DNA of 40,000 nt from Delftia acidovorans (GTDB lineage Bacteria > Pseudomonadota > Gammaproteobacteria > Burkholderiales > Burkholderiaceae_C), in the NCBI RefSeq assembly GCF_037146395.1, contig NZ_JBBCVP010000004.1; one strand, given 5' to 3'. The translations under genes and the position numbers were made by a program. Under the pieces are notes generated by a model. The model did not search any database. It was given only the letters and a program-made list of their open reading frames with translations, and was not told the origin of the DNA. This document shows positions 1 through 40,000 of the stretch, in pieces; positions within the stretch are counted from its first letter, which is position 1; every line of letters starts with the position of its first letter.

Positions 1-123
1 AACGCCTCGGCGCTGGTCCCCTACGAAGCGGCGGTGATCCACAACCTGTATGCCAAGACAGTGCTGCACGAGGCGCCACGCCTATTCATCCCGTTGTTGG
101 GCGTCATGGCGGAGGAGCGCTGA
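1..123 (+). CDS. 3' end of an unidentified protein-coding gene (truncated by window start)
   Basis: The frame is open from base 1 to TGA at 121-123 (...NLYAKTVLHEAPRLFIPLLGVMAEER*), with mostly G/C third positions. The stop directly abuts the next ATG (TGAATG). No family recognised. Confidence 0.35.
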   Translation, partial: NASALVPYEAAVIHNLYAKTVLHEAPRLFIPLLGVMAEER

Positions 124-429
124 ATGAAGCCCGCCTGCTGCAGTGTGTGCGGCATGTACGCCATCGATGAGCCAGCGGATCGGAAGGGCGACTGGCTTAC
201 GTTTGCGGACCACGAACCCGCGACAGCCGAAATGCTCTCACATCCCCAAGGGCTTGAGTACTTTTGTGCCCTGCATCTGCCCGAAGCGCAGGCGCTCAGG
301 CATCTGAATGCTGAGAAAGCCATCGCACAATTGCGCGCCAGGATGCCTGCACAAGGTGCCTCTTGTGCTTTACCTGCTGCTGCCCCCCAAGGCTGGTTGC
401 AGCGGCTCACCAAGCGGTTCAGGCCATGA
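124..429 (+). CDS. small Cys/His-containing protein, paralog A (family not recognised)
   Basis: 101-aa ORF with an ATG start. It aligns without gaps to the ORF at 1651-1884 (39/72 identities by hand; motifs CSVC, WLxFADH, MLSHPQGLxYFCAxHLP). Conserved residues use different synonymous codons in the two copies. Confidence 0.6.
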   Translation: MKPACCSVCGMYAIDEPADRKGDWLTFADHEPATAEMLSHPQGLEYFCALHLPEAQALRHLNAEKAIAQLRARMPAQGASCALPAAAPQGWLQRLTKRFRP

Positions 430-1524
<1,095 letters not shown>

Positions 1525-1568
1525 TCCTGGCGCGAACCGCTGCGGGGCCTGTCGAGGGCCCCGCACCC

Positions 1569-1600
1569 GGCCGGCATCGGACGCGATGCCGGCCTTTTTC
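1569..1600 (+). terminator. rho-independent terminator after gapA
   Basis: Perfect 10-bp stem GGCCGGCATC/GATGCCGGCC, 6-nt loop, then TTTTT. A second GC hairpin lies at 1542-1564. Confidence 0.75.
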
Positions 1601-1650
1601 TTGGATGCTGCGAAACTGGCGGCTTGTTCGTCACCTGTGATTCGCCAGCC

Positions 1651-1884
1651 ATGCAACCAGCCTTTTGCAGCGTCTGCAACAAGAACCTGACGCAGGAAGC
1701 CGGCCCGCTGCGCGGAGGCTGGCTGTGCTTTGCCGACCATTGCGCCGAGCAGGCCGTCATGCTGTCCCATCCGCAGGGACTGGCCTATTTCTGCGCTGTG
1801 CATCTGCCAGCAGCGAAGGCCCTCGCGCATTTGCCTCAGCAGGAAGCGATGGCACGGCTGGCGCAGGCCGCTGCGCGTTCTTGA
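1651..1884 (+). CDS. small Cys/His-containing protein, paralog B (family not recognised)
   Basis: 77 aa from ATG 1651. The track ORF starts at TTG 1624, but the alignment to paralog A begins exactly at this Met (MQPAFCSVC vs MKPACCSVC). Confidence 0.6.
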   Translation: MQPAFCSVCNKNLTQEAGPLRGGWLCFADHCAEQAVMLSHPQGLAYFCAVHLPAAKALAHLPQQEAMARLAQAAARS

Positions 1885-1954
1885 GCCCGCCGCTATCCCG
1901 CACTGCAAGCGTTGCTCGACAAAGCCGGCCCCGGCCGCGCGGCATCATGGCCGC

Positions 1955-2314
1955 ATGACGAATTCATCCGCATTGCACGAAACGATTGGTTTTGACGACT
2001 TCCTCAAGGTGGAGCTGCGCGTGGGCCGCATCGTGGACGCCCAGGTGTTCAAGGAGGCGCGCCGCCCCGCCTATGTGCTGCAGGTCGATTTCGGCCCGGA
2101 ACTGGGCCGGCGCAAGTCCAGCGCCCAGATCACGGCGCTGTACCGGCCCGAGGAACTGATAGGCCGCCAGGTGGTGGCCGTGCTGAACTTTCCCAGCAAG
2201 CAGATCGGTCCCATGCGCTCGGAATGCCTGGTCACGGGATTCCACAACGAGAACGGCGAGGTCGCGCTGTGCGTGCCCGACCGCGAGGTGCCGCTGGGCA
2301 CCAAGCTGCTGTGA
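1955..2314 (+). CDS. csaA: tRNA-binding domain protein (CsaA/Trbp111-type OB fold)
   Basis: 119 aa from internal ATG 1955 of the track ORF. The sequence FLKVELRVGRIVDAQVF...AYVLQVDFG...VAVLNFPSKQIGP is typical of CsaA-like proteins. Confidence 0.8.
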   Translation: MTNSSALHETIGFDDFLKVELRVGRIVDAQVFKEARRPAYVLQVDFGPELGRRKSSAQITALYRPEELIGRQVVAVLNFPSKQIGPMRSECLVTGFHNENGEVALCVPDREVPLGTKLL

Positions 2315-2326
2315 CGGCTGGGTTGA

Positions 2327-3301
2327 CTATTCGATGCGCACGTCGGCCGCCTTGACGATGCGCCCGGCCGCTTCCCAGTCGTCCTTGAGCAGGCGCTGGA
2401 ATTCGGCGGCCGGCAGGGTGGCGGCCTCCACGCCCACGCGGGCCAGGCGCTCCTGGACCACGGGCTCGGCCAGCACCTTGCGCACGGCGGCGTTGATGCG
2501 CTCCACTTCGGCGGGCGGCGTGCCGGCCGGTGCCAGCAGGCCCAGCCAGGAGTCGAAGGCATAGCCGGGCACGCCGGACTCCGCCACCGTGGGCAGGTCG
2601 GGCAGGAAGCGCGAGCGCTGCTGGCCCGAGTAGGCCAGCAGCTTCACGCGCGGATCCTTCTGGAAGGCCAGCATGCCGATGGTGGCGCCCGTGACCAGTT
2701 GCACGCGGCCGGCCAGCAGCTCGGTCGTGGCGTCGCCCGTGGACTTCATGGGGATGTGCTGCAGCTGGATGCCCGCCTGCGCGGCCAGCGAGGCCGAGGC
2801 CAGGTGCGAGGCGCTGCCATTGCCGGCCGACGCATAGTTGAGCTGGCCGGGCTGGGCCCTGGCGCGCTGCAGCAGCTCGCCCAGGGTCTGCACGCCCGAG
2901 GCGGCCGGCACGCCCACCACATAGCCCGTTCGGCCCAGGAAGGACACGCCCACGAAGTCCTTGAGCGGGTCATAGGGCAGCTTGGCGTAGAGGTGGCTGG
3001 CCAGGTTGTGGCTGGCCGCGGCCAGCACCAGCGTGTTGCCGTCCGGCGCGGACTTGGCCACCTGGGCCGTGCCCACGCTGCCCCCTGCGCCCGCGCGGTT
3101 CTCCACCACCACGGTGGCGCCCAGGACCTGGCCCAGTTCATTGCTGAAGGTGCGTGCCACCGTGTCCTGCGTGGCGCCTGCGCCGAAGGGCACGACGATG
3201 CGGATCACGCGTTCGGCGTGCACGGCCGGTGCCAGTCCCAGGGCCAGGGCTGCTGCCAGCAGAACGCGGCGGGTGACGGGAGAAGGGTGATGGATTTTCA
3301 T
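2327..3301 (-). CDS. Bug-family (TctC-like) periplasmic substrate-binding protein of a tripartite tricarboxylate transporter
   Basis: 324 aa from MKIHH. Signal peptide ends ...APAVHA. Hallmarks present: VVENRAGAGG, PDGNTLV, YASAGNGSASHL. Confidence 0.9.
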   Translation of the reverse strand: MKIHHPSPVTRRVLLAAALALGLAPAVHAERVIRIVVPFGAGATQDTVARTFSNELGQVLGATVVVENRAGAGGSVGTAQVAKSAPDGNTLVLAAASHNLASHLYAKLPYDPLKDFVGVSFLGRTGYVVGVPAASGVQTLGELLQRARAQPGQLNYASAGNGSASHLASASLAAQAGIQLQHIPMKSTGDATTELLAGRVQLVTGATIGMLAFQKDPRVKLLAYSGQQRSRFLPDLPTVAESGVPGYAFDSWLGLLAPAGTPPAEVERINAAVRKVLAEPVVQERLARVGVEAATLPAAEFQRLLKDDWEAAGRIVKAADVRIE

Positions 3302-4524
3302 GGGGAGGTTTCCTGGGGGACGGCAAGCCACCGCTCCACCAGCCGCACGAAGTAGTGGGCACCGGTGGCGAGGATGTCGTCGTTGAAGTCGTAGGAGCGG
3401 TTGTGGATCAGGCAGGGGCCGTCGCCATGGCCGGGCAGGCGGTGATCGCCCTGGCCGTTGCCGATGAAGGCGTAGCAGCCGGGCCGCGCCTGCAGCATGT
3501 GGGCGAAGTCCTCGGCCGCCAGCACACCGGGGAACTGCGTGTCCACGGCGTCCTCGCCCGCGATCTCGCGCATCACGGCGGCTGCGAAGGCGGCCTCGGC
3601 CGCGTGGTTGACCAGGGGCGGCGAGGCGCGCCGGAAATGGATCTCGGCCCTGCAGCCATGGGCCAGGGCCGTGTGCTCGGCCTGGCGGCGCAGGGCGGCT
3701 TCGAGGATGTCCAGCGCCGGCACGGAGAAGGTGCGCACCGTGCCGCCCACCCAGGCGCTGTCGGGAATCACGTTGGGCGCGTCCGAGCCCTGGATCTGCG
3801 TGACCGCCAGCAGCGCGCGTTCGCGCGAATCCACATGGCGCGCTACCAGGGTCTGCAGCTGCTGGGCCAGGTCAATGGTGGCGGCCACCGGATCGGTGCC
3901 CGTGTGCGGCAGCGAGGCATGCGTGCCCTGCCCGTGCAGCACGATGCGGAAGGTGTTGCTGGAGGCCATGAGCGCGCCCGGGTTGAGCGCGAAGCTGCCC
4001 ACGCGGTCCAGCGCGAAGTTGTGCAGGGCGAAGACCGCATCGCAGGGAAAGCGCTCGAACAGGCCTTCGTCGATCATCCTGCGTGCGCCGGCCTTGCCCA
4101 TCTCTTCGGCCGGCTGAAAGATCAGGTGCACCGTGCCCGCGAAGTCGCGCGTGCGTGCCAGGTGCCAGGCCGCGGCCAGCAGCATGGTGGTGTGGCCGTC
4201 ATGGCCGCAGGCGTGCATGCGGCCTGCATGCTGCGAGCGGTGGGCAAACTGGTTTTCTTCCTGCAGCGGCAGAGCATCCAGGTCGGCGCGCAGGCCGATG
4301 GTGCGCGTGCCGTGGCGTGCGTCCGTGTGCCTGCCGTGCACCACGCCGACCACGCCCGTGCCGGCCAGGCCGGTGTGCACCTCCACGCCCCAGGAGGCCA
4401 GGCGTTCGGCCACGATGGCCGAGGTGCGGTGTTCCTCGAAACCCAGCTCGGGGTGGGCATGCAGGTCGCGCCGCAGGGCCACGAAGGGCGCCATGTCGGC
4501 AAAGCTATCGATCAGTGGGGGCAA
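3298..4524 (-). CDS. M20-family amidohydrolase (hippurate hydrolase / N-acyl-L-amino-acid amidohydrolase-like)
   Basis: RRDLHAHPELGFEE and MHACGHDGH motifs. A TTG start at 4524 (GGAGA upstream) gives the usual N-terminal length; the alternative ATG is at 4494. There is a 4-bp ATGA overlap with the downstream Bug gene. Confidence 0.88.
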   Translation of the reverse strand: MPPLIDSFADMAPFVALRRDLHAHPELGFEEHRTSAIVAERLASWGVEVHTGLAGTGVVGVVHGRHTDARHGTRTIGLRADLDALPLQEENQFAHRSQHAGRMHACGHDGHTTMLLAAAWHLARTRDFAGTVHLIFQPAEEMGKAGARRMIDEGLFERFPCDAVFALHNFALDRVGSFALNPGALMASSNTFRIVLHGQGTHASLPHTGTDPVAATIDLAQQLQTLVARHVDSRERALLAVTQIQGSDAPNVIPDSAWVGGTVRTFSVPALDILEAALRRQAEHTALAHGCRAEIHFRRASPPLVNHAAEAAFAAAVMREIAGEDAVDTQFPGVLAAEDFAHMLQARPGCYAFIGNGQGDHRLPGHGDGPCLIHNRSYDFNDDILATGAHYFVRLVERWLAVPQETSP

Positions 4525-4690
4525 GGCGGTCTTCTCCGTCCCCGGCCGGCCGCGTGGTCGCCCGGCTTCAGGGATGAGCCGGCCATTCTGGACAGCCGCT
4601 CCCTTTGGGGCAACGAAGCAAAGCGCATATGCATGCGCCGTGGGCGCGCAAGCGCGCGTGGTAGCACTGTAGCGGTCGCCAGTGCCCCGG

Positions 4691-5584
4691 TCAGCCCGCC
4701 GCCATGCGCTGCGCGAGAAAGTCCAGGAAGGCCGTGATGCGCGCGGCCAGCGCCGTGTTGCGGTAGTAGACGGCGTGGATGGGCTGGCGCTGCTGCACGG
4801 TCTCGCGCGCCAGCACCTGCACCAGCTCGCCCTGGGCGCGATCGCGCACGGTCATGAAGTCGGCCAGGCAGACCACGCCCTGGCCTGCCAGGGCCAGCTG
4901 GCGCATGGTCTCGCCGCTGGAGGCCGTGAGCTGGGGAGCGGCATCCCAGCGGTCGCCGCCCTCGGGCGTGCGCAGCGGCCAGTGGTTCAGGCCGGGCACC
5001 TGGCTGTTGCCAATGCGCTGGTGGCGCGCCAGCGCGGCCACGCTCGCCACGGGGCCATGGGCCTGCAGGTAGGCGGGGCTGGCCAGCACGCGCAGCACGC
5101 TGTGGCACAGCAGCCTCGCATGCAGCGTGGAGTCGCGCAGCTCGCCGATGCGGATGGCGATGTCGGTGCGCTGGGCCAGCAGGTCGATGTGCAGGTCATC
5201 GGTGTTCAGTTCCAGCGTGATCAGCGGATAGAGCGCGCGGAACTCGCCGACCAGCGGCACGATGGCATGCAGCATGAAGGGCGAGGCCGCGTTGACGCGC
5301 AGCAGCCCGGCCGGCGCCTGGCGCCGCGCGGCCAGTTCCTCCTCGGCCGCGTCCAGGGCCTGCAGCACCTCGCGCGTGCGGGCCAGAAAGCGCGCGCCTT
5401 CCTCGGTCAGCTCCAGGCTGCGCGTGGTGCGCCGCACCAGGGTGGTGGCCAGCTTTTTCTCCAGGCGCGACAGGCTGCGGCTGATGCCCGAGGTGGTCTG
5501 TCCCAACTGCTCAGCCGCAGCCGTGATGCTGCCGCAGTCGATCACGGCGCGAAAGGCCTGCAATTCGTCCAGGGTGGTTTTCAT
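4691..5584 (-). CDS. LysR-family transcriptional regulator
   Basis: 297 aa from MKTTLDELQAF. N-terminal HTH (GSITAAAEQLGQTTSGISRSLSRLE) plus a LysR substrate-binding domain. The 577-aa track ORF is an artefactual upstream extension. Confidence 0.9.
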   Translation of the reverse strand: MKTTLDELQAFRAVIDCGSITAAAEQLGQTTSGISRSLSRLEKKLATTLVRRTTRSLELTEEGARFLARTREVLQALDAAEEELAARRQAPAGLLRVNAASPFMLHAIVPLVGEFRALYPLITLELNTDDLHIDLLAQRTDIAIRIGELRDSTLHARLLCHSVLRVLASPAYLQAHGPVASVAALARHQRIGNSQVPGLNHWPLRTPEGGDRWDAAPQLTASSGETMRQLALAGQGVVCLADFMTVRDRAQGELVQVLARETVQQRQPIHAVYYRNTALAARITAFLDFLAQRMAAG

Positions 5585-5634
5585 GGGGCGCCAGCTTGGT
5601 GCAATTGTTGCTGCAGCGTCAAATATTTTCTGCT

Positions 5635-5650
5635 GATACCAGGCTTTATC
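5635..5650. promoter_or_regulatory. candidate LysR-type binding site (GATA-N8-TATC dyad)
   Basis: GATACCAGGCTTTATC lies in the divergent LysR/aldo-keto reductase intergenic region. Confidence 0.3.
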
Positions 5651-5725
5651 TGCAAGCGTTGACCCGCCAGACTGCGGTCTTAGGGGCGTTGTTCCGCGCC
5701 CTTTCTGCTTTTTTGAAAGACCTGC

Positions 5726-6547
5726 ATGACATCGACTTCCTCTCCCGCTTCCGTGGTGCCCGCGTTCGGCCTGGGCACCTTCCGCCTCAAGGGCGAGGTG
5801 GTGCGCCACTCCGTGGGCCAGGCCCTGGAGGTGGGCTACCGTGCCATCGACACCGCCCAGATCTACGGCAACGAGGCCGATGTGGGTGCCGCCATCGCCG
5901 CCAGCGCCGTGCCGCGCGATCAGTTGTTCCTCACCACCAAGATCTGGACCGAGAACCTGTCTGCCGACGCGCTGATCCCCAGCCTGGAGCGCAGCCTTGA
6001 AGCCCTGCGCACCGACCATGTGGAACTGACGCTGATCCACTGGCCCTCCCGCAGCGTGCCGCTGCAGGACAGCCTGGGCGCGCTCATGCGCGCCAGGGAG
6101 CAGGGGCTGACGCGCCACATCGGCGTGTCCAACTTCAACATCGCGCTGCTGCAGCAATCCATCGCCGCCGTGGGCGCCGCGAACATCGCCACCAACCAGA
6201 TCGAACTGAGCCCCTATCTGCAAAACCGCGCCGTCACCGACTTCGCGCGCCAGCAGGGCATTCACACCACCTCGTACATGACGCTGGGCTACGGCAAGCT
6301 GCTGGCCGATCCCGTGCTGGCCGACATCGCCACCGCCCATGGCGCCACGCCCGCCCAGGTGGCGCTGGCCTGGGCCATGGCCATGGGCTATTCCGTCATT
6401 CCCTCGTCCACCCGGCGCGCCCACCTGCAGGCCAACCTGGACAGCTGCCAGCTGGTGCTGGGTGCCGAAGACATGCAGCGCATCGCCGCGCTGGAACGCG
6501 GCGACCGCCAGGTCAGCCCTGACGGACTGGCTCCCGCCTGGGATTGA
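5726..6547 (+). CDS. aldo/keto reductase (2,5-diketo-D-gluconate reductase-like)
   Basis: 273 aa. AKR tetrad context present: [20 protein letters not shown]. Divergent from the LysR gene. Confidence 0.9.
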
Positions 6548-6608
6548 GCGGGGCTGTGATCGGGGGCCTGTTCGGCCTGGCGAGCTTTGACCTGGAGCAA
6601 CGCAATGG

Positions 6609-6634
6609 TGACCCTAGGGGTAATACTAGGGTTA
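6609..6634. promoter_or_regulatory. inverted repeat upstream of fadD (candidate operator)
   Basis: TGACCCTAG-N8-CTAGGGTTA (8 of 9 arm positions complementary), about 70 bp upstream of the fadD ATG. Confidence 0.3.
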
Positions 6635-6703
6635 TCACAGTATCGAACGACCGTGCTTTTTATGAGAATGCACGTTCAATCGAGAAACCAGGAGACGAGC
6701 AGC

Positions 6704-8383
6704 ATGAGTGACCGCCCATGGCTGGGTGCCTATCCGGCAGGTGTGCCCGCCGACATCGATCCCTCCCAATACCCTTCGCTGGTGGCCCTGATGGAGGAGG
6801 CCTTCAGCCGCTACGCGGACCGCGTCGCGTATTCCTTCATGGGCAAGGAGCTGACCTACTCGCAGGTCGATGCGCAAAGCCGCGCCTTCGCCGCCTATCT
6901 GCAGAGCCTGGGCCTGGCCCGCGGCGACCGCGTGGCGCTGATGATGCCCAACATTCCCCAGTACCCCGTGGCCGTGGCCGCCGTGCTGCGCGCCGGTTTC
7001 GTGGTGGTCAACGTCAACCCGCTGTACACGGCGCGCGAGCTGGAGCACCAGCTCAAGGACTCGGGCGCCAAGGCCATCGTCATCATCGAGAACTTCGCCC
7101 ACACGCTGCAGGCCTGCAAGGCCGCCACGCCCGTGCAGCACGTGGTGCTGTGCACCATGGGCGACCAGCTGGGCCTGATCAAGGGCGCCATCGTCAATTA
7201 CGTGGTGCGCAAGGTCAAGAAGCTGGTGCCGCCGTTTTCCCTGCCGGGGGCCGTGCGGTTCAACGACGCGCTGTCCAAGGGCATGCGCTCGCCCTTCCAG
7301 GCGCCGCAGCTGCAGGCCTCCGACATGGCCCTGCTGCAGTACACGGGCGGCACCACGGGCGTGAGCAAGGGCGCCGTGCTGCTGCACAGCAACATCATCG
7401 CCAACGTGCTGCAGTCCGAGGCCTGGAACCAGCCCGCCATGGGCAAGGTGCCGGCCGGCGAGCAGCCCACCAGCATCTGCGCGCTGCCGCTGTACCACAT
7501 CTTCGCTTTCACGGTGAACATGATGCTGTCCATGCGCACGGGCGGAAAGACCATCCTGATTCCCAATCCGCGCGACCTCAAGGCCACGCTCAAGGAACTG
7601 TCCACGCAGCGCTTTCACAGCTTCCCCGCCGTGAGCACGCTGTTCAACGGCCTGGCCAACCACCCGGACTTCAACACCGTGGACTGGTCGCACCTGAAGG
7701 TCTCGGTGGGCGGCGGCATGGCCGTGCAAAGCGCCGTGGCCCAGCTGTGGCTGCAAAAGACCGGCTGCCCCATCTGCGAAGGCTATGGCCTGTCGGAGAC
7801 CAGCCCCACGGTCAGCTGCAACCCGGTCACCTCCACCGAATTCTCGGGCACCATCGGCGTGCCCTTGCCCAGCACCTATCTCAAGCTGGTCGATGACGAC
7901 GGCAACGACGTGACCGAACTGGGCGCGCGCGGCGAACTGGCCATCAAGGGCCCGCAGGTCATGGCCGCCTACTGGCAGCGCCCCGACGAAACCGCCAAGG
8001 TCTTCACCGCCGACGGCTATTTCCGCACCGGCGACATCGGCACCATGGACGAGCGCGGCTACTTCAAGATCGTGGACCGCAAGAAGGACATGGTCCTGGT
8101 CAGCGGCTTCAACGTCTATCCCAACGAAGTGGAAGACGTGGTCTCCAACTGCCCCGGCGTGCTCGAATGCGCCGTGGTCGGCGTGCCCGACGAGAAGTCC
8201 GGCGAGGCCGTCAAGCTGGTCATCGTGCGCAAGGACGACAGCCTCACCGAACAGGCCGTGCGCGACTTCTGCCACGACAACCTCACGGGCTACAAGCGTC
8301 CCCGCGTGATCGAGTTCCGCACCGAACTGCCCAAGACGCCGGTGGGCAAGATCCTGCGCCGGGAGCTGCGCGACAGCAAGTAA
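6704..8383 (+). CDS. fadD: long-chain-fatty-acid--CoA ligase
   Basis: 559 aa from ATG 6704 (AGGAG upstream). Motifs YTGGTTGVSKGA, GYGLSET, YFRTGD, DRKKDMVLVSGFNVYPNEVE. Confidence 0.92.
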   Translation: MSDRPWLGAYPAGVPADIDPSQYPSLVALMEEAFSRYADRVAYSFMGKELTYSQVDAQSRAFAAYLQSLGLARGDRVALMMPNIPQYPVAVAAVLRAGFVVVNVNPLYTARELEHQLKDSGAKAIVIIENFAHTLQACKAATPVQHVVLCTMGDQLGLIKGAIVNYVVRKVKKLVPPFSLPGAVRFNDALSKGMRSPFQAPQLQASDMALLQYTGGTTGVSKGAVLLHSNIIANVLQSEAWNQPAMGKVPAGEQPTSICALPLYHIFAFTVNMMLSMRTGGKTILIPNPRDLKATLKELSTQRFHSFPAVSTLFNGLANHPDFNTVDWSHLKVSVGGGMAVQSAVAQLWLQKTGCPICEGYGLSETSPTVSCNPVTSTEFSGTIGVPLPSTYLKLVDDDGNDVTELGARGELAIKGPQVMAAYWQRPDETAKVFTADGYFRTGDIGTMDERGYFKIVDRKKDMVLVSGFNVYPNEVEDVVSNCPGVLECAVVGVPDEKSGEAVKLVIVRKDDSLTEQAVRDFCHDNLTGYKRPRVIEFRTELPKTPVGKILRRELRDSK

Positions 8384-8404
8384 CGCGGGCGGCTTGCCGT
8401 GTTT

Positions 8405-8435
8405 GCAAAGAGGCGCTTCGGCGCCTCTTTGCTTT
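8405..8435 (+). terminator. rho-independent terminator after fadD
   Basis: Perfect 12-bp stem GCAAAGAGGCGC/GCGCCTCTTTGC with a TTCG tetraloop, followed by TTT. Confidence 0.8.
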
Positions 8436-8470
8436 GAGAGGGGTCGGTTCCTCAGAACACCCCCGCCCCA

Positions 8471-8506
8471 CCTGGCACCGGTCCTGGCACCGGTCCTGGC
8501 ACCGGC
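8471..8506. repeat. 12-bp tandem repeat x3 (CCTGGCACCGGT)
   Basis: Two perfect copies and a third with one mismatch (…CCGGC), read directly from the sequence. Confidence 0.9.
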
Positions 8507-8620
8507 GCTGCCCCCGCCACCTTCACCGCCACCGCGTTGAGGCAGGCCAGCGAGAACCCGGACCGCGCCAGTTCGCCTTGTTCCCGCGACGTGGTCCGCG
8601 CCGGGCCCATCTTGGAGGTC

Positions 8621-8725
8621 ATGACCGAGCGCACCAGCATCGACGCGCTCGACGCCATGAAATGGTTCAAGACCATCGTCGCGCTGGACCGCGTGAAGGT
8701 GGGGCTGGAAATTCCCTGCGAGTGA
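8621..8725 (+). CDS. candidate 34-codon small ORF (unknown function)
   Basis: ATG is preceded by GGAGG at 5-nt spacing. The frame has G/C-rich third positions and D/E/K/I-rich composition (MTERTSIDALDAMKWFKTIVALDRVKVGLEIPCE). The antisense ORF 8452-8676 shares its third positions, so codon bias cannot separate them. No homology recognised. Confidence 0.25.
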   Translation: MTERTSIDALDAMKWFKTIVALDRVKVGLEIPCE

Positions 8726-8770
8726 AGGCCTTTCGGCGGATCCTTGACAGCCGGACAGCCGCCATCTACA

Positions 8771-8798
8771 TTGAATGGAATGATCGTTCCAATTCAAT
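8771..8798. promoter_or_regulatory. palindromic operator, copy 1 (upstream of tetR)
   Basis: TTGAATGGAATGATCGTTCCAATTCAAT ends 9 bp before the tetR ATG. It shares an identical 18-nt core with 9474-9498. Confidence 0.6.
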
Positions 8799-8806
8799 GA
8801 GCCGCC

Positions 8807-9397
8807 ATGCGCAGCAAAGACTTCGACCCCGATGACATCGCCGACGCCGCCATGCGGGTCTTCTGGCAGCGCGGCTATGCGGCCACCTCGGTGCAGGACC
8901 TGGTGGACGGCACGGGCCTGTCGCGCAGCAGCCTGTACGGCACCTTCGAGAACAAGCAGGGGCTTTTCCAGCATGCGCTGCGCCGCTATGAGGCCGTGAC
9001 CACTTCCAACGTGGAACTGCTCGCTGGCCCCGGCCCGGCCCGGGGCCTGGTACGGCAGCTGCTGCTGCGCATCGTGCAGGACGAATTGAGCGATACCGAG
9101 CGCCGTGGCTGCCTGGTGGCCAATGCCTCGCTGGAGTTGGCCGGCCATGACGAAGCCGTGGCCGAGATGGTGGCTGGCAACTTCCAGCGCCTGCAAAAGG
9201 CCCTTGAAAAACTCATCCTGCGCGGCCAGCAGGAAGGCGACATCACCGACGGCAAGAAGCCACGCGCCCTGGCGCGCTTCATCGTCAACACCGTGCAGGG
9301 TCTGCGCGTGCTGGGCAAGGGCAGCAGCGCGCTGCAGCGCCGCCAATGCCTGATGGACGTGGTCGACGTGGTCGACATGGCCCTGCAGGCCCGCTGA
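8807..9397 (+). CDS. TetR/AcrR-family transcriptional regulator
   Basis: 196 aa. N-terminal TetR HTH (FWQRGYAATSVQDLVDGTGLSRSSLYGTFENKQGLF). Confidence 0.9.
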   Translation: MRSKDFDPDDIADAAMRVFWQRGYAATSVQDLVDGTGLSRSSLYGTFENKQGLFQHALRRYEAVTTSNVELLAGPGPARGLVRQLLLRIVQDELSDTERRGCLVANASLELAGHDEAVAEMVAGNFQRLQKALEKLILRGQQEGDITDGKKPRALARFIVNTVQGLRVLGKGSSALQRRQCLMDVVDVVDMALQAR

Positions 9398-9473
9398 CCC
9401 CGCACCCGCAGCCTGCTCCCGCTCCCTCCCGCTTTTGTACGCCATGTCGTGCAGCTGCGGGTTTTCATTTGGC

Positions 9474-9498
9474 TTGAATTGGAATGATCGTTCCAATT
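9474..9498. promoter_or_regulatory. palindromic operator, copy 2 (upstream of dehydrogenase-MFS operon)
   Basis: TTGAATTGGAATGATCGTTCCAATT lies 44 bp upstream of ATG 9542. Confidence 0.6.
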
Positions 9499-9541
9499 AT
9501 CCGGATCTTGTTTTCCTTCCCGTTCATCACCAGGAGTTCCC

Positions 9542-10414
9542 ATGAGTTCACATGTCCAATCCGTGATTGCCGTCCTCGGCACCGGCCTGATCGGCGCGCC
9601 CGTCGCCCGCAACCTGCAACGCAAGGGCTTCACCGTCCGCGCCTGGAACCGGACGGCCGCCAAGGCCCAGGCCCTTGCGGCCGACGGCGTTCAGGCCTGT
9701 GGCGATGCGGCCGACGCCGTTCGTGGCGCCCGCATCGTCGTCACCGTGCTCAAGGATGGCCCGGCCGTCCTGCAGGCCATGCAGGCCGCAGCGCCTGCGC
9801 TGCAGCCGGGCACGCTGTGGCTGCAGCTGAGCACGGTGGGTGTGGATGCCATCGCGCCGCTGGCGCAGTTCGCCGATCGGCATGGCCTGGTGTTCTACGA
9901 CTGCCCCGTGCAGGGCACGCGCCAGCCGGCCGAGCAGGGTCAGCTGGTCATCCTGGCCGCAGGCCCGCTGGCGCAGCGCGGCGAGGTGCAGCCGGTGTTC
10001 GATGCCATAGGCCGGCGCAGCCTGTGGATTGCGCAGCAGGCAGGTGCCGCCAGCCGGCTCAAGCTGGCGCTCAACCACTGGGCCTTCGCACTCACGCATG
10101 GCCTGGCCGAAAGCCTGGCGCTGGCCAAGGGCCTGGAAGTGGACCCGGCCCTGGTGGTCGATGCCGTCACGGGCGGGCCCATGGACAGCGGCTTCTTCCA
10201 GGCCAAGGCTGCTGCCATATTGTCGGGCCGCTACGACGCCAGCTTCACCGTGGCCAATGCCGTCAAGGACGCGCAGCTGGTGGCCGATGCCGCTGCCGGC
10301 GCAGGCCTGCTGCTGGACGGCGCACAGGCCGGGCTGCGCCGTTTCGAGCGTGCGCTGGCCGCAGGGCATGGCGACAAGGACATGGCGGCCTCCCACCTGG
10401 TGTCCCATGCCTGA
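9542..10414 (+). CDS. NAD(P)-dependent beta-hydroxyacid dehydrogenase family oxidoreductase (3-hydroxyisobutyrate/6-phosphogluconate dehydrogenase-like)
   Basis: 290 aa. N-terminal VLGTGLIGAPVARNL Rossmann motif and the family's typical length and C-terminal helical domain. CAGGAG upstream. Confidence 0.85.
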   Translation: MSSHVQSVIAVLGTGLIGAPVARNLQRKGFTVRAWNRTAAKAQALAADGVQACGDAADAVRGARIVVTVLKDGPAVLQAMQAAAPALQPGTLWLQLSTVGVDAIAPLAQFADRHGLVFYDCPVQGTRQPAEQGQLVILAAGPLAQRGEVQPVFDAIGRRSLWIAQQAGAASRLKLALNHWAFALTHGLAESLALAKGLEVDPALVVDAVTGGPMDSGFFQAKAAAILSGRYDASFTVANAVKDAQLVADAAAGAGLLLDGAQAGLRRFERALAAGHGDKDMAASHLVSHA

Positions 10415-10436
10415 GATGCGCAGCGAGGAAAAGGCA

Positions 10437-11597
10437 ATGGACCAGCCCATGGACACCTCCGGCGACACAGGCCTGCCGCTGGGCAGGCTGCTGGCCCTGG
10501 CGATGGCAGGCTTTCTGGCCATCATGACCGAGACCCTGCCGGCCGGCCTGCTGCCGCAGATCGGCACGGGGCTGGCAGTGTCCGAAGCCATGGCCGGCCA
10601 GATGGTCACGCTGTACGCGCTGGGTTCGGTGCTGGCCGCCATTCCCGTCGTGGCCGCCACGCGCGGGCTCAGGCGCCGGCCGCTGTTCATGGCGGCGGTG
10701 GGCGGGTTGCTGCTGTTCAACAGCCTCACCGCGTTGTCCGGCCACTACGGCCTGACCCTGGCCGCCCGCTTTGCCGCAGGCATGGCTGCCGGCGTGATCT
10801 GGGGGCTGGTGGCCGGCTATGCGCGGCGCATGGTGCCACCGCATCTGCAGGGGCGCGCACTGGCCGCGGCGGGCGTGGGCCAGCCGCTGGCCCTGGCGGC
10901 CGGCGTGCCGCTGGGCGCCTGGCTGGGCAGCCTGTTCGACTGGCGCGGCGTGTTCTGGGCGCTGTCGGCACTGTGCCTGCTGCTGCTGGTCTGGGTGCGG
11001 CTGGGCGTGCCGGATTACGCCGGGCAGACGGCGCACCAGCGCCAGCCCGTGGCGCGCATCCTGCGCGTGCCCGGCGTGCGTCCCGTGCTGCTGGCGCTGT
11101 TCGGCTGGATGCTGGCCCACAACATGCTCTACACCTTCATCGCGCCTTTCCTGGTCTCCGCAGGGCTGGGGCAAAGGGTGGATGGGGTGCTGCTGCTGTT
11201 CGGCCTTGCGGCCATTGCCGGTATCTGGCTCACGGGCTTGCTGGTGGACCGCTGGCTGCGCGCGCTCACCGTGCTGAGCCTGGCCGGGCAGTCGGCCGTG
11301 GCCGTTCTGATCGGGGTGGCGGCCTGGGGGCTGAGCTTTGGCGGCGCACCCACGCTGCTTCAGACCGCGCTGGCCGACGCGGCGGGCGAGGGCGCCGACG
11401 TGGCCCAGTCCATGCTGGTGACGGTCTTCAACCTGGCCGTGGCGAGTGGCGGCGTGGCCGGCGGACTGCTGCTGGGCTGGCGGGGTGCCTCCGCCTTGCC
11501 CTGGACGCTGGCGGTGTTGGCGCTGGCCTGCCTGTCCGTGGTCTGGCCGGCAAGCCATGCGGGCTTCAGGCCTGGGCGGCGCAGCGTGGCTGCCTGA
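10437..11597 (+). CDS. MFS transporter (drug/metabolite efflux type)
   Basis: About 386 aa and highly hydrophobic, with about 12 predicted TM segments. ATG 10437 follows GAGGAA; alternative in-frame ATGs at 10407 and 10416 overlap the upstream stop. Confidence 0.85.
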   Translation: MDQPMDTSGDTGLPLGRLLALAMAGFLAIMTETLPAGLLPQIGTGLAVSEAMAGQMVTLYALGSVLAAIPVVAATRGLRRRPLFMAAVGGLLLFNSLTALSGHYGLTLAARFAAGMAAGVIWGLVAGYARRMVPPHLQGRALAAAGVGQPLALAAGVPLGAWLGSLFDWRGVFWALSALCLLLLVWVRLGVPDYAGQTAHQRQPVARILRVPGVRPVLLALFGWMLAHNMLYTFIAPFLVSAGLGQRVDGVLLLFGLAAIAGIWLTGLLVDRWLRALTVLSLAGQSAVAVLIGVAAWGLSFGGAPTLLQTALADAAGEGADVAQSMLVTVFNLAVASGGVAGGLLLGWRGASALPWTLAVLALACLSVVWPASHAGFRPGRRSVAA

Positions 11598-11638
11598 GGC
11601 ACTGCATCGCTGTTCCCTCAACAGACGGGGCAGCAAAG

Positions 11639-11671
11639 GGGCCACATGCCGCTGCGCATGTGGCCCTTGTT
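11639..11671 (+). terminator. hairpin terminator after the MFS gene
   Basis: 11-bp perfect stem GGGCCACATGC/GCATGTGGCCC with a 6-nt loop, followed by TTGTT (weak T tract). Confidence 0.55.
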
Positions 11672-11695
11672 GCGTGCGACCAATCTTTCTATAAT
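11667..11695 (+). promoter_or_regulatory. sigma70-type promoter candidate (TTGTTG-N17-TATAAT)
   Basis: Consensus -10 TATAAT at 11690-11695 and TTGTTG at 11667-11672 with a 17-nt spacer, 85 bp upstream of the cupin gene. Confidence 0.5.
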
Positions 11696-11733
11696 TGTTT
11701 TACCCCATGAACTATGATTCATGGATAAAACAA
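11695..11733. promoter_or_regulatory. 39-bp inverted repeat / candidate operator abutting the -10 box
   Basis: TTGTTTTAccCCATGAActatgaTTCATGGaTAAAACAA. The outer arms are TTGTTTTA/TAAAACAA and the inner arms CCATGAA/TTCATGG. Confidence 0.55.
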
Positions 11734-11779
11734 ATGGCGCCTTCCCCGCCATGATCCACCGACGTTGATGGAGAGACAC

Positions 11780-12310
11780 ATGTCCGAATCCGCTCAGAAC
11801 ACGCCCCGCACCTGGGACCAGCCCGAAGGCTCCAGCTTCGAACAATGGATGGAGTCGCGCGTGGCGCGGTTTTCCACGCGCAAGTACGACTTCGACGCGC
11901 TGAAGTTCCAGGCCGACTTCGACCCCAAGTACCGCCGTGGCCAGATGCGCTACATCGGCACGGGCGGCACGGGCGTGGCTGCGGACAGCAACACCATCCC
12001 TTCCGAGAACTTCACCTTCTCCACCATGGTCATCCCGGCCGGCAATGAAGGCCCCTCGCATCTGCACACCGATGTGGAGGAGGTCTTCTTCCTGATCCGC
12101 GGCAAGCTCAAGCTCGTGCTGGAGAAGGACGGCCAGCGCTTCGAGACCATCCTCACCGACCGCGACGTGGTCTCCGTGCCGCCCGGCGTGTACCGCGAGG
12201 AAATCAACATCGGCGACGAGGACGCGCTGATGTGCGTGATGCTGGGTGCCAAGAAGCCCATCACACCCACCTATCCCCCCGAGCATCCTCTGGCCAAGAT
12301 CAAGCGTTGA
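11780..12310 (+). CDS. cupin domain protein
   Basis: About 176 aa from ATG 11780 (GGAGAG upstream; the track start is TTG 11765). Cupin metal motif GPSHLHTDVEEVFFLIRG. Confidence 0.8.
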   Translation: MSESAQNTPRTWDQPEGSSFEQWMESRVARFSTRKYDFDALKFQADFDPKYRRGQMRYIGTGGTGVAADSNTIPSENFTFSTMVIPAGNEGPSHLHTDVEEVFFLIRGKLKLVLEKDGQRFETILTDRDVVSVPPGVYREEINIGDEDALMCVMLGAKKPITPTYPPEHPLAKIKR

Positions 12311-12324
12311 GCAACGGGCCTGCC

Positions 12325-13179
12325 ATGACCGCGCAGACGCTGCAGCGCATGGAGCAGCGCCTTCAGGCGCAGTTCCCCGAACACCTCGTCGCCCTGCCCG
12401 GTGGCGCCCAGGTCGCCTGGCGCGAGGCGGGCGACACGGCCTCGGACTTTGCCGTGGTGATGCTGCACGGCATCAGCTCGGGCGCCGCGTCCTGGATGGA
12501 GGTGGCCCTGGAGCTGGCGCCGCGCACGCGCGTGCTGGCCTGGGATGCGCCCGGCTACGGCCGCTCCACGCCGCTGGCACCCGCCGCGCCCACGGGCGCC
12601 GACTACGCCCGCGTGCTGGAGCAGTCGCTGCAGGCGCTGGGCGTGCGCCGCTGCCTGCTGGTGGGCCACTCGCTGGGTGCGCTCATGGGCACGCCCTGGG
12701 CGGTGCAGGCGGGCGCTGCCCGCGTGCAGCAACTGGTGCTGATCAGCCCCGCTGGCGGCTATGGCGCACCCGGAATGGGCGAACAGCAGGCCAAGGTACG
12801 CGCAGGCCGCTTGGAGGCGTTGCAGCAAAAAGGCATCGAAGGCCTGGCCGCCGCCATCGACCAGCGCCTGGTCTCGCCCGCCGCGCCCGAACCCGTGCGC
12901 CAATGGGTGCGCTGGAACACGGCGCGCCTGCATGCCGCAGGCTACGCCCAGGCCGTGGAGCTGCTGTGCGGCAGCGACCTGGGGCAAGCTGCGGGGCAAC
13001 TGGCCATGCCGGTCGAGGTCTGGGTGGGCGAGCACGACGTGGTCACGCCGCCTGCCGCCTGTGCGGCCTGGGCCCAAAGGCTGGGCGCCCGGTACGTTAC
13101 GCTTGCGGCAGCCGGCCATGCCTCTGTCGTCGAACAACCTGCGGATGTCGCACAGAGGCTGGCCACCCTGCTGACCTGA
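12325..13179 (+). CDS. alpha/beta-fold hydrolase
   Basis: 284 aa from ATG 12325. Oxyanion HG (MLHG) and nucleophile elbow GHSLG, with a late His (AGHAS). Confidence 0.85.
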   Translation: MTAQTLQRMEQRLQAQFPEHLVALPGGAQVAWREAGDTASDFAVVMLHGISSGAASWMEVALELAPRTRVLAWDAPGYGRSTPLAPAAPTGADYARVLEQSLQALGVRRCLLVGHSLGALMGTPWAVQAGAARVQQLVLISPAGGYGAPGMGEQQAKVRAGRLEALQQKGIEGLAAAIDQRLVSPAAPEPVRQWVRWNTARLHAAGYAQAVELLCGSDLGQAAGQLAMPVEVWVGEHDVVTPPAACAAWAQRLGARYVTLAAAGHASVVEQPADVAQRLATLLT

Positions 13180-13201
13180 TGGCCTACCGGCCCGAATTGC
13201 G

Positions 13202-14008
13202 ATGAGCGACACCTCCGAAACCCTCTCGAACGACAACGACCGCTACACCGTCCCCGCGCTGGAGCGCGGCCTGCGCCTGCTGGCCTGCTTCACGCCTTCG
13301 CAGCCCGTGTGGAGCGCGCCCGACCTGGCGCGCACCCTGGCGCTGCCGCGTTCCACGGTGTTCCGGATGCTGACGACGCTGGAGAACATGGGGTATCTGC
13401 AACGCTCGGGCACCGAGTACCGGCTGGGCCTGTCCGTGCTGCGCCTGGGCTACGACTACCTGTCCACCCAGCCGCTGGCCCAACTGGCCGAGCCCGTGCT
13501 GCAGGCGCTGTGCGAGCGCCTGGGCTTCACCACCAACCTGGCGCTGCTGGACGGCACCTCCGTGGTCTACGTGGCGCGCATTGCGCCGGCCGGCGCCTTC
13601 CAGGGCGCCGTGCGCGTGGGCTCCCGCCTGCCGGCCCATGCCACCGTGCTGGGCCGCGCCCTGCTGCAGGACATGGACGCAGACCAGCTGCGCGAACTCT
13701 TCGGCGGCAGCGAGCTGCAGCAATTCTCGGAAAGCACGCCGCGCGACGTGCAGCAACTGCAGCAGCTGCTGCTGCAGGACCGCGAGCGCGGCTACGCCAT
13801 GGGCGAGGGCTTCTACGAGCCCGGCGTCTCCAGCATTGCCGCACCCGTGCGCGATGCGCAGGGCCGCATCATCGCGGGCCTGGGCATGGCCGTGGCTTTT
13901 ACCGAAATCGCACCCGGGCGCATGGCGCACTGGGTGGAACAGGTGCGCGAGGCCGCCGTCGAACTGACGGGCCACCTGCGCACCCAGCACCCTGGTTTTC
14001 TGCGCTGA
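13202..14008 (+). CDS. IclR-family transcriptional regulator
   Basis: 268 aa. Motifs VPALERGLRLL, LPRSTVFRMLTTLE, GSRLPAHATVLGRALL. Paralog of the regulator at 17408-18295. Confidence 0.92.
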   Translation: MSDTSETLSNDNDRYTVPALERGLRLLACFTPSQPVWSAPDLARTLALPRSTVFRMLTTLENMGYLQRSGTEYRLGLSVLRLGYDYLSTQPLAQLAEPVLQALCERLGFTTNLALLDGTSVVYVARIAPAGAFQGAVRVGSRLPAHATVLGRALLQDMDADQLRELFGGSELQQFSESTPRDVQQLQQLLLQDRERGYAMGEGFYEPGVSSIAAPVRDAQGRIIAGLGMAVAFTEIAPGRMAHWVEQVREAAVELTGHLRTQHPGFLR

Positions 14009-14056
14009 GGAACTGGTGTCCCCACCATCCTTCAGGGCGTTCTTGCTCAGAAAGAA

Positions 14057-14860
14057 ATGACGATGAATATTGCTGTGATTGGCTGCGGTGCGATTGGCGC
14101 CAGCGTGCTCGAACTGCTCAAGGGCCATGCCGCGGTGCAGGTGGGCTGGGTGCTTGTGCCCGAAGTGACGGACGCCGTGCGCGCCACCCTGGCGCGGCAT
14201 GCGCCCCAGGCGCGCGCACTGCCTGCGCTGGCGGCCGAGGACCGGCCCGACCTCATCGTCGAATGCGCAGGCCATACCGCCATCGAAGAGCATGTGCTGC
14301 CCGCCCTGCAGCGCGGCATCCCTGCCGTCGTGGCCTCCATCGGCGCACTCAGCGCCCCCGGCATGGCCGAGGCCGTGCAGGCCGCGGCCGAGGCCGGAGG
14401 CACCCAGGTGCAATTGCTCTCGGGCGCCATCGGCGGTGTGGATGCGCTGGCCGCAGCCCGCATCGGCGGCCTGGACGAAGTGGTCTACACCGGCCGCAAG
14501 CCGCCCCTGGCCTGGACCGGCACGCCCGCAGAAAAGCGCTGCGACCTCGCCAGCCTCAAGCAAGCCTTCTGCATCTTCGAAGGCAGCGCACGCGAGGCCG
14601 CCCAGCTCTACCCCAAGAACGCCAACGTGGCCGCCACCCTGTCGCTGGCCGGCATGGGCCTGGACCGCACCACGGTGCGCCTGTACGCCGACCCGGCCGT
14701 GGACGAAAACGTGCACCACGTCGCGGCGCGCGGCGCCTTCGGCACCATGGAGCTGACCATGCGCGGCAAGCCGCTGGAGGCCAACCCCAAGACCTCGGCC
14801 CTCACCGTCTACAGCGTGGTGCGCGCCGTGCTCAACCAGGCCACGGCCATCGCCATCTGA
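14057..14860 (+). CDS. nadX: L-aspartate dehydrogenase family protein (NadX-like)
   Basis: 267 aa. IAVIGCGAIG Rossmann motif and the length and C-terminal pattern (NVHHV...ANPKTSALT) of the aspartate dehydrogenase family. The substrate is not established here. Confidence 0.8.
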   Translation: MTMNIAVIGCGAIGASVLELLKGHAAVQVGWVLVPEVTDAVRATLARHAPQARALPALAAEDRPDLIVECAGHTAIEEHVLPALQRGIPAVVASIGALSAPGMAEAVQAAAEAGGTQVQLLSGAIGGVDALAAARIGGLDEVVYTGRKPPLAWTGTPAEKRCDLASLKQAFCIFEGSAREAAQLYPKNANVAATLSLAGMGLDRTTVRLYADPAVDENVHHVAARGAFGTMELTMRGKPLEANPKTSALTVYSVVRAVLNQATAIAI

Positions 14861-14907
14861 GCCGGGCCGGGCGCAGGGTCACGGCACAATAGGCGCTTTC
14901 GCCCCGC

Positions 14908-14937
14908 AGGCGGCCCCCCGGGCCGCCTTTGCTTTTT
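14908..14937 (+). terminator. rho-independent terminator after nadX-like gene
   Basis: Perfect 9-bp stem AGGCGGCCC/GGGCCGCCT with a CCC loop, followed by TTGCTTTTT. Confidence 0.7.
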
Positions 14938-14964
14938 GCCTGTGCCGTTGAAAGAGAAGCCACC

Positions 14965-15720
14965 ATGACCATCGCCATCCTCAGTGCCCTGCCGCAGGAA
15001 CAGGAAGGCCTGGTCCATGCCATGTCCGACGCCCAGGGCACGGCCCACGCCGGCCGCATGTTCTGGCGCGGGCGCCTGCATGGGCACGACGTGGTCTGCG
15101 CGCTGTCTGGCATAGGCAAGGTGGCGGCCGCCACCACGGCCACTGCGCTGATCGAGCGCTTCGGCGTGCGCCGCATCGCCTTCACCGGCGTCGCCGGTGG
15201 CCTGGGCGAAGGCGTGCGCGTGGGCGACGTGGTCGTGGCCGACGAATACCTGCAGCACGACCTGGACGCCTCGCCCATCTTCCCGCGCTGGGAAATGCCC
15301 GGCTACGGCCGCACGCGCCTGCCCTGCGACCCCGAAATGACGGCCGCCCTGCTGGCCGCCGCCCAGGCCTGCGTGGCCGACGCGGGTGAAGACCTGCGCG
15401 CCGCCCACACCACCACGGCGCCGCGTGCGCACCAGGGGCTGATTGCCAGCGGTGACCAGTTCGTGGGCACGGCGGGGGCTTCGCTGGCCTTGGCGCAGGG
15501 TCTGCGGGCTGCGGGGCATGAGGTGCTGGCGGTGGAGATGGAAGGTGCCGCCGTGGCGCAGGCCTGCCTGGACTATGGCGTGCCGTTTGCGGCCATGCGC
15601 ACGATTTCGGATCGGGCGGATGACAGTGCGCATGTGGACTTTGCGGAGTTTGTGCGGGTGGTGGCGAGTCGGTATGCGTTGCGGGTTGTTGATGGGTTTT
15701 TGCGGCGGCTTGCTGTTTGA
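14965..15720 (+). CDS. mtnN: 5'-methylthioadenosine/S-adenosylhomocysteine nucleosidase
   Basis: 251 aa from ATG 14965. Motifs SGIGKVAAA, EMEGAAVAQ, ISDRAD. Confidence 0.88.
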   Translation: MTIAILSALPQEQEGLVHAMSDAQGTAHAGRMFWRGRLHGHDVVCALSGIGKVAAATTATALIERFGVRRIAFTGVAGGLGEGVRVGDVVVADEYLQHDLDASPIFPRWEMPGYGRTRLPCDPEMTAALLAAAQACVADAGEDLRAAHTTTAPRAHQGLIASGDQFVGTAGASLALAQGLRAAGHEVLAVEMEGAAVAQACLDYGVPFAAMRTISDRADDSAHVDFAEFVRVVASRYALRVVDGFLRRLAV

Positions 15721-15749
15721 TTTTTGACCCTGCCGGGTGGTTGTTTTTC

Positions 15750-16000
15750 GAGGCCGGGTTTCGGCCCGGCGGCCGACCTACTTTCTTGCCGCGCGGCAAG
15801 AAAGTAGGCAAAGAAGCGCGCCCCACTGCCCACGACCCCTTCGCTGCGCTCCGGGGCGACCTGCGTAGGGCGCGATGCGGGGTGCGCCGTGAAACTCGTT
15901 ACGCGCTGCGCGCTTCACTCAAACATCACGGCGAGCTAGATGACGAAGCAGCCCTGTCCTTCGGCAGGGCTGCTACCCCGCACCCCGCCCAACGCAGGCG
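15750..16000 (+). repeat. structured ~250-bp repeat element, copy L (REP/MITE-like, no coding capacity)
   Basis: Contains three hairpins: GCCGGG..CCCGGC; a 14-bp stem CCTACTTTCTTGCC/GGCAAGAAAGTAGG at 15777-15808; and GCAGCCCTG/CAGGGCTGC. It is the reverse complement of 16141-16392, with the first ~38 nt identical. Confidence 0.85.
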
Positions 16001-16026
16001 TGGGCAGAAGGGGGAAGGCTGAAGGA

Positions 16027-16066
16027 CAGCCAACAGCCAACAGCCAACAGCCAACAGCCAACAGCC
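16027..16066. repeat. heptanucleotide microsatellite (CAGCCAA)x5 plus a partial sixth unit
   Basis: Five perfect CAGCCAA units at 16027-16061, then CAGCC. Located between the two inverted repeat copies. Confidence 0.95.
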
Positions 16067-16140
16067 AACAGCCGGCGCCATCGCTCCGCTCAGCTTCAAG
16101 CCGGGGCCGAGCGAAGCGAAGGCCCGTACCCACTCCCCGT

Positions 16141-16392
16141 ATGAACGCGCCTGCGGCGTGGTGGTTGCGGGGTTGCAGTCCTGCCGAAGGACAGGACTGC
16201 TTCGTCGACTGACTCGCTGCGGTTGTCTGAGCGGCGCGCGAAGCGCAAAGCGAGTTCCGCAGCGAACCCCGCAACCGCCACGACGCAGGTTGCCCCGGAG
16301 CGAAGCGCAGGGGTCGCGGGCATTCGGGTGCTTTTCTTTGCCTACTTTCTTGTAGCAAGACAAGAAAGTAGGTCGGCCGCCGGGCCGAAACC
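16141..16392 (-). repeat. structured ~250-bp repeat element, copy R (inverted relative to copy L)
   Basis: The reverse complement aligns along its length with 15750-16000. The same three hairpins are present, with stem-preserving substitutions. Confidence 0.85.
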
Positions 16393-16554
16393 CGGCCTCT
16401 GCCCGCCGGCCGGGCATGCGTCCAAAAGCAGACCCAGGAAGCATCAAAAAAGACCCCGAAAAACACACACCCAGACACACCTCTGTCATCCATTTCCCAC
16501 ACCCCTCCGTGTTTTCCCCAATCCCCCCCCGCCCCATCAGTCCTAAACTCACGC

Positions 16555-16593
16555 TTGTTTCAAGAAAAAAGTGTCATTTCAAATTTGAAACAA
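16555..16593. promoter_or_regulatory. split palindrome / candidate operator upstream of the 12-gene operon
   Basis: TTGTTTCA-N23-TGAAACAA. It contains the perfect 14-bp palindrome TTTCAAATTTGAAA (16577-16590). It ends 32 bp before ATG 16625. Confidence 0.55.
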
Positions 16594-16624
16594 GACACGA
16601 ACCCCCCTTCGATTGAGGAACGCC

Positions 16625-17395
16625 ATGAACACCACGCCCCCCACAGGCCAGCTTGCCGGCCGCCGCATCCTCGTCACAGGCTCGGCACGCGGCCTGGGCT
16701 TTGCGTTTGCCAAGGCCTTTTGCGAGCAGGGCGCGCGCGTCGCCATGGCCGATCTGCGGGAGGAGCTGCTGGCCGAATCCGTGGCCCGGCTGCGTGCGCA
16801 GGGCTTCGAGGCGCATGGCTTCGGGCTGGATGCCGGCAATCCGGAGTCGATAGAGCGCTGCGCGCAGCAGGCCGTGCAGGCGCTGGGCGGGCTGGACGGC
16901 CTGGTGAACAACGCGGCCGTGACCGATTCGGGCGGCAAGGGCATGGACGACATCGATCTGGACAAGTGGGACCAGGTGATGAACGTGAACGTGCGCGGCG
17001 TGTGGCTGATGACGCGTGCCTGCCGCGCCGCGCTGCGCGACAGCGGCCGGGGCGCCATCGTCAACCTGGCGTCCGACACCGCGATGTGGGGTGCCCCCAA
17101 CCTGATGGCCTATGTGGCCAGCAAGGGCGCGGTGATGGCCATGACGCGCTCCATGGCGCGCGAGCTGGGGGCCGACGGCATCACCATCAACGCCGTGGCG
17201 CCGGGCCTGGTGCTGGTGGAGGCCACGGAGTACGTGCCCGAGCACCGCCACCGCCTGTACATCGACCAGCGCGCGCTGCAGCGCGAGCAGCGGCCCGAGG
17301 ATGTGTCGGGCGCCGTGGCCTATGCGCTGTCCGATGGCGCGCGCTTCGTGACGGGGCAGGTACTGCCCGTCAACGGCGGCTTCGTCATGAATTGA
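16625..17395 (+). CDS. classical short-chain dehydrogenase/reductase (SDR)
   Basis: 256 aa from ATG 16625 (GAGGAA upstream). Motifs TGSARGLG, NNAAV, and Ser...YVASK with canonical spacing. Confidence 0.9.
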   Translation: MNTTPPTGQLAGRRILVTGSARGLGFAFAKAFCEQGARVAMADLREELLAESVARLRAQGFEAHGFGLDAGNPESIERCAQQAVQALGGLDGLVNNAAVTDSGGKGMDDIDLDKWDQVMNVNVRGVWLMTRACRAALRDSGRGAIVNLASDTAMWGAPNLMAYVASKGAVMAMTRSMARELGADGITINAVAPGLVLVEATEYVPEHRHRLYIDQRALQREQRPEDVSGAVAYALSDGARFVTGQVLPVNGGFVMN

Positions 17396-17407
17396 AGGAG
17401 GTTCGCC

Positions 17408-18295
17408 ATGACCGACACCACCTCTTCCGGGAATGCCGAGAGCGCCGAAAGCGCGGACAACGGCACCGACAAGTACATGGTGCCCGCGCTGGAGCGCGGC
17501 CTGCGCCTGCTGCAGGAGTTCGGGCGCGGCAATGCCACGCTGGGCGCGCCCGAGCTGGCCCGCCGCCTGCAGCTGCCGCGCGCCACGATTTTCCGCATGC
17601 TCAACACGCTGGAGGCCATGGGCTTTCTGCAGCGTGCCGAGGGCAGCAATGACTACCGGCTGGGCCTGTCCGTGCTGCGCCTGGGCTTCGAGTTCCTGTC
17701 GTCCATGGACCTGACCGAGCTGGGCCAGCCCGTGATCGCGCGGCTGTGCGGCGAGATCCGCTACCCCTGCAACATCGTGGTGCGTGATGGCCGCTCCATC
17801 GTCTACGTGGCCAAGGTCACGCCGCCCACGCCGCTGACCAGTTCGGTGCGTGTGGGCACGCGCCTGCCCGCCCATGCCACGGCCCTGGGCCGCGTGCTGC
17901 TGGCCGACCTGTCCCTGCCCGAGCTGCGCACGCTCTACCCCGAGGATCACCTGGAAGCGCACACGCCCAAGACGCCGCGCACGGTGCTGGACCTGTTCAA
18001 CCTGGTCGAGGCCGACCGCGAGCGCGGCCATGTGTTCAGCGAAGGTTTCTACGAAAGCTCCATCTGCACCATTGCCGCGCCCGTGCGCGACCACAGCGGC
18101 CGCGTGGTGGCGGCGCTGGGCACGACGGTCCCCGCGCCCCATGTGGAAGAGGGCCGTGCCGAGACCCTGATCGCCGGCGTCCGCGGCGCGGCGGCCGAAC
18201 TGTCCGAGCTGCTGAACTACCGCCCGCAAACGCAAACGCAGACGGCGCAGCTGCTTTCCCTCAATTCCCGGCGCGCAGGAGGCGGCCATGTTTGA
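17408..18295 (+). CDS. IclR-family transcriptional regulator
   Basis: 295 aa. Motifs VPALERGLRLL, LPRATIFRMLNTLE, GTRLPAHATALGRVLL. The stop overlaps the next gene's start by 8 bp. Confidence 0.92.
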   Translation: MTDTTSSGNAESAESADNGTDKYMVPALERGLRLLQEFGRGNATLGAPELARRLQLPRATIFRMLNTLEAMGFLQRAEGSNDYRLGLSVLRLGFEFLSSMDLTELGQPVIARLCGEIRYPCNIVVRDGRSIVYVAKVTPPTPLTSSVRVGTRLPAHATALGRVLLADLSLPELRTLYPEDHLEAHTPKTPRTVLDLFNLVEADRERGHVFSEGFYESSICTIAAPVRDHSGRVVAALGTTVPAPHVEEGRAETLIAGVRGAAAELSELLNYRPQTQTQTAQLLSLNSRRAGGGHV

Positions 18296-19085
18296 TTCCC
18301 AACTCAAGGACACCACGGCCGTCGTCACCGGCGGCTCTTCGGGCATTGGCCTGGCCACGGTCGATCTGCTGCTGTCGCAGGGCGCGCGTGTCGCCCTGTG
18401 CGGGCGCAATGCCGAACGCCTGGAGCAGGCCGTGCAGCACCTGCGCGAACGCCATCCCGAGGCCCGCCTGTTTTCACAGGCCTGCGACGTGCTCGACGCC
18501 GCCCAGGTGCAGCAATTCGCGCGTGACAGCGAGGCGGCGCTGGGTGCGGCCTCCATCCTCGTGAACAACGCGGGCCAGGGCCGGGTCTCGACCTTCGCCA
18601 GCACCGACGACGCGGCCTGGACCGAGGAGCTGCACCTGAAGTTCTTCTCGGTGCTGCATCCCACGCGCGCCTTCCTGCCGCAGCTGGAACGCACGGCGCA
18701 GCCGGCCATCGTCTGCGTGAATTCGCTGCTGGCCTCGCAGCCCGAGCCGCACATGGTGGCCACATCGGCCGCACGTGCCGGCCTCAAGAACCTGGTGCGC
18801 TCCATGGCTACCGAGTTCGCGCCCAAGGGTGTGCGCGTCAACGGCATCCTCGTCGGCCTGATCGAGTCCGGCCAGTGGCGCCGCCGCTTCGAGGCGCGCG
18901 AGGACCGCAGCCAGGACTGGAATGCCTGGAGCGGCGAACTGGCCCGCAAGAAAGCCATTCCGCTGGGCCGCCTGGGCTCGCCTGACGAGGCCGCCCGCGC
19001 CATCTTCTATCTCGCCACACCCCTGTCTTCGTACACGACCGGCAGCCACATCGATGTGTCAGGCGGTCTTTCGCGACAAGCCTAG
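18288..19085 (+). CDS. SDR-family protein with non-canonical active-site positions
   Basis: 265 aa. TGGSSGIG and NNAG are present, but the positions expected for Tyr-x3-Lys read T-S-A-A-R (Ser146, Thr159, Arg163 by spacing). GGAGG upstream. Confidence 0.85.
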   Translation: MFDSQLKDTTAVVTGGSSGIGLATVDLLLSQGARVALCGRNAERLEQAVQHLRERHPEARLFSQACDVLDAAQVQQFARDSEAALGAASILVNNAGQGRVSTFASTDDAAWTEELHLKFFSVLHPTRAFLPQLERTAQPAIVCVNSLLASQPEPHMVATSAARAGLKNLVRSMATEFAPKGVRVNGILVGLIESGQWRRRFEAREDRSQDWNAWSGELARKKAIPLGRLGSPDEAARAIFYLATPLSSYTTGSHIDVSGGLSRQA

Positions 19086-19119
19086 TGCCTCAGCCCAGCA
19101 ACCCGATTCCAAGCAGAAC

Positions 19120-20826
19120 ATGACATCCACCGCAAACAAAATCACCGTCGGCGCCGTTGTGGCCCAGTTCCTCGAACACTGCGGAGTCAAGGCCGCGTTC
19201 GGCGTGATCTCCATCCACAACATGCCCATCCTGGACGCGATGCATGCGCGCGGCCATGTCCGCTTCGTGATGGCACGCGGCGAGGCCGGCGCCGGCAACA
19301 TGGCCGATGCCTGCGCGCGTTCCACCTCCAGCCTGGGCGTGTGCATCACCAGCACCGGCCCGGCCGCCGGCAACATCGCCGGCAGCCTGGTGGAGGCCTA
19401 TACGGCCGGCACGCCGCTGCTGCACATCACGGGCCAGATCGAGACGCAGTACCTGGACCAGAAGCTGTCGTACATCCACGAGGCGCCCGACCAGCTGACC
19501 ATGCTGGGCGCCGTGTCCAAGGCGGCGTTCCGCGTGCGCAGCGCCGAGACCTGCCTGTCCACCCTCAAGGCCGCCGTGCAGGCCGCCATGACCGCGCCCA
19601 CGGGCCCGGTGAGCGTGGAGATTCCCATCGACATCCAGCAGACCGTGATCGACATGCCGGCCGACCTGTCGCCGCTGCCGGTGGCCGTGCTGGCGCCCAG
19701 CGAGGCATCGCTGGATGCGCTGGCCGACACGCTGGCCAAGGCACGCCGCCCGCTGCTGTGGCTGGGTGGCGGCGCACGCCACGCAGTCGCGGCCGTGCAG
19801 CGCCTGAAGGCGCTGGGCTTCGGCATCGTCAGCACGGGCCAGGGCCGCGGCATCGTGGCCGAGGACGATCCGGCCTCGCTGGGCGCCTACAACATCCAGA
19901 AGCCCGTGGAGGCCTTCTACCAGCGCTGCGACGCCATGCTGGCCGTGGGCACGCGCCTGCGCAGCAATGAGACGCTGAAGTACGAACTCAAGCTGCCGCG
20001 CCCGCTGCTGCGCATCGATGTCGATGCCGCCCAGCAGGGCCGCTGCTATGCCGACGACGGCTTTGTCTGCGGCGACTCGGCCCTGGCGCTGACGGGCCTG
20101 GCCGACCGGCTGGAGGCGCGCGGCTACCAAGCCGACCCCGAGCTGCTGGCCGACCTGCGCCAGGTGCATGACGAGGCGGTGGCCACCATGCGCGACGGCC
20201 TGGGCCCGTACAGCGTGCTGGTGCAGCAGCTGCAAAAGGCGGTGGGCCGCAACTTCAACTGGGTGCGCGACGTGACCGTCTCCAACAGCACCTGGGGCAA
20301 CCGCGAGCTGCGCTTTTTCGAGCCCAATGCGGGCGTGCACGCCACGGGCGGCGGCATCGGCATGGGCATGCCCATGGCCATCGGCGCTGCCGTGGGCGCG
20401 GCGGTGACCGGCTCGGGCCGCAAGACGCTGGGCCTGGCGGGCGATGGCGGCTTCATCCTGAACCTGGGCGAACTGGCCACGCTGGTGCAGGAGGAGTGCG
20501 ACACCCTGATCGTGCTCATGAACGACCAGCGCTACGGCGTGATCCAGAACATCCAGGACGCCTCCTACGGCGGCCGCCGCTGCTATGTGGAGCTGCACAC
20601 GCCCGACTACGCGCAGCTGTGCGCCTCCATCCAGCTGCCCCATGCCCGCGTGCAGAACCTCGACGAGCTGCCGGCCGTGCTGGCCTCTGCCTGGGCCAAG
20701 AAGGGCCCCTTCCTGCTGGAGATCGACATGCGCGCCATCGGCAGCTTCAAGGCCACGTTCTCGGGCCCTCCCGTGAACAAGCTGGACCAGATCCCGGCCA
20801 CCACCACGGCGTCCAAGGCCGCCTGA
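19120..20826 (+). CDS. thiamine-diphosphate-dependent enzyme (acetolactate synthase / decarboxylase / dione-hydrolase superfamily)
   Basis: 568 aa from ATG 19120. N-terminal PYR domain with the catalytic Glu context (ARGEAGAGNMADA). ThDP-binding GDGGF...x...ND motif. Confidence 0.88.
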   Translation: MTSTANKITVGAVVAQFLEHCGVKAAFGVISIHNMPILDAMHARGHVRFVMARGEAGAGNMADACARSTSSLGVCITSTGPAAGNIAGSLVEAYTAGTPLLHITGQIETQYLDQKLSYIHEAPDQLTMLGAVSKAAFRVRSAETCLSTLKAAVQAAMTAPTGPVSVEIPIDIQQTVIDMPADLSPLPVAVLAPSEASLDALADTLAKARRPLLWLGGGARHAVAAVQRLKALGFGIVSTGQGRGIVAEDDPASLGAYNIQKPVEAFYQRCDAMLAVGTRLRSNETLKYELKLPRPLLRIDVDAAQQGRCYADDGFVCGDSALALTGLADRLEARGYQADPELLADLRQVHDEAVATMRDGLGPYSVLVQQLQKAVGRNFNWVRDVTVSNSTWGNRELRFFEPNAGVHATGGGIGMGMPMAIGAAVGAAVTGSGRKTLGLAGDGGFILNLGELATLVQEECDTLIVLMNDQRYGVIQNIQDASYGGRRCYVELHTPDYAQLCASIQLPHARVQNLDELPAVLASAWAKKGPFLLEIDMRAIGSFKATFSGPPVNKLDQIPATTTASKAA

Positions 20827-20861
20827 GGCGGCTGGATTCGAACGAACGAGAGAGGCTCACC

Positions 20862-22337
20862 ATGTCGAACCTGGAACTGCTCCCCATCAATATCGCCGGC
20901 GAATGGCGCCTGGGCGGCGGTGGCGAATCCACCACGCTGTATCCCGCCACCGGCGAAGTGGTGGGCCGCCTGCGCGCGCCCAGCCTGGAGGATGTGGAGG
21001 AGGCCATCCAGAAGGCCGACCACGCCTTCCGCACCAGCGGCTGGGCCCAGAAAAAGCCCCATGAGCGCGCGGCCGTGCTGCACCGCGTGGCCCAGCTGAT
21101 CCGCGAGCGCGCCGAGCCGCTGGCCCAGCTGCAGCGCCTGGACAACGGCAAGCCCATCAAGGAAACACGCATGCTGGTGGCCAGCGCTGCCGCCACCTTC
21201 CAGTTCTTTGCCGCCGCCTGCGAGACCATGGAGGAAACCATCACGCCCTCGCGCGGCGACTTCATGACCATGAGCGTGTACGAGCCCATGGGCGTGGTGG
21301 CGGCCATCACGCCGTGGAACTCGCCCATCGCCAGCGAGGCGCAAAAGCTGGCGCCCGCGCTGGCCGCCGGCAATGCCGTGGTCGTCAAGCCCGCCGAAGC
21401 CACGCCGCTGCTGGCGCTGGAGCTGGCCAGGATCTGCGAGGAGGCCGGCGTGCCCAAGGGCCTGGTCAGCGTGCTGCCGGGCCGCGGCTCGGTGATCGGC
21501 GATGCCATCACCAAGCACCCGCTGGTCAAGCGCGTGTCGTTCACGGGCGGCACGTCCACGGGCAAGCACATCGCCCACATCGCGGCCGACAAGATGATGC
21601 CGGTCTCGCTGGAGCTGGGCGGCAAGTCGGCCACCATGGTGCTGGCCGATGCCGACATCGACCACGCCGTCAACGGCGTGCTCTACGGCATCTTCAGTTC
21701 CTCGGGCGAGTCGTGCATCGCGGGCTCGCGCCTGTTCGTGGCGCGCGCCTTGCACGCCGAGTTCATGCAGCGCCTGACGGCCAAGGCCGCCGCGCTGCAG
21801 GTGGGCGACCCGGCCGACGAGCGCACGCAGATGGGGCCGCTGATCACCGCCAGGCACCGCGAATCCATCGAGAGCTATGTGGCCCTGGGCCTGTCCGAAG
21901 GCGGCCGGCTGCTCACGGGCGGACAGCGGCCCGAGGGCGCGCAGTTCGAGCGCGGCTACTACTACCGCCCCACCATCATCGACGGCGTGAAGAACGACTG
22001 GCAGATCTGCCAGCAGGAAATCTTCGGCCCCGTGCTCGTGGCCATGCCCTTCGACAACGAGGACGACCTGCTCGCCCAGGCCAACGACAGCGTCTATGCG
22101 CTGGCCGCCGGCATCTGGACGCGCGACTACAAGAGCGCCTGGCGCATTGGCCGCGCCGTGCAGGCCGGCACGGTCTGGATCAACACCTACAAGCAGTTCT
22201 CCATCTCCACGCCCTTCGGCGGCTGGCGCGACAGCGGCCTGGGCCGCGAGAAGGGGCGGCTGGGCATACAGCAGTACATGGAGCAAAAGAGCATGTACTG
22301 GGGCTTGAACGAGAGCCCCATCGCTTGGGCAAATTGA
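20862..22337 (+). CDS. NAD(P)-dependent aldehyde dehydrogenase
   Basis: 491 aa from ATG 20862. Motifs LELGGKSA (Glu), GESCIAGSR (Cys), EEIFGPV-type QEIFGPV. Confidence 0.92.
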   Translation: MSNLELLPINIAGEWRLGGGGESTTLYPATGEVVGRLRAPSLEDVEEAIQKADHAFRTSGWAQKKPHERAAVLHRVAQLIRERAEPLAQLQRLDNGKPIKETRMLVASAAATFQFFAAACETMEETITPSRGDFMTMSVYEPMGVVAAITPWNSPIASEAQKLAPALAAGNAVVVKPAEATPLLALELARICEEAGVPKGLVSVLPGRGSVIGDAITKHPLVKRVSFTGGTSTGKHIAHIAADKMMPVSLELGGKSATMVLADADIDHAVNGVLYGIFSSSGESCIAGSRLFVARALHAEFMQRLTAKAAALQVGDPADERTQMGPLITARHRESIESYVALGLSEGGRLLTGGQRPEGAQFERGYYYRPTIIDGVKNDWQICQQEIFGPVLVAMPFDNEDDLLAQANDSVYALAAGIWTRDYKSAWRIGRAVQAGTVWINTYKQFSISTPFGGWRDSGLGREKGRLGIQQYMEQKSMYWGLNESPIAWAN

Positions 22338-22348
22338 AGGAGCACGAC

Positions 22349-23311
22349 ATGAGCGTACTGGGCATAGACGAAATCACCTATGGCGCGGACGACCTGGCGA
22401 CCTGCCGCCGCTTCTTCCTGGACTGGGGCCTGAAGCTGGTGCAGGAACAGGCCGACCGGCTGGTGTTCGAGACCCTCAACGGCTGCCGCGTGATCGTGGC
22501 CGCCGTGGACCATCCCGATCTGCCGCCCGCCATCGAGGCCGGCCCCACGCTGCGCGAGGTGGTCTGGGGCGTGGAGAGCGAGGCGGACCTTGCGCTGTAC
22601 GCCAGCCGCATTGCCGCGCTGCCGGGCTTCACGCAGGGCCAGGGGCGCATAGGCTGCACCGATCCCAACGGCCTGTCCGTGCGCCTGCAGGTCACGCAAA
22701 AGCGCGATGTCGATGTGCAAAGCGCCGCCTACAACACCTGGAGCCGCAAGGATCGCATCGACCAGGCCAGCCCCGCCTACGAGCGCGCCCAGCCCATCGA
22801 GGTCGGCCATGTGGTGTTCTTCGTCAAGGATGTGCAGGCCTGCGAGCGTTTCTACGTGGACAACTTCGGCTTCGCAGCCTCGGACCGCTACCCCGAGCGC
22901 GGCGCCTTCCTGCGCTGCGCGCCCGACGGCGGCCACCACGACATCTTCCTGCTGCAGCGCCCGGCCAGGGACGCGGGCCTGAACCACGTGGCCTTCACGG
23001 TGCGCGACATCCACGAGGTCTTCGGCGGCGGCATGCACATCTCGCGCTGCGGCTGGGACACCCAGTTGGGCCCGGGCCGCCATCCCGTGTCCTCGGCCTA
23101 TTTCTGGTACTTCCGCAATCCGGCCGGCGCCCTGGTCGAGTACTACGCCGACGAGGACCAGCTGACCGCCGACTGGCAGCCGCGCGAGTTCGAGCCCGGC
23201 CCCACGGTGTTTGCCGAATGGGCCATCGATGGCGGCATCGACGGCAACACCCGGCGCCAGAAGGGCGTTGGCACATCGGACGGCAAGTTCATCACCGACA
23301 AGCGGCATTGA
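22349..23311 (+). CDS. two-domain VOC-family protein (type I extradiol dioxygenase-like)
   Basis: 320 aa from ATG 22349 (GAAGGAG upstream). The C-terminal domain has candidate His/His/Glu metal ligands (VGHVVFF, LNHVAF, LVEYY). Confidence 0.8.
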   Translation: MSVLGIDEITYGADDLATCRRFFLDWGLKLVQEQADRLVFETLNGCRVIVAAVDHPDLPPAIEAGPTLREVVWGVESEADLALYASRIAALPGFTQGQGRIGCTDPNGLSVRLQVTQKRDVDVQSAAYNTWSRKDRIDQASPAYERAQPIEVGHVVFFVKDVQACERFYVDNFGFAASDRYPERGAFLRCAPDGGHHDIFLLQRPARDAGLNHVAFTVRDIHEVFGGGMHISRCGWDTQLGPGRHPVSSAYFWYFRNPAGALVEYYADEDQLTADWQPREFEPGPTVFAEWAIDGGIDGNTRRQKGVGTSDGKFITDKRH

Positions 23312-23362
23312 GACCGCGCCTGACGGCCTCCCCCCACAACCCAACCACCCCACGGCCTCCCC

Positions 23363-24340
23363 ATGAACAAGACACGTCGCCAGGTTTCTCTCGCCGCTGC
23401 ATTCCTGGCTGCAGCCACGCTGTCCGGCACCGCGATGGCCCAGGCCTATCCGGCCAAGCCCATCACCATCATCGTGGCCTATCCGGCCGGCGGCGACACC
23501 GATGCCATGGCGCGCCTGTATGCCGAGAAGCTGTCCACGCGCCTGGGCCAGCCCGTGCTGGTGGACAACCGCCCCGGTGCCAGCGGCACCATCGGCAGCG
23601 TGCATGTGGCCAAGGCCGCGCCGGACGGCTACACCCTGCTGCTGGCGCCCAATACCTTTGCCATCGCGCAATTCGTGCTCAAGACGGCCTCGGGCTCCAG
23701 CTACGACGTGCTGCACGGCTTCACGCCCATCGTGCAGACCAGCGTGCAGCCCATGTTCGTGGCCACCAACCAGGCCTCGGGCATCAAGGACATGAAGACC
23801 CTGATCGCCCAGGGCAAGCGCGACGGCCTGACCTACGCCAGCCCCGGCAGCGGCTCGCCCATGCACATCCTGGGCGAGATGTTCAACCGCGCCGCCGGCA
23901 CGCGTATCGCCCACATTCCCTACAAGGGCGTGGCGCCTGCCGTCAACGACCTGATCGGCGGCCATGTGCCCACGACCTTCATGACCTGGGGGCCGATCGC
24001 GCCCTACATCGGCGGCAAGGTCACCGCCCTGGCCGTGGCCGACGGCCAGCGCAGCGCGCTGGCCCCCAATGTGCCCACCCTGGCCGAACTGGGCGTCAAG
24101 GACGTGGAAGTGTCCGCATGGCAGGGCCTGTTCGGCCCCAAGGGCATGTCGCCCGAGACCGTGAAGCTGCTGAACACGCATCTCAACGAGATCCTGAAGA
24201 TGCCCGACGTGGTCTCCAAGATGGCCACCTTCGGCGCGCTGCCCGCGGGCGGCGAGCCCGCGCGCCTGGAAAAGACCAATGCCGCCGATTTCAATCGCTT
24301 CGGCAAGCTCATCAAAGATCTGGATATCAGGGCTGATTGA
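23363..24340 (+). CDS. Bug-family (TctC-like) periplasmic substrate-binding protein
   Basis: 325 aa. Signal peptide ends ...GTAMAQA. Motifs VDNRPGASG, PDGYTLLL, YASPGSGSPMH. Confidence 0.9.
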   Translation: MNKTRRQVSLAAAFLAAATLSGTAMAQAYPAKPITIIVAYPAGGDTDAMARLYAEKLSTRLGQPVLVDNRPGASGTIGSVHVAKAAPDGYTLLLAPNTFAIAQFVLKTASGSSYDVLHGFTPIVQTSVQPMFVATNQASGIKDMKTLIAQGKRDGLTYASPGSGSPMHILGEMFNRAAGTRIAHIPYKGVAPAVNDLIGGHVPTTFMTWGPIAPYIGGKVTALAVADGQRSALAPNVPTLAELGVKDVEVSAWQGLFGPKGMSPETVKLLNTHLNEILKMPDVVSKMATFGALPAGGEPARLEKTNAADFNRFGKLIKDLDIRAD

Positions 24341-24378
24341 GCCCCCCCCACACAAGACAGTTTTCGAAGGAGAGAACC

Positions 24379-24600
24379 ATGGCCGCTGATCGCTATCTCG
24401 AGCCGCACCAGGCGCGCGAACGCGCCCCCACCCTGATGGAAGACCTGCTGGGCGATTCCATCGAACGCGCCTTCGGCGAAGGCGTGCAGACCCTGCCCGA
24501 ACTGGTGGCCTATCTCAACCGCAGCGGCCCCGCCGGCGAGAACGGCCAGGCCTGGACCGAAGACAGCTTCCAGGCGCTGATGGCGCGGCTGGGCTATTGA
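24379..24600 (+). CDS. 73-aa protein of unknown function (possibly a recombinase-like HTH-type small protein)
   Basis: ATG 24379 is preceded by GAAGGAGAG. G/C-rich third positions. It sits 24 bp upstream of the Rieske oxygenase gene. The family assignment comes from memory of similar small proteins next to Rieske oxygenases and is unverified. Confidence 0.6.
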   Translation: MAADRYLEPHQARERAPTLMEDLLGDSIERAFGEGVQTLPELVAYLNRSGPAGENGQAWTEDSFQALMARLGY

Positions 24601-24624
24601 TACCGCGCAGGACAGGAGAGCCCC

Positions 24625-25650
24625 ATGAACGTACAAACCATCACCATCGATCCGGTGGACGGCCTGCTCAACAAAGGCCTGAAGAACCTCTGGTACGCGG
24701 TCTGCCCCTCGGACTTCGTGAAGACCCAGCCCGTGTCGGTGCGCCGCTTCGGCCGCAAGATCGCGCTGTGGCGCGATGCCGCCGGCCAGGTCCACGCGCT
24801 GGAAGACCACTGCCCGCACCGCGGCGCGCCGCTGTCGCAGGGCGTGATCCTGGGCGACCGCCTGGCCTGCCCCTACCACGGCGTGGAAGTGCGCTGCGAC
24901 GGCACGGTGACCAAGGTGCCCGGCAGCCCCGGCTGCAAGCTCGAGGGTTCGCGCGCGGCGCTGGCCTTCCATGCGCGCGAGGCGCATGGCGCCATCTTCC
25001 TCTACAACAGCGACAAGGCCGTGGACGAGGCGCCCGAGTTCACGCTGCCCGAGGAGCTGACCTCGCCCGAGTACTCCAACTTCCTGTGCTATGCCGAGTG
25101 GCGCAGCGACTACCGCTATGCGCTGGACAACGTCATGGACCCCATGCACGGCACCTTCCTGCACAAGCAGTCGCACTCCATGGCCGAGGGCGACAGCAAG
25201 GCCACGTTCCAGGTGCGCGAGACCGATGACGGCTTCGTCTTCGAGAAGGTGGGCCAGCGCGGCGTGAACTTCGACTGGACCGAGTGGGGCAGCACGGGCG
25301 TGCACTGGATGCGCCTGGAGATCCCTTATCCCAAGACCGGCGGCCCCGGCGGCAACTTCGCCATCGTGGCCTGCGTCACGCCCATCAGCGCCGACCTGTG
25401 CGCCGTGTTCTTCTGGCGCTGCCGCAAGGTGCAGGGCTGGATGCGCGATACCTGGCGCTTCCTGTACCGCAACCGCCTGGAGGCGCGCCACTGGGCCGTG
25501 CTGGAGCAGGACCGGATCATGATGGAGCAGATGGAGCTGGACGCCAACGAGCGCGAGAACCTCTACCAGCACGACATCGGCCTGGTGCGCCTGCGCCGCC
25601 ACCTGCGCCGCCTGGCCCAGGAGCAGATCGACGAAGGCGCCGCATCATGA
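24625..25650 (+). CDS. Rieske non-heme iron oxygenase, catalytic subunit (class IA, VanA/TsaM/phthalate family)
   Basis: 341 aa. Rieske motif CPHRG...CPYHG. Mononuclear iron motif DNVMDPMHGTFLH. There is no beta subunit, which is typical of alpha-only monooxygenases. Confidence 0.92.
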   Translation: MNVQTITIDPVDGLLNKGLKNLWYAVCPSDFVKTQPVSVRRFGRKIALWRDAAGQVHALEDHCPHRGAPLSQGVILGDRLACPYHGVEVRCDGTVTKVPGSPGCKLEGSRAALAFHAREAHGAIFLYNSDKAVDEAPEFTLPEELTSPEYSNFLCYAEWRSDYRYALDNVMDPMHGTFLHKQSHSMAEGDSKATFQVRETDDGFVFEKVGQRGVNFDWTEWGSTGVHWMRLEIPYPKTGGPGGNFAIVACVTPISADLCAVFFWRCRKVQGWMRDTWRFLYRNRLEARHWAVLEQDRIMMEQMELDANERENLYQHDIGLVRLRRHLRRLAQEQIDEGAAS

Positions 25651-26606
25651 GCACCCACCTCCAGGCCTTCGTGCACACGCTGCGCTTCGAGGCCCAGGAC
25701 ACCATCAGCGTGGACCTGCGGCCCGTGGCGGGCGGGGAGTTCCCCGCCTTCACGCCGGGCTCGCACATCGATCTGCACCTGCCCAACGGCCTGGTGCGCA
25801 GCTACTCGCTGAGCAACCCCAGCGAGGAGCGCCACCGCTACGTGGTCGGCGTGCTGCGCGACCGCGCCAGCCGCGGCGGCTCGCGCTGCGTGCACGAGTC
25901 GCTGCGCGTGGGCATGCCCATCACCATCTCCGAGCCGCGCAACCATTTCGCGCTCCATGAAGACGCCGCGCACACCGTGCTGGTGGCCGGCGGCATCGGC
26001 ATCACGCCGCTGCTGTGCATGGCGCGCCGGCTCAAGGGCCAGGGCCGCTCGTTCGAGATGCTGTACTTCGCCCGCGAGCGCAAGGGCGCGGCCTTCCTGG
26101 AAGAGCTGCAGGCGCTGGGCATGCCGCTGCACCTGCACTTCGACAGCGAGGCCGGCGGCCCGCCCGACCTGCACGCGCTGCTGGCCCAACGCCAGCCAGA
26201 CGCGGGCACGCACCACTACGCCTGCGGCCCCACCCCCATGCTGGACGCCTTCGAGAAGCTCTGCGCCGAACTGGGCCACGCCAACGCCCACATCGAGCGC
26301 TTCACGCCCGTGGAGGTCAAGGCCGCCGACGATGCGCGCAGCAACTACACGGTGGAGCTCAAGCGCAGCGGCCGCTTCATCGAGATCACGCCTGAGAAGT
26401 CGCTGCTGGACACGCTGCTGGATGCCGGCATCAAGATGGATTACAGCTGCTGCGAAGGCGTCTGCGGCTCCTGCGAGACGCGCGTGCTCGAAGGCGTTCC
26501 GGACCATCGCGACTCGGTGCTCAGCCCCAAGGAAAAGGCCAGCAACAAGGTGATGATGGTCTGCGTTTCCGGCTGCAAGAGCGAACGTTTAGTGCTCGAT
26601 ATCTGA
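25647..26606 (+). CDS. PDR/VanB-type oxygenase reductase (FMN + NAD(P)H + plant-type [2Fe-2S])
   Basis: 319 aa. Motifs RSYSLS, GGIGITP, and C-terminal CCEGVCGSCET...C. ATGA overlap with the oxygenase stop. Confidence 0.92.
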   Translation: MSTHLQAFVHTLRFEAQDTISVDLRPVAGGEFPAFTPGSHIDLHLPNGLVRSYSLSNPSEERHRYVVGVLRDRASRGGSRCVHESLRVGMPITISEPRNHFALHEDAAHTVLVAGGIGITPLLCMARRLKGQGRSFEMLYFARERKGAAFLEELQALGMPLHLHFDSEAGGPPDLHALLAQRQPDAGTHHYACGPTPMLDAFEKLCAELGHANAHIERFTPVEVKAADDARSNYTVELKRSGRFIEITPEKSLLDTLLDAGIKMDYSCCEGVCGSCETRVLEGVPDHRDSVLSPKEKASNKVMMVCVSGCKSERLVLDI

Positions 26607-26674
26607 GCAGGCAATCAGACCTGCAAGGCAACAACCCACCACCCCCAAGCCACCACCCCAGAGGAGACCACCCC

Positions 26675-27742
26675 ATGAAAACCATCCATACGCCCATGCT
26701 GGGCGTGGCGCTAGCCTGCCTGGCGTCCTTGCCCGGTGCCGCTTCGGCGCAGTCCAAGGTCGAGATCTTCGGCGTCGTCGATGTCGGCGTCACGCACCTG
26801 AACGGCTCAGGTCCCTCCAAGACCGGCCTGTCCACGGGCGGCGCCAACATCAGCCGCATCGGCTTTCGCGGCACGGAAGAGCTGGGCGGCGGCCTGCGCG
26901 CGGGCTTCTGGCTGGAAGCGGGCATGGACGTGGACAGCGGCTCGGGCAAGGCCAGCGGTGGCGGCCTGAGCTTCAACCGCCGCTCCACCGTGAGCCTGTC
27001 GGGCGACTTCGGCGAAGTGCGCCTGGGCCGCGATGACTCGGCCACCTTCCTGAGCACGCTGATCTTCGACCCCTTCCTCACCAACGGCGTGGGCGGCACC
27101 ATGGGCTTCACCATGCTGGGCATTCCCGGCACGGGCACGGCCACGGGCGGCGCGCCCATCCAGATCAGCAACGCGGTCAGCTACTTCCTGCCGCAGAACC
27201 TGGGCGGCTTCTACGGCCAGGTGCAGGTGGCCATGGGCGAGCAGGCGCGCAGCGCACCCAACAAGAACCAGGGCGACTACCGCGGCCTGCGCTTCGGCTA
27301 CCGCCAGGGTCCCTTCAACGGCGCGCTGGCCACGGGCAAGTTCTATGGCGACAGCGATGCGACCAACCTCACGGCCAGCAACGTGGGCCTGAGCTGGGAC
27401 TTCGGCGTGGCCAAGCCCATGCTGCTGTGGGCCACCGAAAAGCGCGGCGCGCTCAAGGTCACGGCCCTGCAGCTGGGCGTGACCGCGCCCGTGGGCATGG
27501 GTGAGTTCAAGGCCTCCTACGGCCACTACAACACCGACGGCAGCAATGCCGACTGGAACAAGATCAGCGTGGGCTACGGGCACAACCTGTCCAAGCGCAC
27601 CCAGGTCTACGGCACGGTGGCCTTCCTCAAGAACAAGGATGGCGCGGCCAAGTCCATCGGCGTGCAGGGCCTGTCGGCCCCGGGCACCACGCTGGGCGGC
27701 CGCTCCTCCGGCTTCGAGGTGGGCGTGCGCCACTTCTTCTGA
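26675..27742 (+). CDS. outer-membrane porin (Omp32/general Gram-negative porin family)
   Basis: 355 aa. Signal peptide ends ...GAASAQS. Motifs VEIFGVVDVG, RIGFRGTEELGGGL. C-terminal ...VGVRHFF. Confidence 0.9.
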   Translation: MKTIHTPMLGVALACLASLPGAASAQSKVEIFGVVDVGVTHLNGSGPSKTGLSTGGANISRIGFRGTEELGGGLRAGFWLEAGMDVDSGSGKASGGGLSFNRRSTVSLSGDFGEVRLGRDDSATFLSTLIFDPFLTNGVGGTMGFTMLGIPGTGTATGGAPIQISNAVSYFLPQNLGGFYGQVQVAMGEQARSAPNKNQGDYRGLRFGYRQGPFNGALATGKFYGDSDATNLTASNVGLSWDFGVAKPMLLWATEKRGALKVTALQLGVTAPVGMGEFKASYGHYNTDGSNADWNKISVGYGHNLSKRTQVYGTVAFLKNKDGAAKSIGVQGLSAPGTTLGGRSSGFEVGVRHFF

Positions 27743-27771
27743 TACAGCCCATCGGGCGATAGAGACTTGCC

Positions 27772-29067
27772 ATGAACGATATGCGTGCGGCCCGCTGGTG
27801 GGGGGTGATCAGCCTCTTCATCATCGTCGCCATCTCCTATGTGGACCGGATCAACCTTTCGATCCTCATCCTCGACCAGGGATTCCTGGACCACATCGGG
27901 CTGACGCACGACGACCGCACGCGCCAGGGCCTGCTGGCCACGGCCTTCATGGTGGGCTACGGTGTTTCTTCCTTCGTGTTGACGCCGTTTTGCGCGGCGC
28001 TCTTCGGCGTGCGCCGAAGCCTGGTGGTCGGCCTGCTGCTGTGGGGCGCCGTGTCCTTTCTGTCCCCGGCCATGAACAGCTATGGCCTGCTGCTGGCCTC
28101 GCGCATCCTGCTGGGCATCTCCGAAGGGCCGCTGTACTCGCTGGCGGGCAGCTACATCAAGGCGCATTTCCAGAGCCATGAGAACGGCCTGCCCAACTCC
28201 TTCGTGAACATGGGCACGGGCCTGGGGCTGGCGGTGGGCTACCCGCTGATCGGCTACCTGGTGGCCGGCCATGACTGGCAGACCTCGTTCCATGTGCTGG
28301 GCCTGATCAATGTGGCCATCGGCATCCCGCTGGTGCTGGCCTTCATCCGCATGCCCCGCGTGGACACCGGCATGCCGCGCCCGCGCTCCCTGGGCGAGGC
28401 CGTGGGCCAGGTCGGCCGGATCGTGCGCGGCGCCATGCACACACGCTATCTGGTGCTGGTGGCCGTGCTGTCGGCGGCCTTCTTCTCCTACCTCTGGGGC
28501 AGCAGCAACTGGTTGCCGGCCTACCTGGAGTCGCGCGGCTTTTCGCTGCGCGAGATGGGCTGGCTGGCCTCGCTGCCCCAGTACGCCACGGTGCTGGCCG
28601 TGCTGGTCGGCGGTATCGTGATCGACCGCCTGCCGCGCCGCCAGGTGCCGCTGATCTTCGTCGGCGGCAGCCTGGGCCTGGCGCTGGCCATCTGGCTGGC
28701 CATCCATATGGACGACCGGTACGCGGCGGCCTACTGCCTGATCGCCGCCAACTTCTGCTGGGGCCTGATGAGCCCGGCCATTCCCAGCACCGTGCAGTAC
28801 TGCGCGCGGCCCGAGCATGTGGCCAGCGCCTACGGCGTCGTCAACGGCACGGCGACCCTGGCGGCGGGCTTCATGCCCGCGCTCATGGGGGCCGTCATCG
28901 GCTGGACCTCGCATTCGGCCGGTGGCGGTTTCGTCGCAGGCTTCAGCCTGCTGGTGGGCACGCAGCTGGTGGTCATGGTCTGCGGCCTGGTGCTGTGGCT
29001 GCGCGAGCGCGGCCAGGGCACCGACGGTGCCAGCGATGCCCGGGACAGGTCGGCGCGCACGGCCTGA
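27772..29067 (+). CDS. MFS transporter (anion:cation symporter-like organic acid permease)
   Basis: 431 aa with about 12 hydrophobic segments. Motifs YVDRINLS near the N-terminus and LLGISEGP. Confidence 0.85.
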   Translation: MNDMRAARWWGVISLFIIVAISYVDRINLSILILDQGFLDHIGLTHDDRTRQGLLATAFMVGYGVSSFVLTPFCAALFGVRRSLVVGLLLWGAVSFLSPAMNSYGLLLASRILLGISEGPLYSLAGSYIKAHFQSHENGLPNSFVNMGTGLGLAVGYPLIGYLVAGHDWQTSFHVLGLINVAIGIPLVLAFIRMPRVDTGMPRPRSLGEAVGQVGRIVRGAMHTRYLVLVAVLSAAFFSYLWGSSNWLPAYLESRGFSLREMGWLASLPQYATVLAVLVGGIVIDRLPRRQVPLIFVGGSLGLALAIWLAIHMDDRYAAAYCLIAANFCWGLMSPAIPSTVQYCARPEHVASAYGVVNGTATLAAGFMPALMGAVIGWTSHSAGGGFVAGFSLLVGTQLVVMVCGLVLWLRERGQGTDGASDARDRSARTA

Positions 29068-29073
29068 CCTGCC

Positions 29074-29982
29074 CTACAGCGCGCCCGCTGCGGCGCATTG
29101 CTCCAGAAACGACACCAGGGCCTGCACGCGCGCCGTGCGGCCCTTGCGCGTGGGCACCAGCAGGGTGACGGGTGCGCTGCCGAAATGCCAGTCGGGCAGC
29201 ACGCGCACCAGCCGGCCCTCGGCAACGGCCGGTGCCATGTCCCATTGCGAACGCAGCACCAGGCCCAGTCCCTGCTCGGCCCAGTGGCGGGCCACGCCGC
29301 CGTCGTTGGTCACATAGGACGGCGTCACGCGCAGGGTCTGGCCGTCCGCGGCGCGCCGGCTGGCGGCCGGGTGCAGGTGCCACAGGGTCACGTCTTCCTC
29401 GTTCTCGCGGATGCAGATGCAGGCGTGCTGCAGCAGTTCACGTGGCGTGGCGGGCATGCCGTGGCGGCGCAGGTAGTCGGGGCTGGCGCACAGCCAGCGG
29501 TCATTGGCGGCCAGTTCGCGCGCCACCCAGGAGGAGTCGCGCACCACGCCGATGTGGAGCACGGCGTCGGCATCGTGGCGGTCGGGGAAGGGCGTTTCGC
29601 GCAGGTCCAGCTGCAGCTTCAGTTGCGGGTGCTGGCGCGTGAAGGCCACCAGGGCCGGGGCCAGCCGGCTGCGCCCGTAGCCGAAGGGCGCGGCAATGCG
29701 CAGCGTGCCGCCCAGCTGGCGCTGGTCGCCGTGCAGCGAGTCGCGCAATTCCTCGATCTGGCCCAGCAGCCGCGCGGCCTCGCGGGCGAAGCGCTCTCCC
29801 TCGGGCGTCAGGGCCAGGCGCCGCGCGCTGCGGTTGGCCAGGGACAGGCCCAGTTCGGCCTCCAGCCGGCGCAGCCGCATGGACAGGGCAGGCGGCGTCA
29901 CATCGAGCGCACGGGCTGCGGCGCTCAGCGAGCTTTCGCGCAGCAGGGCGGCGGCAAGCTGCAGGTCTTCGATGGCAATCAT
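29074..29982 (-). CDS. LysR-family transcriptional regulator
   Basis: 302 aa. HTH SLSAAARALDVTPPALSMRLRRLE. Convergent with the MFS gene (6-bp gap) and divergent from the HAD gene. Confidence 0.9.
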   Translation of the reverse strand: MIAIEDLQLAAALLRESSLSAAARALDVTPPALSMRLRRLEAELGLSLANRSARRLALTPEGERFAREAARLLGQIEELRDSLHGDQRQLGGTLRIAAPFGYGRSRLAPALVAFTRQHPQLKLQLDLRETPFPDRHDADAVLHIGVVRDSSWVARELAANDRWLCASPDYLRRHGMPATPRELLQHACICIRENEEDVTLWHLHPAASRRAADGQTLRVTPSYVTNDGGVARHWAEQGLGLVLRSQWDMAPAVAEGRLVRVLPDWHFGSAPVTLLVPTRKGRTARVQALVSFLEQCAAAGAL

Positions 29983-29983
29983 T

Positions 29984-30002
29984 CAATTTGCCTTAACGAT
30001 TG
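29984..30002. promoter_or_regulatory. LysR-type box candidate (CAAT-N11-ATTG)
   Basis: CAATTTGCCTTAACGATTG lies immediately upstream of the LysR start in the 72-bp divergent intergenic region. It contains the T-N11-A core. Confidence 0.4.
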
Positions 30003-30054
30003 ATGACGGCGGATTTAACCACGGGCACAGGTTCCGTCCGTACAGTTCCAGGCC

Positions 30055-30729
30055 ATGAACACCCCAGCCCCACTGGCGGAACCGACCGCCGCCGCCTGGC
30101 CCCGCGCCGTGCTTTTTGACCTGCTGACCGCCTTGCTCGACTCCTGGACGGTATGGAACAGCGCTGCCGGCAGCGAGGCCGCAGGGCGCGACTGGCGCGC
30201 CGAATACCTGCGCCTGACCTATGGCTGCGGCGCCTACCGGCCCTATGAAGACCTGGTGCGCGAGGCGGCCCGCAACCGGGGCCTGCCCGCCTCGGCCGCC
30301 GAGCGGCTGGAGGCGCAATGGGACCAGCTGCAGCCCTGGGATGGCGCGCGCGAGCTGCTGGCCGCGCTGCGCCCGCACTGCCGCCTGGCCGTGGTGACCA
30401 ACTGCTCCGAGCGCCTGGGTCAACGTGCTGCCGCGCTGCTGGGCGTGGATTGGGACGTGGTGGTGACCTCGGAAGCAGCGGGTTTCTACAAGCCCGACCC
30501 CCGGCCCTACCGGCTGGCGCTGGACCGGCTGGGGCTGCCTGCGGACCAGGCCGCCTTCGTGGCCGGATCGGGCTATGACCTGTTCGGCACCTCGGCCGTG
30601 GGCCTGCGTACCTTCTGGCACAACCGCGTGGGTCTGTCGCGGCCTGCGGGCGCGCCCGCCGCCGAGGGGGAAGCCGCCACGCTGGATCCCGCCTTGCCCT
30701 GGCTGCGCGGCTTTGCCGCAGGCCGCTGA
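30055..30729 (+). CDS. HAD-superfamily hydrolase (haloacid dehalogenase-like, subfamily IA type)
   Basis: 224 aa. Motif I FDLLTAL, VVTNCS, and FYKPDPRPY (Lys motif). Confidence 0.75.
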   Translation: MNTPAPLAEPTAAAWPRAVLFDLLTALLDSWTVWNSAAGSEAAGRDWRAEYLRLTYGCGAYRPYEDLVREAARNRGLPASAAERLEAQWDQLQPWDGARELLAALRPHCRLAVVTNCSERLGQRAAALLGVDWDVVVTSEAAGFYKPDPRPYRLALDRLGLPADQAAFVAGSGYDLFGTSAVGLRTFWHNRVGLSRPAGAPAAEGEAATLDPALPWLRGFAAGR

Positions 30730-30757
30730 CCGTGCCAAGTCTCTTTCAGGAGCCGCC

Positions 30758-31900
30758 ATGCAAGACACTCTTTTGACCCTGGACACGCCTGCTGCCGTGA
30801 TCGACCTCGACCGCATGCAGCGCAACATCGCCCGCATGCAGCAGCGCATGGACGCGCAGGGCGTGCGCCTGCGCCCCCATGTGAAGACCAGCAAGAGCGT
30901 GCCCGTGGCCGCCGCGCAGCGTGCGGCCGGGGCCTCGGGCATCACGGTCTCCACCTTGAAGGAGGCCGAGCAGTTCTTTGCCGCTGGCACCACCGACATC
31001 CTCTATGCGGTCAGCATGGCGCCGCACCGCCTGCCGCATGCGCTGCACCTGCGCCGGCGCGGCTGCGATCTCAAGCTCATCGTGGACAGCGTGGCGGCGG
31101 CCCAGGCCATTGCCGTCTTTGGCCAGGATCAGGGCGAGGCCTTCGAGGTGTGGATAGAGATCGATACCGACGGCCACCGCTCTGGCGTGGGCGCAGACGA
31201 TGCGCCGCTGCTGCTGGCCATTGGCCGCACGCTGCATGAGGCCGGCATGCGCCTGGGCGGTGTGCTGACGCATGCCGGCTCCAGCTACGAGCTGGATACG
31301 CCCGAGGCGCTGCAGGCCCTGGCCGAGCGCGAGCGCGCCGGCTGCGTGCAGGCCGCCGAGGCCCTGCGCGCGGCCGGCCTGCCGTGCCCCGTGGTCAGCG
31401 TGGGCTCCACGCCCACGGCGCTGGCGGCCAGCCGGCTGGACGGCGTGACCGAGGTGCGCGCAGGCGTCTACGTGTTCTTCGACCTGGTGATGCGCAACAT
31501 CGGCGTGTGCGCAGCCGAGGACGTGGCGCTGTCGGTGCTGGCCACCGTGATCGGCCACCAGGCCGACAAGGGCTGGGCCATCGTGGACGCGGGCTGGATG
31601 GCCATGAGCCGCGACCGGGGAACGGCCCGGCAGAAACAGGATTTCGGCTACGGCCAGGTCTGCGACCTGCAGGGGCGGGTGATGCCGGGCTTCGTGCTCA
31701 CGGGCGCCAACCAGGAGCACGGCATTCTGGCCCGGGCCGATGGCACGGCGCAGGCCGACATCGCCACGCGCTTTCCCCTGGGCACGCGGCTGCGCATCCT
31801 GCCCAACCATGCCTGCGCCACGGGTGCGCAGTTCCCGGCCTACCAGGCGCTGGCGGCAGATGGCTCGGTGCAGCCCTGGGAGCGGCTCCATGGCTGGTGA
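30758..31900 (+). CDS. DSD1-family PLP-dependent enzyme (D-serine/D-threo-3-hydroxyaspartate dehydratase-like, alanine racemase-type fold)
   Basis: 380 aa from ATG 30758 (CAGGAG upstream). PLP-lysine context RPHVKTSK. C-terminal ...LPNHAC, typical of the family. Confidence 0.8.
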   Translation: MQDTLLTLDTPAAVIDLDRMQRNIARMQQRMDAQGVRLRPHVKTSKSVPVAAAQRAAGASGITVSTLKEAEQFFAAGTTDILYAVSMAPHRLPHALHLRRRGCDLKLIVDSVAAAQAIAVFGQDQGEAFEVWIEIDTDGHRSGVGADDAPLLLAIGRTLHEAGMRLGGVLTHAGSSYELDTPEALQALAERERAGCVQAAEALRAAGLPCPVVSVGSTPTALAASRLDGVTEVRAGVYVFFDLVMRNIGVCAAEDVALSVLATVIGHQADKGWAIVDAGWMAMSRDRGTARQKQDFGYGQVCDLQGRVMPGFVLTGANQEHGILARADGTAQADIATRFPLGTRLRILPNHACATGAQFPAYQALAADGSVQPWERLHGW

Positions 31901-32309
31901 AAACGGGATCGATCTGCGCCATGCATCGCCGAACCTGCCTGCGCCGGGCGGCCACTACAGCCACACGGCCACGGGCCAGGGGCTGGTCTTCGTGTCAGGG
32001 CAACTGCCCATACGGCCCGACGGCACGCGCCTGGTGGATGCCGGTTTCGAGGACCAGGCCCGGCAGGCGCTGGACAACCTGGCTGCGGCGCTGGCGCTGG
32101 CCGGCAGCGGTGTGGACCGGCTGCTGCAGGTGCGCGTGTACCTGGACGACATCGCGCACTGGCCGGCCTTCGACCGCCTCTATGCCGACTGGGCCGGCGC
32201 GCACCGGCCCGCGCGCGCCGTGGTGCCCACGGGGGCGCTGCATTTCGGGTTGAAGGTGGAGATCGAGGCCGTGGCGCTGGCATGCGCCAGCCGCGTCCCC
32301 GCTACTTGA
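31890..32309 (+). CDS. ridA: RidA/YjgF-family reactive enamine/imine deaminase
   Basis: 139 aa. Motifs GHYSHT, VSGQLP, RAVV...LHFGLKVEIEAVA. The start overlaps the dehydratase gene's end by 11 bp. Confidence 0.8.
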   Translation: MAGENGIDLRHASPNLPAPGGHYSHTATGQGLVFVSGQLPIRPDGTRLVDAGFEDQARQALDNLAAALALAGSGVDRLLQVRVYLDDIAHWPAFDRLYADWAGAHRPARAVVPTGALHFGLKVEIEAVALACASRVPAT

Positions 32310-33288
32310 GCCAGCCGCGCTTGCGGAAGTAGAGCATGGGGCCCACGGCGCTCAGGATCATCAGCAGGATCACGTAGACATAGCCGTATTCCCATTCCAG
32401 CTCGGGCATGAACTTGAAGTTCATGCCGTAGACGCTGGCGATGAGCGTGGGCGGCAGCAGGGCCACGCTGGCCACCGAGAAGATCTTGATGATCTTGTTC
32501 TGGTTGATGTTGATGAAGCCGACCGTGGCATCCATCAGGAAGTTGATCTTGTCGAAGAGGAAGGCCGTGTGGCTGTCCAGCGACTCGATGTCGCGCAGGA
32601 TCTGGCGCGCCTCCTCGAACTGCTCGGCATTGAGCATCTTGGAGCGCATCATGAAGCTGACGGCGCGGCGCGTGTCCATGACGTTGCGGCGGATGCGCCC
32701 GTTCAGGTCTTCCTGGCGCGCGATGGCGCCCAGCACCTCGCGGGCCACGTCGTCGGTCACGTCGCCGGACAGCACCATCTGGCTGGCTTTTTCCAGGTCG
32801 TCGTAGATGCCTTCGAGCGTATCGGCCGAGTACTCGGCGTCGGCGTCGAAGAGCTTGAGCAGCACGTCCTTGGCCTCGTCGATCAGGCCCGGCGCGCGGC
32901 GCGCGCGCATGCGCAGCAGGCGGAAGACTGGCACGTCCTCGTCGTGGATGGAGAACAATACGCCGCAGCTGCGCAGGTTCTTGTTGTGCTCGTTGACGAT
33001 GAAGGCCACGCGCACCGAACGGGGATCCTCGTCATCGTCGATCAGGAAGTCGCTGCGGATGTGCAGCTCGCCGTTGTCTTCCTCGTAGAAGCGGGCCGAT
33101 TCCTCGATGTCGTCGTCCATCGCGTCCTCGGGGATGGACAGCTCGTAGTGCTGCTTGATCCAGCGCTTTTCCTCGACCGTGGGCGATTCCAGGTCCACCC
33201 AGATCGGCTTGAAGCGGGACAGCTCCTCCAGCGACTCGATCTCTTCTTGGACCAGGCGGCCATTGGCCAGCGTAAAGATGTTGAGCAT
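32302..33288 (-). CDS. corA: magnesium/cobalt transporter CorA
   Basis: 328 aa from MLNIF (ATG at 33288). YGMNF signature before the last TM segment, and an acidic N-terminal domain. Confidence 0.92.
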   Translation of the reverse strand: MLNIFTLANGRLVQEEIESLEELSRFKPIWVDLESPTVEEKRWIKQHYELSIPEDAMDDDIEESARFYEEDNGELHIRSDFLIDDDEDPRSVRVAFIVNEHNKNLRSCGVLFSIHDEDVPVFRLLRMRARRAPGLIDEAKDVLLKLFDADAEYSADTLEGIYDDLEKASQMVLSGDVTDDVAREVLGAIARQEDLNGRIRRNVMDTRRAVSFMMRSKMLNAEQFEEARQILRDIESLDSHTAFLFDKINFLMDATVGFININQNKIIKIFSVASVALLPPTLIASVYGMNFKFMPELEWEYGYVYVILLMILSAVGPMLYFRKRGWLK

Positions 33289-33461
33289 AGGCTCACTCCA
33301 GGTGTTCTTCTCAGGCGTGCGGGGGATTCGGGGTGCTTTCAACCCCACAGGCCAACCGGGAGTTGAAAGCTACCAACTGGGGTAGGTTTCCACGGAGCTT
33401 TCTCCAAGATTCAAAGCGTTGGATTATGCAGCGTTGCGCTGCAACATGCGGACCGGCTGCA

Positions 33462-34394
33462 CTATTCGGAAGCGGCTCCAGGGGGCATCTGGCGGCCTGT
33501 CACAAAAGCCTGGGCGTGGCACAGGTCGGCCCAGGCGCCCGCCTTGGCCTGGGGGGCGCGCAGCAGGTAGTTGGGGTCGTAGCTGACCACGGCTGGCACG
33601 CCCGCAATGCGGTGCGGCTCGGCGCGCAGGCGGCCCAGCGCCTCCTGGCGCCCCAGCACGGCGCGCGCCGTGGCCAGGCCCAGCACCAGCACGCAGGCCG
33701 GGCGCAGATCGCGCAGCAGTGCCTCCAGCGAGGGCTGCAGCGCCGGGACCTCGGGCGCCTCCTGGCCTTCGGCCGCAGGCTGCACGCGGTGCAGGGCCGC
33801 GCTGTACAGGCGCGGATGGTCCTGCAGGTGGAGCGCGCGCAGCATGTTGTCCAGCAGCCGGGCCGCGTCGCCTTCCAGCGCGGTGCGCGCGCAGTCGGGG
33901 CCGGGGCGCTGGGCGGGCGGCAGGGGCAGGGAGTTGGCTGGCGGCTCCAGCAGGATCAGCCAGCCGCCTTCGCCGCCATCACCGGCGGGCGGGGTTGCCG
34001 CATACACGGGCCGCACGGGCCCCAGGCGCCATCCCAGGCCCGGGGCACCGGCCACGGGCTGCTGCACGTAGCGGCGCGGCGGGCGTTCGCGTTCGGGGAT
34101 GACGGGCGCGGGAGGCGGTGGCGCCTGAACGCGTGCGGGTGCTGGCGCGGCGACAGGCGCCGGTGCAGCAGGCATCGGTGCAACAGGCGTCGGGGAGGGC
34201 GCCTCCTGCACGGGCGGTGGCACGGGGCGGGCCGCGGGCGGAGCTGCCTGGGGCGTCGTCGATGCAGGCGCATCGGCAGGCGCAGCCAGGGCCTCGGACA
34301 GCACGGCCGGTGCGGTCTCGGGCTCGGGCAGCCAGACGGTGATGCCCATGGCGTGCAGCATGGCCCGCTGGCGGGTGTCTAGATTCAGGGCCAT
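33462..34394 (-). CDS. uracil-DNA glycosylase superfamily protein (family-4-like, degenerate motifs) with Pro/Ala-rich linker
   Basis: 310 aa from MALNLDTRQRAML. The C-terminal domain carries EGDAARLLDNMLRAL and SYDPNYLLRAPQAKAGAW. The start overlaps the rimI stop by 10 bp. Confidence 0.75.
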   Translation of the reverse strand: MALNLDTRQRAMLHAMGITVWLPEPETAPAVLSEALAAPADAPASTTPQAAPPAARPVPPPVQEAPSPTPVAPMPAAPAPVAAPAPARVQAPPPPAPVIPERERPPRRYVQQPVAGAPGLGWRLGPVRPVYAATPPAGDGGEGGWLILLEPPANSLPLPPAQRPGPDCARTALEGDAARLLDNMLRALHLQDHPRLYSAALHRVQPAAEGQEAPEVPALQPSLEALLRDLRPACVLVLGLATARAVLGRQEALGRLRAEPHRIAGVPAVVSYDPNYLLRAPQAKAGAWADLCHAQAFVTGRQMPPGAASE

Positions 34395-34909
34395 AGCTTG
34401 AGGCTCATGAGCACGGCATGCTCGCGCGGGCCGTCGTGCATGGGGTAGTAGTTCTTGCGCAGGCCCACCTCCTGGTAGCCATGCGCGGCGTAGATGCCGC
34501 GTGCGCGGACATTGCTCTCGCGCACTTCCAGCCAGATCCATTGGGCCTTGCGCTGGCGCGCCCACAGGGCCAGCGCGTCCAGCAGGATGCGGGCCCAGCC
34601 CTGGCGCTGGCGCGACGGGGCCACGGTGATGTTGAGCAGGTGGACCTCGTCGAGCACGATCATGGCGACGAAGTAGCCCACCAGTTCGCCCCGGGCATCG
34701 ACCAGCAGCTGCGCTTCATTGCCGGCCGCCATGGCATCGATGAAGTTGCCACGGGACCAGGGATGCGAGTAGGCCTGCTGCTCCACAGGCAGCAGCGTGT
34801 CCAGCCACAGCACGTTCAGCGGCTCGAAGCGCACGCTGTCCCGCTCCGGCGCCGGGGCGTCGATCAGGGGCGGCTGCGGCCGCGAGGGCTGTGGCGTGTG
34901 CGTGCTCAT
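34385..34909 (-). CDS. rimI: ribosomal-protein-alanine N-acetyltransferase
   Basis: 174 aa GNAT protein. Motifs LLNITVAPSRQRQGWARILL and YAAHGY. ATGA overlap with tsaB. Confidence 0.85.
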   Translation of the reverse strand: MSTHTPQPSRPQPPLIDAPAPERDSVRFEPLNVLWLDTLLPVEQQAYSHPWSRGNFIDAMAAGNEAQLLVDARGELVGYFVAMIVLDEVHLLNITVAPSRQRQGWARILLDALALWARQRKAQWIWLEVRESNVRARGIYAAHGYQEVGLRKNYYPMHDGPREHAVLMSLKLWP

Positions 34910-35646
34910 GGTGCGGGAGGGGTGGCCTCTGGAGTGGGCGTGGCCGGGGACAGCGCGGCGGCCGCCTTGGCAGCCTCCCGCTCGGCCGTGGTCTGCGCGA
35001 CTTTATCGCGGATATAGCGCGGCAGGGCCTGGTCGGCCGGCAAGGCGCGGTCGGCCGCCAGCAGGGCCGGGGCCAGGCGCAGCATGGCGGCGGCGGTGGG
35101 CAGGGCGGCCAGGTGGCTGGCCTGGGGCGCCAGGCGCTCGCCGTAGGCGGCCAGGGCGTTGCCGGCCACCACGGTGCCGGTCGGCAGTTGCAGTGCCTCG
35201 GGCGCGCACAGGCCGAAGTCGCCGCTTTGCTCGCCAATGTCGTTCCAGCGGCCGTCGCTCCAGTGGTAGGCGGCGTGGTAGACCTCGTTCATGCGCGCAT
35301 CGATCACGGCGATGAGGTCGGTGCAGCCGTATTGCACACGCGCCTGCTCGGCCACGGCCAGCAGGCTGTCCATGGGCAGCACGGGCACGCGGGCGGCAAA
35401 GGCCAGCCCCTGGGCCACGGAGCAGGCCGTGCGCAGGCCCGTGAACGAGCCCGGACCCCGGCCGAAGACGATGGCCTGCAACTCGGCGAATTCCAGCCCG
35501 GCCTGGGCCATCAGCGCCAGGATGGCGGGGATCAACTGGGTCGAGGTCTGCGGGCCGCCGGGGCCGCTGTGCTCCCAGACGGCATCGCCGCGCTGCACGG
35601 CGATGGAGAGGGTATCGGTACTGGTGTCTAGGGCAAGAAGATTCAT
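34906..35646 (-). CDS. tsaB: tRNA threonylcarbamoyladenosine biosynthesis protein TsaB
   Basis: 246 aa from MNLLALDTSTD. Motif GPGSFTGLR. Carries an Ala/Pro-rich C-terminal tail. Confidence 0.88.
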   Translation of the reverse strand: MNLLALDTSTDTLSIAVQRGDAVWEHSGPGGPQTSTQLIPAILALMAQAGLEFAELQAIVFGRGPGSFTGLRTACSVAQGLAFAARVPVLPMDSLLAVAEQARVQYGCTDLIAVIDARMNEVYHAAYHWSDGRWNDIGEQSGDFGLCAPEALQLPTGTVVAGNALAAYGERLAPQASHLAALPTAAAMLRLAPALLAADRALPADQALPRYIRDKVAQTTAEREAAKAAAALSPATPTPEATPPAP

Positions 35647-35724
35647 GGCTTGGGGCAGGCGGCGGTGCCGCAGCAAGTGCAGGATTATCGGTGCCCCGCC
35701 CGTCCCGCGCCCGGCAGGGCTGCA

Positions 35725-37311
35725 ATGACCGGCGTAGACTTGCCGGCCATGTTGCATCTTTCGCCGTCTTCTTTCTCTATTTCCTCGGTTTCCTCCGCCA
35801 TTTCCTCCGCTTTGCCCTGCGCTTTCTTCCTTGGATCGCCTCGTTCCCGGCGCGCCCTGGCAGCGGCGGCGCTGCTGACGGCGGCGGCCCTGCCCGGCGT
35901 GGCACGCGCCCAGGCCGATGCGCCCACCTCGCCGGCTTCCCTGGCCACCAAGGCGGCGCGCGACAGCCGGCTGCCGCCTGCCGTGGAGGCGGCCCTGGCG
36001 CGCGCCAAGCTGCCGCGCGATGCCGTCTCCGCCCTGGTGGTCGAGGTCGATGGCCGTGCCGCGCCGCGCCTGGACTGGCAAAGCCATGTGGCCATGAACC
36101 CGGCCTCGGTCATGAAGCTGGTCACCACCTATGCGGCGCTGGACCAGCTGGGGCCGGCCCATGTCTGGCGCACGCCCGTCTTCCTGGGCGGTCCGGTGCA
36201 GGACGGCGTGCTGCGCGGGCCGCTGTACATCCAGGGCCAGGGCGATCCCAAGCTGGTGATGGAGCGGCTGTGGCTGATGCTGCGACGCCTGCAGGGCATG
36301 GGCATCAAGCTCATCGTGGGCGACATCGTGCTGGACCGCAGCGCGTTTTCCGTCCCGGCCCACGATCCCTCCACCTTCGACAACGAACCCTGGCGTCCCT
36401 ACAACGTCGCGCCCGACGCGCTGCTGGTCAACTACAAGGCCGTGACCGTGGGCTTCACGCCCGACGCGGCGGCGGGCGTGGCGCGGCTGCAATACGATCC
36501 GCCGCTGGCCGGCATCCAGCAGCAGGAAACCGTGCCGCTGGCGCCGGCCGGCAGCGAATGCGGCGACTGGCGCGCGCGGCTGCAGCTGGACATGGCCGAC
36601 CCGCTGCGCATCGCCTTTGCCGGCCCCTTCCCGGCCAGCTGCGGCGACAAGAGCTGGTCGCTGGCGCCGGCCCAGCCCGAGGCCTTCGCGGCCCGCGCCA
36701 TCGAAGGCATGTGGCGCGAGCTGGGCGGCAAGCTCACGGGCACCGTGCGCGACGGCCGCGTGCCGGCAGGGCTGCAGCCCGCCTTCCAGAGCGAATCGCC
36801 CTCGCTGGCCGAGGTGGTGCGCGACATCAACAAGTACAGCAACAACGTCATGGCCCAGCAGGTATTCCTCACCATGGGCATGCAGCGCACCGGCGTGGGC
36901 AGCTTTGAGGCCTCGCGCCAGGCCCTGGGCCAGTGGTGGCAGGCGCGCTGGGGCGCGGCCGAGCAGCCCGTGGCCGACAACGGCGCGGGCCTGAGCCGCG
37001 AGGCGCGCATCACGGCCTCCGGCCTGGGCCGCATGCTGCAGCAGGCCTGGGCCTCGCCCGTGATGCCGGAGTTCGTGGCCTCCATGCCCATCGTCGGCGT
37101 GGATGGCACGCTGCGCCGCAGCAACAGCCGGGCCCAGGGCATGGCGCACCTGAAGACCGGCACGCTGCGCGATGCCTCGGCCCTGGCCGGCTATGTGGAC
37201 GGGGCCAGCGGCCGCCGCTACGTGCTGGTGGCCATGGCCAACCACGCCAACGCCCCGGCCGCGCGCGCGGCCTGGGATGCGCTGGTGGACTGGACGGCGC
37301 GCGACCGCTGA
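35725..37311 (+). CDS. dacB: D-alanyl-D-alanine carboxypeptidase/endopeptidase (PBP4)
   Basis: Motifs SVMK (SxxK), YSNN (SxN), KTG. Signal-like SRRALAAAALLTAAALPGVARA. The start is uncertain: ATG 35725, ATG 35749 or TTG 35812, because codon bias is atypical before about 35840. Confidence 0.85.
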   Translation: MTGVDLPAMLHLSPSSFSISSVSSAISSALPCAFFLGSPRSRRALAAAALLTAAALPGVARAQADAPTSPASLATKAARDSRLPPAVEAALARAKLPRDAVSALVVEVDGRAAPRLDWQSHVAMNPASVMKLVTTYAALDQLGPAHVWRTPVFLGGPVQDGVLRGPLYIQGQGDPKLVMERLWLMLRRLQGMGIKLIVGDIVLDRSAFSVPAHDPSTFDNEPWRPYNVAPDALLVNYKAVTVGFTPDAAAGVARLQYDPPLAGIQQQETVPLAPAGSECGDWRARLQLDMADPLRIAFAGPFPASCGDKSWSLAPAQPEAFAARAIEGMWRELGGKLTGTVRDGRVPAGLQPAFQSESPSLAEVVRDINKYSNNVMAQQVFLTMGMQRTGVGSFEASRQALGQWWQARWGAAEQPVADNGAGLSREARITASGLGRMLQQAWASPVMPEFVASMPIVGVDGTLRRSNSRAQGMAHLKTGTLRDASALAGYVDGASGRRYVLVAMANHANAPAARAAWDALVDWTARDR

Positions 37312-37334
37312 TCGGGCGCCTTCGCTCCTTCTCC

Positions 37335-37360
37335 AGGGCCTGCTTTCGCAGGCCCTTTTT
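37335..37360 (+). terminator. rho-independent terminator after dacB
   Basis: Perfect 9-bp stem AGGGCCTGC/GCAGGCCCT with a TTTC loop, then TTTT. Confidence 0.8.
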
Positions 37361-37563
37361 CATTGTTTTCCCGTCAAGGACGTTGTCCTACCCACAGGCG
37401 ATGCGTCGGTCCTTATCGTCTGTTCGCCCGCGTGCGAATTGCCTTGTCGGCGTGCGATTCCTATCCGTAGTTGCCCGGTGTCGCCAATGCGCAAGTGTCG
37501 CTACGATGGCTTTATCAAAAAAGCACGGTCGTGCTATTCATAACACTTCACGGAGATTCCATC

Positions 37564-38697
37564 TTGGCAAATCGTTATCGAATCCTCGCGGCCGCTCTGG
37601 CCACGGCCGGCCTGCTGGCCGCTTGCGGCGGCGGCAGCGGCGCCGACACCACTCCCCAGGCCAAGATCACCTCCGTCAAGGTGATGGGCGACAGCCTCTC
37701 CGACAGCGGCACCTTCGGCTACAAGTTCACCGTGCAGAACGCCACGTTGACGGGCGCAGGCTCCAACCAGGTCTGGGCCGAGCGCGTGGCGGGCCTGTAC
37801 AACATCTCCCTGTGCCCGCGTTTCAACGGCACGGCCTTCACGCCCAACACGGCCTGCAACAACTACGCCGTGGGCGGTGGCCGCATCAACTACACCAGCG
37901 CGCCCACGGCACCGATCTCCATCACGCAGCAGATCCTGCTGGCTGGCGCGGCGGGCTTCACGGCCGATGACCTGGCGGTGATCGACGGCGGCGCCAATGA
38001 CGCGGCCGACGTGGTCGGCGCCTTCCTGGCCGCCTCCAGGGACCAGGGTGCGAGCTTCAAGGCACTGCTGTCCACCAAGATCGACGCGGCCACCCTGGGC
38101 GCCCTGCTGCAGCAGGGCCAGACCGGCATGGCCCAGGCCGGTGGCCTGTACATGCAGAACCTGGCCAAGGGCTTCGTCTCCAGCATCCAGGCCAATGTGC
38201 TGGGCAAGGGCGCCACGCGCGTGGCCCTCCTCAACGTGCCCGCCATCACGCTGACCCCGCGCTTCCAACTGGTGCTGCAGTCCGTGGCCCAGCAGCAGGG
38301 CTCTGCCGCCGCCGCGCAGCTGGAGACCGTGTTCGACGGCTGGGTCAAGGCCTTCAACCAGCAGGTCGCGGCCGGTTTCACGGGGGAGAGCCGCGTGGCC
38401 ATCATCGACTTCTACAGCGAGTTCCGCCAGCAGATGGCCACTCCCGCCCAGTACGCCTACACCAACGTGAAAAAGCCGGCCTGCCCCGCCACCGGCGTGG
38501 GTGCCGACGGCCTGCCCACCTACAGCTTCCCGACCTGCACCGAGGCCGCGCTGTCCGCATCCATCCCCGTGGGCGAGACCAGCGCCGACTGGTGGAAGAG
38601 CTATGCCTTCGCCGACAGCTTCCACCCCACACCCTATGGCCACCAGCAGATGAGCCAGCTGGCTTCCCGCACCCTGGCCCGCGTCGGCTGGCTGTGA
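37564..38697 (+). CDS. SGNH/GDSL-family lipolytic lipoprotein
   Basis: About 377 aa from TTG 37564 (GGAG 8 nt upstream). Lipobox LLAAC. Block I motif GDSLSDSG. The longer track ORF has no signal peptide at its start. Confidence 0.8.
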   Translation: MANRYRILAAALATAGLLAACGGGSGADTTPQAKITSVKVMGDSLSDSGTFGYKFTVQNATLTGAGSNQVWAERVAGLYNISLCPRFNGTAFTPNTACNNYAVGGGRINYTSAPTAPISITQQILLAGAAGFTADDLAVIDGGANDAADVVGAFLAASRDQGASFKALLSTKIDAATLGALLQQGQTGMAQAGGLYMQNLAKGFVSSIQANVLGKGATRVALLNVPAITLTPRFQLVLQSVAQQQGSAAAAQLETVFDGWVKAFNQQVAAGFTGESRVAIIDFYSEFRQQMATPAQYAYTNVKKPACPATGVGADGLPTYSFPTCTEAALSASIPVGETSADWWKSYAFADSFHPTPYGHQQMSQLASRTLARVGWL

Positions 38698-38728
38698 CCG
38701 CACAGACGCAGTACGAGGAGACACATCC

Positions 38729-39400
38729 ATGAAGACATTCCTGCGCATCACCGCCGCCATGACCATGGCCACGGCCTGCATGGCCGCCAGCGCCCAGTCC
38801 GCCGGCACCTGGAGCGTGCGCCTGGGCGCCACGCGCATCGATCCCCAGACCAGCAGCGGCTGGCTGAGCACACCCAGCTTCCCCGACACCCGCGTGGACG
38901 TGCAGGCCAACAGCCAGCTGACGGGCGGCGTGACCTACATGGTCACCAACAACTGGGCCATCGACGTGCCCGTGGGCCTGCCGTTCAAGCACGACTTCGT
39001 GGGCGAAGGCGCCATCTCCGGCACGGGCAAGCTGGGCCGCACCAAGGTGCTGCCCGCCACAGTGTTCGCGCAATACCGCTTCGGCGAGGCCAACTCCGCC
39101 TTCCGCCCCTACGTGGGCCTGGGCGTGACCTATGCCAAGTTCTTCGGCGAGCGCACCACCGCCTCCCTCAACGGCCTGACCGGCGGCACGCTGGCCAACC
39201 CCACCACGGCCTCGGTGGACAGCAAATGGGGCCTGACGCCCCAGATCGGCTTCGTCTACAACTTCAACGAGCGCTGGTTCCTGGACGTGGCCTACTACAA
39301 GAGCTTCCTGAAGACCACGGCACACCTGTCCTCGGGCCAGAGCGTGTCGCTCAAGCTGAACCCGAACGTCTACGCCATCGGCATCGGATACCGCTTCTGA
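38729..39400 (+). CDS. ompW: OmpW-family outer-membrane protein
   Basis: 223 aa. Signal peptide ends ...ASAQS. Motifs RPYVGLGVTY and C-terminal IGIGYRF. GAGGAG upstream. Confidence 0.88.
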   Translation: MKTFLRITAAMTMATACMAASAQSAGTWSVRLGATRIDPQTSSGWLSTPSFPDTRVDVQANSQLTGGVTYMVTNNWAIDVPVGLPFKHDFVGEGAISGTGKLGRTKVLPATVFAQYRFGEANSAFRPYVGLGVTYAKFFGERTTASLNGLTGGTLANPTTASVDSKWGLTPQIGFVYNFNERWFLDVAYYKSFLKTTAHLSSGQSVSLKLNPNVYAIGIGYRF

Positions 39401-39419
39401 CAGGTTGCAGTCCCCAAGG

Positions 39420-39447
39420 AAAAAACCAGCCCGCGGGCTGGTTTTTT
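39420..39447. terminator. bidirectional rho-independent terminator between convergent ompW and mmsA
   Basis: AAAAAACCAGCC-CGCG-GGCTGGTTTTTT. The stem is flanked by an A tract on one side and a T tract on the other. Confidence 0.8.
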
Positions 39448-39465
39448 CATGGAGCGGGCCTGCGT

Positions 39466-40000
39466 CTACTTGGCCGTGGGCATCACGAATTCCGCGCCCT
39501 TGGGCGTGCTCTCGGGCCAGCGCTGCATGATGCTTTTCTGGCGGGTGTAGAAGCGCACGCCTTCCTCGCCGTAGGCATGCATGTCGCCGAACAGGCTGCG
39601 CTTCCAGCCGCCGAAGCCGTGCCAGGCCATGGGCACGGGAATCGGCACGTTGATGCCGACCATGCCCACTTCGATGCGGCGGCCGAACTCGCGCGCCACG
39701 TTGCCGTCGCGCGTGAAGCAGGCCACGCCGTTGCCGAACTCATGGTCGTTGACCAGCTGCACGGCCTCGGCGAAGTCCTTGGCGCGCACCACGGCCAGCA
39801 CGGGGCCGAAGATCTCTTCCTTGTAGATGCGCATGTCGGGCGTGACATGGTCGAACAGCGTGCCGCCCAGCCAGAAGCCGCCCGAGGTATCGGTGCCCGT
39901 GGCGGCGCCGGCCGCCTTGCCGTCGAAGCCCCGGCCGTCGACCAGCAGCTGCGCGCCTTCCTTGACGCCCAGGTCGATGTAGCCGCTGATGCGATCGTGC
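39466..40000 (-). CDS. mmsA: CoA-acylating methylmalonate-semialdehyde dehydrogenase, 3' part (5' end outside window)
   Basis: The frame stays open to the window edge (…[23 protein letters not shown]…[13 protein letters not shown]…[27 protein letters not shown]…). The Met at 39834 in the track is internal. Confidence 0.85.

What the first reader, a model, noticed from the sequence alone, without database searches (positions are those of the whole stretch)
11695..16593. Two IclR-containing operons 5 kb apart carry the same split palindrome TTGTTTYA-N23-TRAAACAA
TTGTTTTA-N23-TAAAACAA (11695-11733) lies upstream of the cupin-hydrolase-IclR-NadX operon. It starts at the last base of a consensus TATAAT box. 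TTGTTTCA-N23-TGAAACAA (16555-16593) lies upstream of the SDR-IclR-...-MFS operon, 32 bp before its first ATG. The half-sites differ at one position and the spacer length is identical (23 nt in both, counted directly). The two operons each encode an IclR paralog with very similar DNA-binding regions (VPALERGLRLL..., LPR(S/A)T(V/I)FRML(T/N)TLE). This suggests cross-regulation or a common effector, and functionally ties the NadX-like operon to the large catabolic operon even though mtnN and a repeat block lie between them.
Basis: seen in the sequence. Interest (0 to 1): 0.65.

Follow-up and report, generated by a model that had tools for sequence, protein, structure and literature searches.

The report
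Shared IclR operator of a split catabolic regulon
The two look-alike split palindromes are real, conserved binding sites of a common type for IclR-family regulators; they tie two neighbouring operons and two distant ones into a single regulon for a widespread breakdown pathway whose substrate is still unknown.

Summary
Observation confirmed. TTGTTTYA-N23-TRAAACAA occurs exactly twice in the 6.55-Mb, 67% GC genome, at 11695-11733 and 16555-16593.

It is not the recognition unit, though. Eighty related loci show that the unit is an 18-bp dyad, TGTTTYA-N4-TRAAACA. There were 101 hits against 0 for two control patterns. A second, weaker dyad sits exactly 19 bp away in 82 of 98 contexts.

In most genomes (Pseudomonas, Cupriavidus, Ralstonia, Herbaspirillum, Polaromonas) the genes of both operons form one cluster with one IclR. 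That cluster matches P. aeruginosa PA3504-PA3514. The window's Comamonas-type lineage has it split, with two IclR paralogs (48% identical, near-identical recognition helices).

A matrix built only from other genomes ranks two further sites top in this genome. One precedes a relocated cluster TctC gene. The other precedes a TctC-molybdenum hydroxylase operon, and that site is conserved in three Comamonas species.

Both window sites abut conserved -10-like boxes, so effector-released repression is the likeliest mode (inferred).

This is a new member of a known kind. Earlier scan notes described the cluster in other genomes, but none described this operator.

The parts
11640..11665 (+). Perfect 10-bp-stem hairpin (GGCCACATGC-CGCTGC-GCATGTGGC C) between the upstream MFS gene and the site 1 promoter. 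Probably the terminator or insulator of the preceding unit.
   Evidence: Sequence. The fold has z = -4.6. The nearest relative L019 keeps the stem through a change on both sides (A>G with T>C), seen in alignment A1.
11667..11672 (+). -35-like hexamer TTGTTG of the operon 1 promoter, 17 nt upstream of TATAAT.
   Evidence: cTTGTkG is conserved in 8 of 9 orthologous promoters in alignment A1. The strict consensus scan did not flag it because it matches only 3 of 6.
11690..11695 (+). -10 box TATAAT of the operon 1 promoter. Its last base is the first base of site 1.
   Evidence: Sequence. It is TATAAT in 8 of 9 orthologous promoters and TACAAT in the ninth.
11695..11733 (.). Site 1: double-dyad IclR operator. 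The promoter-proximal weak dyad is at 11696-11713 (TGTTTTACCCCATGAACT). The strong core dyad is at 11715-11732 (TGATTCATGGATAAAACA).
   Evidence: The core dyad scores 22.8 bits, third best in the genome, and the distal dyad -2.9 bits, with only its outer arm intact. It is conserved in 9 orthologous promoters.
11780..12310 (+). Cupin gene, first gene of operon 1.
   Evidence: Pfam Cupin_2. It is 79-93% identical in the 80 listed of 582 related loci.
12325..13179 (+). Alpha/beta hydrolase gene. The start is inferred as the first ATG after the cupin stop; the open frame runs from 12232.
   Evidence: Pfam Abhydrolase_1; start candidates.
13202..14008 (+). IclR1, an IclR-family regulator, 22 nt after the hydrolase gene and so probably co-transcribed and autoregulated.
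   Evidence: Pfam HTH_IclR plus IclR_C. It forms a separate long-branch clade found only in genomes with the split layout.
14057..14860 (+). Aspartate-dehydrogenase-family gene, last gene of operon 1.
   Evidence: Pfam Asp_DH_C. NCBIfam NF009827 scores 474 bits against a cut-off of 226.
14908..14928 (+). Intrinsic-terminator-like hairpin (9 pairs, 8 G-C, followed by a T-rich tail) that closes operon 1 before the MtnN-like gene.
16544..16549 (+). -10-like hexamer TAAACT, 5 nt upstream of site 2.
   Evidence: CTAAACT/CTACACT is invariant at T, A, A, C, T in 12 orthologous promoters in alignment A2. No -35 could be assigned.
16555..16593 (.). Site 2: double-dyad IclR operator. The weak dyad is at 16556-16573 (TGTTTCAAGAAAAAAGTG). 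The core dyad is at 16575-16592 (CATTTCAAATTTGAAACA).
   Evidence: The core scores 19.9 bits and the distal dyad 2.5 bits. It is conserved in 12 orthologous promoters.
16625..17395 (+). SDR1, first gene of operon 2 (GAGGA ribosome-binding site at 16615-16619).
   Evidence: Pfam adh_short; sequence. In most genomes its ortholog lies directly upstream of the cupin gene.
17408..18295 (+). IclR2, the ortholog of the single IclR of the unsplit clusters. It lies 12 nt after SDR1, so it is probably co-transcribed and autoregulated.
   Evidence: Pfam; tree.
18288..29067 (+). Rest of operon 2: SDR2 18288-19085, ThDP enzyme 19120-20826, aldehyde dehydrogenase 20862-22337, two-domain glyoxalase/extradiol-type dioxygenase 22349-23311, TctC 23363-24340, HTH_62 24379-24600, Rieske oxygenase 24625-25650, reductase 25647-26606, porin 26675-27742, MFS 27772-29067.
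   Evidence: Pfam; start codons. No further operator scores above 4 bits anywhere in the window.

Best explanation
Each site is an operator for the IclR-family regulator(s) encoded in the operons it precedes.

Anatomy (shown). The recognition unit is an 18-bp dyad, TGTTTYA-N4-TRAAACA. An operator holds two such dyads offset by 19 bp. In the window's sites, the promoter-distal dyad is strong and the promoter-proximal dyad keeps mainly its outer arm. This is why the sites look like TTGTTTYA-N23-TRAAACAA.

Binding (inferred from family knowledge). One IclR tetramer, a dimer of dimers, would cover the roughly 37 bp.

Mode (inferred from position). Both sites start 0-5 nt after conserved -10-like hexamers, so they cover about +1 to +40. 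Binding should therefore block transcription until a pathway metabolite releases the protein. Because both IclR genes sit inside the controlled operons, the loop would be negatively autoregulated.

Evolution (shown). The two operons are halves of one conserved catabolic cluster that is split in this lineage. Each half keeps a regulator paralog with almost the same recognition helix.

Regulon in this genome (shown by position, not by binding). There are at least four units: the cupin operon, the SDR1 operon, a relocated TctC gene and a TctC-molybdenum hydroxylase operon.
For: Specificity. The exact pattern occurs only twice in the genome. The core dyad at one mismatch or fewer gives 101 hits in 59 of 80 cluster loci (1.52 Mb), against 0 for two composition-matched control patterns. 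At two mismatches or fewer, 77 of 80 loci have a hit. Every hit listed with its flanking genes lay between mapped genes.

Architecture. The best second dyad lies at exactly +/-19 bp in 82 of 98 distinct contexts. The 37-bp consensus is GTTtCAtATatnaAnC-nn-TGTTTYATATATRAAACA, and the outer arm of the weak dyad is better conserved than its inner arm.

The motif follows the operon head whatever gene that is: SDR1 or cupin in Comamonadaceae and Pigmentiphaga, HTH_62/Rieske, hydrolase and divergent TctC in Cupriavidus and Ralstonia, and an ABC importer in Pseudomonas and Massilia.

Independent regulon test. A matrix built only from other genomes ranks C13:79276 and C3:620242 as the top two sites in this genome. 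In the double-dyad score, 4 sites exceed 15 bits against 0 for both controls.
- The C3 site sits 64 nt before a TctC gene that is 68-73% identical to the TctC inside the cluster of C. testosteroni, C. guangdongensis, C. phosphati and C. terrae.
- The C13 site precedes a TctC-Mo hydroxylase operon. The site is conserved before the 74-76% orthologs in three Comamonas species and absent before a 42% paralog.

Regulator. An IclR gene is the only regulator present in every cluster. The Pigmentiphaga cupin module has the operator and an IclR, and no HTH_62 homolog was detected in that 20-kb locus. Recognition helices are PRSTVFRMLTTLE, PRATIFRMLNTLE and PRSTVFRLLTTLE across clades.

Position. cTTGTkG-N17-TATAAT abuts site 1 and CTAAACT abuts site 2, and both are conserved.

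DNA element, not RNA element. There is no covariation between positions 6 and 13; the non-pairing C..A combination is the commonest, 24 of 61.
Against: - No binding, footprint or expression data exist. The strict consensus scan called no promoter, and no -35 is evident for site 2.
- The promoter-proximal dyads of the window's own sites score poorly (-2.9 and 2.5 bits). Occupancy by a second dimer there is an inference from the conserved 19-bp register.
- Close relatives in the PcaR/PcaU/PobR group act as activators, so activation is not excluded.
- PA3508, the P. aeruginosa ortholog, was cloned for HT-SELEX, but I found no motif for it in the supplements held as text.
- Which of IclR1 and IclR2 binds which site cannot be told from sequence.
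Confidence: 0.8

Rival explanations
1. The sites are IclR operators, but the regulators act as effector-dependent activators, as PcaU, PobR and PcaR do, rather than as repressors.
For: Both IclRs score best against the PcaR/PcaU/PobR subfamily model TIGR02431, though below its cut-off; members of that subfamily are activators (family knowledge). No -35 element is evident for site 2, which is typical of activator-dependent promoters. In the unsplit Comamonas and Acidovorax loci the site ends only about 20 nt before the SDR1 coding match, so the promoter must overlap the site or lie upstream of it.
Against: Site 1 lies directly downstream of a conserved TTGTkG-N17-TATAAT that looks self-sufficient. 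Both sites sit downstream of the conserved -10-like hexamers rather than upstream of a -35. Most catabolic IclR regulators with operators at +1 are repressors (family knowledge).
Confidence: 0.2
2. The two IclRs are insulated from each other. IclR1 binds only site 1-type operators and IclR2 only site 2-type operators, each sensing a different metabolite (lower-pathway intermediate versus initial substrate), so there is no cross-regulation despite the shared arms.
For: Each site type keeps its own inner sequence across Comamonas species: ATGAAC and a TAAAACA right arm at the cupin sites, against AGAAAAAAGTG and a TGAAACA right arm at the SDR1 sites. IclR1 is an old, long-branch paralog rather than a recent copy. 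Pigmentiphaga carries a similar pair of modules, each with its own IclR and operator.
Against: The recognition helices differ at only three positions (S/A, V/I, T/N). Genomes with a single IclR use TAAAACA and TGAAACA arms interchangeably, even within one dyad.
Confidence: 0.35
3. The palindromes are bound by a different protein, such as the small HTH_62 protein of the cluster, the neighbouring LysR or a global regulator, and not by the IclRs.
For: An HTH_62 gene accompanies the Rieske oxygenase gene in most clusters. No binding data assign the site to any protein.
Against: In the stand-alone cupin-hydrolase-IclR-AspDH-TctC locus of Pigmentiphaga, which carries the operator, no HTH_62 homolog was detected; a LysR-like gene lies in that locus but not in most clusters. 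LysR boxes (T-N11-A) and CRP/FNR boxes do not resemble the motif (family knowledge). The motif's genome-wide occurrence is limited to this regulon, which argues against a global factor.
Confidence: 0.07
4. The elements act at the RNA level, as 5'-UTR hairpins that control attenuation, stability or translation.
For: Both sites probably lie in the 5' UTR. The site 1 region folds better than shuffled sequence (z = -3.6).
Against: The arm sequences are conserved as sequence, with no compensatory variation; the non-pairing C..A combination is commonest, 24 of 61. The site 2 region does not fold better than shuffles (z = -0.7). Sites occur in both orientations, in divergent intergenic regions and up to three per promoter region.
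Confidence: 0.03
5. Chance resemblance between two AT-rich promoter regions, or terminal repeats of a small mobile element.
For: Both regions are AT-rich islands (42-47% GC) in a 67% GC genome.
Against: There were no matches in shuffles and none for the control patterns. The sites are conserved at orthologous positions across families of Burkholderiales and in Pseudomonas, and the 19-bp register is fixed.
Confidence: 0.01

Closest known systems
PcaU / PobR / PcaR operators (IclR family, beta-ketoadipate pathway of Acinetobacter and Pseudomonas)
   Same: This is the closest curated subfamily by sequence: TIGR02431 is the best NCBIfam hit for both IclRs, and a PcaR structure (8eju) is among the best PDB sequence hits. 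From memory of the literature, the PcaU operator has three repeats, a palindrome plus a third repeat in direct orientation about one helical turn away. That resembles the three well-kept half-sites of the window's operators.
   Different: The scores (191 and 172 bits) are below the family cut-off of 284.75, so the IclRs are not members. The half-site sequence differs: GTTTYA here, against a GTTCGAT/ATCGCAC type recalled from memory. PcaU and PobR activate from upstream of the promoter, whereas these sites lie downstream of -10-like boxes.
TtgV-type tetramer operator (IclR family, Pseudomonas putida efflux pump repressor)
   Same: From memory of the published structure: an IclR-family tetramer covers an operator of about 40 bp made of four half-sites that overlaps the promoter, and it represses until an effector binds. 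The size (37-39 bp), the four-half-site layout and the promoter overlap match what is seen here.
   Different: No sequence relationship beyond family level was tested. TtgV controls an efflux pump, not a catabolic cluster. Tetramer binding here is inferred, not shown.
KdgR box of enterobacteria (IclR family)
   Same: The half-site letters are almost the same (TGAAACA / TGTTTCA, from memory). KdgR is the third-best NCBIfam hit, and KdgR structures appear among the PDB hits.
   Different: The arm order is inverted. KdgR boxes read TGAAACA-n-TGTTTCA, whereas here the conserved unit reads TGTTTYA-N4-TRAAACA. A KdgR-like arrangement arises only at the junction of the two dyads, which is the least conserved part of the operator. 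The scores are far below the KdgR cut-off.
PA3504-PA3514 cluster of Pseudomonas aeruginosa with the IclR-type regulator PA3508
   Same: The gene order is the same as in the Pseudomonas loci analysed here: ABC importer, SDR, cupin, hydrolase, IclR, SDR, ThDP enzyme, AspDH, ALDH. A preprint treats PA3504-PA3514 as one operon, with PA3507 an SDR-type reductase, PA3508 a regulator and PA3512 an ABC transporter protein (10.1101/2025.04.03.646983).
   Different: I could not fetch the P. aeruginosa sequence itself. The gene-by-gene correspondence is partly from memory. I found no published operator or effector for PA3508.

Membership tests
IclR family of transcription regulators | N-terminal winged HTH_IclR domain (PF09339) plus C-terminal IclR effector domain (PF01614) | tested here: met
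   IclR1: 58.2 and 129.4 bits. IclR2: 53.2 and 118.4 bits. All are above the cut-offs.
IclR family of transcription regulators | Palindromic operator in or next to the promoter of the adjacent or own operon | tested here: met
   An 18-bp dyad is conserved at the head of the cluster's operons in 77 of 80 loci, against 0 control hits. Binding itself was not tested.
IclR family of transcription regulators | Binding as a dimer or tetramer, released or modulated by a small-molecule effector | not testable with these tools
   The fixed 19-bp register of two dyads is compatible with a tetramer. The effector is unknown.
PcaR/PcaU/PobR subfamily (TIGR02431) | Score above the curated subfamily cut-off (284.75 bits) | tested here: not met
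   191.5 bits (IclR1) and 171.8 bits (IclR2). They are related but not members.
KdgR regulon operator | Box with arms in the order TGAAACA-n-TGTTTCA, and a regulator matching the KdgR equivalog NF011671 (cut-off 275 bits) | tested here: not met
   The arms are in the opposite order with an N4 spacer. The scores are 109.6 and 118.4 bits.
Promoter-occluding repressor operator | Operator overlaps the -10/+1 region of a mapped promoter | tested here: inconclusive
   Conserved TATAAT (site 1) and TAAACT (site 2) lie 0-5 nt upstream of the operators. No transcription start site is mapped, and the strict scan calls no promoter.
Structured 5'-UTR RNA element | Compensatory base changes that preserve pairing | tested here: not met
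   Positions 6 and 13 vary independently (C..A 24, T..G 13, C..G 13, T..A 10; Fisher p = 0.12, with the trend opposite to pairing).

The most novel reading that the evidence does not exclude
The shared operator code defines the regulon of the long-missing bacterial pathway for kynurenate/quinaldate-type N-heteroaromatic acids. The Mo hydroxylase operon would be the entry step and the SDR1 operon the upper pathway. The cupin-hydrolase-AspDH module would be a portable lower pathway. In split genomes, two paralogous IclRs that read the same DNA code but sense different metabolites would then form a two-input circuit on common operators, possibly through mixed tetramers or competition. The same design appears to recur in Pigmentiphaga.
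Probability: 0.2. Interest if true: 0.7.

Novelty: new member of a known kind. Interest (0 to 1): 0.45.

Why it matters
The cluster is present in at least 582 species-representative genomes. These include Pseudomonas, Cupriavidus, Ralstonia, Herbaspirillum and Comamonas, and the cluster corresponds to P. aeruginosa PA3504-PA3514. I found no assigned substrate or regulator specificity for it.

A defined operator gives three things:
- A sequence-based way to delimit the regulon in any genome. Here it added a TctC binding-protein gene and a molybdenum hydroxylase operon, which points to an N-heteroaromatic carboxylic acid as substrate.
- A direct route to finding the substrate, by screening candidate effectors with promoter-reporter or EMSA-release assays.
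- A natural case of two paralogous IclR regulators sharing one DNA code in a split pathway, useful for studying insulation versus cross-talk.

As a class of element it is ordinary: an IclR operator.

Tried and rejected
- Reading N23 as a true spacer of one long palindrome. Rejected: the conserved unit is the N4 dyad, repeated at a 19-bp offset.
- A KdgR-like central box (TRAAAC-n3-GTTTYA at the junction of the two dyads) as the main unit. Rejected: it is the least conserved part of the operator.
- An RNA hairpin. Rejected for lack of covariation and because site 2 has no folding signal.
- Other matrix hits in the genome (C1:605491, C5:337691, C6:70625, C1:820888, C2:74524, C4:190009). These are single dyads of 17-20 bits with no link to the cluster, at a rate similar to the controls, so I did not claim them.
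- A family-wide scan for the exact N23 pattern. Most one-mismatch hits were noise in low-GC genomes, at a rate similar to the backward control. Only G022 and G179 were orthologous sites.
- IclR1 as a recent duplicate of IclR2. Rejected: IclR1 is a long-branch sister to the whole IclR2 clade. The root is uncertain because the outgroup branch is very long.
- Literature. The searched library holds no paper with these operator sequences in a relevant context, no motif for PA3508, and no paper on kynurenate catabolic genes.
- Transcription start evidence from public RNA runs.
- The consensus promoter scan found nothing at either site. The promoter elements I cite come from phylogenetic footprints instead.

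Full report
**Observation**

- Site 1: TTGTTTTACCCCATGAACTATGATTCATGGATAAAACAA, 11695-11733.
- Site 2: TTGTTTCAAGAAAAAAGTGTCATTTCAAATTTGAAACAA, 16555-16593.

None of 100 shuffles of the window gave a match. I loaded the whole assembly (53 contigs, 6,554,024 bp, 66.6% GC; the window is C4:146299-186298). The pattern occurs only at these two places, even with the spacer relaxed to 10-35 nt, and the 8-mer half-site occurs only 94 times on both strands. TATAAT ends on the first base of site 1. Site 2 ends 31 nt before the ATG of the SDR gene at 16625.

**Gene map**

- Upstream of site 1: TetR, a hydroxyacid dehydrogenase and an MFS gene, then a perfect hairpin at 11640-11665.
- Operon 1: cupin 11780-12310, alpha/beta hydrolase 12325-13179, IclR1 13202-14008, aspartate-dehydrogenase-family gene 14057-14860. 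It is closed by a strong terminator-like hairpin at 14908-14928.
- An MtnN-like gene (14965-15720) and about 830 bp of non-coding DNA follow.
- Operon 2: SDR1 16625-17395, IclR2 17408-18295, SDR2, ThDP enzyme, aldehyde dehydrogenase, extradiol-type dioxygenase, TctC, HTH_62, Rieske oxygenase, reductase, porin and MFS, ending at 29067.

The two IclRs are 48% identical. Each is the other's closest paralog among about 25 IclR genes in the genome; the next best is 35%.

**Related loci: the two operons are halves of one cluster**

A scan of species-representative genomes with the cupin protein found 582 relatives, and I analysed the best 80 loci. Mapping the window's proteins onto them gave two layouts.

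- One cluster, one IclR. This is the prevailing layout in Pseudomonas, Cupriavidus, Ralstonia, Herbaspirillum, Massilia and Polaromonas, in an Acidovorax MAG and in some Comamonas. The order is SDR1-cupin-hydrolase-IclR-SDR2-ThDP-AspDH-ALDH-dioxygenase-...-HTH_62-Rieske-reductase.
- Split layout, two IclRs. This is seen in the window's lineage: C. testosteroni, C. guangdongensis, C. phosphati, C. terrae and four MAG loci.

A preprint describes P. aeruginosa PA3504-PA3514 as one operon with matching annotations. That fits my recollection that this is the same cluster.

**What the motif really is**

Scanning the 80 loci for the N23 pattern recovered orthologous sites in Comamonadaceae and Pigmentiphaga. 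It also exposed a stronger shared element: an 18-bp dyad, TGTTTYA-N4-TRAAACA, with consensus TGTTTYATATATRAAACA.

- At one mismatch or fewer there are 101 hits in 59 of 80 loci (1.52 Mb), against none for two control patterns of the same composition. At two mismatches or fewer, 77 of 80 loci have a hit, and two of the other three are short contigs.
- Every hit listed with its flanking genes lay between mapped genes, at the head of whatever gene leads the local operon. That gene is SDR1 or cupin in some lineages, HTH_62/Rieske, hydrolase and a divergent TctC in Cupriavidus and Ralstonia, and an ABC importer (ATPase, NMT1-type binding protein, permease) in Pseudomonas and Massilia.
- With a matrix built from these dyads, the best second dyad lies at exactly +/-19 bp in 82 of 98 distinct contexts.
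- The 37-bp consensus is GTTtCAtATatnaAnC-nn-TGTTTYATATATRAAACA. In the weak dyad, the outer arm is better kept than the inner arm.

The arithmetic is exact. From the outer arm of dyad 1 (positions 1-7) to the outer arm of dyad 2 (starting at position 31) leaves 23 nt. In the window, the strong dyads are 11715-11732 (22.8 bits) and 16575-16592 (19.9 bits). The promoter-proximal dyads score only -2.9 and 2.5 bits.

**DNA site, not RNA**

Positions 6 and 13 of the dyad would pair in a hairpin, yet they vary independently, and the non-pairing C..A combination is the commonest (24 of 61). The site 2 region folds no better than shuffled sequence. Sites also occur in both orientations and up to three per promoter region.

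**Regulon test in the window's own genome**

The matrix contains no sequence from this genome. Its two top-scoring positions are outside the window: C13:79276 (31.3 bits) and C3:620261 (25.8 bits; 37.5 bits as a double dyad starting at C3:620242). The two window sites rank third and sixth. On the double-dyad score, four sites exceed 15 bits against none for two control matrices.

- C3 site. It lies 64 nt before a TctC gene (signal peptide MKAPTLLG...). This TctC is 68-73% identical to the one that sits inside the cluster, after AspDH, in four Comamonas species. The gene has moved in this genome and kept its operator.
- C13 site. It lies about 90 bp before a minus-strand operon: TctC, the molybdopterin large subunit of a xanthine-dehydrogenase-family hydroxylase, its FAD subunit and a small open frame. 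Orthologs of the large subunit (74-76% identity) in C. testosteroni, C. guangdongensis and C. phosphati carry a double dyad at the same place. A 42% paralog does not.

The weaker single-dyad hits elsewhere have no link to the cluster and occur at control frequency.

**Which protein binds**

An IclR gene is the only regulator common to all clusters. The Pigmentiphaga locus cupin-hydrolase-IclR-AspDH-TctC has the operator, and no HTH_62 homolog was detected in it.

The recognition helix is nearly invariant across clades:
- IclR1: PRSTVFRMLTTLE
- IclR2: PRATIFRMLNTLE
- most single-IclR genomes: PRSTVFRLLTTLE

Both paralogs should therefore read the same half-site. In the tree, the IclR1 clade (nine sequences, all from split genomes) is a long-branch sister to all 76 IclR2-type sequences. 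It is not a recent duplicate, although the root is uncertain.

Pigmentiphaga also has a split arrangement. A second IclR heads SDR2-ThDP-ALDH-dioxygenase-HTH_62-Rieske-reductase elsewhere in the genome, with a double-dyad-like site 88 bp upstream.

**Mode of action (inferred)**

Alignment of nine cupin promoters shows conserved cTTGTkG-N17-TATAAT directly abutting the operator. Alignment of twelve SDR1 promoters shows an invariant CTAAACT/CTACACT 5-6 nt before the operator. The operators would then cover about +1 to +40, the classic position of a repressor that blocks RNA polymerase. Both iclR genes are 12-22 nt behind the preceding gene, so they are probably co-transcribed and negatively autoregulated.

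This is inference. Activation, as in the related PcaU/PobR group, keeps about a one-in-five chance.

**Comparison with known systems**

Both proteins meet the IclR family definition. They fall below the cut-offs of the PcaR/PcaU/PobR subfamily and of KdgR, AllR and IclR proper. From my own knowledge:
- The operator resembles the TtgV type in size and layout: about 40 bp, four half-sites, overlapping the promoter.
- It resembles the PcaU type in having a palindrome plus a further repeat.
- It shares half-site letters with the KdgR box, but with the arms in inverted order.

I found no publication giving this operator, a motif for PA3508 or the substrate of the cluster.

Earlier notes of this scan proposed kynurenate breakdown for the cluster. 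I did not test that. The new regulon members, TctC carboxylate-binding proteins and a molybdenum hydroxylase, fit an N-heteroaromatic carboxylic acid. Quinaldate 4-oxidoreductase, which makes kynurenate, is a molybdenum enzyme of this family (my own knowledge). This remains a lead only.

**Verdict**

The element is a double-dyad IclR operator that defines a regulon of at least four units. It is a new member of a known kind. It is useful mainly as a handle for finding the substrate of a very widespread cluster and for studying two paralogous regulators that share one DNA code.

Noticed in passing
G000:C13:79276-79293 (locus L096:5001-5018); operon at L096:236-4910, minus strand: This is the best operator match in the whole genome (TGTTCCATATATAAAACA, 31.3 bits). 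It lies about 90 bp upstream of an operon for TctC, a xanthine-dehydrogenase-family molybdenum hydroxylase large subunit, its FAD subunit and a small ORF. The operator is conserved before the orthologs in three Comamonas species.
   Followed up: yes
G000:C3:620242-620278 (locus L097:5001-5037); TctC gene from L097:5102: A double dyad lies 64 nt before a lone TctC gene. In other Comamonas species its ortholog sits inside the cluster, after AspDH. The gene has moved in this genome and kept its operator.
   Followed up: yes
window 16509-16519, and L097:4954-4963 (G000:C3:620195-620204): A conserved G-T-C element (GTGTTTTCCCC / GGGTTTYCCC) lies 36-48 bp upstream of the operator at site 2, at its orthologs in 12 genomes and at the relocated TctC promoter. 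It is too far from the -10-like box to be a normal -35. It may be a second regulator site or an unusual promoter element.
   Followed up: no
window 11640-11665: A perfect 10-bp-stem hairpin lies just before the -35 of the operon 1 promoter. The nearest relative (L019) keeps it through a change on both sides. It is probably the terminator of the upstream MFS unit, although no T-run follows.
   Followed up: partly
window 15761-15776 (+) and 16373-16388 (-): Identical G+C-rich hairpins with the same tail (TCGGCCCGGCGGCCGA CCTACTTTCT) occur on opposite strands. They belong to an inverted pair of roughly 250-bp repeats between the MtnN-like gene and site 2, which another reader also noted.
   Followed up: no
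L069 (JBNQGB010000001.1, labelled Gordonia sp. IEGM753): This 2.86-Mb contig, labelled as an actinomycete, carries a Pseudomonas-type cluster. Its IclR nests inside the P. fluorescens group in the tree. The record is probably mislabelled or contaminated.
   Followed up: no
L038/L039/L048 and L109/L110 (Pigmentiphaga): This is a second, apparently independent split of the cluster into cupin-hydrolase-IclR-AspDH-TctC and IclR-SDR2-ThDP-ALDH-dioxygenase-HTH_62-Rieske-reductase. Each part has its own IclR and an operator-like double dyad. The cupin module looks like a portable unit.
   Followed up: partly
window 11695-11733 and orthologs in alignment A1: Site 1 is nearly palindromic over its whole 39 bp. 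In other Comamonas species even the two N4 spacers are complementary (CCAA...TTGG). Site 2 lacks this feature. It may mark a preference of IclR1 for spacer sequence.
   Followed up: no
L023, L060, L073, L081 (unsplit Comamonas and Acidovorax loci), about 20 nt before SDR1: The right half of the operator (TTAGGTGAAACAA) supplies an AGGTGA Shine-Dalgarno-like sequence 7 nt before an ATG, so in these genomes the operator and the ribosome-binding site overlap.
   Followed up: no

What the first reader, a model, noticed from the sequence alone, without database searches (positions are those of the whole stretch)
15721..16420. Pair of inverted ~250-bp structured repeats with compensatory hairpin substitutions sits between mtnN and the catabolic operon
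Segments 15750-16000 and 16141-16392 are reverse complements of each other. The outermost ~38 nt are identical and the rest is roughly three-quarters identical by eye, with weaker similarity extending about 25 bp further out. Each copy carries the same three hairpins, and where the stems differ the changes are compensatory. GCAGCCCTG/CAGGGCTGC becomes GCAGTCCTG/CAGGACTGC. The long stem CCTACTTTCTTG-CC/GG-CAAGAAAGTAGG becomes CCTACTTTCTTG-T/A-CAAGAAAGTAGG, with an unrelated loop. That pattern points to selection on structure (a REP/MITE-like element or a structured RNA) rather than on coding. The ORFs the track predicts here (for example FLPRGKKVGKEARP...) are translations of the repeat. The block starts at the mtnN stop codon and could mark the insertion boundary of the downstream operon.
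Basis: seen in the sequence. Interest (0 to 1): 0.6.

Follow-up and report, generated by a model that had tools for sequence, protein, structure and literature searches.

The report
Tail-to-tail structured intergenic repeat doublet
The inverted pair after mtnN is one "empty" doublet of a multi-copy family of ~320-base, hairpin-rich intergenic repeats, found in no database or paper searched, that is widespread in Delftia and other Comamonadaceae, keeps its fold through compensatory changes, and usually sits just after the stop codon of a co-oriented gene.

Summary
Window 15721-16425 carries two inverted ~300-nt arms that share an identical 39-nt block and are 78-82% complementary elsewhere. They flank an (ACAGCCA)x6.9 tract.

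Each arm belongs to a dispersed family:
- 16 full and about 8 partial copies in this genome, a Delftia.
- Found in 22 of 24 congeneric species searched and 47 of 200 genera of the family.
- Exact motif hits in Variovorax, Hydrogenophaga, Acidovorax and Polaromonas.

Covariation is strong. In 44 copies, 45 of 52 pairs change on both sides and 92% of cells are paired, against 69% in shuffles (0/500).

Adjacent copies are almost always tail-to-tail (74 of 83). The gene on the 5' side is co-oriented in 128 of 172 copies, often within 50 nt of its stop. Copies come and go between close species and replace terminators, with no target duplication. No transposase or RAYT is linked.

Relatives have mtnN next to the same operon without the element, so it does not mark the operon boundary.

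My best reading is a giant REPIN/BIME-like selfish repeat carried in 3' UTRs. No match in Rfam, and none in the papers searched. Earlier notes of this scan reported the same family in other genomes.

The parts
15721..16025 (+). Arm A, a subfamily-A copy of the ~320-nt repeat, read 5'->3' on the + strand. It starts at the first base after the mtnN stop codon.
   Evidence: Full-length hit to the profile built from the genome's own copies (C4:162017-162335 = window 15719-16037). Aligned with the 15 other copies.
15721..15749 (+). Canonical 5' leader of the family, TTTTTGACCCTGCCGGGTGGTTGTTTTTC.
   Evidence: Conserved in 11 of 16 full copies. The leader plus the first hairpin also occurs alone, e.g. 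C3:344658 and C16:21871.
15753..15776 (+). Two overlapping 5' hairpins: H1 (15753-15759 / 15764-15770) and H1' (15761-15765 / 15772-15776). Read on the opposite strand, this is a GTAGG-tagged, REP-like palindrome.
   Evidence: Each hairpin has one covarying pair in 66 copies. H1 position 5-20 shows CG 56 / GC 9; H1' position 15-24 shows GC 38 / CG 24. The two hairpins share bases, so they are alternatives or a strained pseudoknot.
15777..15808 (+). H2, a perfect 16+16-nt palindrome with a pyrimidine-rich 5' strand and a purine-rich 3' strand. A conserved A-rich linker follows at 15809-15821.
   Evidence: (I5). The stem is kept while the loop and apex vary widely between copies.
15822..16012 (+). 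Multi-branch core. It has the closing helix H3 (15822-15834 / 15999-16012), small H3a (15837-15856), long-range H4 (15860-15884 / 15974-15998), H5 (15885-15892 / 15926-15933, with inner stem 15898-15906 / 15910-15918) and H6 (15948-15958 / 15963-15973).
   Evidence: RNAalifold on 16 copies, mapped to the window. Covariation in 44 other copies: H4 21/23 pairs, H5 7/8 plus 7/7, H6 9/11 pairs changed on both sides.
16026..16073 (.). Heptamer tract (ACAGCCA) x 6.9, the tail of subfamily-A copies. Copy number varies between orthologous loci.
   Evidence: TRF. The same tract follows other A copies. It is expanded and mixed with CAGCCAG units in G054 and has a similar number of units in G057.
16074..16135 (.). 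Centre of the doublet. The two arms' 3' tail motifs (GGSCCWTCGCTKCGCTCGGCC-like) face each other and can form a central hairpin (about 16082-16120).
   Evidence: The same centre is seen in the three other tight doublets of the genome. Whole-doublet fold.
16136..16425 (-). Arm B, a subfamily-B copy read 5'->3' on the - strand. Helices: H1 16379-16396, H2 16341-16372, H3 16315-16328 / 16136-16149, H4 16265-16289 / 16150-16174, H5 16257-16264 / 16215-16222, H6 16190-16200 / 16175-16185. Variant 5' leader at 16400-16425.
   Evidence: Profile hit C4:162409-162699 (-). Helix map. The variant leader is shared with C8:6002, C4:90919 and C3:192511.
14929..15720 (+). mtnN (context). This co-oriented gene's stop codon abuts arm A, and no terminator lies between them.
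   Evidence: NF004079 at 279 bits, cut-off 169. No terminator-like site above background in 15400-16700. Relatives without the element have a terminator here.

Best explanation
The feature is one cargo-less, tail-to-tail doublet of a family of large (~320 nt) structured intergenic repeats. The family behaves like REP/BIME/REPIN elements at about ten times their size. It looks like selfish or nearly neutral DNA that lives just downstream of genes.

Shown:
- It is multi-copy and has two subfamilies (A and B), which pair head-out, tail-in.
- The multi-helix fold is conserved by compensatory change across genera.
- The 5' end usually abuts the stop codon of a co-oriented gene.
- Copies are gained, lost, truncated and reassorted between close species, and they take the place of intrinsic terminators.

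Inferred:
- The element is co-transcribed with the upstream gene (here mtnN). Its hairpins then serve as the mRNA's 3' structure, acting as an exonuclease block or read-through barrier, which is why it can replace a terminator harmlessly.
- The fold is conserved at family level because only intact copies get propagated. The machinery is unidentified and would read the folded single strand.
- Individual copies are dispensable and decay.
- The doublet, not the single arm, is the unit that is copied.
For: Copy number and subfamilies.

Distribution: 22/24 congeners, 47/200 genera of the family, and named genera from the exact 26-nt motif.

Covariation:
- 27/84 pairs in 16 paralogues.
- 45/66 pairs and 95% canonical cells in 66 copies, against 37-44% in slid controls.
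- 45/52 pairs and 92.4% paired, against 69.1% shuffled (0/500), score 0.613 vs 0.195.

Doublet rule: 74 '+-', 6 '-+', 3 '--' and 0 '++' among adjacent copies. There are alternating arrays in G001. All four tight doublets in this genome are A-B. The C1 and C3:472k doublets are each other's nearest relatives in both arms (92.3% and 91.8%).

Position: the 5' neighbour is co-oriented in 14/19 copies, and in 10/10 when its stop is within 80 nt. Over all loci the count is 128 vs 44, or 87 vs 25 within 100 nt.

Turnover:
- The copy at C3:421746 is absent from three other species.
- The G054 copy L218 sits where G000 has a classical bidirectional terminator, and L215 sits where G000 has a BRE-like repeat.
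- At the window's own locus, G054 has lost 130 bp of arm B. G008 has lost arm A and 147 bp of arm B.
- 65 of 268 hits are 5'-module-only remnants.

Strand hint: a U.G wobble next to the H6 loop is kept in 42/44 copies while moving between two adjacent pairs. The matching A.C is almost never seen (60:1). The conserved unpaired segments are A-rich on this strand.
Against: - No transcription data. The only RNA-library material was assembled contigs with flat depth.
- No propagating enzyme was found. This Delftia clade (G000, G008, G054, G005, G063) has no Y1/RAYT homologue. The single-copy Y1 genes of other congeners are not next to any copy.
- No target-site duplication or clean termini at three filled/empty comparisons.
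- No near-identical copies in this genome (nearest neighbours 86-92%), so there is no sign of recent intragenomic copying.
- Outside H6, the wobble/mismatch balance does not favour the sense strand (54 vs 79). The antisense strand folds more stably in 58/66 copies, although composition confounds that test.
- In tandem-gene settings such as this window, arm B is not co-oriented with any neighbour.
- A 250-nt multi-branch fold conserved across genera is more than REP-like elements are known to need.
Confidence: 0.5

Rival explanations
1. The arms are a host-functional structured RNA class: a cis-acting 3'-UTR element or a processed 3'-UTR-derived RNA with a specific partner. Each arm is the functional unit, the conserved multi-branch fold is selected for host benefit, and multiplicity reflects recruitment to many genes.
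For: - Strong covariation over long-range helices across genera.
- Sequence-conserved, A-rich junctions.
- A conserved U.G wobble in H6.
- Co-orientation with the upstream gene and a start right after its stop codon.
- Two overlapping covarying 5' hairpins that could act as a switch.
Against: - Individual orthologous copies are truncated or lost between species 90-96% identical in the flanks.
- Many copies are remnants.
- Orthologous copies evolve no slower than flanking coding DNA: 82-95% versus 89-97%.
- Second arms of doublets often face no co-oriented gene.
- No Rfam family matches and there is no expression evidence.
Confidence: 0.25
2. The doublet is an empty cassette site. The two arms would be boundary or recombination sites between which small foreign modules are inserted and exchanged, and this window holds the empty state.
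For: - Doublets with 586-728-nt gaps in three species all hold the same module: an sRNA-Xcc1-like leader plus a ~90-aa ORF.
- A Delftia reference strain has that module next to a copy.
- At this very locus, G008 carries a Gp49/HigB-like toxin with an HTH partner, plus that ORF, in place of arm A.
- C3:537513-539835 encloses an Xcc1-like motif, a small ORF and a LysR gene.
- Arm-only and arm+module states alternate between G000 and G054 at three loci.
Against: - Only about 5 of 74 tail-to-tail pairs in my sample hold anything.
- No recombinase is linked.
- The arms are far larger than any known recombination site and lack attC-type core sites in the right order (read from the sequence).
- Single arms are common.
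- The cargo seen is mostly one module that also occurs away from arms: 4-5 of 9 paralogues.
Confidence: 0.12
3. It is a classical MITE: a ~700-bp internally deleted transposon with ~300-bp terminal inverted repeats, moved by cut-and-paste by a transposase encoded elsewhere.
For: - Long inverted ends with an identical 39-nt outer block.
- Multi-copy.
- Presence/absence between species.
Against: - No target-site duplication at filled/empty sites.
- Insertions replace the whole spacer between stop codons.
- Arms occur singly and in alternating arrays.
- The only long version encloses a LysR regulator, not a transposase.
- The arms covary internally as folded units, which terminal repeats of DDE transposons do not need.
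Confidence: 0.05

Closest known systems
REP / BIME / REPIN elements of Enterobacteria and Pseudomonas (REPINs: Bertels & Rainey 2011, PMC3116915; RAYTs: Nunvar et al. 2010, PMC2817692)
   Same: - Extragenic, GC-rich and palindromic.
- Two sequence subtypes paired in inverted orientation around a short linker, with alternating arrays.
- The doublet appears to be the copied unit.
- Typical position is after gene ends.
- The hairpin is kept by compensatory change.
- The 5' hairpin, read on the other strand, starts with GTAGG like GTAG-class REPs.
   Different: - The unit is ~320 nt with about seven helices and long-range pairing, not a 20-40-nt single hairpin.
- Tens of copies per genome, not hundreds.
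- No RAYT in this Delftia clade, and no physical link to the Y1 genes of congeners.
BRE, the beta-proteobacterial repeat element (Hot et al. 2011, PMC3110155)
   Same: A published intergenic repeat of Bordetella and Comamonadaceae, including Delftia acidovorans. It is found in the same genome (~17 BRE-like copies). At one locus it occupies the site where a sister species has the present element.
   Different: BRE is ~90 bp with a different sequence (consensus read in supplementary list S1). It occurs in head-to-tail tandem arrays. The profile of the present family does not hit BRE-like copies.
Intrastrand triplex repeats: PIT / BoxC / TMECO (PMC4666352)
   Same: - Intergenic repeats that often occur as inverted tandem pairs.
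- Associated with local genome variability.
- No mobility genes nearby.
- H2 plus the following purine-rich linker has the order pyrimidine strand, purine strand, purine strand.
   Different: TMECO is a 34-37-nt G/C-rich motif (CCCTCNCCC..GGGNGAGGG..GGGNGAGGG). Here the third strand could cover only 6-7 triplets and would need the base of H2 to open. I found no test that separates a mirror repeat from a direct repeat (reasoned).
Large multi-copy structured RNAs tied to mobile DNA, e.g. HEARO / IscB omega RNA (from my own knowledge)
   Same: Size of a few hundred nucleotides, multi-branch fold with strong covariation, and many copies per genome.
   Different: No match to any Rfam family, including those. 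No adjacent nuclease or transposase gene.

Membership tests
REP / BIME / REPIN | Short (20-40 nt) imperfect palindrome as the repeat unit, usually with a 5' GTAG or CGTC tag | tested here: not met
   The unit is ~320 nt with about seven helices. Only its first hairpin, read on the opposite strand, looks like a GTAGG-tagged REP.
REP / BIME / REPIN | Inverted pairs of two subtypes around a linker, with the doublet as the replicating unit | tested here: met
   74 of 83 adjacent pairs are tail-to-tail. All four tight doublets are A-B. Two doublets are nearest relatives in both arms.
REP / BIME / REPIN | A RAYT (Y1 transposase) gene in the genome, flanked by or linked to the repeats | tested here: not met
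   PF01797 gives no hit in G000, G008, G054, G005 or G063, all of which carry copies. The Y1 genes of G001, G003, G047 and G053 have no copy or GTAG motif of this kind beside them.
REP / BIME / REPIN | High copy number (hundreds per genome) | tested here: not met
   About 24 full plus partial copies in 6.55 Mb.
MITE | Terminal inverted repeats flanked by a target-site duplication | tested here: not met
   Inverted arms are present, but three filled/empty comparisons show replacement of the spacer with no duplicated bases.
MITE | A related autonomous element with the same ends around a transposase gene | tested here: not met
   The arm pairs with inserts hold a LysR gene, a small ORF or a toxin-antitoxin pair. 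I found no transposase between arms in the loci examined; this was not an exhaustive census.
Any curated RNA family (Rfam 15) | Covariance-model match at or near the gathering score | tested here: not met
   The only hit is a 21-bit match to a microRNA model at E = 0.4.
BRE (Hot et al. 2011) | ~90-bp unit matching the BRE consensus, often in head-to-tail tandem | tested here: not met
   The sequences differ. BRE-like copies form a separate ~82-nt family in this genome and are not hit by the element's profile.
PIT / TMECO intrastrand triplex | Pyrimidine stem, loop, purine stem, short loop, then a mirror purine stem of 6-15 nt | tested here: inconclusive
   The order of the strands fits, but the register needs H2's base to open, and the A/G tracts are too symmetric to tell a mirror repeat from a direct one.
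Integron attC | R''(RYYYAAC)...R'(GTTRRRY) order, 57-141 nt, arrays next to an integrase | tested here: not met
   GTTGGGC...GCCCAAC occurs in H4 of subfamily A only and in the reverse order. The size is wrong and copies are dispersed (read).

The most novel reading that the evidence does not exclude
The arms could be a new class of large structured nucleic-acid element, RNA or single-stranded DNA, that propagates as tail-to-tail doublets through a mechanism involving neither a known transposase nor a RAYT. It would home to the 3' ends of genes, perhaps through a transcript-derived intermediate, and its centre would act as a landing pad for small modules such as the Xcc1-like RNA + 90-aa ORF and toxin-antitoxin pairs.
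Probability: 0.25. Interest if true: 0.8.

Novelty: new variant of a known kind. Interest (0 to 1): 0.6.

Why it matters
REP-type repeats have been studied mainly as short hairpins in gamma-proteobacteria. This is a family ten times larger. Its long-range, multi-branch fold is conserved by covariation across a quarter of the genera of a major beta-proteobacterial family, it has no associated enzyme, and I found it in no database or paper searched.

It matters for three reasons:
- Annotation: the spurious Arg/Pro/Gly-rich ORFs over these repeats can be removed.
- Gene expression: the repeats replace terminators directly after stop codons.
- Mobile-element biology: the data give a concrete, testable case of selection on fold at the level of the repeat family, while individual copies decay.

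The link to an sRNA-Xcc1-like leader plus an uncharacterised small protein family gives a second experimental handle.

Tried and rejected
- **RNA evidence.** The runs found were Logan contigs only. Depth was flat over mtnN and the SDR gene and summed over repeat copies, so it says nothing about transcription.
- **Strand test by folding energy.** The antisense strand was more stable in 58/66 copies, but that strand is richer in G+U, so the test is confounded. The overall GU vs AC count (114 vs 80) is not decisive.
- **Horizontal transfer between genera.** I first read the 'Delftia' copies as foreign. Their flanks are 95-98% identical to this genome over kilobases, so the genome is itself a Delftia and those copies are orthologues.
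- **BRE identity.** Rejected after reading the published sequences.
- **RAYT link.** Rejected.
- **Autonomous parent between the 2.3-kb-spaced arms at C3:537513-539835.** That region holds a LysR gene and a small ORF.
- **Target-site duplications.** None found.
- **Promoter or terminator in the doublet.** None above the shuffled background.
- **Naming the 90-aa ORF.** No Pfam or NCBIfam family, even for distant relatives. The only leads are a helical-hairpin look-alike and weak hints to 'Derepression protein' and DUF1484.
- **Extra covarying pairs beyond the nested fold.** Only the H1' pair stood out.
Neither supported nor excluded.
Full report
**What is in the window.**
The region from the base after the mtnN stop codon (15721) to about 16425 is a large imperfect palindrome. 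The repeat finder reports arms 15750-15925 / 16224-16399 (176 nt, 82% complementary) and 15931-16013 / 16135-16217 (83 nt, 78%). The longest identical block is 39 nt (15750-15788 against 16361-16399). Between the arms lie a perfect heptamer tract (ACAGCCA x 6.9, 16026-16073) and a ~60-nt centre. ORF 14929-15720 is mtnN (NF004079, 279 bits). The next gene, from about 16613, is an SDR. The ORFs that overlap the repeat match nothing.

**It is a repeat family.**
A search of the window's own assembly (6.55 Mb, 53 contigs) with one arm gives 16 full-length copies at 72-92% pairwise identity, plus about eight partial ones. The copies fall into two subfamilies:
- A ends in ...GCGTGGGCAGAAGGGG followed by the heptamer tract.
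- B ends in ...GCGCTGACATACGGGGAG followed by a GGGCCTTCGCTTCGCTCGGCCC tail.

The window's pair is A (+ strand) then B (- strand). The three other tight pairs in the genome (C1:1002620-1003413, C3:472003-472708, C8:14616-15325) are also A-B with the same centre.

Flanks of loci from named Delftia acidovorans and D. tsuruhatensis strains are 95-98% identical to this genome over up to 8 kb, so the organism is a Delftia.

The family is found in:
- 22 of 24 congeneric species searched;
- 47 of 200 genera of the GTDB family, one genome each;
- none of 16 other families of the order, sampled with one genome each.

An exact 26-nt motif from the first hairpin occurs in records named Variovorax, Hydrogenophaga, Acidovorax, Polaromonas, Ottowia, Curvibacter, Rubrivivax, Zoogloea and Noviherbaspirillum. 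Some of those records are metagenome bins, and their labels may be wrong.

**Anatomy of one arm.**
Reading 5' to 3', arm A consists of:
- a T-rich leader (15721-15749);
- two overlapping hairpins, H1 and H1' (15753-15776);
- a perfect 32-nt palindrome, H2 (15777-15808);
- an A-rich linker;
- a closing helix, H3 (15822-15834 / 15999-16012), which encloses small H3a and a 23-bp long-range helix, H4 (15860-15884 / 15974-15998);
- inside H4, H5 (with an inner stem) and H6.

Variovorax copies have a different sequence in the 3' half but the same architecture. H1 and H1' share bases, yet each has a covarying pair in 66 copies (CG 56 / GC 9 and GC 38 / CG 24). They are therefore alternatives or a strained pseudoknot, and I could not decide which.

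**Covariation.**

| Data set | Pairs changed on both sides | Cells paired | Controls |
|---|---|---|---|
| 16 paralogues | 27 of 84 predicted pairs | few broken | - |
| 66 non-redundant copies, several genera (MAFFT) | 45 of 66 consensus pairs | 95.3% | slid partner: 37-44% paired, 7-15 pairs |
| 44 copies from other genomes (H4-H6 core) | 45 of 52 pairs | 92.4% | shuffles: 69.1 +/- 0.6% paired, 33.4 +/- 1.8 pairs, 0/500; slid: 29-46% |

For the third data set, I built a covariance model of the H4-H6 core from this genome's copies and aligned 44 copies from other genomes. Seven of these are Delftia orthologues. The covariation score was 0.613 against 0.195 in shuffles.

Three caveats apply:
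- The third alignment is fitted to the model.
- Relatedness inflates such counts.
- Whole hairpin variants are reassorted among copies irrespective of subfamily, so the number of independent compensatory events is smaller than the cell counts.

**Which strand folds?**
The evidence is mixed. A U.G wobble next to the H6 loop is present in 42 of 44 copies and sits on either of two adjacent pairs (UG 22 / CG 21 and CG 22 / UG 20). The corresponding A.C is almost never seen (60:1). The conserved unpaired segments are A-rich on this strand. Against that, the other helices show 54 G.U against 79 A.C. The antisense strand has the lower folding energy in 58 of 66 copies, but it is also the G+U-richer strand. 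I take the sense strand as the more likely folded strand, without confidence.

**Where copies sit.**
- In this genome the gene on the 5' side of a copy is co-oriented in 14 of 19 cases. It is co-oriented in all 10 cases where its stop codon lies within 80 nt (-1 to 79 nt).
- Over 172 distinct copies in all loci held, the count is 128 co-oriented against 44, or 87 against 25 within 100 nt. The copies are not independent, and my gene calls are a GC3 heuristic.
- Between convergent genes (C1, C3:472k), each arm of the doublet follows its own gene.
- Between tandem genes (this window, C8:14.6k), the second arm faces the start of the next gene.
- Of 83 neighbouring copy pairs, 74 are tail-to-tail, 6 head-to-head (inside alternating arrays, e.g. 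three doublets in a row in G001), 3 '--' (same direction) and none '++'.

**Turnover.**
- *The window's locus.* Species G054 and G057 (mtnN 94% and 89% identical) have the doublet. In G054 the heptamer tract is expanded and 130 bp of arm B are deleted. In G057 the H2 hairpins of both arms are different variants. In G008 (96%), arm A is replaced by ~1.5 kb holding a Gp49/HigB-like toxin (PF05973, 75.6 bits), an HTH partner, a 91-aa ORF and a diverged 5'-module remnant. Arm B there lacks 147 bp. In G006 and G043 (75%), mtnN is followed by the same SDR operon with the same operator/promoter stretch. The ~300-bp spacer has its own terminator and no element. G005 and G063 have neither the operon nor a copy after mtnN. 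So the element entered an existing mtnN-operon spacer and does not mark the operon's boundary.
- *Other loci.* The copy at C3:421746-422064 is missing from G054, G005 and G063, where the two convergent genes nearly touch. A G054 copy (L218) lies where this genome has a textbook bidirectional terminator. Another (L215) lies where this genome has a BRE-like repeat. In a third case only the outer 37 nt remain here.
- *Overall pattern.* None of these junctions shows a duplicated target; the whole spacer between stop codons differs. Orthologous copies are 82-95% identical where flanks are 89-97%, so single copies are not under visibly stronger constraint than the genes around them. There are 65 5'-module-only remnants among 268 hits.

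**Search for a driver.**
- This genome has no Y1/RAYT homologue. Neither do G008, G054, G005 or G063, although they carry about 20 copies each.
- 45 of 60 congeners have one such gene, but in four complete genomes it has no copy beside it.
- The only long arm pair in this genome (C3:537513-539835) holds a LysR gene and a small ORF.
- No copy in this genome has a relative above 92.3%, so recent in-genome copying is not visible.
- The C1 and C3:472k doublets are each other's closest relatives in both arms, which suggests the doublet is copied whole.

**Cargo.**
Doublets with 586-728-nt centres in three species (own C8:6002-7217, G005, G008) all hold a ~90-aa ORF preceded by a ~380-nt conserved leader. 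The leader contains a sub-threshold match to sRNA-Xcc1 (RF02221, 33-38 bits against a cut-off of 53, five places). The genome also has two full-score Xcc1 copies elsewhere. In Xanthomonas integron cassettes this sRNA lies upstream of the symE toxin gene (bioRxiv 10.1101/2025.06.18.660453).

The ORF has nine paralogues here, four or five of them next to a repeat copy. It has 259 representative relatives at E <= 0.001 and no Pfam or NCBIfam family.

Cargo-bearing doublets are about 5 of 74 in my sample. I therefore treat 'cassette site' as a minority behaviour, not the main nature of the element.

**Interpretation.**
The combination I see is:
- family-level conservation of a complex fold;
- decay of individual copies;
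- inverted doublets of two subtypes;
- a position directly after stop codons, in place of terminators.

This is what REP/BIME/REPIN elements show, at a tenth of the size. I therefore read this as a giant REPIN/BIME-like selfish repeat. It is probably co-transcribed with the upstream gene and tolerated because its hairpins can stand in for the gene's 3' structure. Its fold would be selected during propagation by a machinery I could not identify (confidence 0.5).

It fails the membership tests for REP (unit size, copy number, RAYT), MITE (target duplication, transposase parent), BRE, TMECO and attC, and it matches no Rfam family. The main rival is a genuinely host-functional RNA class (0.25). 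The cassette-site idea (0.12) and a classical MITE (0.05) follow.

**Prior knowledge.**
Literature searches found no description of this family. The nearest published item, BRE (PMC3110155), is a different 90-bp repeat that co-exists in this genome. Earlier notes of this scan had flagged look-alike structured repeats in at least seven other windows. One follow-up called a 686-bp copy an 'empty defence-gene cassette' with PIT/TMECO as the closest known. My data agree on the doublet, the covariation and the occasional cargo. They do not support triplex repeats as the closest relative, nor cargo as the rule.

Noticed in passing
G000 contigs C8:6425-6691(-), C2:167859, C1:1085720, C11:158498 and 158888, C14:80983, C5:53046-53267(-), C17:10040-10234, C9:266046 (not in the window): This is a nine-member family of ~90-aa helical ORFs. 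It has no Pfam or NCBIfam match and 259 representative relatives in public data. Most members have a conserved ~380-nt leader, which contains a sub-threshold sRNA-Xcc1-like motif in five of them. Four or five members lie within 500 nt of a repeat arm.
   Followed up: partly
G000 C9:206441-206528(-) and C13:34277-34364(-): Two full-score sRNA-Xcc1 (RF02221) genes, at 80 and 75 bits. I did not examine their neighbours.
   Followed up: no
G000 C5:262068-262182 and about 17 other places: An ~82-nt BRE-like repeat family (beta-proteobacterial repeat element of Hot et al. 2011) co-exists in the genome. At C5:262068 it occupies the spacer where species G054 has a copy of the large repeat.
   Followed up: partly
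L198 (G008:C7) 5333-5982, orthologous to window ~15721-16100: The closest relative carries a Gp49/HigB-like toxin gene and an HTH antitoxin-like gene exactly where this window has arm A.
   Followed up: partly
G000 C3:~421600-421745 (L009 ~1400-1480): A 17-nt tandem repeat (GGGGGCGGGGGTGATGA, 3-4 units) precedes the species-specific repeat copy. It rewrites the last codons of the upstream gene relative to three other species.
   Followed up: no
L175 / L176 (G006, G043), spacer between mtnN and the SDR operon: The element-free spacer holds a long palindrome (GATAGCTG...CAGCTATC) and a classical terminator (CCGCGCTTGCCGCGGTTTTTTT). The palindrome may be another repeat family.
   Followed up: no
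window 14900-17400, public runs X2, X4, X11: Contigs of plant-metagenome and other 'transcriptomic' libraries contain a ~96% identical relative of this Delftia locus at even depth. This looks like a contaminant or associated strain rather than expression evidence.
   Followed up: no
window 16555-16593: The operator-like palindrome before the SDR operon, noted by another first-stage entry, is conserved in the element-free relatives G006 and G043. It therefore lies outside the repeat and predates it.
   Followed up: partly

What the first reader, a model, noticed from the sequence alone, without database searches (positions are those of the whole stretch)
16625..29067. Apparent 12-gene, 12.4 kb catabolic operon with complete envelope-crossing transport and no assignable substrate
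Twelve same-strand genes are separated by gaps of -8 to 68 bp, and I see no terminator hairpins between them. They encode SDR, IclR, an atypical SDR, a ThDP enzyme, an aldehyde dehydrogenase, a two-domain VOC/extradiol-type dioxygenase, a Bug binding protein, a 73-aa protein, an alpha-only Rieske oxygenase, a PDR-type reductase, a porin and an MFS permease. The logic of Rieske monooxygenase + PDR reductase + SDR + aldehyde dehydrogenase + porin + IclR, with a neighbouring LysR, resembles the Comamonas testosteroni T-2 toluenesulfonate system (TsaMBCD with TsaT porin, TsaQ IclR, TsaR LysR). There a methyl group is oxidised stepwise to a carboxylate. Here the order differs, and a ThDP enzyme, a ring-cleavage-type dioxygenase and a Bug binding protein are added. 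I cannot match the combination to any described pathway.
Basis: partly seen in the sequence, partly recalled or inferred. Interest (0 to 1): 0.75.

Follow-up and report, generated by a model that had tools for sequence, protein, structure and literature searches.

The report
Conserved gene cluster, probably kynurenate breakdown
The twelve genes are real and form one tight block. Together with four genes just upstream, they match an enzyme set kept together in hundreds of bacterial species, including hospital pathogens. No function is assigned to this set, and it fits step for step the breakdown of kynurenic acid (a tryptophan product), a pathway known since the 1960s whose genes were never found.

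Summary
There are twelve + strand genes at 16625-29067, with gaps of -8 to 68 bp and no terminator between them, and every domain call is confirmed. The block is incomplete, however. A cupin, an alpha/beta hydrolase, a second IclR and an aspartate dehydrogenase at 11780-14860 belong to the same unit.

In 63 of 63 complete related loci these genes are interleaved in one operon: SDR-cupin-hydrolase-IclR-SDR-ThDP-AspDH-ALDH-VOC-HTH_62-Rieske-reductase. The same content occurs in shuffled order in Acinetobacter, Klebsiella, Novosphingobium, roseobacters and Streptomyces.

The window is from Delftia. The toluenesulfonate analogy fails, and the neighbouring LysR serves a D-threo-3-hydroxyaspartate dehydratase operon instead.

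I found no curated family and no open-access paper that assigns a function.

My best reading (confidence about 0.5) is the orphan kynurenate pathway:
- Rieske + reductase perform the 7,8-dihydroxylation.
- The classical SDR is the diol dehydrogenase.
- VOC performs the 8,8a-cleavage.
- The atypical SDR, ThDP decarboxylase and ALDH trim the side chain to 5-(2-carboxyethyl)-4,6-dihydroxypicolinate.
- Cupin and hydrolase open the pyridone ring.
- AspDH captures iminoaspartate.

Substrate identity is inferred, not shown.

The parts
11780..12310 (+). Cupin, quercetinase-like. Proposed dioxygenase that opens the 4-hydroxy-2-pyridone ring.
   Evidence: Pfam Cupin_2. Best solved-structure match is Ni-quercetinase QueD, 1e-5. 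H98/H100/E104 (numbering of the 181-aa ORF) are conserved in 76 orthologues, and the motif-2 His is absent. It lies next to the hydrolase inside the canonical operon in other genera.
12325..13179 (+). Alpha/beta hydrolase. Proposed hydrolase of the ester- or amide-type product of the cupin.
   Evidence: Pfam Abhydrolase_1. The nearest named family is 3-oxoadipate enol-lactonase PcaD at 104 bits, below its cutoff; the BphD-type C-C hydrolase model scores only 34 bits. The GHSLG nucleophile motif is present.
13202..14008 (+). IclR-family regulator of the upstream operon (IclR0).
   Evidence: Pfam HTH_IclR + IclR_C. PcaR/PcaU/PobR subfamily, below cutoff. 48% identical to the IclR at 17408-18295.
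14057..14860 (+). L-aspartate dehydrogenase. Proposed to interconvert iminoaspartate/oxaloacetate and L-aspartate.
   Evidence: NCBIfam equivalog NF009827, 474 bits against a cutoff of 226. PDB 2dc1 L-aspartate dehydrogenase, 5.5e-32. It sits between the ThDP and ALDH genes in the canonical operon.
14908..14928 (+). Intrinsic terminator that ends the cupin-hydrolase-IclR-AspDH operon.
   Evidence: Stem of 9 pairs (8 G-C) followed by a T run.
16576..16591 (.). Palindrome ATTTCAAATTTGAAAC in the AT-rich stretch upstream of the first gene. Candidate operator.
   Evidence: Single match in the window; 0.01 expected by chance. Sequence read.
16625..17395 (+). Classical SDR (SDR1). Proposed dihydrodiol dehydrogenase.
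   Evidence: Pfam adh_short. YVASK at 163-167 and the conserved LASDT serine segment are present. It co-occurs with the Rieske gene and is absent from the Rieske-less Vibrio cluster.
17408..18295 (+). IclR-family regulator (IclR1). This is the orthologue of the regulator in the canonical operon.
   Evidence: Pfam. Present in 63 of 63 loci.
18288..19085 (+). Atypical SDR (SDR2). Proposed NADPH-dependent reductase of the 2-oxo-3-enoate side chain.
   Evidence: NCBIfam PRK07062 equivalog, 462 bits. Orthologue of PDB 3LF1 'Short chain oxidoreductase Q9HYA2', 8e-125. No YxxxK motif; PEPHMVATSAARAG is conserved in 83 orthologues. Always immediately upstream of the ThDP gene.
19120..20826 (+). ThDP-dependent enzyme. 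Proposed 2-oxoacid decarboxylase.
   Evidence: NCBIfam PRK07064 equivalog, 897 bits. The best model with a named function is 5-guanidino-2-oxopentanoate decarboxylase, 267 bits. GDG-X25-ND motif present. Solved structures are distant; the best is AHAS at 1.9e-47.
20862..22337 (+). Aldehyde dehydrogenase.
   Evidence: Pfam Aldedh, 563 bits. No NCBIfam cutoff is reached; the best matches are betaine-aldehyde DH, HpaE and StyD. Catalytic Cys and Glu motifs present.
22349..23311 (+). Two-domain type I extradiol dioxygenase (VOC).
   Evidence: Alignment to homoprotocatechuate 2,3-dioxygenase keeps both metal histidines, the metal Glu, the acid-base His and the active-site Tyr. Best PDB match is 3b59, 1e-18.
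23363..24340 (+). Bug/TctC periplasmic binding protein.
   Evidence: Pfam TctC, 197 bits.
24379..24600 (+). 73-aa HTH_62 protein. Constant companion of the Rieske oxygenase; role unknown.
   Evidence: Pfam PF20552, 108 bits. Adjacent to the Rieske gene in 58 of 63 loci, and also in Acinetobacter, Klebsiella, Streptomyces and Novosphingobium. The model is three helices at pLDDT 84.5 with no structural neighbour.
24625..25650 (+). Alpha-only Rieske oxygenase.
   Evidence: Pfam Rieske + VanA_C. CPH-X17-CPYH and DPMHGTFLH motifs present. Nearest solved structures are SxtDIOX/SxtT, DdmC and KshA, at 1e-20 to 1e-17.
25647..26606 (+). PDR/VanB-type reductase.
   Evidence: Pfam NAD_binding_1 + C-terminal Fer2. 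Cys cluster motif present. Replaced by ferredoxin + FAD reductase in Acinetobacter and Klebsiella.
26675..27742 (+). Outer-membrane porin.
   Evidence: Pfam Porin_4, 225 bits.
27772..29067 (+). MFS permease of the anion:cation symporter type.
   Evidence: Pfam MFS_1. The best NCBIfam subfamily is the D-galactonate transporter group, below cutoff.

Best explanation
The window carries, split into two operons (11780-14860 and 16625-29067), a widely conserved enzyme set that most likely degrades kynurenate (4-hydroxyquinoline-2-carboxylate). In relatives that also carry a flavin monooxygenase, it may degrade xanthurenate as well.

Proposed route:
1. Porin, Bug protein and MFS permease take up the anion.
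2. Rieske oxygenase + PDR reductase form 7,8-dihydro-7,8-dihydroxykynurenate.
3. The classical SDR oxidises this to 7,8-dihydroxykynurenate.
4. The VOC dioxygenase cleaves the 8,8a bond. This leaves a 4,6-dihydroxypicolinate that carries a 3-carboxy-3-oxopropenyl side chain.
5. The atypical SDR reduces the double bond of the side chain.
6. The ThDP enzyme decarboxylates the 2-oxoacid to an aldehyde.
7. ALDH oxidises the aldehyde to 5-(2-carboxyethyl)-4,6-dihydroxypicolinate.
8. The quercetinase-like cupin cleaves the hydroxypyridone ring oxidatively.
9. The alpha/beta hydrolase splits the resulting N-acyl enamine into 2-oxoglutarate and aminofumarate (the tautomer of iminoaspartate).
10. Aspartate dehydrogenase reduces iminoaspartate to L-aspartate, or the imine hydrolyses to oxaloacetate + ammonia.

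Two paralogous IclR regulators control the two operons.

Shown: gene content, intact catalytic motifs, and conservation. Inferred: the substrate and every step.
For: Gene content and conservation
- All 63 complete related loci contain SDR2, ThDP, ALDH, VOC, HTH_62, Rieske and IclR. 60-61 of them also contain the cupin, hydrolase, SDR1, PDR and AspDH.
- The ThDP marker matched in at least 567 species genomes.
- Gene order is shuffled but content is kept in Acinetobacter, Klebsiella, Novosphingobium, roseobacters and Streptomyces.

Fit to the known biochemistry
- Three enzyme types needed for the three orphan reactions are present and intact: a Rieske oxygenase with its reductase, a classical SDR and an extradiol dioxygenase.
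- SDR1 travels with the Rieske gene. The Vibrio cluster has a flavin monooxygenase and lacks the Rieske, SDR1, HTH_62 and PDR genes.
- 5-(2'-carboxyethyl)-4,6-dihydroxypicolinate is a recognised downstream kynurenine metabolite. Reaching it from the ring-fission product needs exactly a C=C reduction, a 2-oxoacid decarboxylation and an aldehyde oxidation.
- The cluster supplies an SDR without the catalytic Tyr fused upstream of a ThDP enzyme, plus an ALDH.
- The nearest named ThDP family decarboxylates 5-guanidino-2-oxopentanoate, a 2-oxoacid of similar shape.

Nitrogen chemistry
- A bona fide aspartate dehydrogenase is part of the set.
- RidA is inserted in 17 of 63 relatives.

Other points
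- The cupin is quercetinase-like and is paired with a lactonase-like hydrolase.
- All transporter types seen in the clusters are anion types: Bug, TRAP, ACS-MFS and NitT/TauT-type ABC.
- The reported end products (L-glutamate, alanine, acetate) are compatible with 2-oxoglutarate + oxaloacetate/aspartate (title of Hayaishi 1961, seen).
- From memory and unverified here: Delftia acidovorans is the classical 'quinoline pathway' tryptophan degrader.
Against: - There is no direct evidence for the substrate.
- The intermediate list between ring fission and the carboxyethyl compound, and the EC reactions, come from my memory of KEGG and the 1960s literature. Only the carboxyethyl compound was confirmed here.
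- The nearest solved Rieske relatives (SxtT, DdmC, KshA) are monooxygenases, not cis-dihydroxylating enzymes.
- The roles of the cupin, the hydrolase and AspDH are chemical inference. The cupin lacks the motif-2 His, and its model is of low confidence.
- No kynurenine-forming genes were seen next to any of the clusters inspected.
- HTH_62, the 111-aa protein and the flavin monooxygenase of relatives have no assigned step.
- Other N-heteroaromatic or aromatic carboxylates could use the same enzyme logic.
Confidence: 0.5

Rival explanations
1. The architecture and logic are the same, but the substrate is a different aromatic or N-heteroaromatic carboxylate (for example quinaldate, another hydroxyquinoline carboxylate, or an amino-aromatic acid). 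The ring is dihydroxylated and meta-cleaved. The 2-oxoacid side chain is shortened by ThDP + ALDH. A second ring or an enol is opened by cupin + hydrolase, releasing an oxaloacetate/iminoaspartate unit.
For: All the family-level evidence above says nothing about the exact substrate. A two-subunit molybdenum hydroxylase of the kind that acts on N-heterocycles lies next to the Cupriavidus pauculus cluster. A TonB-dependent receptor and a GH3 glycosidase lie next to the Novosphingobium cluster. Both point to variable feeder substrates.
Against: No other described pathway that I know of needs this exact set. Aspartate dehydrogenase requires a fragment with the N-C(COOH)-C-C(O) skeleton, which kynurenate provides directly.
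Confidence: 0.3
2. It is a flavonoid, isoflavonoid or chromone A-ring cleavage pathway like ifc of Variovorax or fde of Herbaspirillum: hydroxylation, VOC cleavage, hydrolase, cupin.
For: The ifc pathway uses a flavin monooxygenase, a VOC dioxygenase, an alpha/beta hydrolase and cupins in sequence. The cupin here is quercetinase-like. Relatives in Variovorax and Herbaspirillum carry a flavin monooxygenase inside the cluster. A GH3 gene neighbours the cluster in Novosphingobium.
Against: - The window has no flavin monooxygenase.
- The ifc hydrolase resembles a C-C hydrolase, whereas this one resembles an enol-lactonase.
- ifc is strain-variable, whereas this cluster is present in every Variovorax species sampled.
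- ThDP, the atypical SDR, AspDH and RidA have no role in the published route.
- The cluster occurs in Vibrio, roseobacters, Klebsiella and Acinetobacter.
- The transporters are of the carboxylate type.
Confidence: 0.08
3. One reading: a TsaMBCD-like system that oxidises a methyl or methoxy group stepwise to a carboxylate (Rieske monooxygenase, then alcohol dehydrogenase, then aldehyde dehydrogenase).
For: An alpha-only Rieske with a VanA_C domain and a PDR reductase is present, together with an SDR, an ALDH, a porin and an IclR. The closest solved Rieske relatives are monooxygenases.
Against: - The ALDH is tied to ThDP and SDR2, not to the Rieske module.
- The model does not explain the VOC, cupin, hydrolase, ThDP or AspDH genes, which are as conserved as the Rieske gene.
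- The LysR belongs to a different operon.
- No Tsa family was matched in NCBIfam.
Confidence: 0.03
4. The block is a chance juxtaposition of several unrelated transcription units.
For: In Delftia and Comamonas the set is split in two by a housekeeping nucleosidase gene and a 650-bp palindromic element. Each half has its own IclR.
Against: The genes co-occur in 63 of 63 loci. Content is conserved despite shuffled order across three proteobacterial classes and an actinobacterium. Some coding regions overlap, and there are no internal terminators.
Confidence: 0.02

Closest known systems
Kynurenate ('quinoline') pathway of bacterial tryptophan catabolism (Hayaishi, Taniuchi, Kuno, Dagley; enzymes EC 1.14.99.2, 1.3.1.18, 1.13.11.10; genes unknown)
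   Same: The number and chemical type of steps match the conserved enzyme set one for one up to 5-(2-carboxyethyl)-4,6-dihydroxypicolinate. The predicted end products fit those reported. The host genus fits, although that point is from memory.
   Different: Nothing is known at the sequence level for comparison. The last three steps (cupin, hydrolase, AspDH) are my proposal, not described biochemistry.
Variovorax ifc and Herbaspirillum fde flavonoid A-ring cleavage clusters (PMC11069340)
   Same: Both act on a benzo-fused 4-pyranone or 4-pyridone logic. A 7,8-diol is made on the benzene ring, a VOC enzyme cleaves it, and then an alpha/beta hydrolase and a cupin act on the remaining heterocycle.
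   Different: - ifc uses a flavin monooxygenase where this cluster uses Rieske + diol dehydrogenase.
- ifc removes the side chain hydrolytically rather than by reduction, decarboxylation and oxidation.
- ifc has no reported ThDP enzyme, atypical SDR or AspDH.
Comamonas testosteroni TsaMBCD / TsaT / TsaQ / TsaR toluenesulfonate system
   Same: Alpha-only Rieske oxygenase with a PDR-type reductase, an SDR, an ALDH, a porin and an IclR, in a member of the Comamonadaceae.
   Different: The tsa system has no ring-cleavage, ThDP, cupin, hydrolase or AspDH genes. Here the SDR and ALDH have different conserved partners, and the LysR is unrelated to the cluster.
Phthalate-family (class IA) Rieske oxygenases, e.g. 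phthalate 4,5-dioxygenase and 2-oxoquinoline 8-monooxygenase
   Same: Homo-oligomeric alpha-only oxygenase, a single reductase with a flavin domain and a plant-type 2Fe-2S cluster, and anionic or N-heteroaromatic substrates.
   Different: Sequence similarity is low: 51-55 bits to the phthalate dioxygenases and 35 bits to OxoO. A conserved 73-aa HTH_62 partner is present that those systems lack.
P. aeruginosa short-chain oxidoreductase Q9HYA2 (PDB 3LF1/3LF2)
   Same: It is the orthologue of the atypical SDR (8e-125), with the same Thr-159/Arg-163 in place of Tyr/Lys.
   Different: The crystal structure was solved without a known function or substrate. The present analysis supplies a genomic context and a candidate reaction.

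Membership tests
Kynurenate catabolic pathway (EC 1.14.99.2, 1.3.1.18, 1.13.11.10 and downstream steps) | An NAD(P)H- and O2-dependent oxygenase that makes a 7,8-dihydrodiol of kynurenate | tested here: inconclusive
   A Rieske oxygenase with intact Rieske and mononuclear-iron motifs and a PDR reductase are present. Substrate and regiochemistry cannot be read from the sequence.
Kynurenate catabolic pathway (EC 1.14.99.2, 1.3.1.18, 1.13.11.10 and downstream steps) | An NAD+-dependent dihydrodiol dehydrogenase coupled to the oxygenase | tested here: inconclusive
   A classical SDR with a Ser/Tyr/Lys active site is present. It co-occurs with the Rieske gene in 61 of 63 loci and is missing from the Rieske-less Vibrio cluster.
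Kynurenate catabolic pathway (EC 1.14.99.2, 1.3.1.18, 1.13.11.10 and downstream steps) | An extradiol dioxygenase acting on 7,8-dihydroxykynurenate | tested here: inconclusive
   All type I extradiol catalytic residues are present. Substrate not testable.
Kynurenate catabolic pathway (EC 1.14.99.2, 1.3.1.18, 1.13.11.10 and downstream steps) | Conversion of the 3-carboxy-3-oxopropenyl side chain to 2-carboxyethyl (reduction, decarboxylation, oxidation) | tested here: inconclusive
   An atypical SDR, a ThDP enzyme and an ALDH are invariably linked. The end compound is confirmed as a kynurenine-pathway metabolite.
Kynurenate catabolic pathway (EC 1.14.99.2, 1.3.1.18, 1.13.11.10 and downstream steps) | Growth on, induction by, or turnover of kynurenate | not testable with these tools
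   This needs experiments. The host physiology I cite is from memory only.
TsaMBCD toluenesulfonate methyl-oxidation system | A LysR (TsaR) regulator controlling the oxygenase operon | tested here: not met
   The LysR at 29074-29982 is convergent with the block. It is divergent from the HAD / D-threo-3-hydroxyaspartate dehydratase / RidA operon. A LysR is present in only 3 of 63 related loci.
TsaMBCD toluenesulfonate methyl-oxidation system | An oxygenase, alcohol dehydrogenase and aldehyde dehydrogenase acting as one self-sufficient module | tested here: not met
   The ALDH is conserved with ThDP/SDR2/AspDH. The VOC, cupin and hydrolase are as conserved as the Rieske gene.
ifc/fde flavonoid A-ring cleavage clusters | A group A flavin monooxygenase that initiates the pathway (IfcA/FdeE) | tested here: not met
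   There is no FAD monooxygenase among the gene candidates of the window scanned with Pfam. One is present in only 18 of 63 relatives.
ifc/fde flavonoid A-ring cleavage clusters | A C-C hydrolase of the 2,6-dihydropseudooxynicotine hydrolase type | tested here: inconclusive
   The hydrolase here scores best with enol-lactonase models. No direct comparison with IfcC was possible.
Class IA (phthalate-family) Rieske oxygenase systems | An alpha-only oxygenase with CxH...CxxH and DxxHxxxxH motifs, plus a single FNR-like/2Fe-2S reductase | tested here: met
   There is no beta-subunit gene in the block.
Type I extradiol dioxygenases (two-domain VOC) | A 2-His-1-Glu metal site plus a catalytic His and Tyr in the C-terminal domain | tested here: met
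   Alignment to homoprotocatechuate 2,3-dioxygenase.
L-aspartate dehydrogenase (NadX type, NF009827) | Score above the curated equivalog cutoff | tested here: met
   474 bits against a cutoff of 226.
Q9HYA2-type atypical SDR (PRK07062) | Thr/Arg in place of the catalytic Tyr/Lys, and an equivalog score | tested here: met
   462 bits against a cutoff of 266. 8e-125 to PDB 3LF1. The motif is conserved in 83 orthologues.

The most novel reading that the evidence does not exclude
This cluster is the complete genetic basis of the kynurenate pathway, which has been missing for sixty years. It would supply sequences for three orphan EC numbers. It would also reveal four new enzyme functions:
- an SDR without the catalytic Tyr acting as a 2-oxo-3-enoate reductase;
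- a dedicated ThDP decarboxylase;
- a quercetinase-like cupin that opens a hydroxypyridone ring;
- aspartate dehydrogenase acting as an iminoaspartate trap.

It would further point to a small HTH_62 protein as an obligatory partner of the Rieske oxygenase. Its presence in Acinetobacter baumannii, Klebsiella pneumoniae, the Burkholderia cepacia complex and P. aeruginosa (the last shown only through the Q9HYA2 orthologue) would mean that these pathogens can consume the host immunomodulator kynurenic acid.
Probability: 0.45. Interest if true: 0.85.

Novelty: new variant of a known kind. Interest (0 to 1): 0.72.

Why it matters
Kynurenic acid is a major tryptophan catabolite. It acts on host receptors (GPR35, AhR) and rises during inflammation. 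A 2018 review records its microbial breakdown only from enzyme work of the 1960s, and I found no gene assignment.

If this cluster encodes that pathway:
- three orphan enzymes would gain sequences;
- an unusual lower pathway would be defined;
- a structural-genomics orphan (PDB 3LF1) and the physiological role of bacterial aspartate dehydrogenase would be explained;
- a marker would exist for kynurenate consumption in soil, marine, gut and clinical bacteria.

Even if the substrate proves to be different, this is a very widespread eleven-enzyme catabolic module (at least 567 species matched the ThDP marker) that has no function assigned.

Tried and rejected
Substrate hypotheses considered and dropped
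- Mandelate-like or arylglycine route (SDR, ThDP, ALDH). Dropped because it ignores the VOC, cupin, hydrolase and Rieske genes.
- Cyclohexane-1,2-dione / IolD-type ring hydrolysis by the ThDP enzyme. No IolD or CDH model scored.
- Pyridoxine degradation. SDR1 scores 205 bits with the pyridoxal 4-dehydrogenase model against a cutoff of 325, and most pathway enzymes are missing.
- A C3 sulfonate route (cysteate/sulfolactate to sulfopyruvate to sulfoacetaldehyde). It fits AspDH, SDR2, ThDP and ALDH but not the aromatic enzymes.
- 2,3-dihydroxyphenylalanine cleavage yielding aspartate. It leaves ThDP, ALDH and the cupin unexplained.

Searches that led nowhere
- Literature searches on PA3505/PA3506, the fde genes, 'aspartate dehydrogenase + Rieske + IclR', and kynurenate + Rieske gave no functional assignment. 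The Marin 2013/2016 papers, the Q9HYA2 paper and Stanier 1951 are not held.
- The sigma-70 promoter scan gave 0 hits in this 69% G+C DNA.
- The Rfam scan gave 0 hits.
- Clustering and Pfam annotation of flanking genes found no kynurenine-forming genes. They found only ABC transporters, a D-amino-acid-dehydrogenase-like gene in Variovorax, and housekeeping genes.
- The AlphaFold model of the cupin reached only pLDDT 62, and Foldseek returned generic cupins.
- Foldseek on the HTH_62 model gave nothing below E = 0.6.
- A molybdenum-hydroxylase neighbour was confirmed only in one Cupriavidus locus, with small-subunit homologues in two others.

Full report
**Observation**

The window has about 69% G+C. 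It comes from Delftia: its proteins are 97-98% identical to D. acidovorans and D. tsuruhatensis.

I chose start codons from ribosome-binding sites and from alignment to orthologues.

The terminator scan finds nothing between these genes. Rfam finds no RNA element. The 73-aa protein is a full-length match to Pfam HTH_62 (PF20552).

The second SDR is indeed atypical. It has no YxxxK motif. It is the orthologue (8e-125) of the P. aeruginosa structural-genomics protein Q9HYA2, PDB 3LF1. The replacement segment PEPHMVATSAARAG is conserved in 83 orthologues.

**The unit is larger than reported**

A tblastn search of plasmids and chromids with the ThDP enzyme showed that in Cupriavidus, Ralstonia and Caballeronia the same genes are interleaved with a cupin, an alpha/beta hydrolase and an 'aspartate dehydrogenase'.

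All three are present in the window just upstream. They sit in an operon of their own with a second IclR:
- cupin, 11780-12310
- hydrolase, 12325-13179
- IclR, 13202-14008
- AspDH, 14057-14860

A strong terminator at 14908-14928 closes this operon.

Three things separate the two operons:
- a housekeeping MTA/SAH nucleosidase gene;
- a 650-bp palindromic element;
- an AT-rich promoter region with a unique 16-bp palindrome.

The two IclR proteins are paralogues, 48% identical.

**Conservation**

A scan of one genome per species with an alignment of ThDP orthologues gave at least 567 species with a relative. I annotated the best 80 loci by BLAST against the window's proteins. Of these, 63 have full flanks.
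- 63 of 63 contain SDR2, ThDP, ALDH, VOC, HTH_62, Rieske and IclR.
- 60-61 of 63 also contain the cupin, hydrolase, SDR1, PDR reductase and AspDH.

The canonical order in Variovorax, Herbaspirillum, Cupriavidus, Ralstonia, Pseudomonas, Polaromonas and Massilia is (Bug)-SDR1-cupin-hydrolase-IclR-SDR2-ThDP-AspDH-ALDH-VOC-(Bug)-HTH_62-Rieske-PDR-(porin)-(MFS). Only Delftia, Comamonas and Paracidovorax have the split arrangement seen here.

The same content occurs in a different order in Novosphingobium, Paracoccus, Pseudosulfitobacter, Nitratireductor, Acinetobacter baumannii, Klebsiella pneumoniae and Streptomyces chartreusis. The electron-transfer partner varies: PDR in some, ferredoxin + FAD reductase in others. 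The transporter also varies: Bug, TRAP, MFS or ABC.

Shuffled order with constant content is strong evidence for one pathway.

**Modules**

The core is VOC, cupin, hydrolase, SDR2, ThDP, AspDH and ALDH.

The Rieske oxygenase, its reductase, HTH_62 and the classical SDR1 form an upper module. The one cluster without a Rieske gene (Vibrio nigripulchritudo) also lacks SDR1, HTH_62 and the reductase, and it has a flavin monooxygenase instead. That monooxygenase occurs in addition to the Rieske module in 18 of 63 loci. A 111-aa protein without any Pfam match occurs in 17 of 63. A RidA imine deaminase is inserted in 17 of 63.

**What the proteins are**

- **VOC.** It keeps the two metal histidines, the metal glutamate, the acid-base histidine and the tyrosine of homoprotocatechuate 2,3-dioxygenase.
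- **Rieske protein.** It has intact cluster and mononuclear-iron motifs. It is only distantly related to any solved structure; the best matches are SxtDIOX/SxtT, DdmC and KshA.
- **ThDP enzyme.** It matches the uncharacterised equivalog PRK07064 at 897 bits. The best model with a named function is 5-guanidino-2-oxopentanoate decarboxylase.
- **AspDH.** It passes the curated aspartate dehydrogenase cutoff twofold.
- **Hydrolase.** It resembles 3-oxoadipate enol-lactonase more than meta-cleavage-product hydrolases.
- **Cupin.** It is closest to Ni-quercetinase.
- **ALDH, hydrolase, ThDP and reductase.** All have intact catalytic motifs.

**Interpretation**

Neither NCBIfam (June 2026) nor the open literature that I could search assigns a function to this set.

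The set maps step for step onto the kynurenate ('quinoline') pathway worked out enzymatically in the 1960s. That pathway runs as follows:
1. Double hydroxylation gives a 7,8-dihydrodiol.
2. Dehydrogenation gives 7,8-dihydroxykynurenate.
3. 8,8a-extradiol cleavage gives a dihydroxypicolinate with a 3-carboxy-3-oxopropenyl side chain.
4. The double bond of the side chain is reduced.
5. The 2-oxoacid is decarboxylated to an aldehyde.
6. The aldehyde is oxidised to 5-(2-carboxyethyl)-4,6-dihydroxypicolinate.

The details of these intermediates and the EC numbers (1.14.99.2, 1.3.1.18, 1.13.11.10) come from my memory of KEGG map00380 and the original papers. Here I could confirm only three things. 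The carboxyethyl compound is a recognised kynurenine-pathway metabolite. Hayaishi et al. (1961) reported L-glutamate, D- and L-alanine and acetate as products. A 2018 review knows of microbial kynurenate catabolism only from that work and from Dagley and Johnson 1963.

For the remaining three enzymes I propose the following. The quercetinase-like cupin attacks the enolised beta-ketoamide carbon (C5) of the hydroxypyridone. This cleaves C4-C5 and gives N-(2-oxoglutaryl)-aminofumarate. The hydrolase releases 2-oxoglutarate and aminofumarate, which is the tautomer of iminoaspartate. Aspartate dehydrogenase reduces the imine to L-aspartate; otherwise it hydrolyses, helped by RidA, to oxaloacetate and ammonia.

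The carbon balance closes: C10 gives CO2 + C5 + C4. The products are compatible with those reported. The scheme also gives a reason for a dedicated aspartate dehydrogenase in an aromatic catabolic cluster.

The flavin monooxygenase of relatives could hydroxylate xanthurenate (8-hydroxykynurenate) at C7 to give the same catechol. This is inference.

From memory, Delftia acidovorans is the textbook organism that degrades tryptophan through kynurenate.

**Rivals**

- The same logic could serve another N-heteroaromatic or aromatic carboxylate. I cannot exclude this (confidence 0.3).
- The Variovorax ifc and Herbaspirillum fde flavonoid A-ring pathways are the closest gene-level analogues. They use a flavin monooxygenase, a VOC, a hydrolase and a cupin. 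But they remove the side chain hydrolytically, have no reported ThDP/AspDH/atypical SDR, and are strain-variable, whereas this cluster is in every Variovorax sampled.
- The toluenesulfonate analogy fails on the conserved partnerships and on the LysR. The gene divergent from that LysR heads an operon whose middle gene is virtually identical to the D-threo-3-hydroxyaspartate dehydratase of Delftia sp. HT23, PDB 3WQC, 6.7e-244.

**Verdict**

The cluster is a widespread, functionally unassigned variant of the Rieske/extradiol catabolic theme with an unusual lower pathway.

The kynurenate assignment has about even odds. It is cheap to test, and if true it would close a sixty-year gap.

Noticed in passing
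window 29074-32309: The LysR (- strand) is divergent from an operon of a HAD hydrolase (30055-30729), a D-threo-3-hydroxyaspartate dehydratase (30758-31900) and a RidA protein (about 31890-32309). The dehydratase is near-identical to the Delftia sp. HT23 enzyme, PDB 3WQC, 6.7e-244. This is another iminoaspartate/oxaloacetate-producing system, and it lies right next to the cluster.
   Followed up: partly
window 15750-16399: A roughly 650-bp palindromic element lies between the two operons. It has outer arms of 176 nt (82% complementary), inner arms of 83 nt, and an (ACAGCCA)n tandem run at 16026-16074. The 208-aa ORF on the - strand (15926-16552) has no family match and is probably spurious.
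   Followed up: partly
window 24379-24600: The HTH_62 protein is adjacent to the Rieske gene in 58 of 63 loci, and also in Acinetobacter, Klebsiella, Streptomyces and Novosphingobium. It models as a three-helix bundle (pLDDT 84.5). It carries an invariant N-terminal YLxPHQAR motif in a low-confidence segment, and it has no structural neighbour in the PDB. It may be a partner of the oxygenase rather than a DNA-binding protein.
   Followed up: partly
window 14965-15720: An MTA/SAH nucleosidase gene (NCBIfam equivalog, 279 bits) sits between the two operons. This is seen only in Delftia, Comamonas and Paracidovorax, and the gene is probably an unrelated housekeeping gene.
   Followed up: yes
L044 15740-17155, L065 16281-16616 and 17928-18365, and other related loci: Relatives carry extra conserved genes inside the cluster that the window lacks: a group A flavin monooxygenase (18 of 63 loci), a 111-aa protein with no Pfam match (17 of 63) and a RidA protein between the Rieske and reductase genes (17 of 63).
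   Followed up: partly
L007 21934-24541 (Cupriavidus pauculus plasmid): A two-subunit molybdenum hydroxylase (2Fe-2S subunit + molybdopterin subunit), with its own IclR and Bug protein, directly follows the cluster. It is a possible feeder enzyme for N-heterocycles such as quinaldate. Small-subunit homologues lie near the cluster in L071 and L082.
   Followed up: partly
L095 (A. baumannii) and the literature: The A. baumannii ATCC 17978 genes A1S_0956-0958 (AspDH, ALDH, ThDP enzyme) are reported to be 2.2-2.4-fold up in mucin medium (PMC5757984). The full cluster is present in the A. baumannii and K. pneumoniae records.
   Followed up: no
window 11680-11740: Upstream of the cupin gene there is a TATAAT-like box and an inverted repeat, CCATGAAcTATgaTTCATGG. 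This differs from the palindrome upstream of the 12-gene block, so the two IclR paralogues may have different operators.
   Followed up: no
L009 7711-11936 (Novosphingobium resinovorum pSA2): A TonB-dependent receptor and a GH3 glycoside hydrolase lie immediately upstream of the ThDP-AspDH-ALDH genes, and beta-oxidation-type genes lie further upstream. This hints at a glycosylated or side-chain-bearing feeder substrate in sphingomonads.
   Followed up: no
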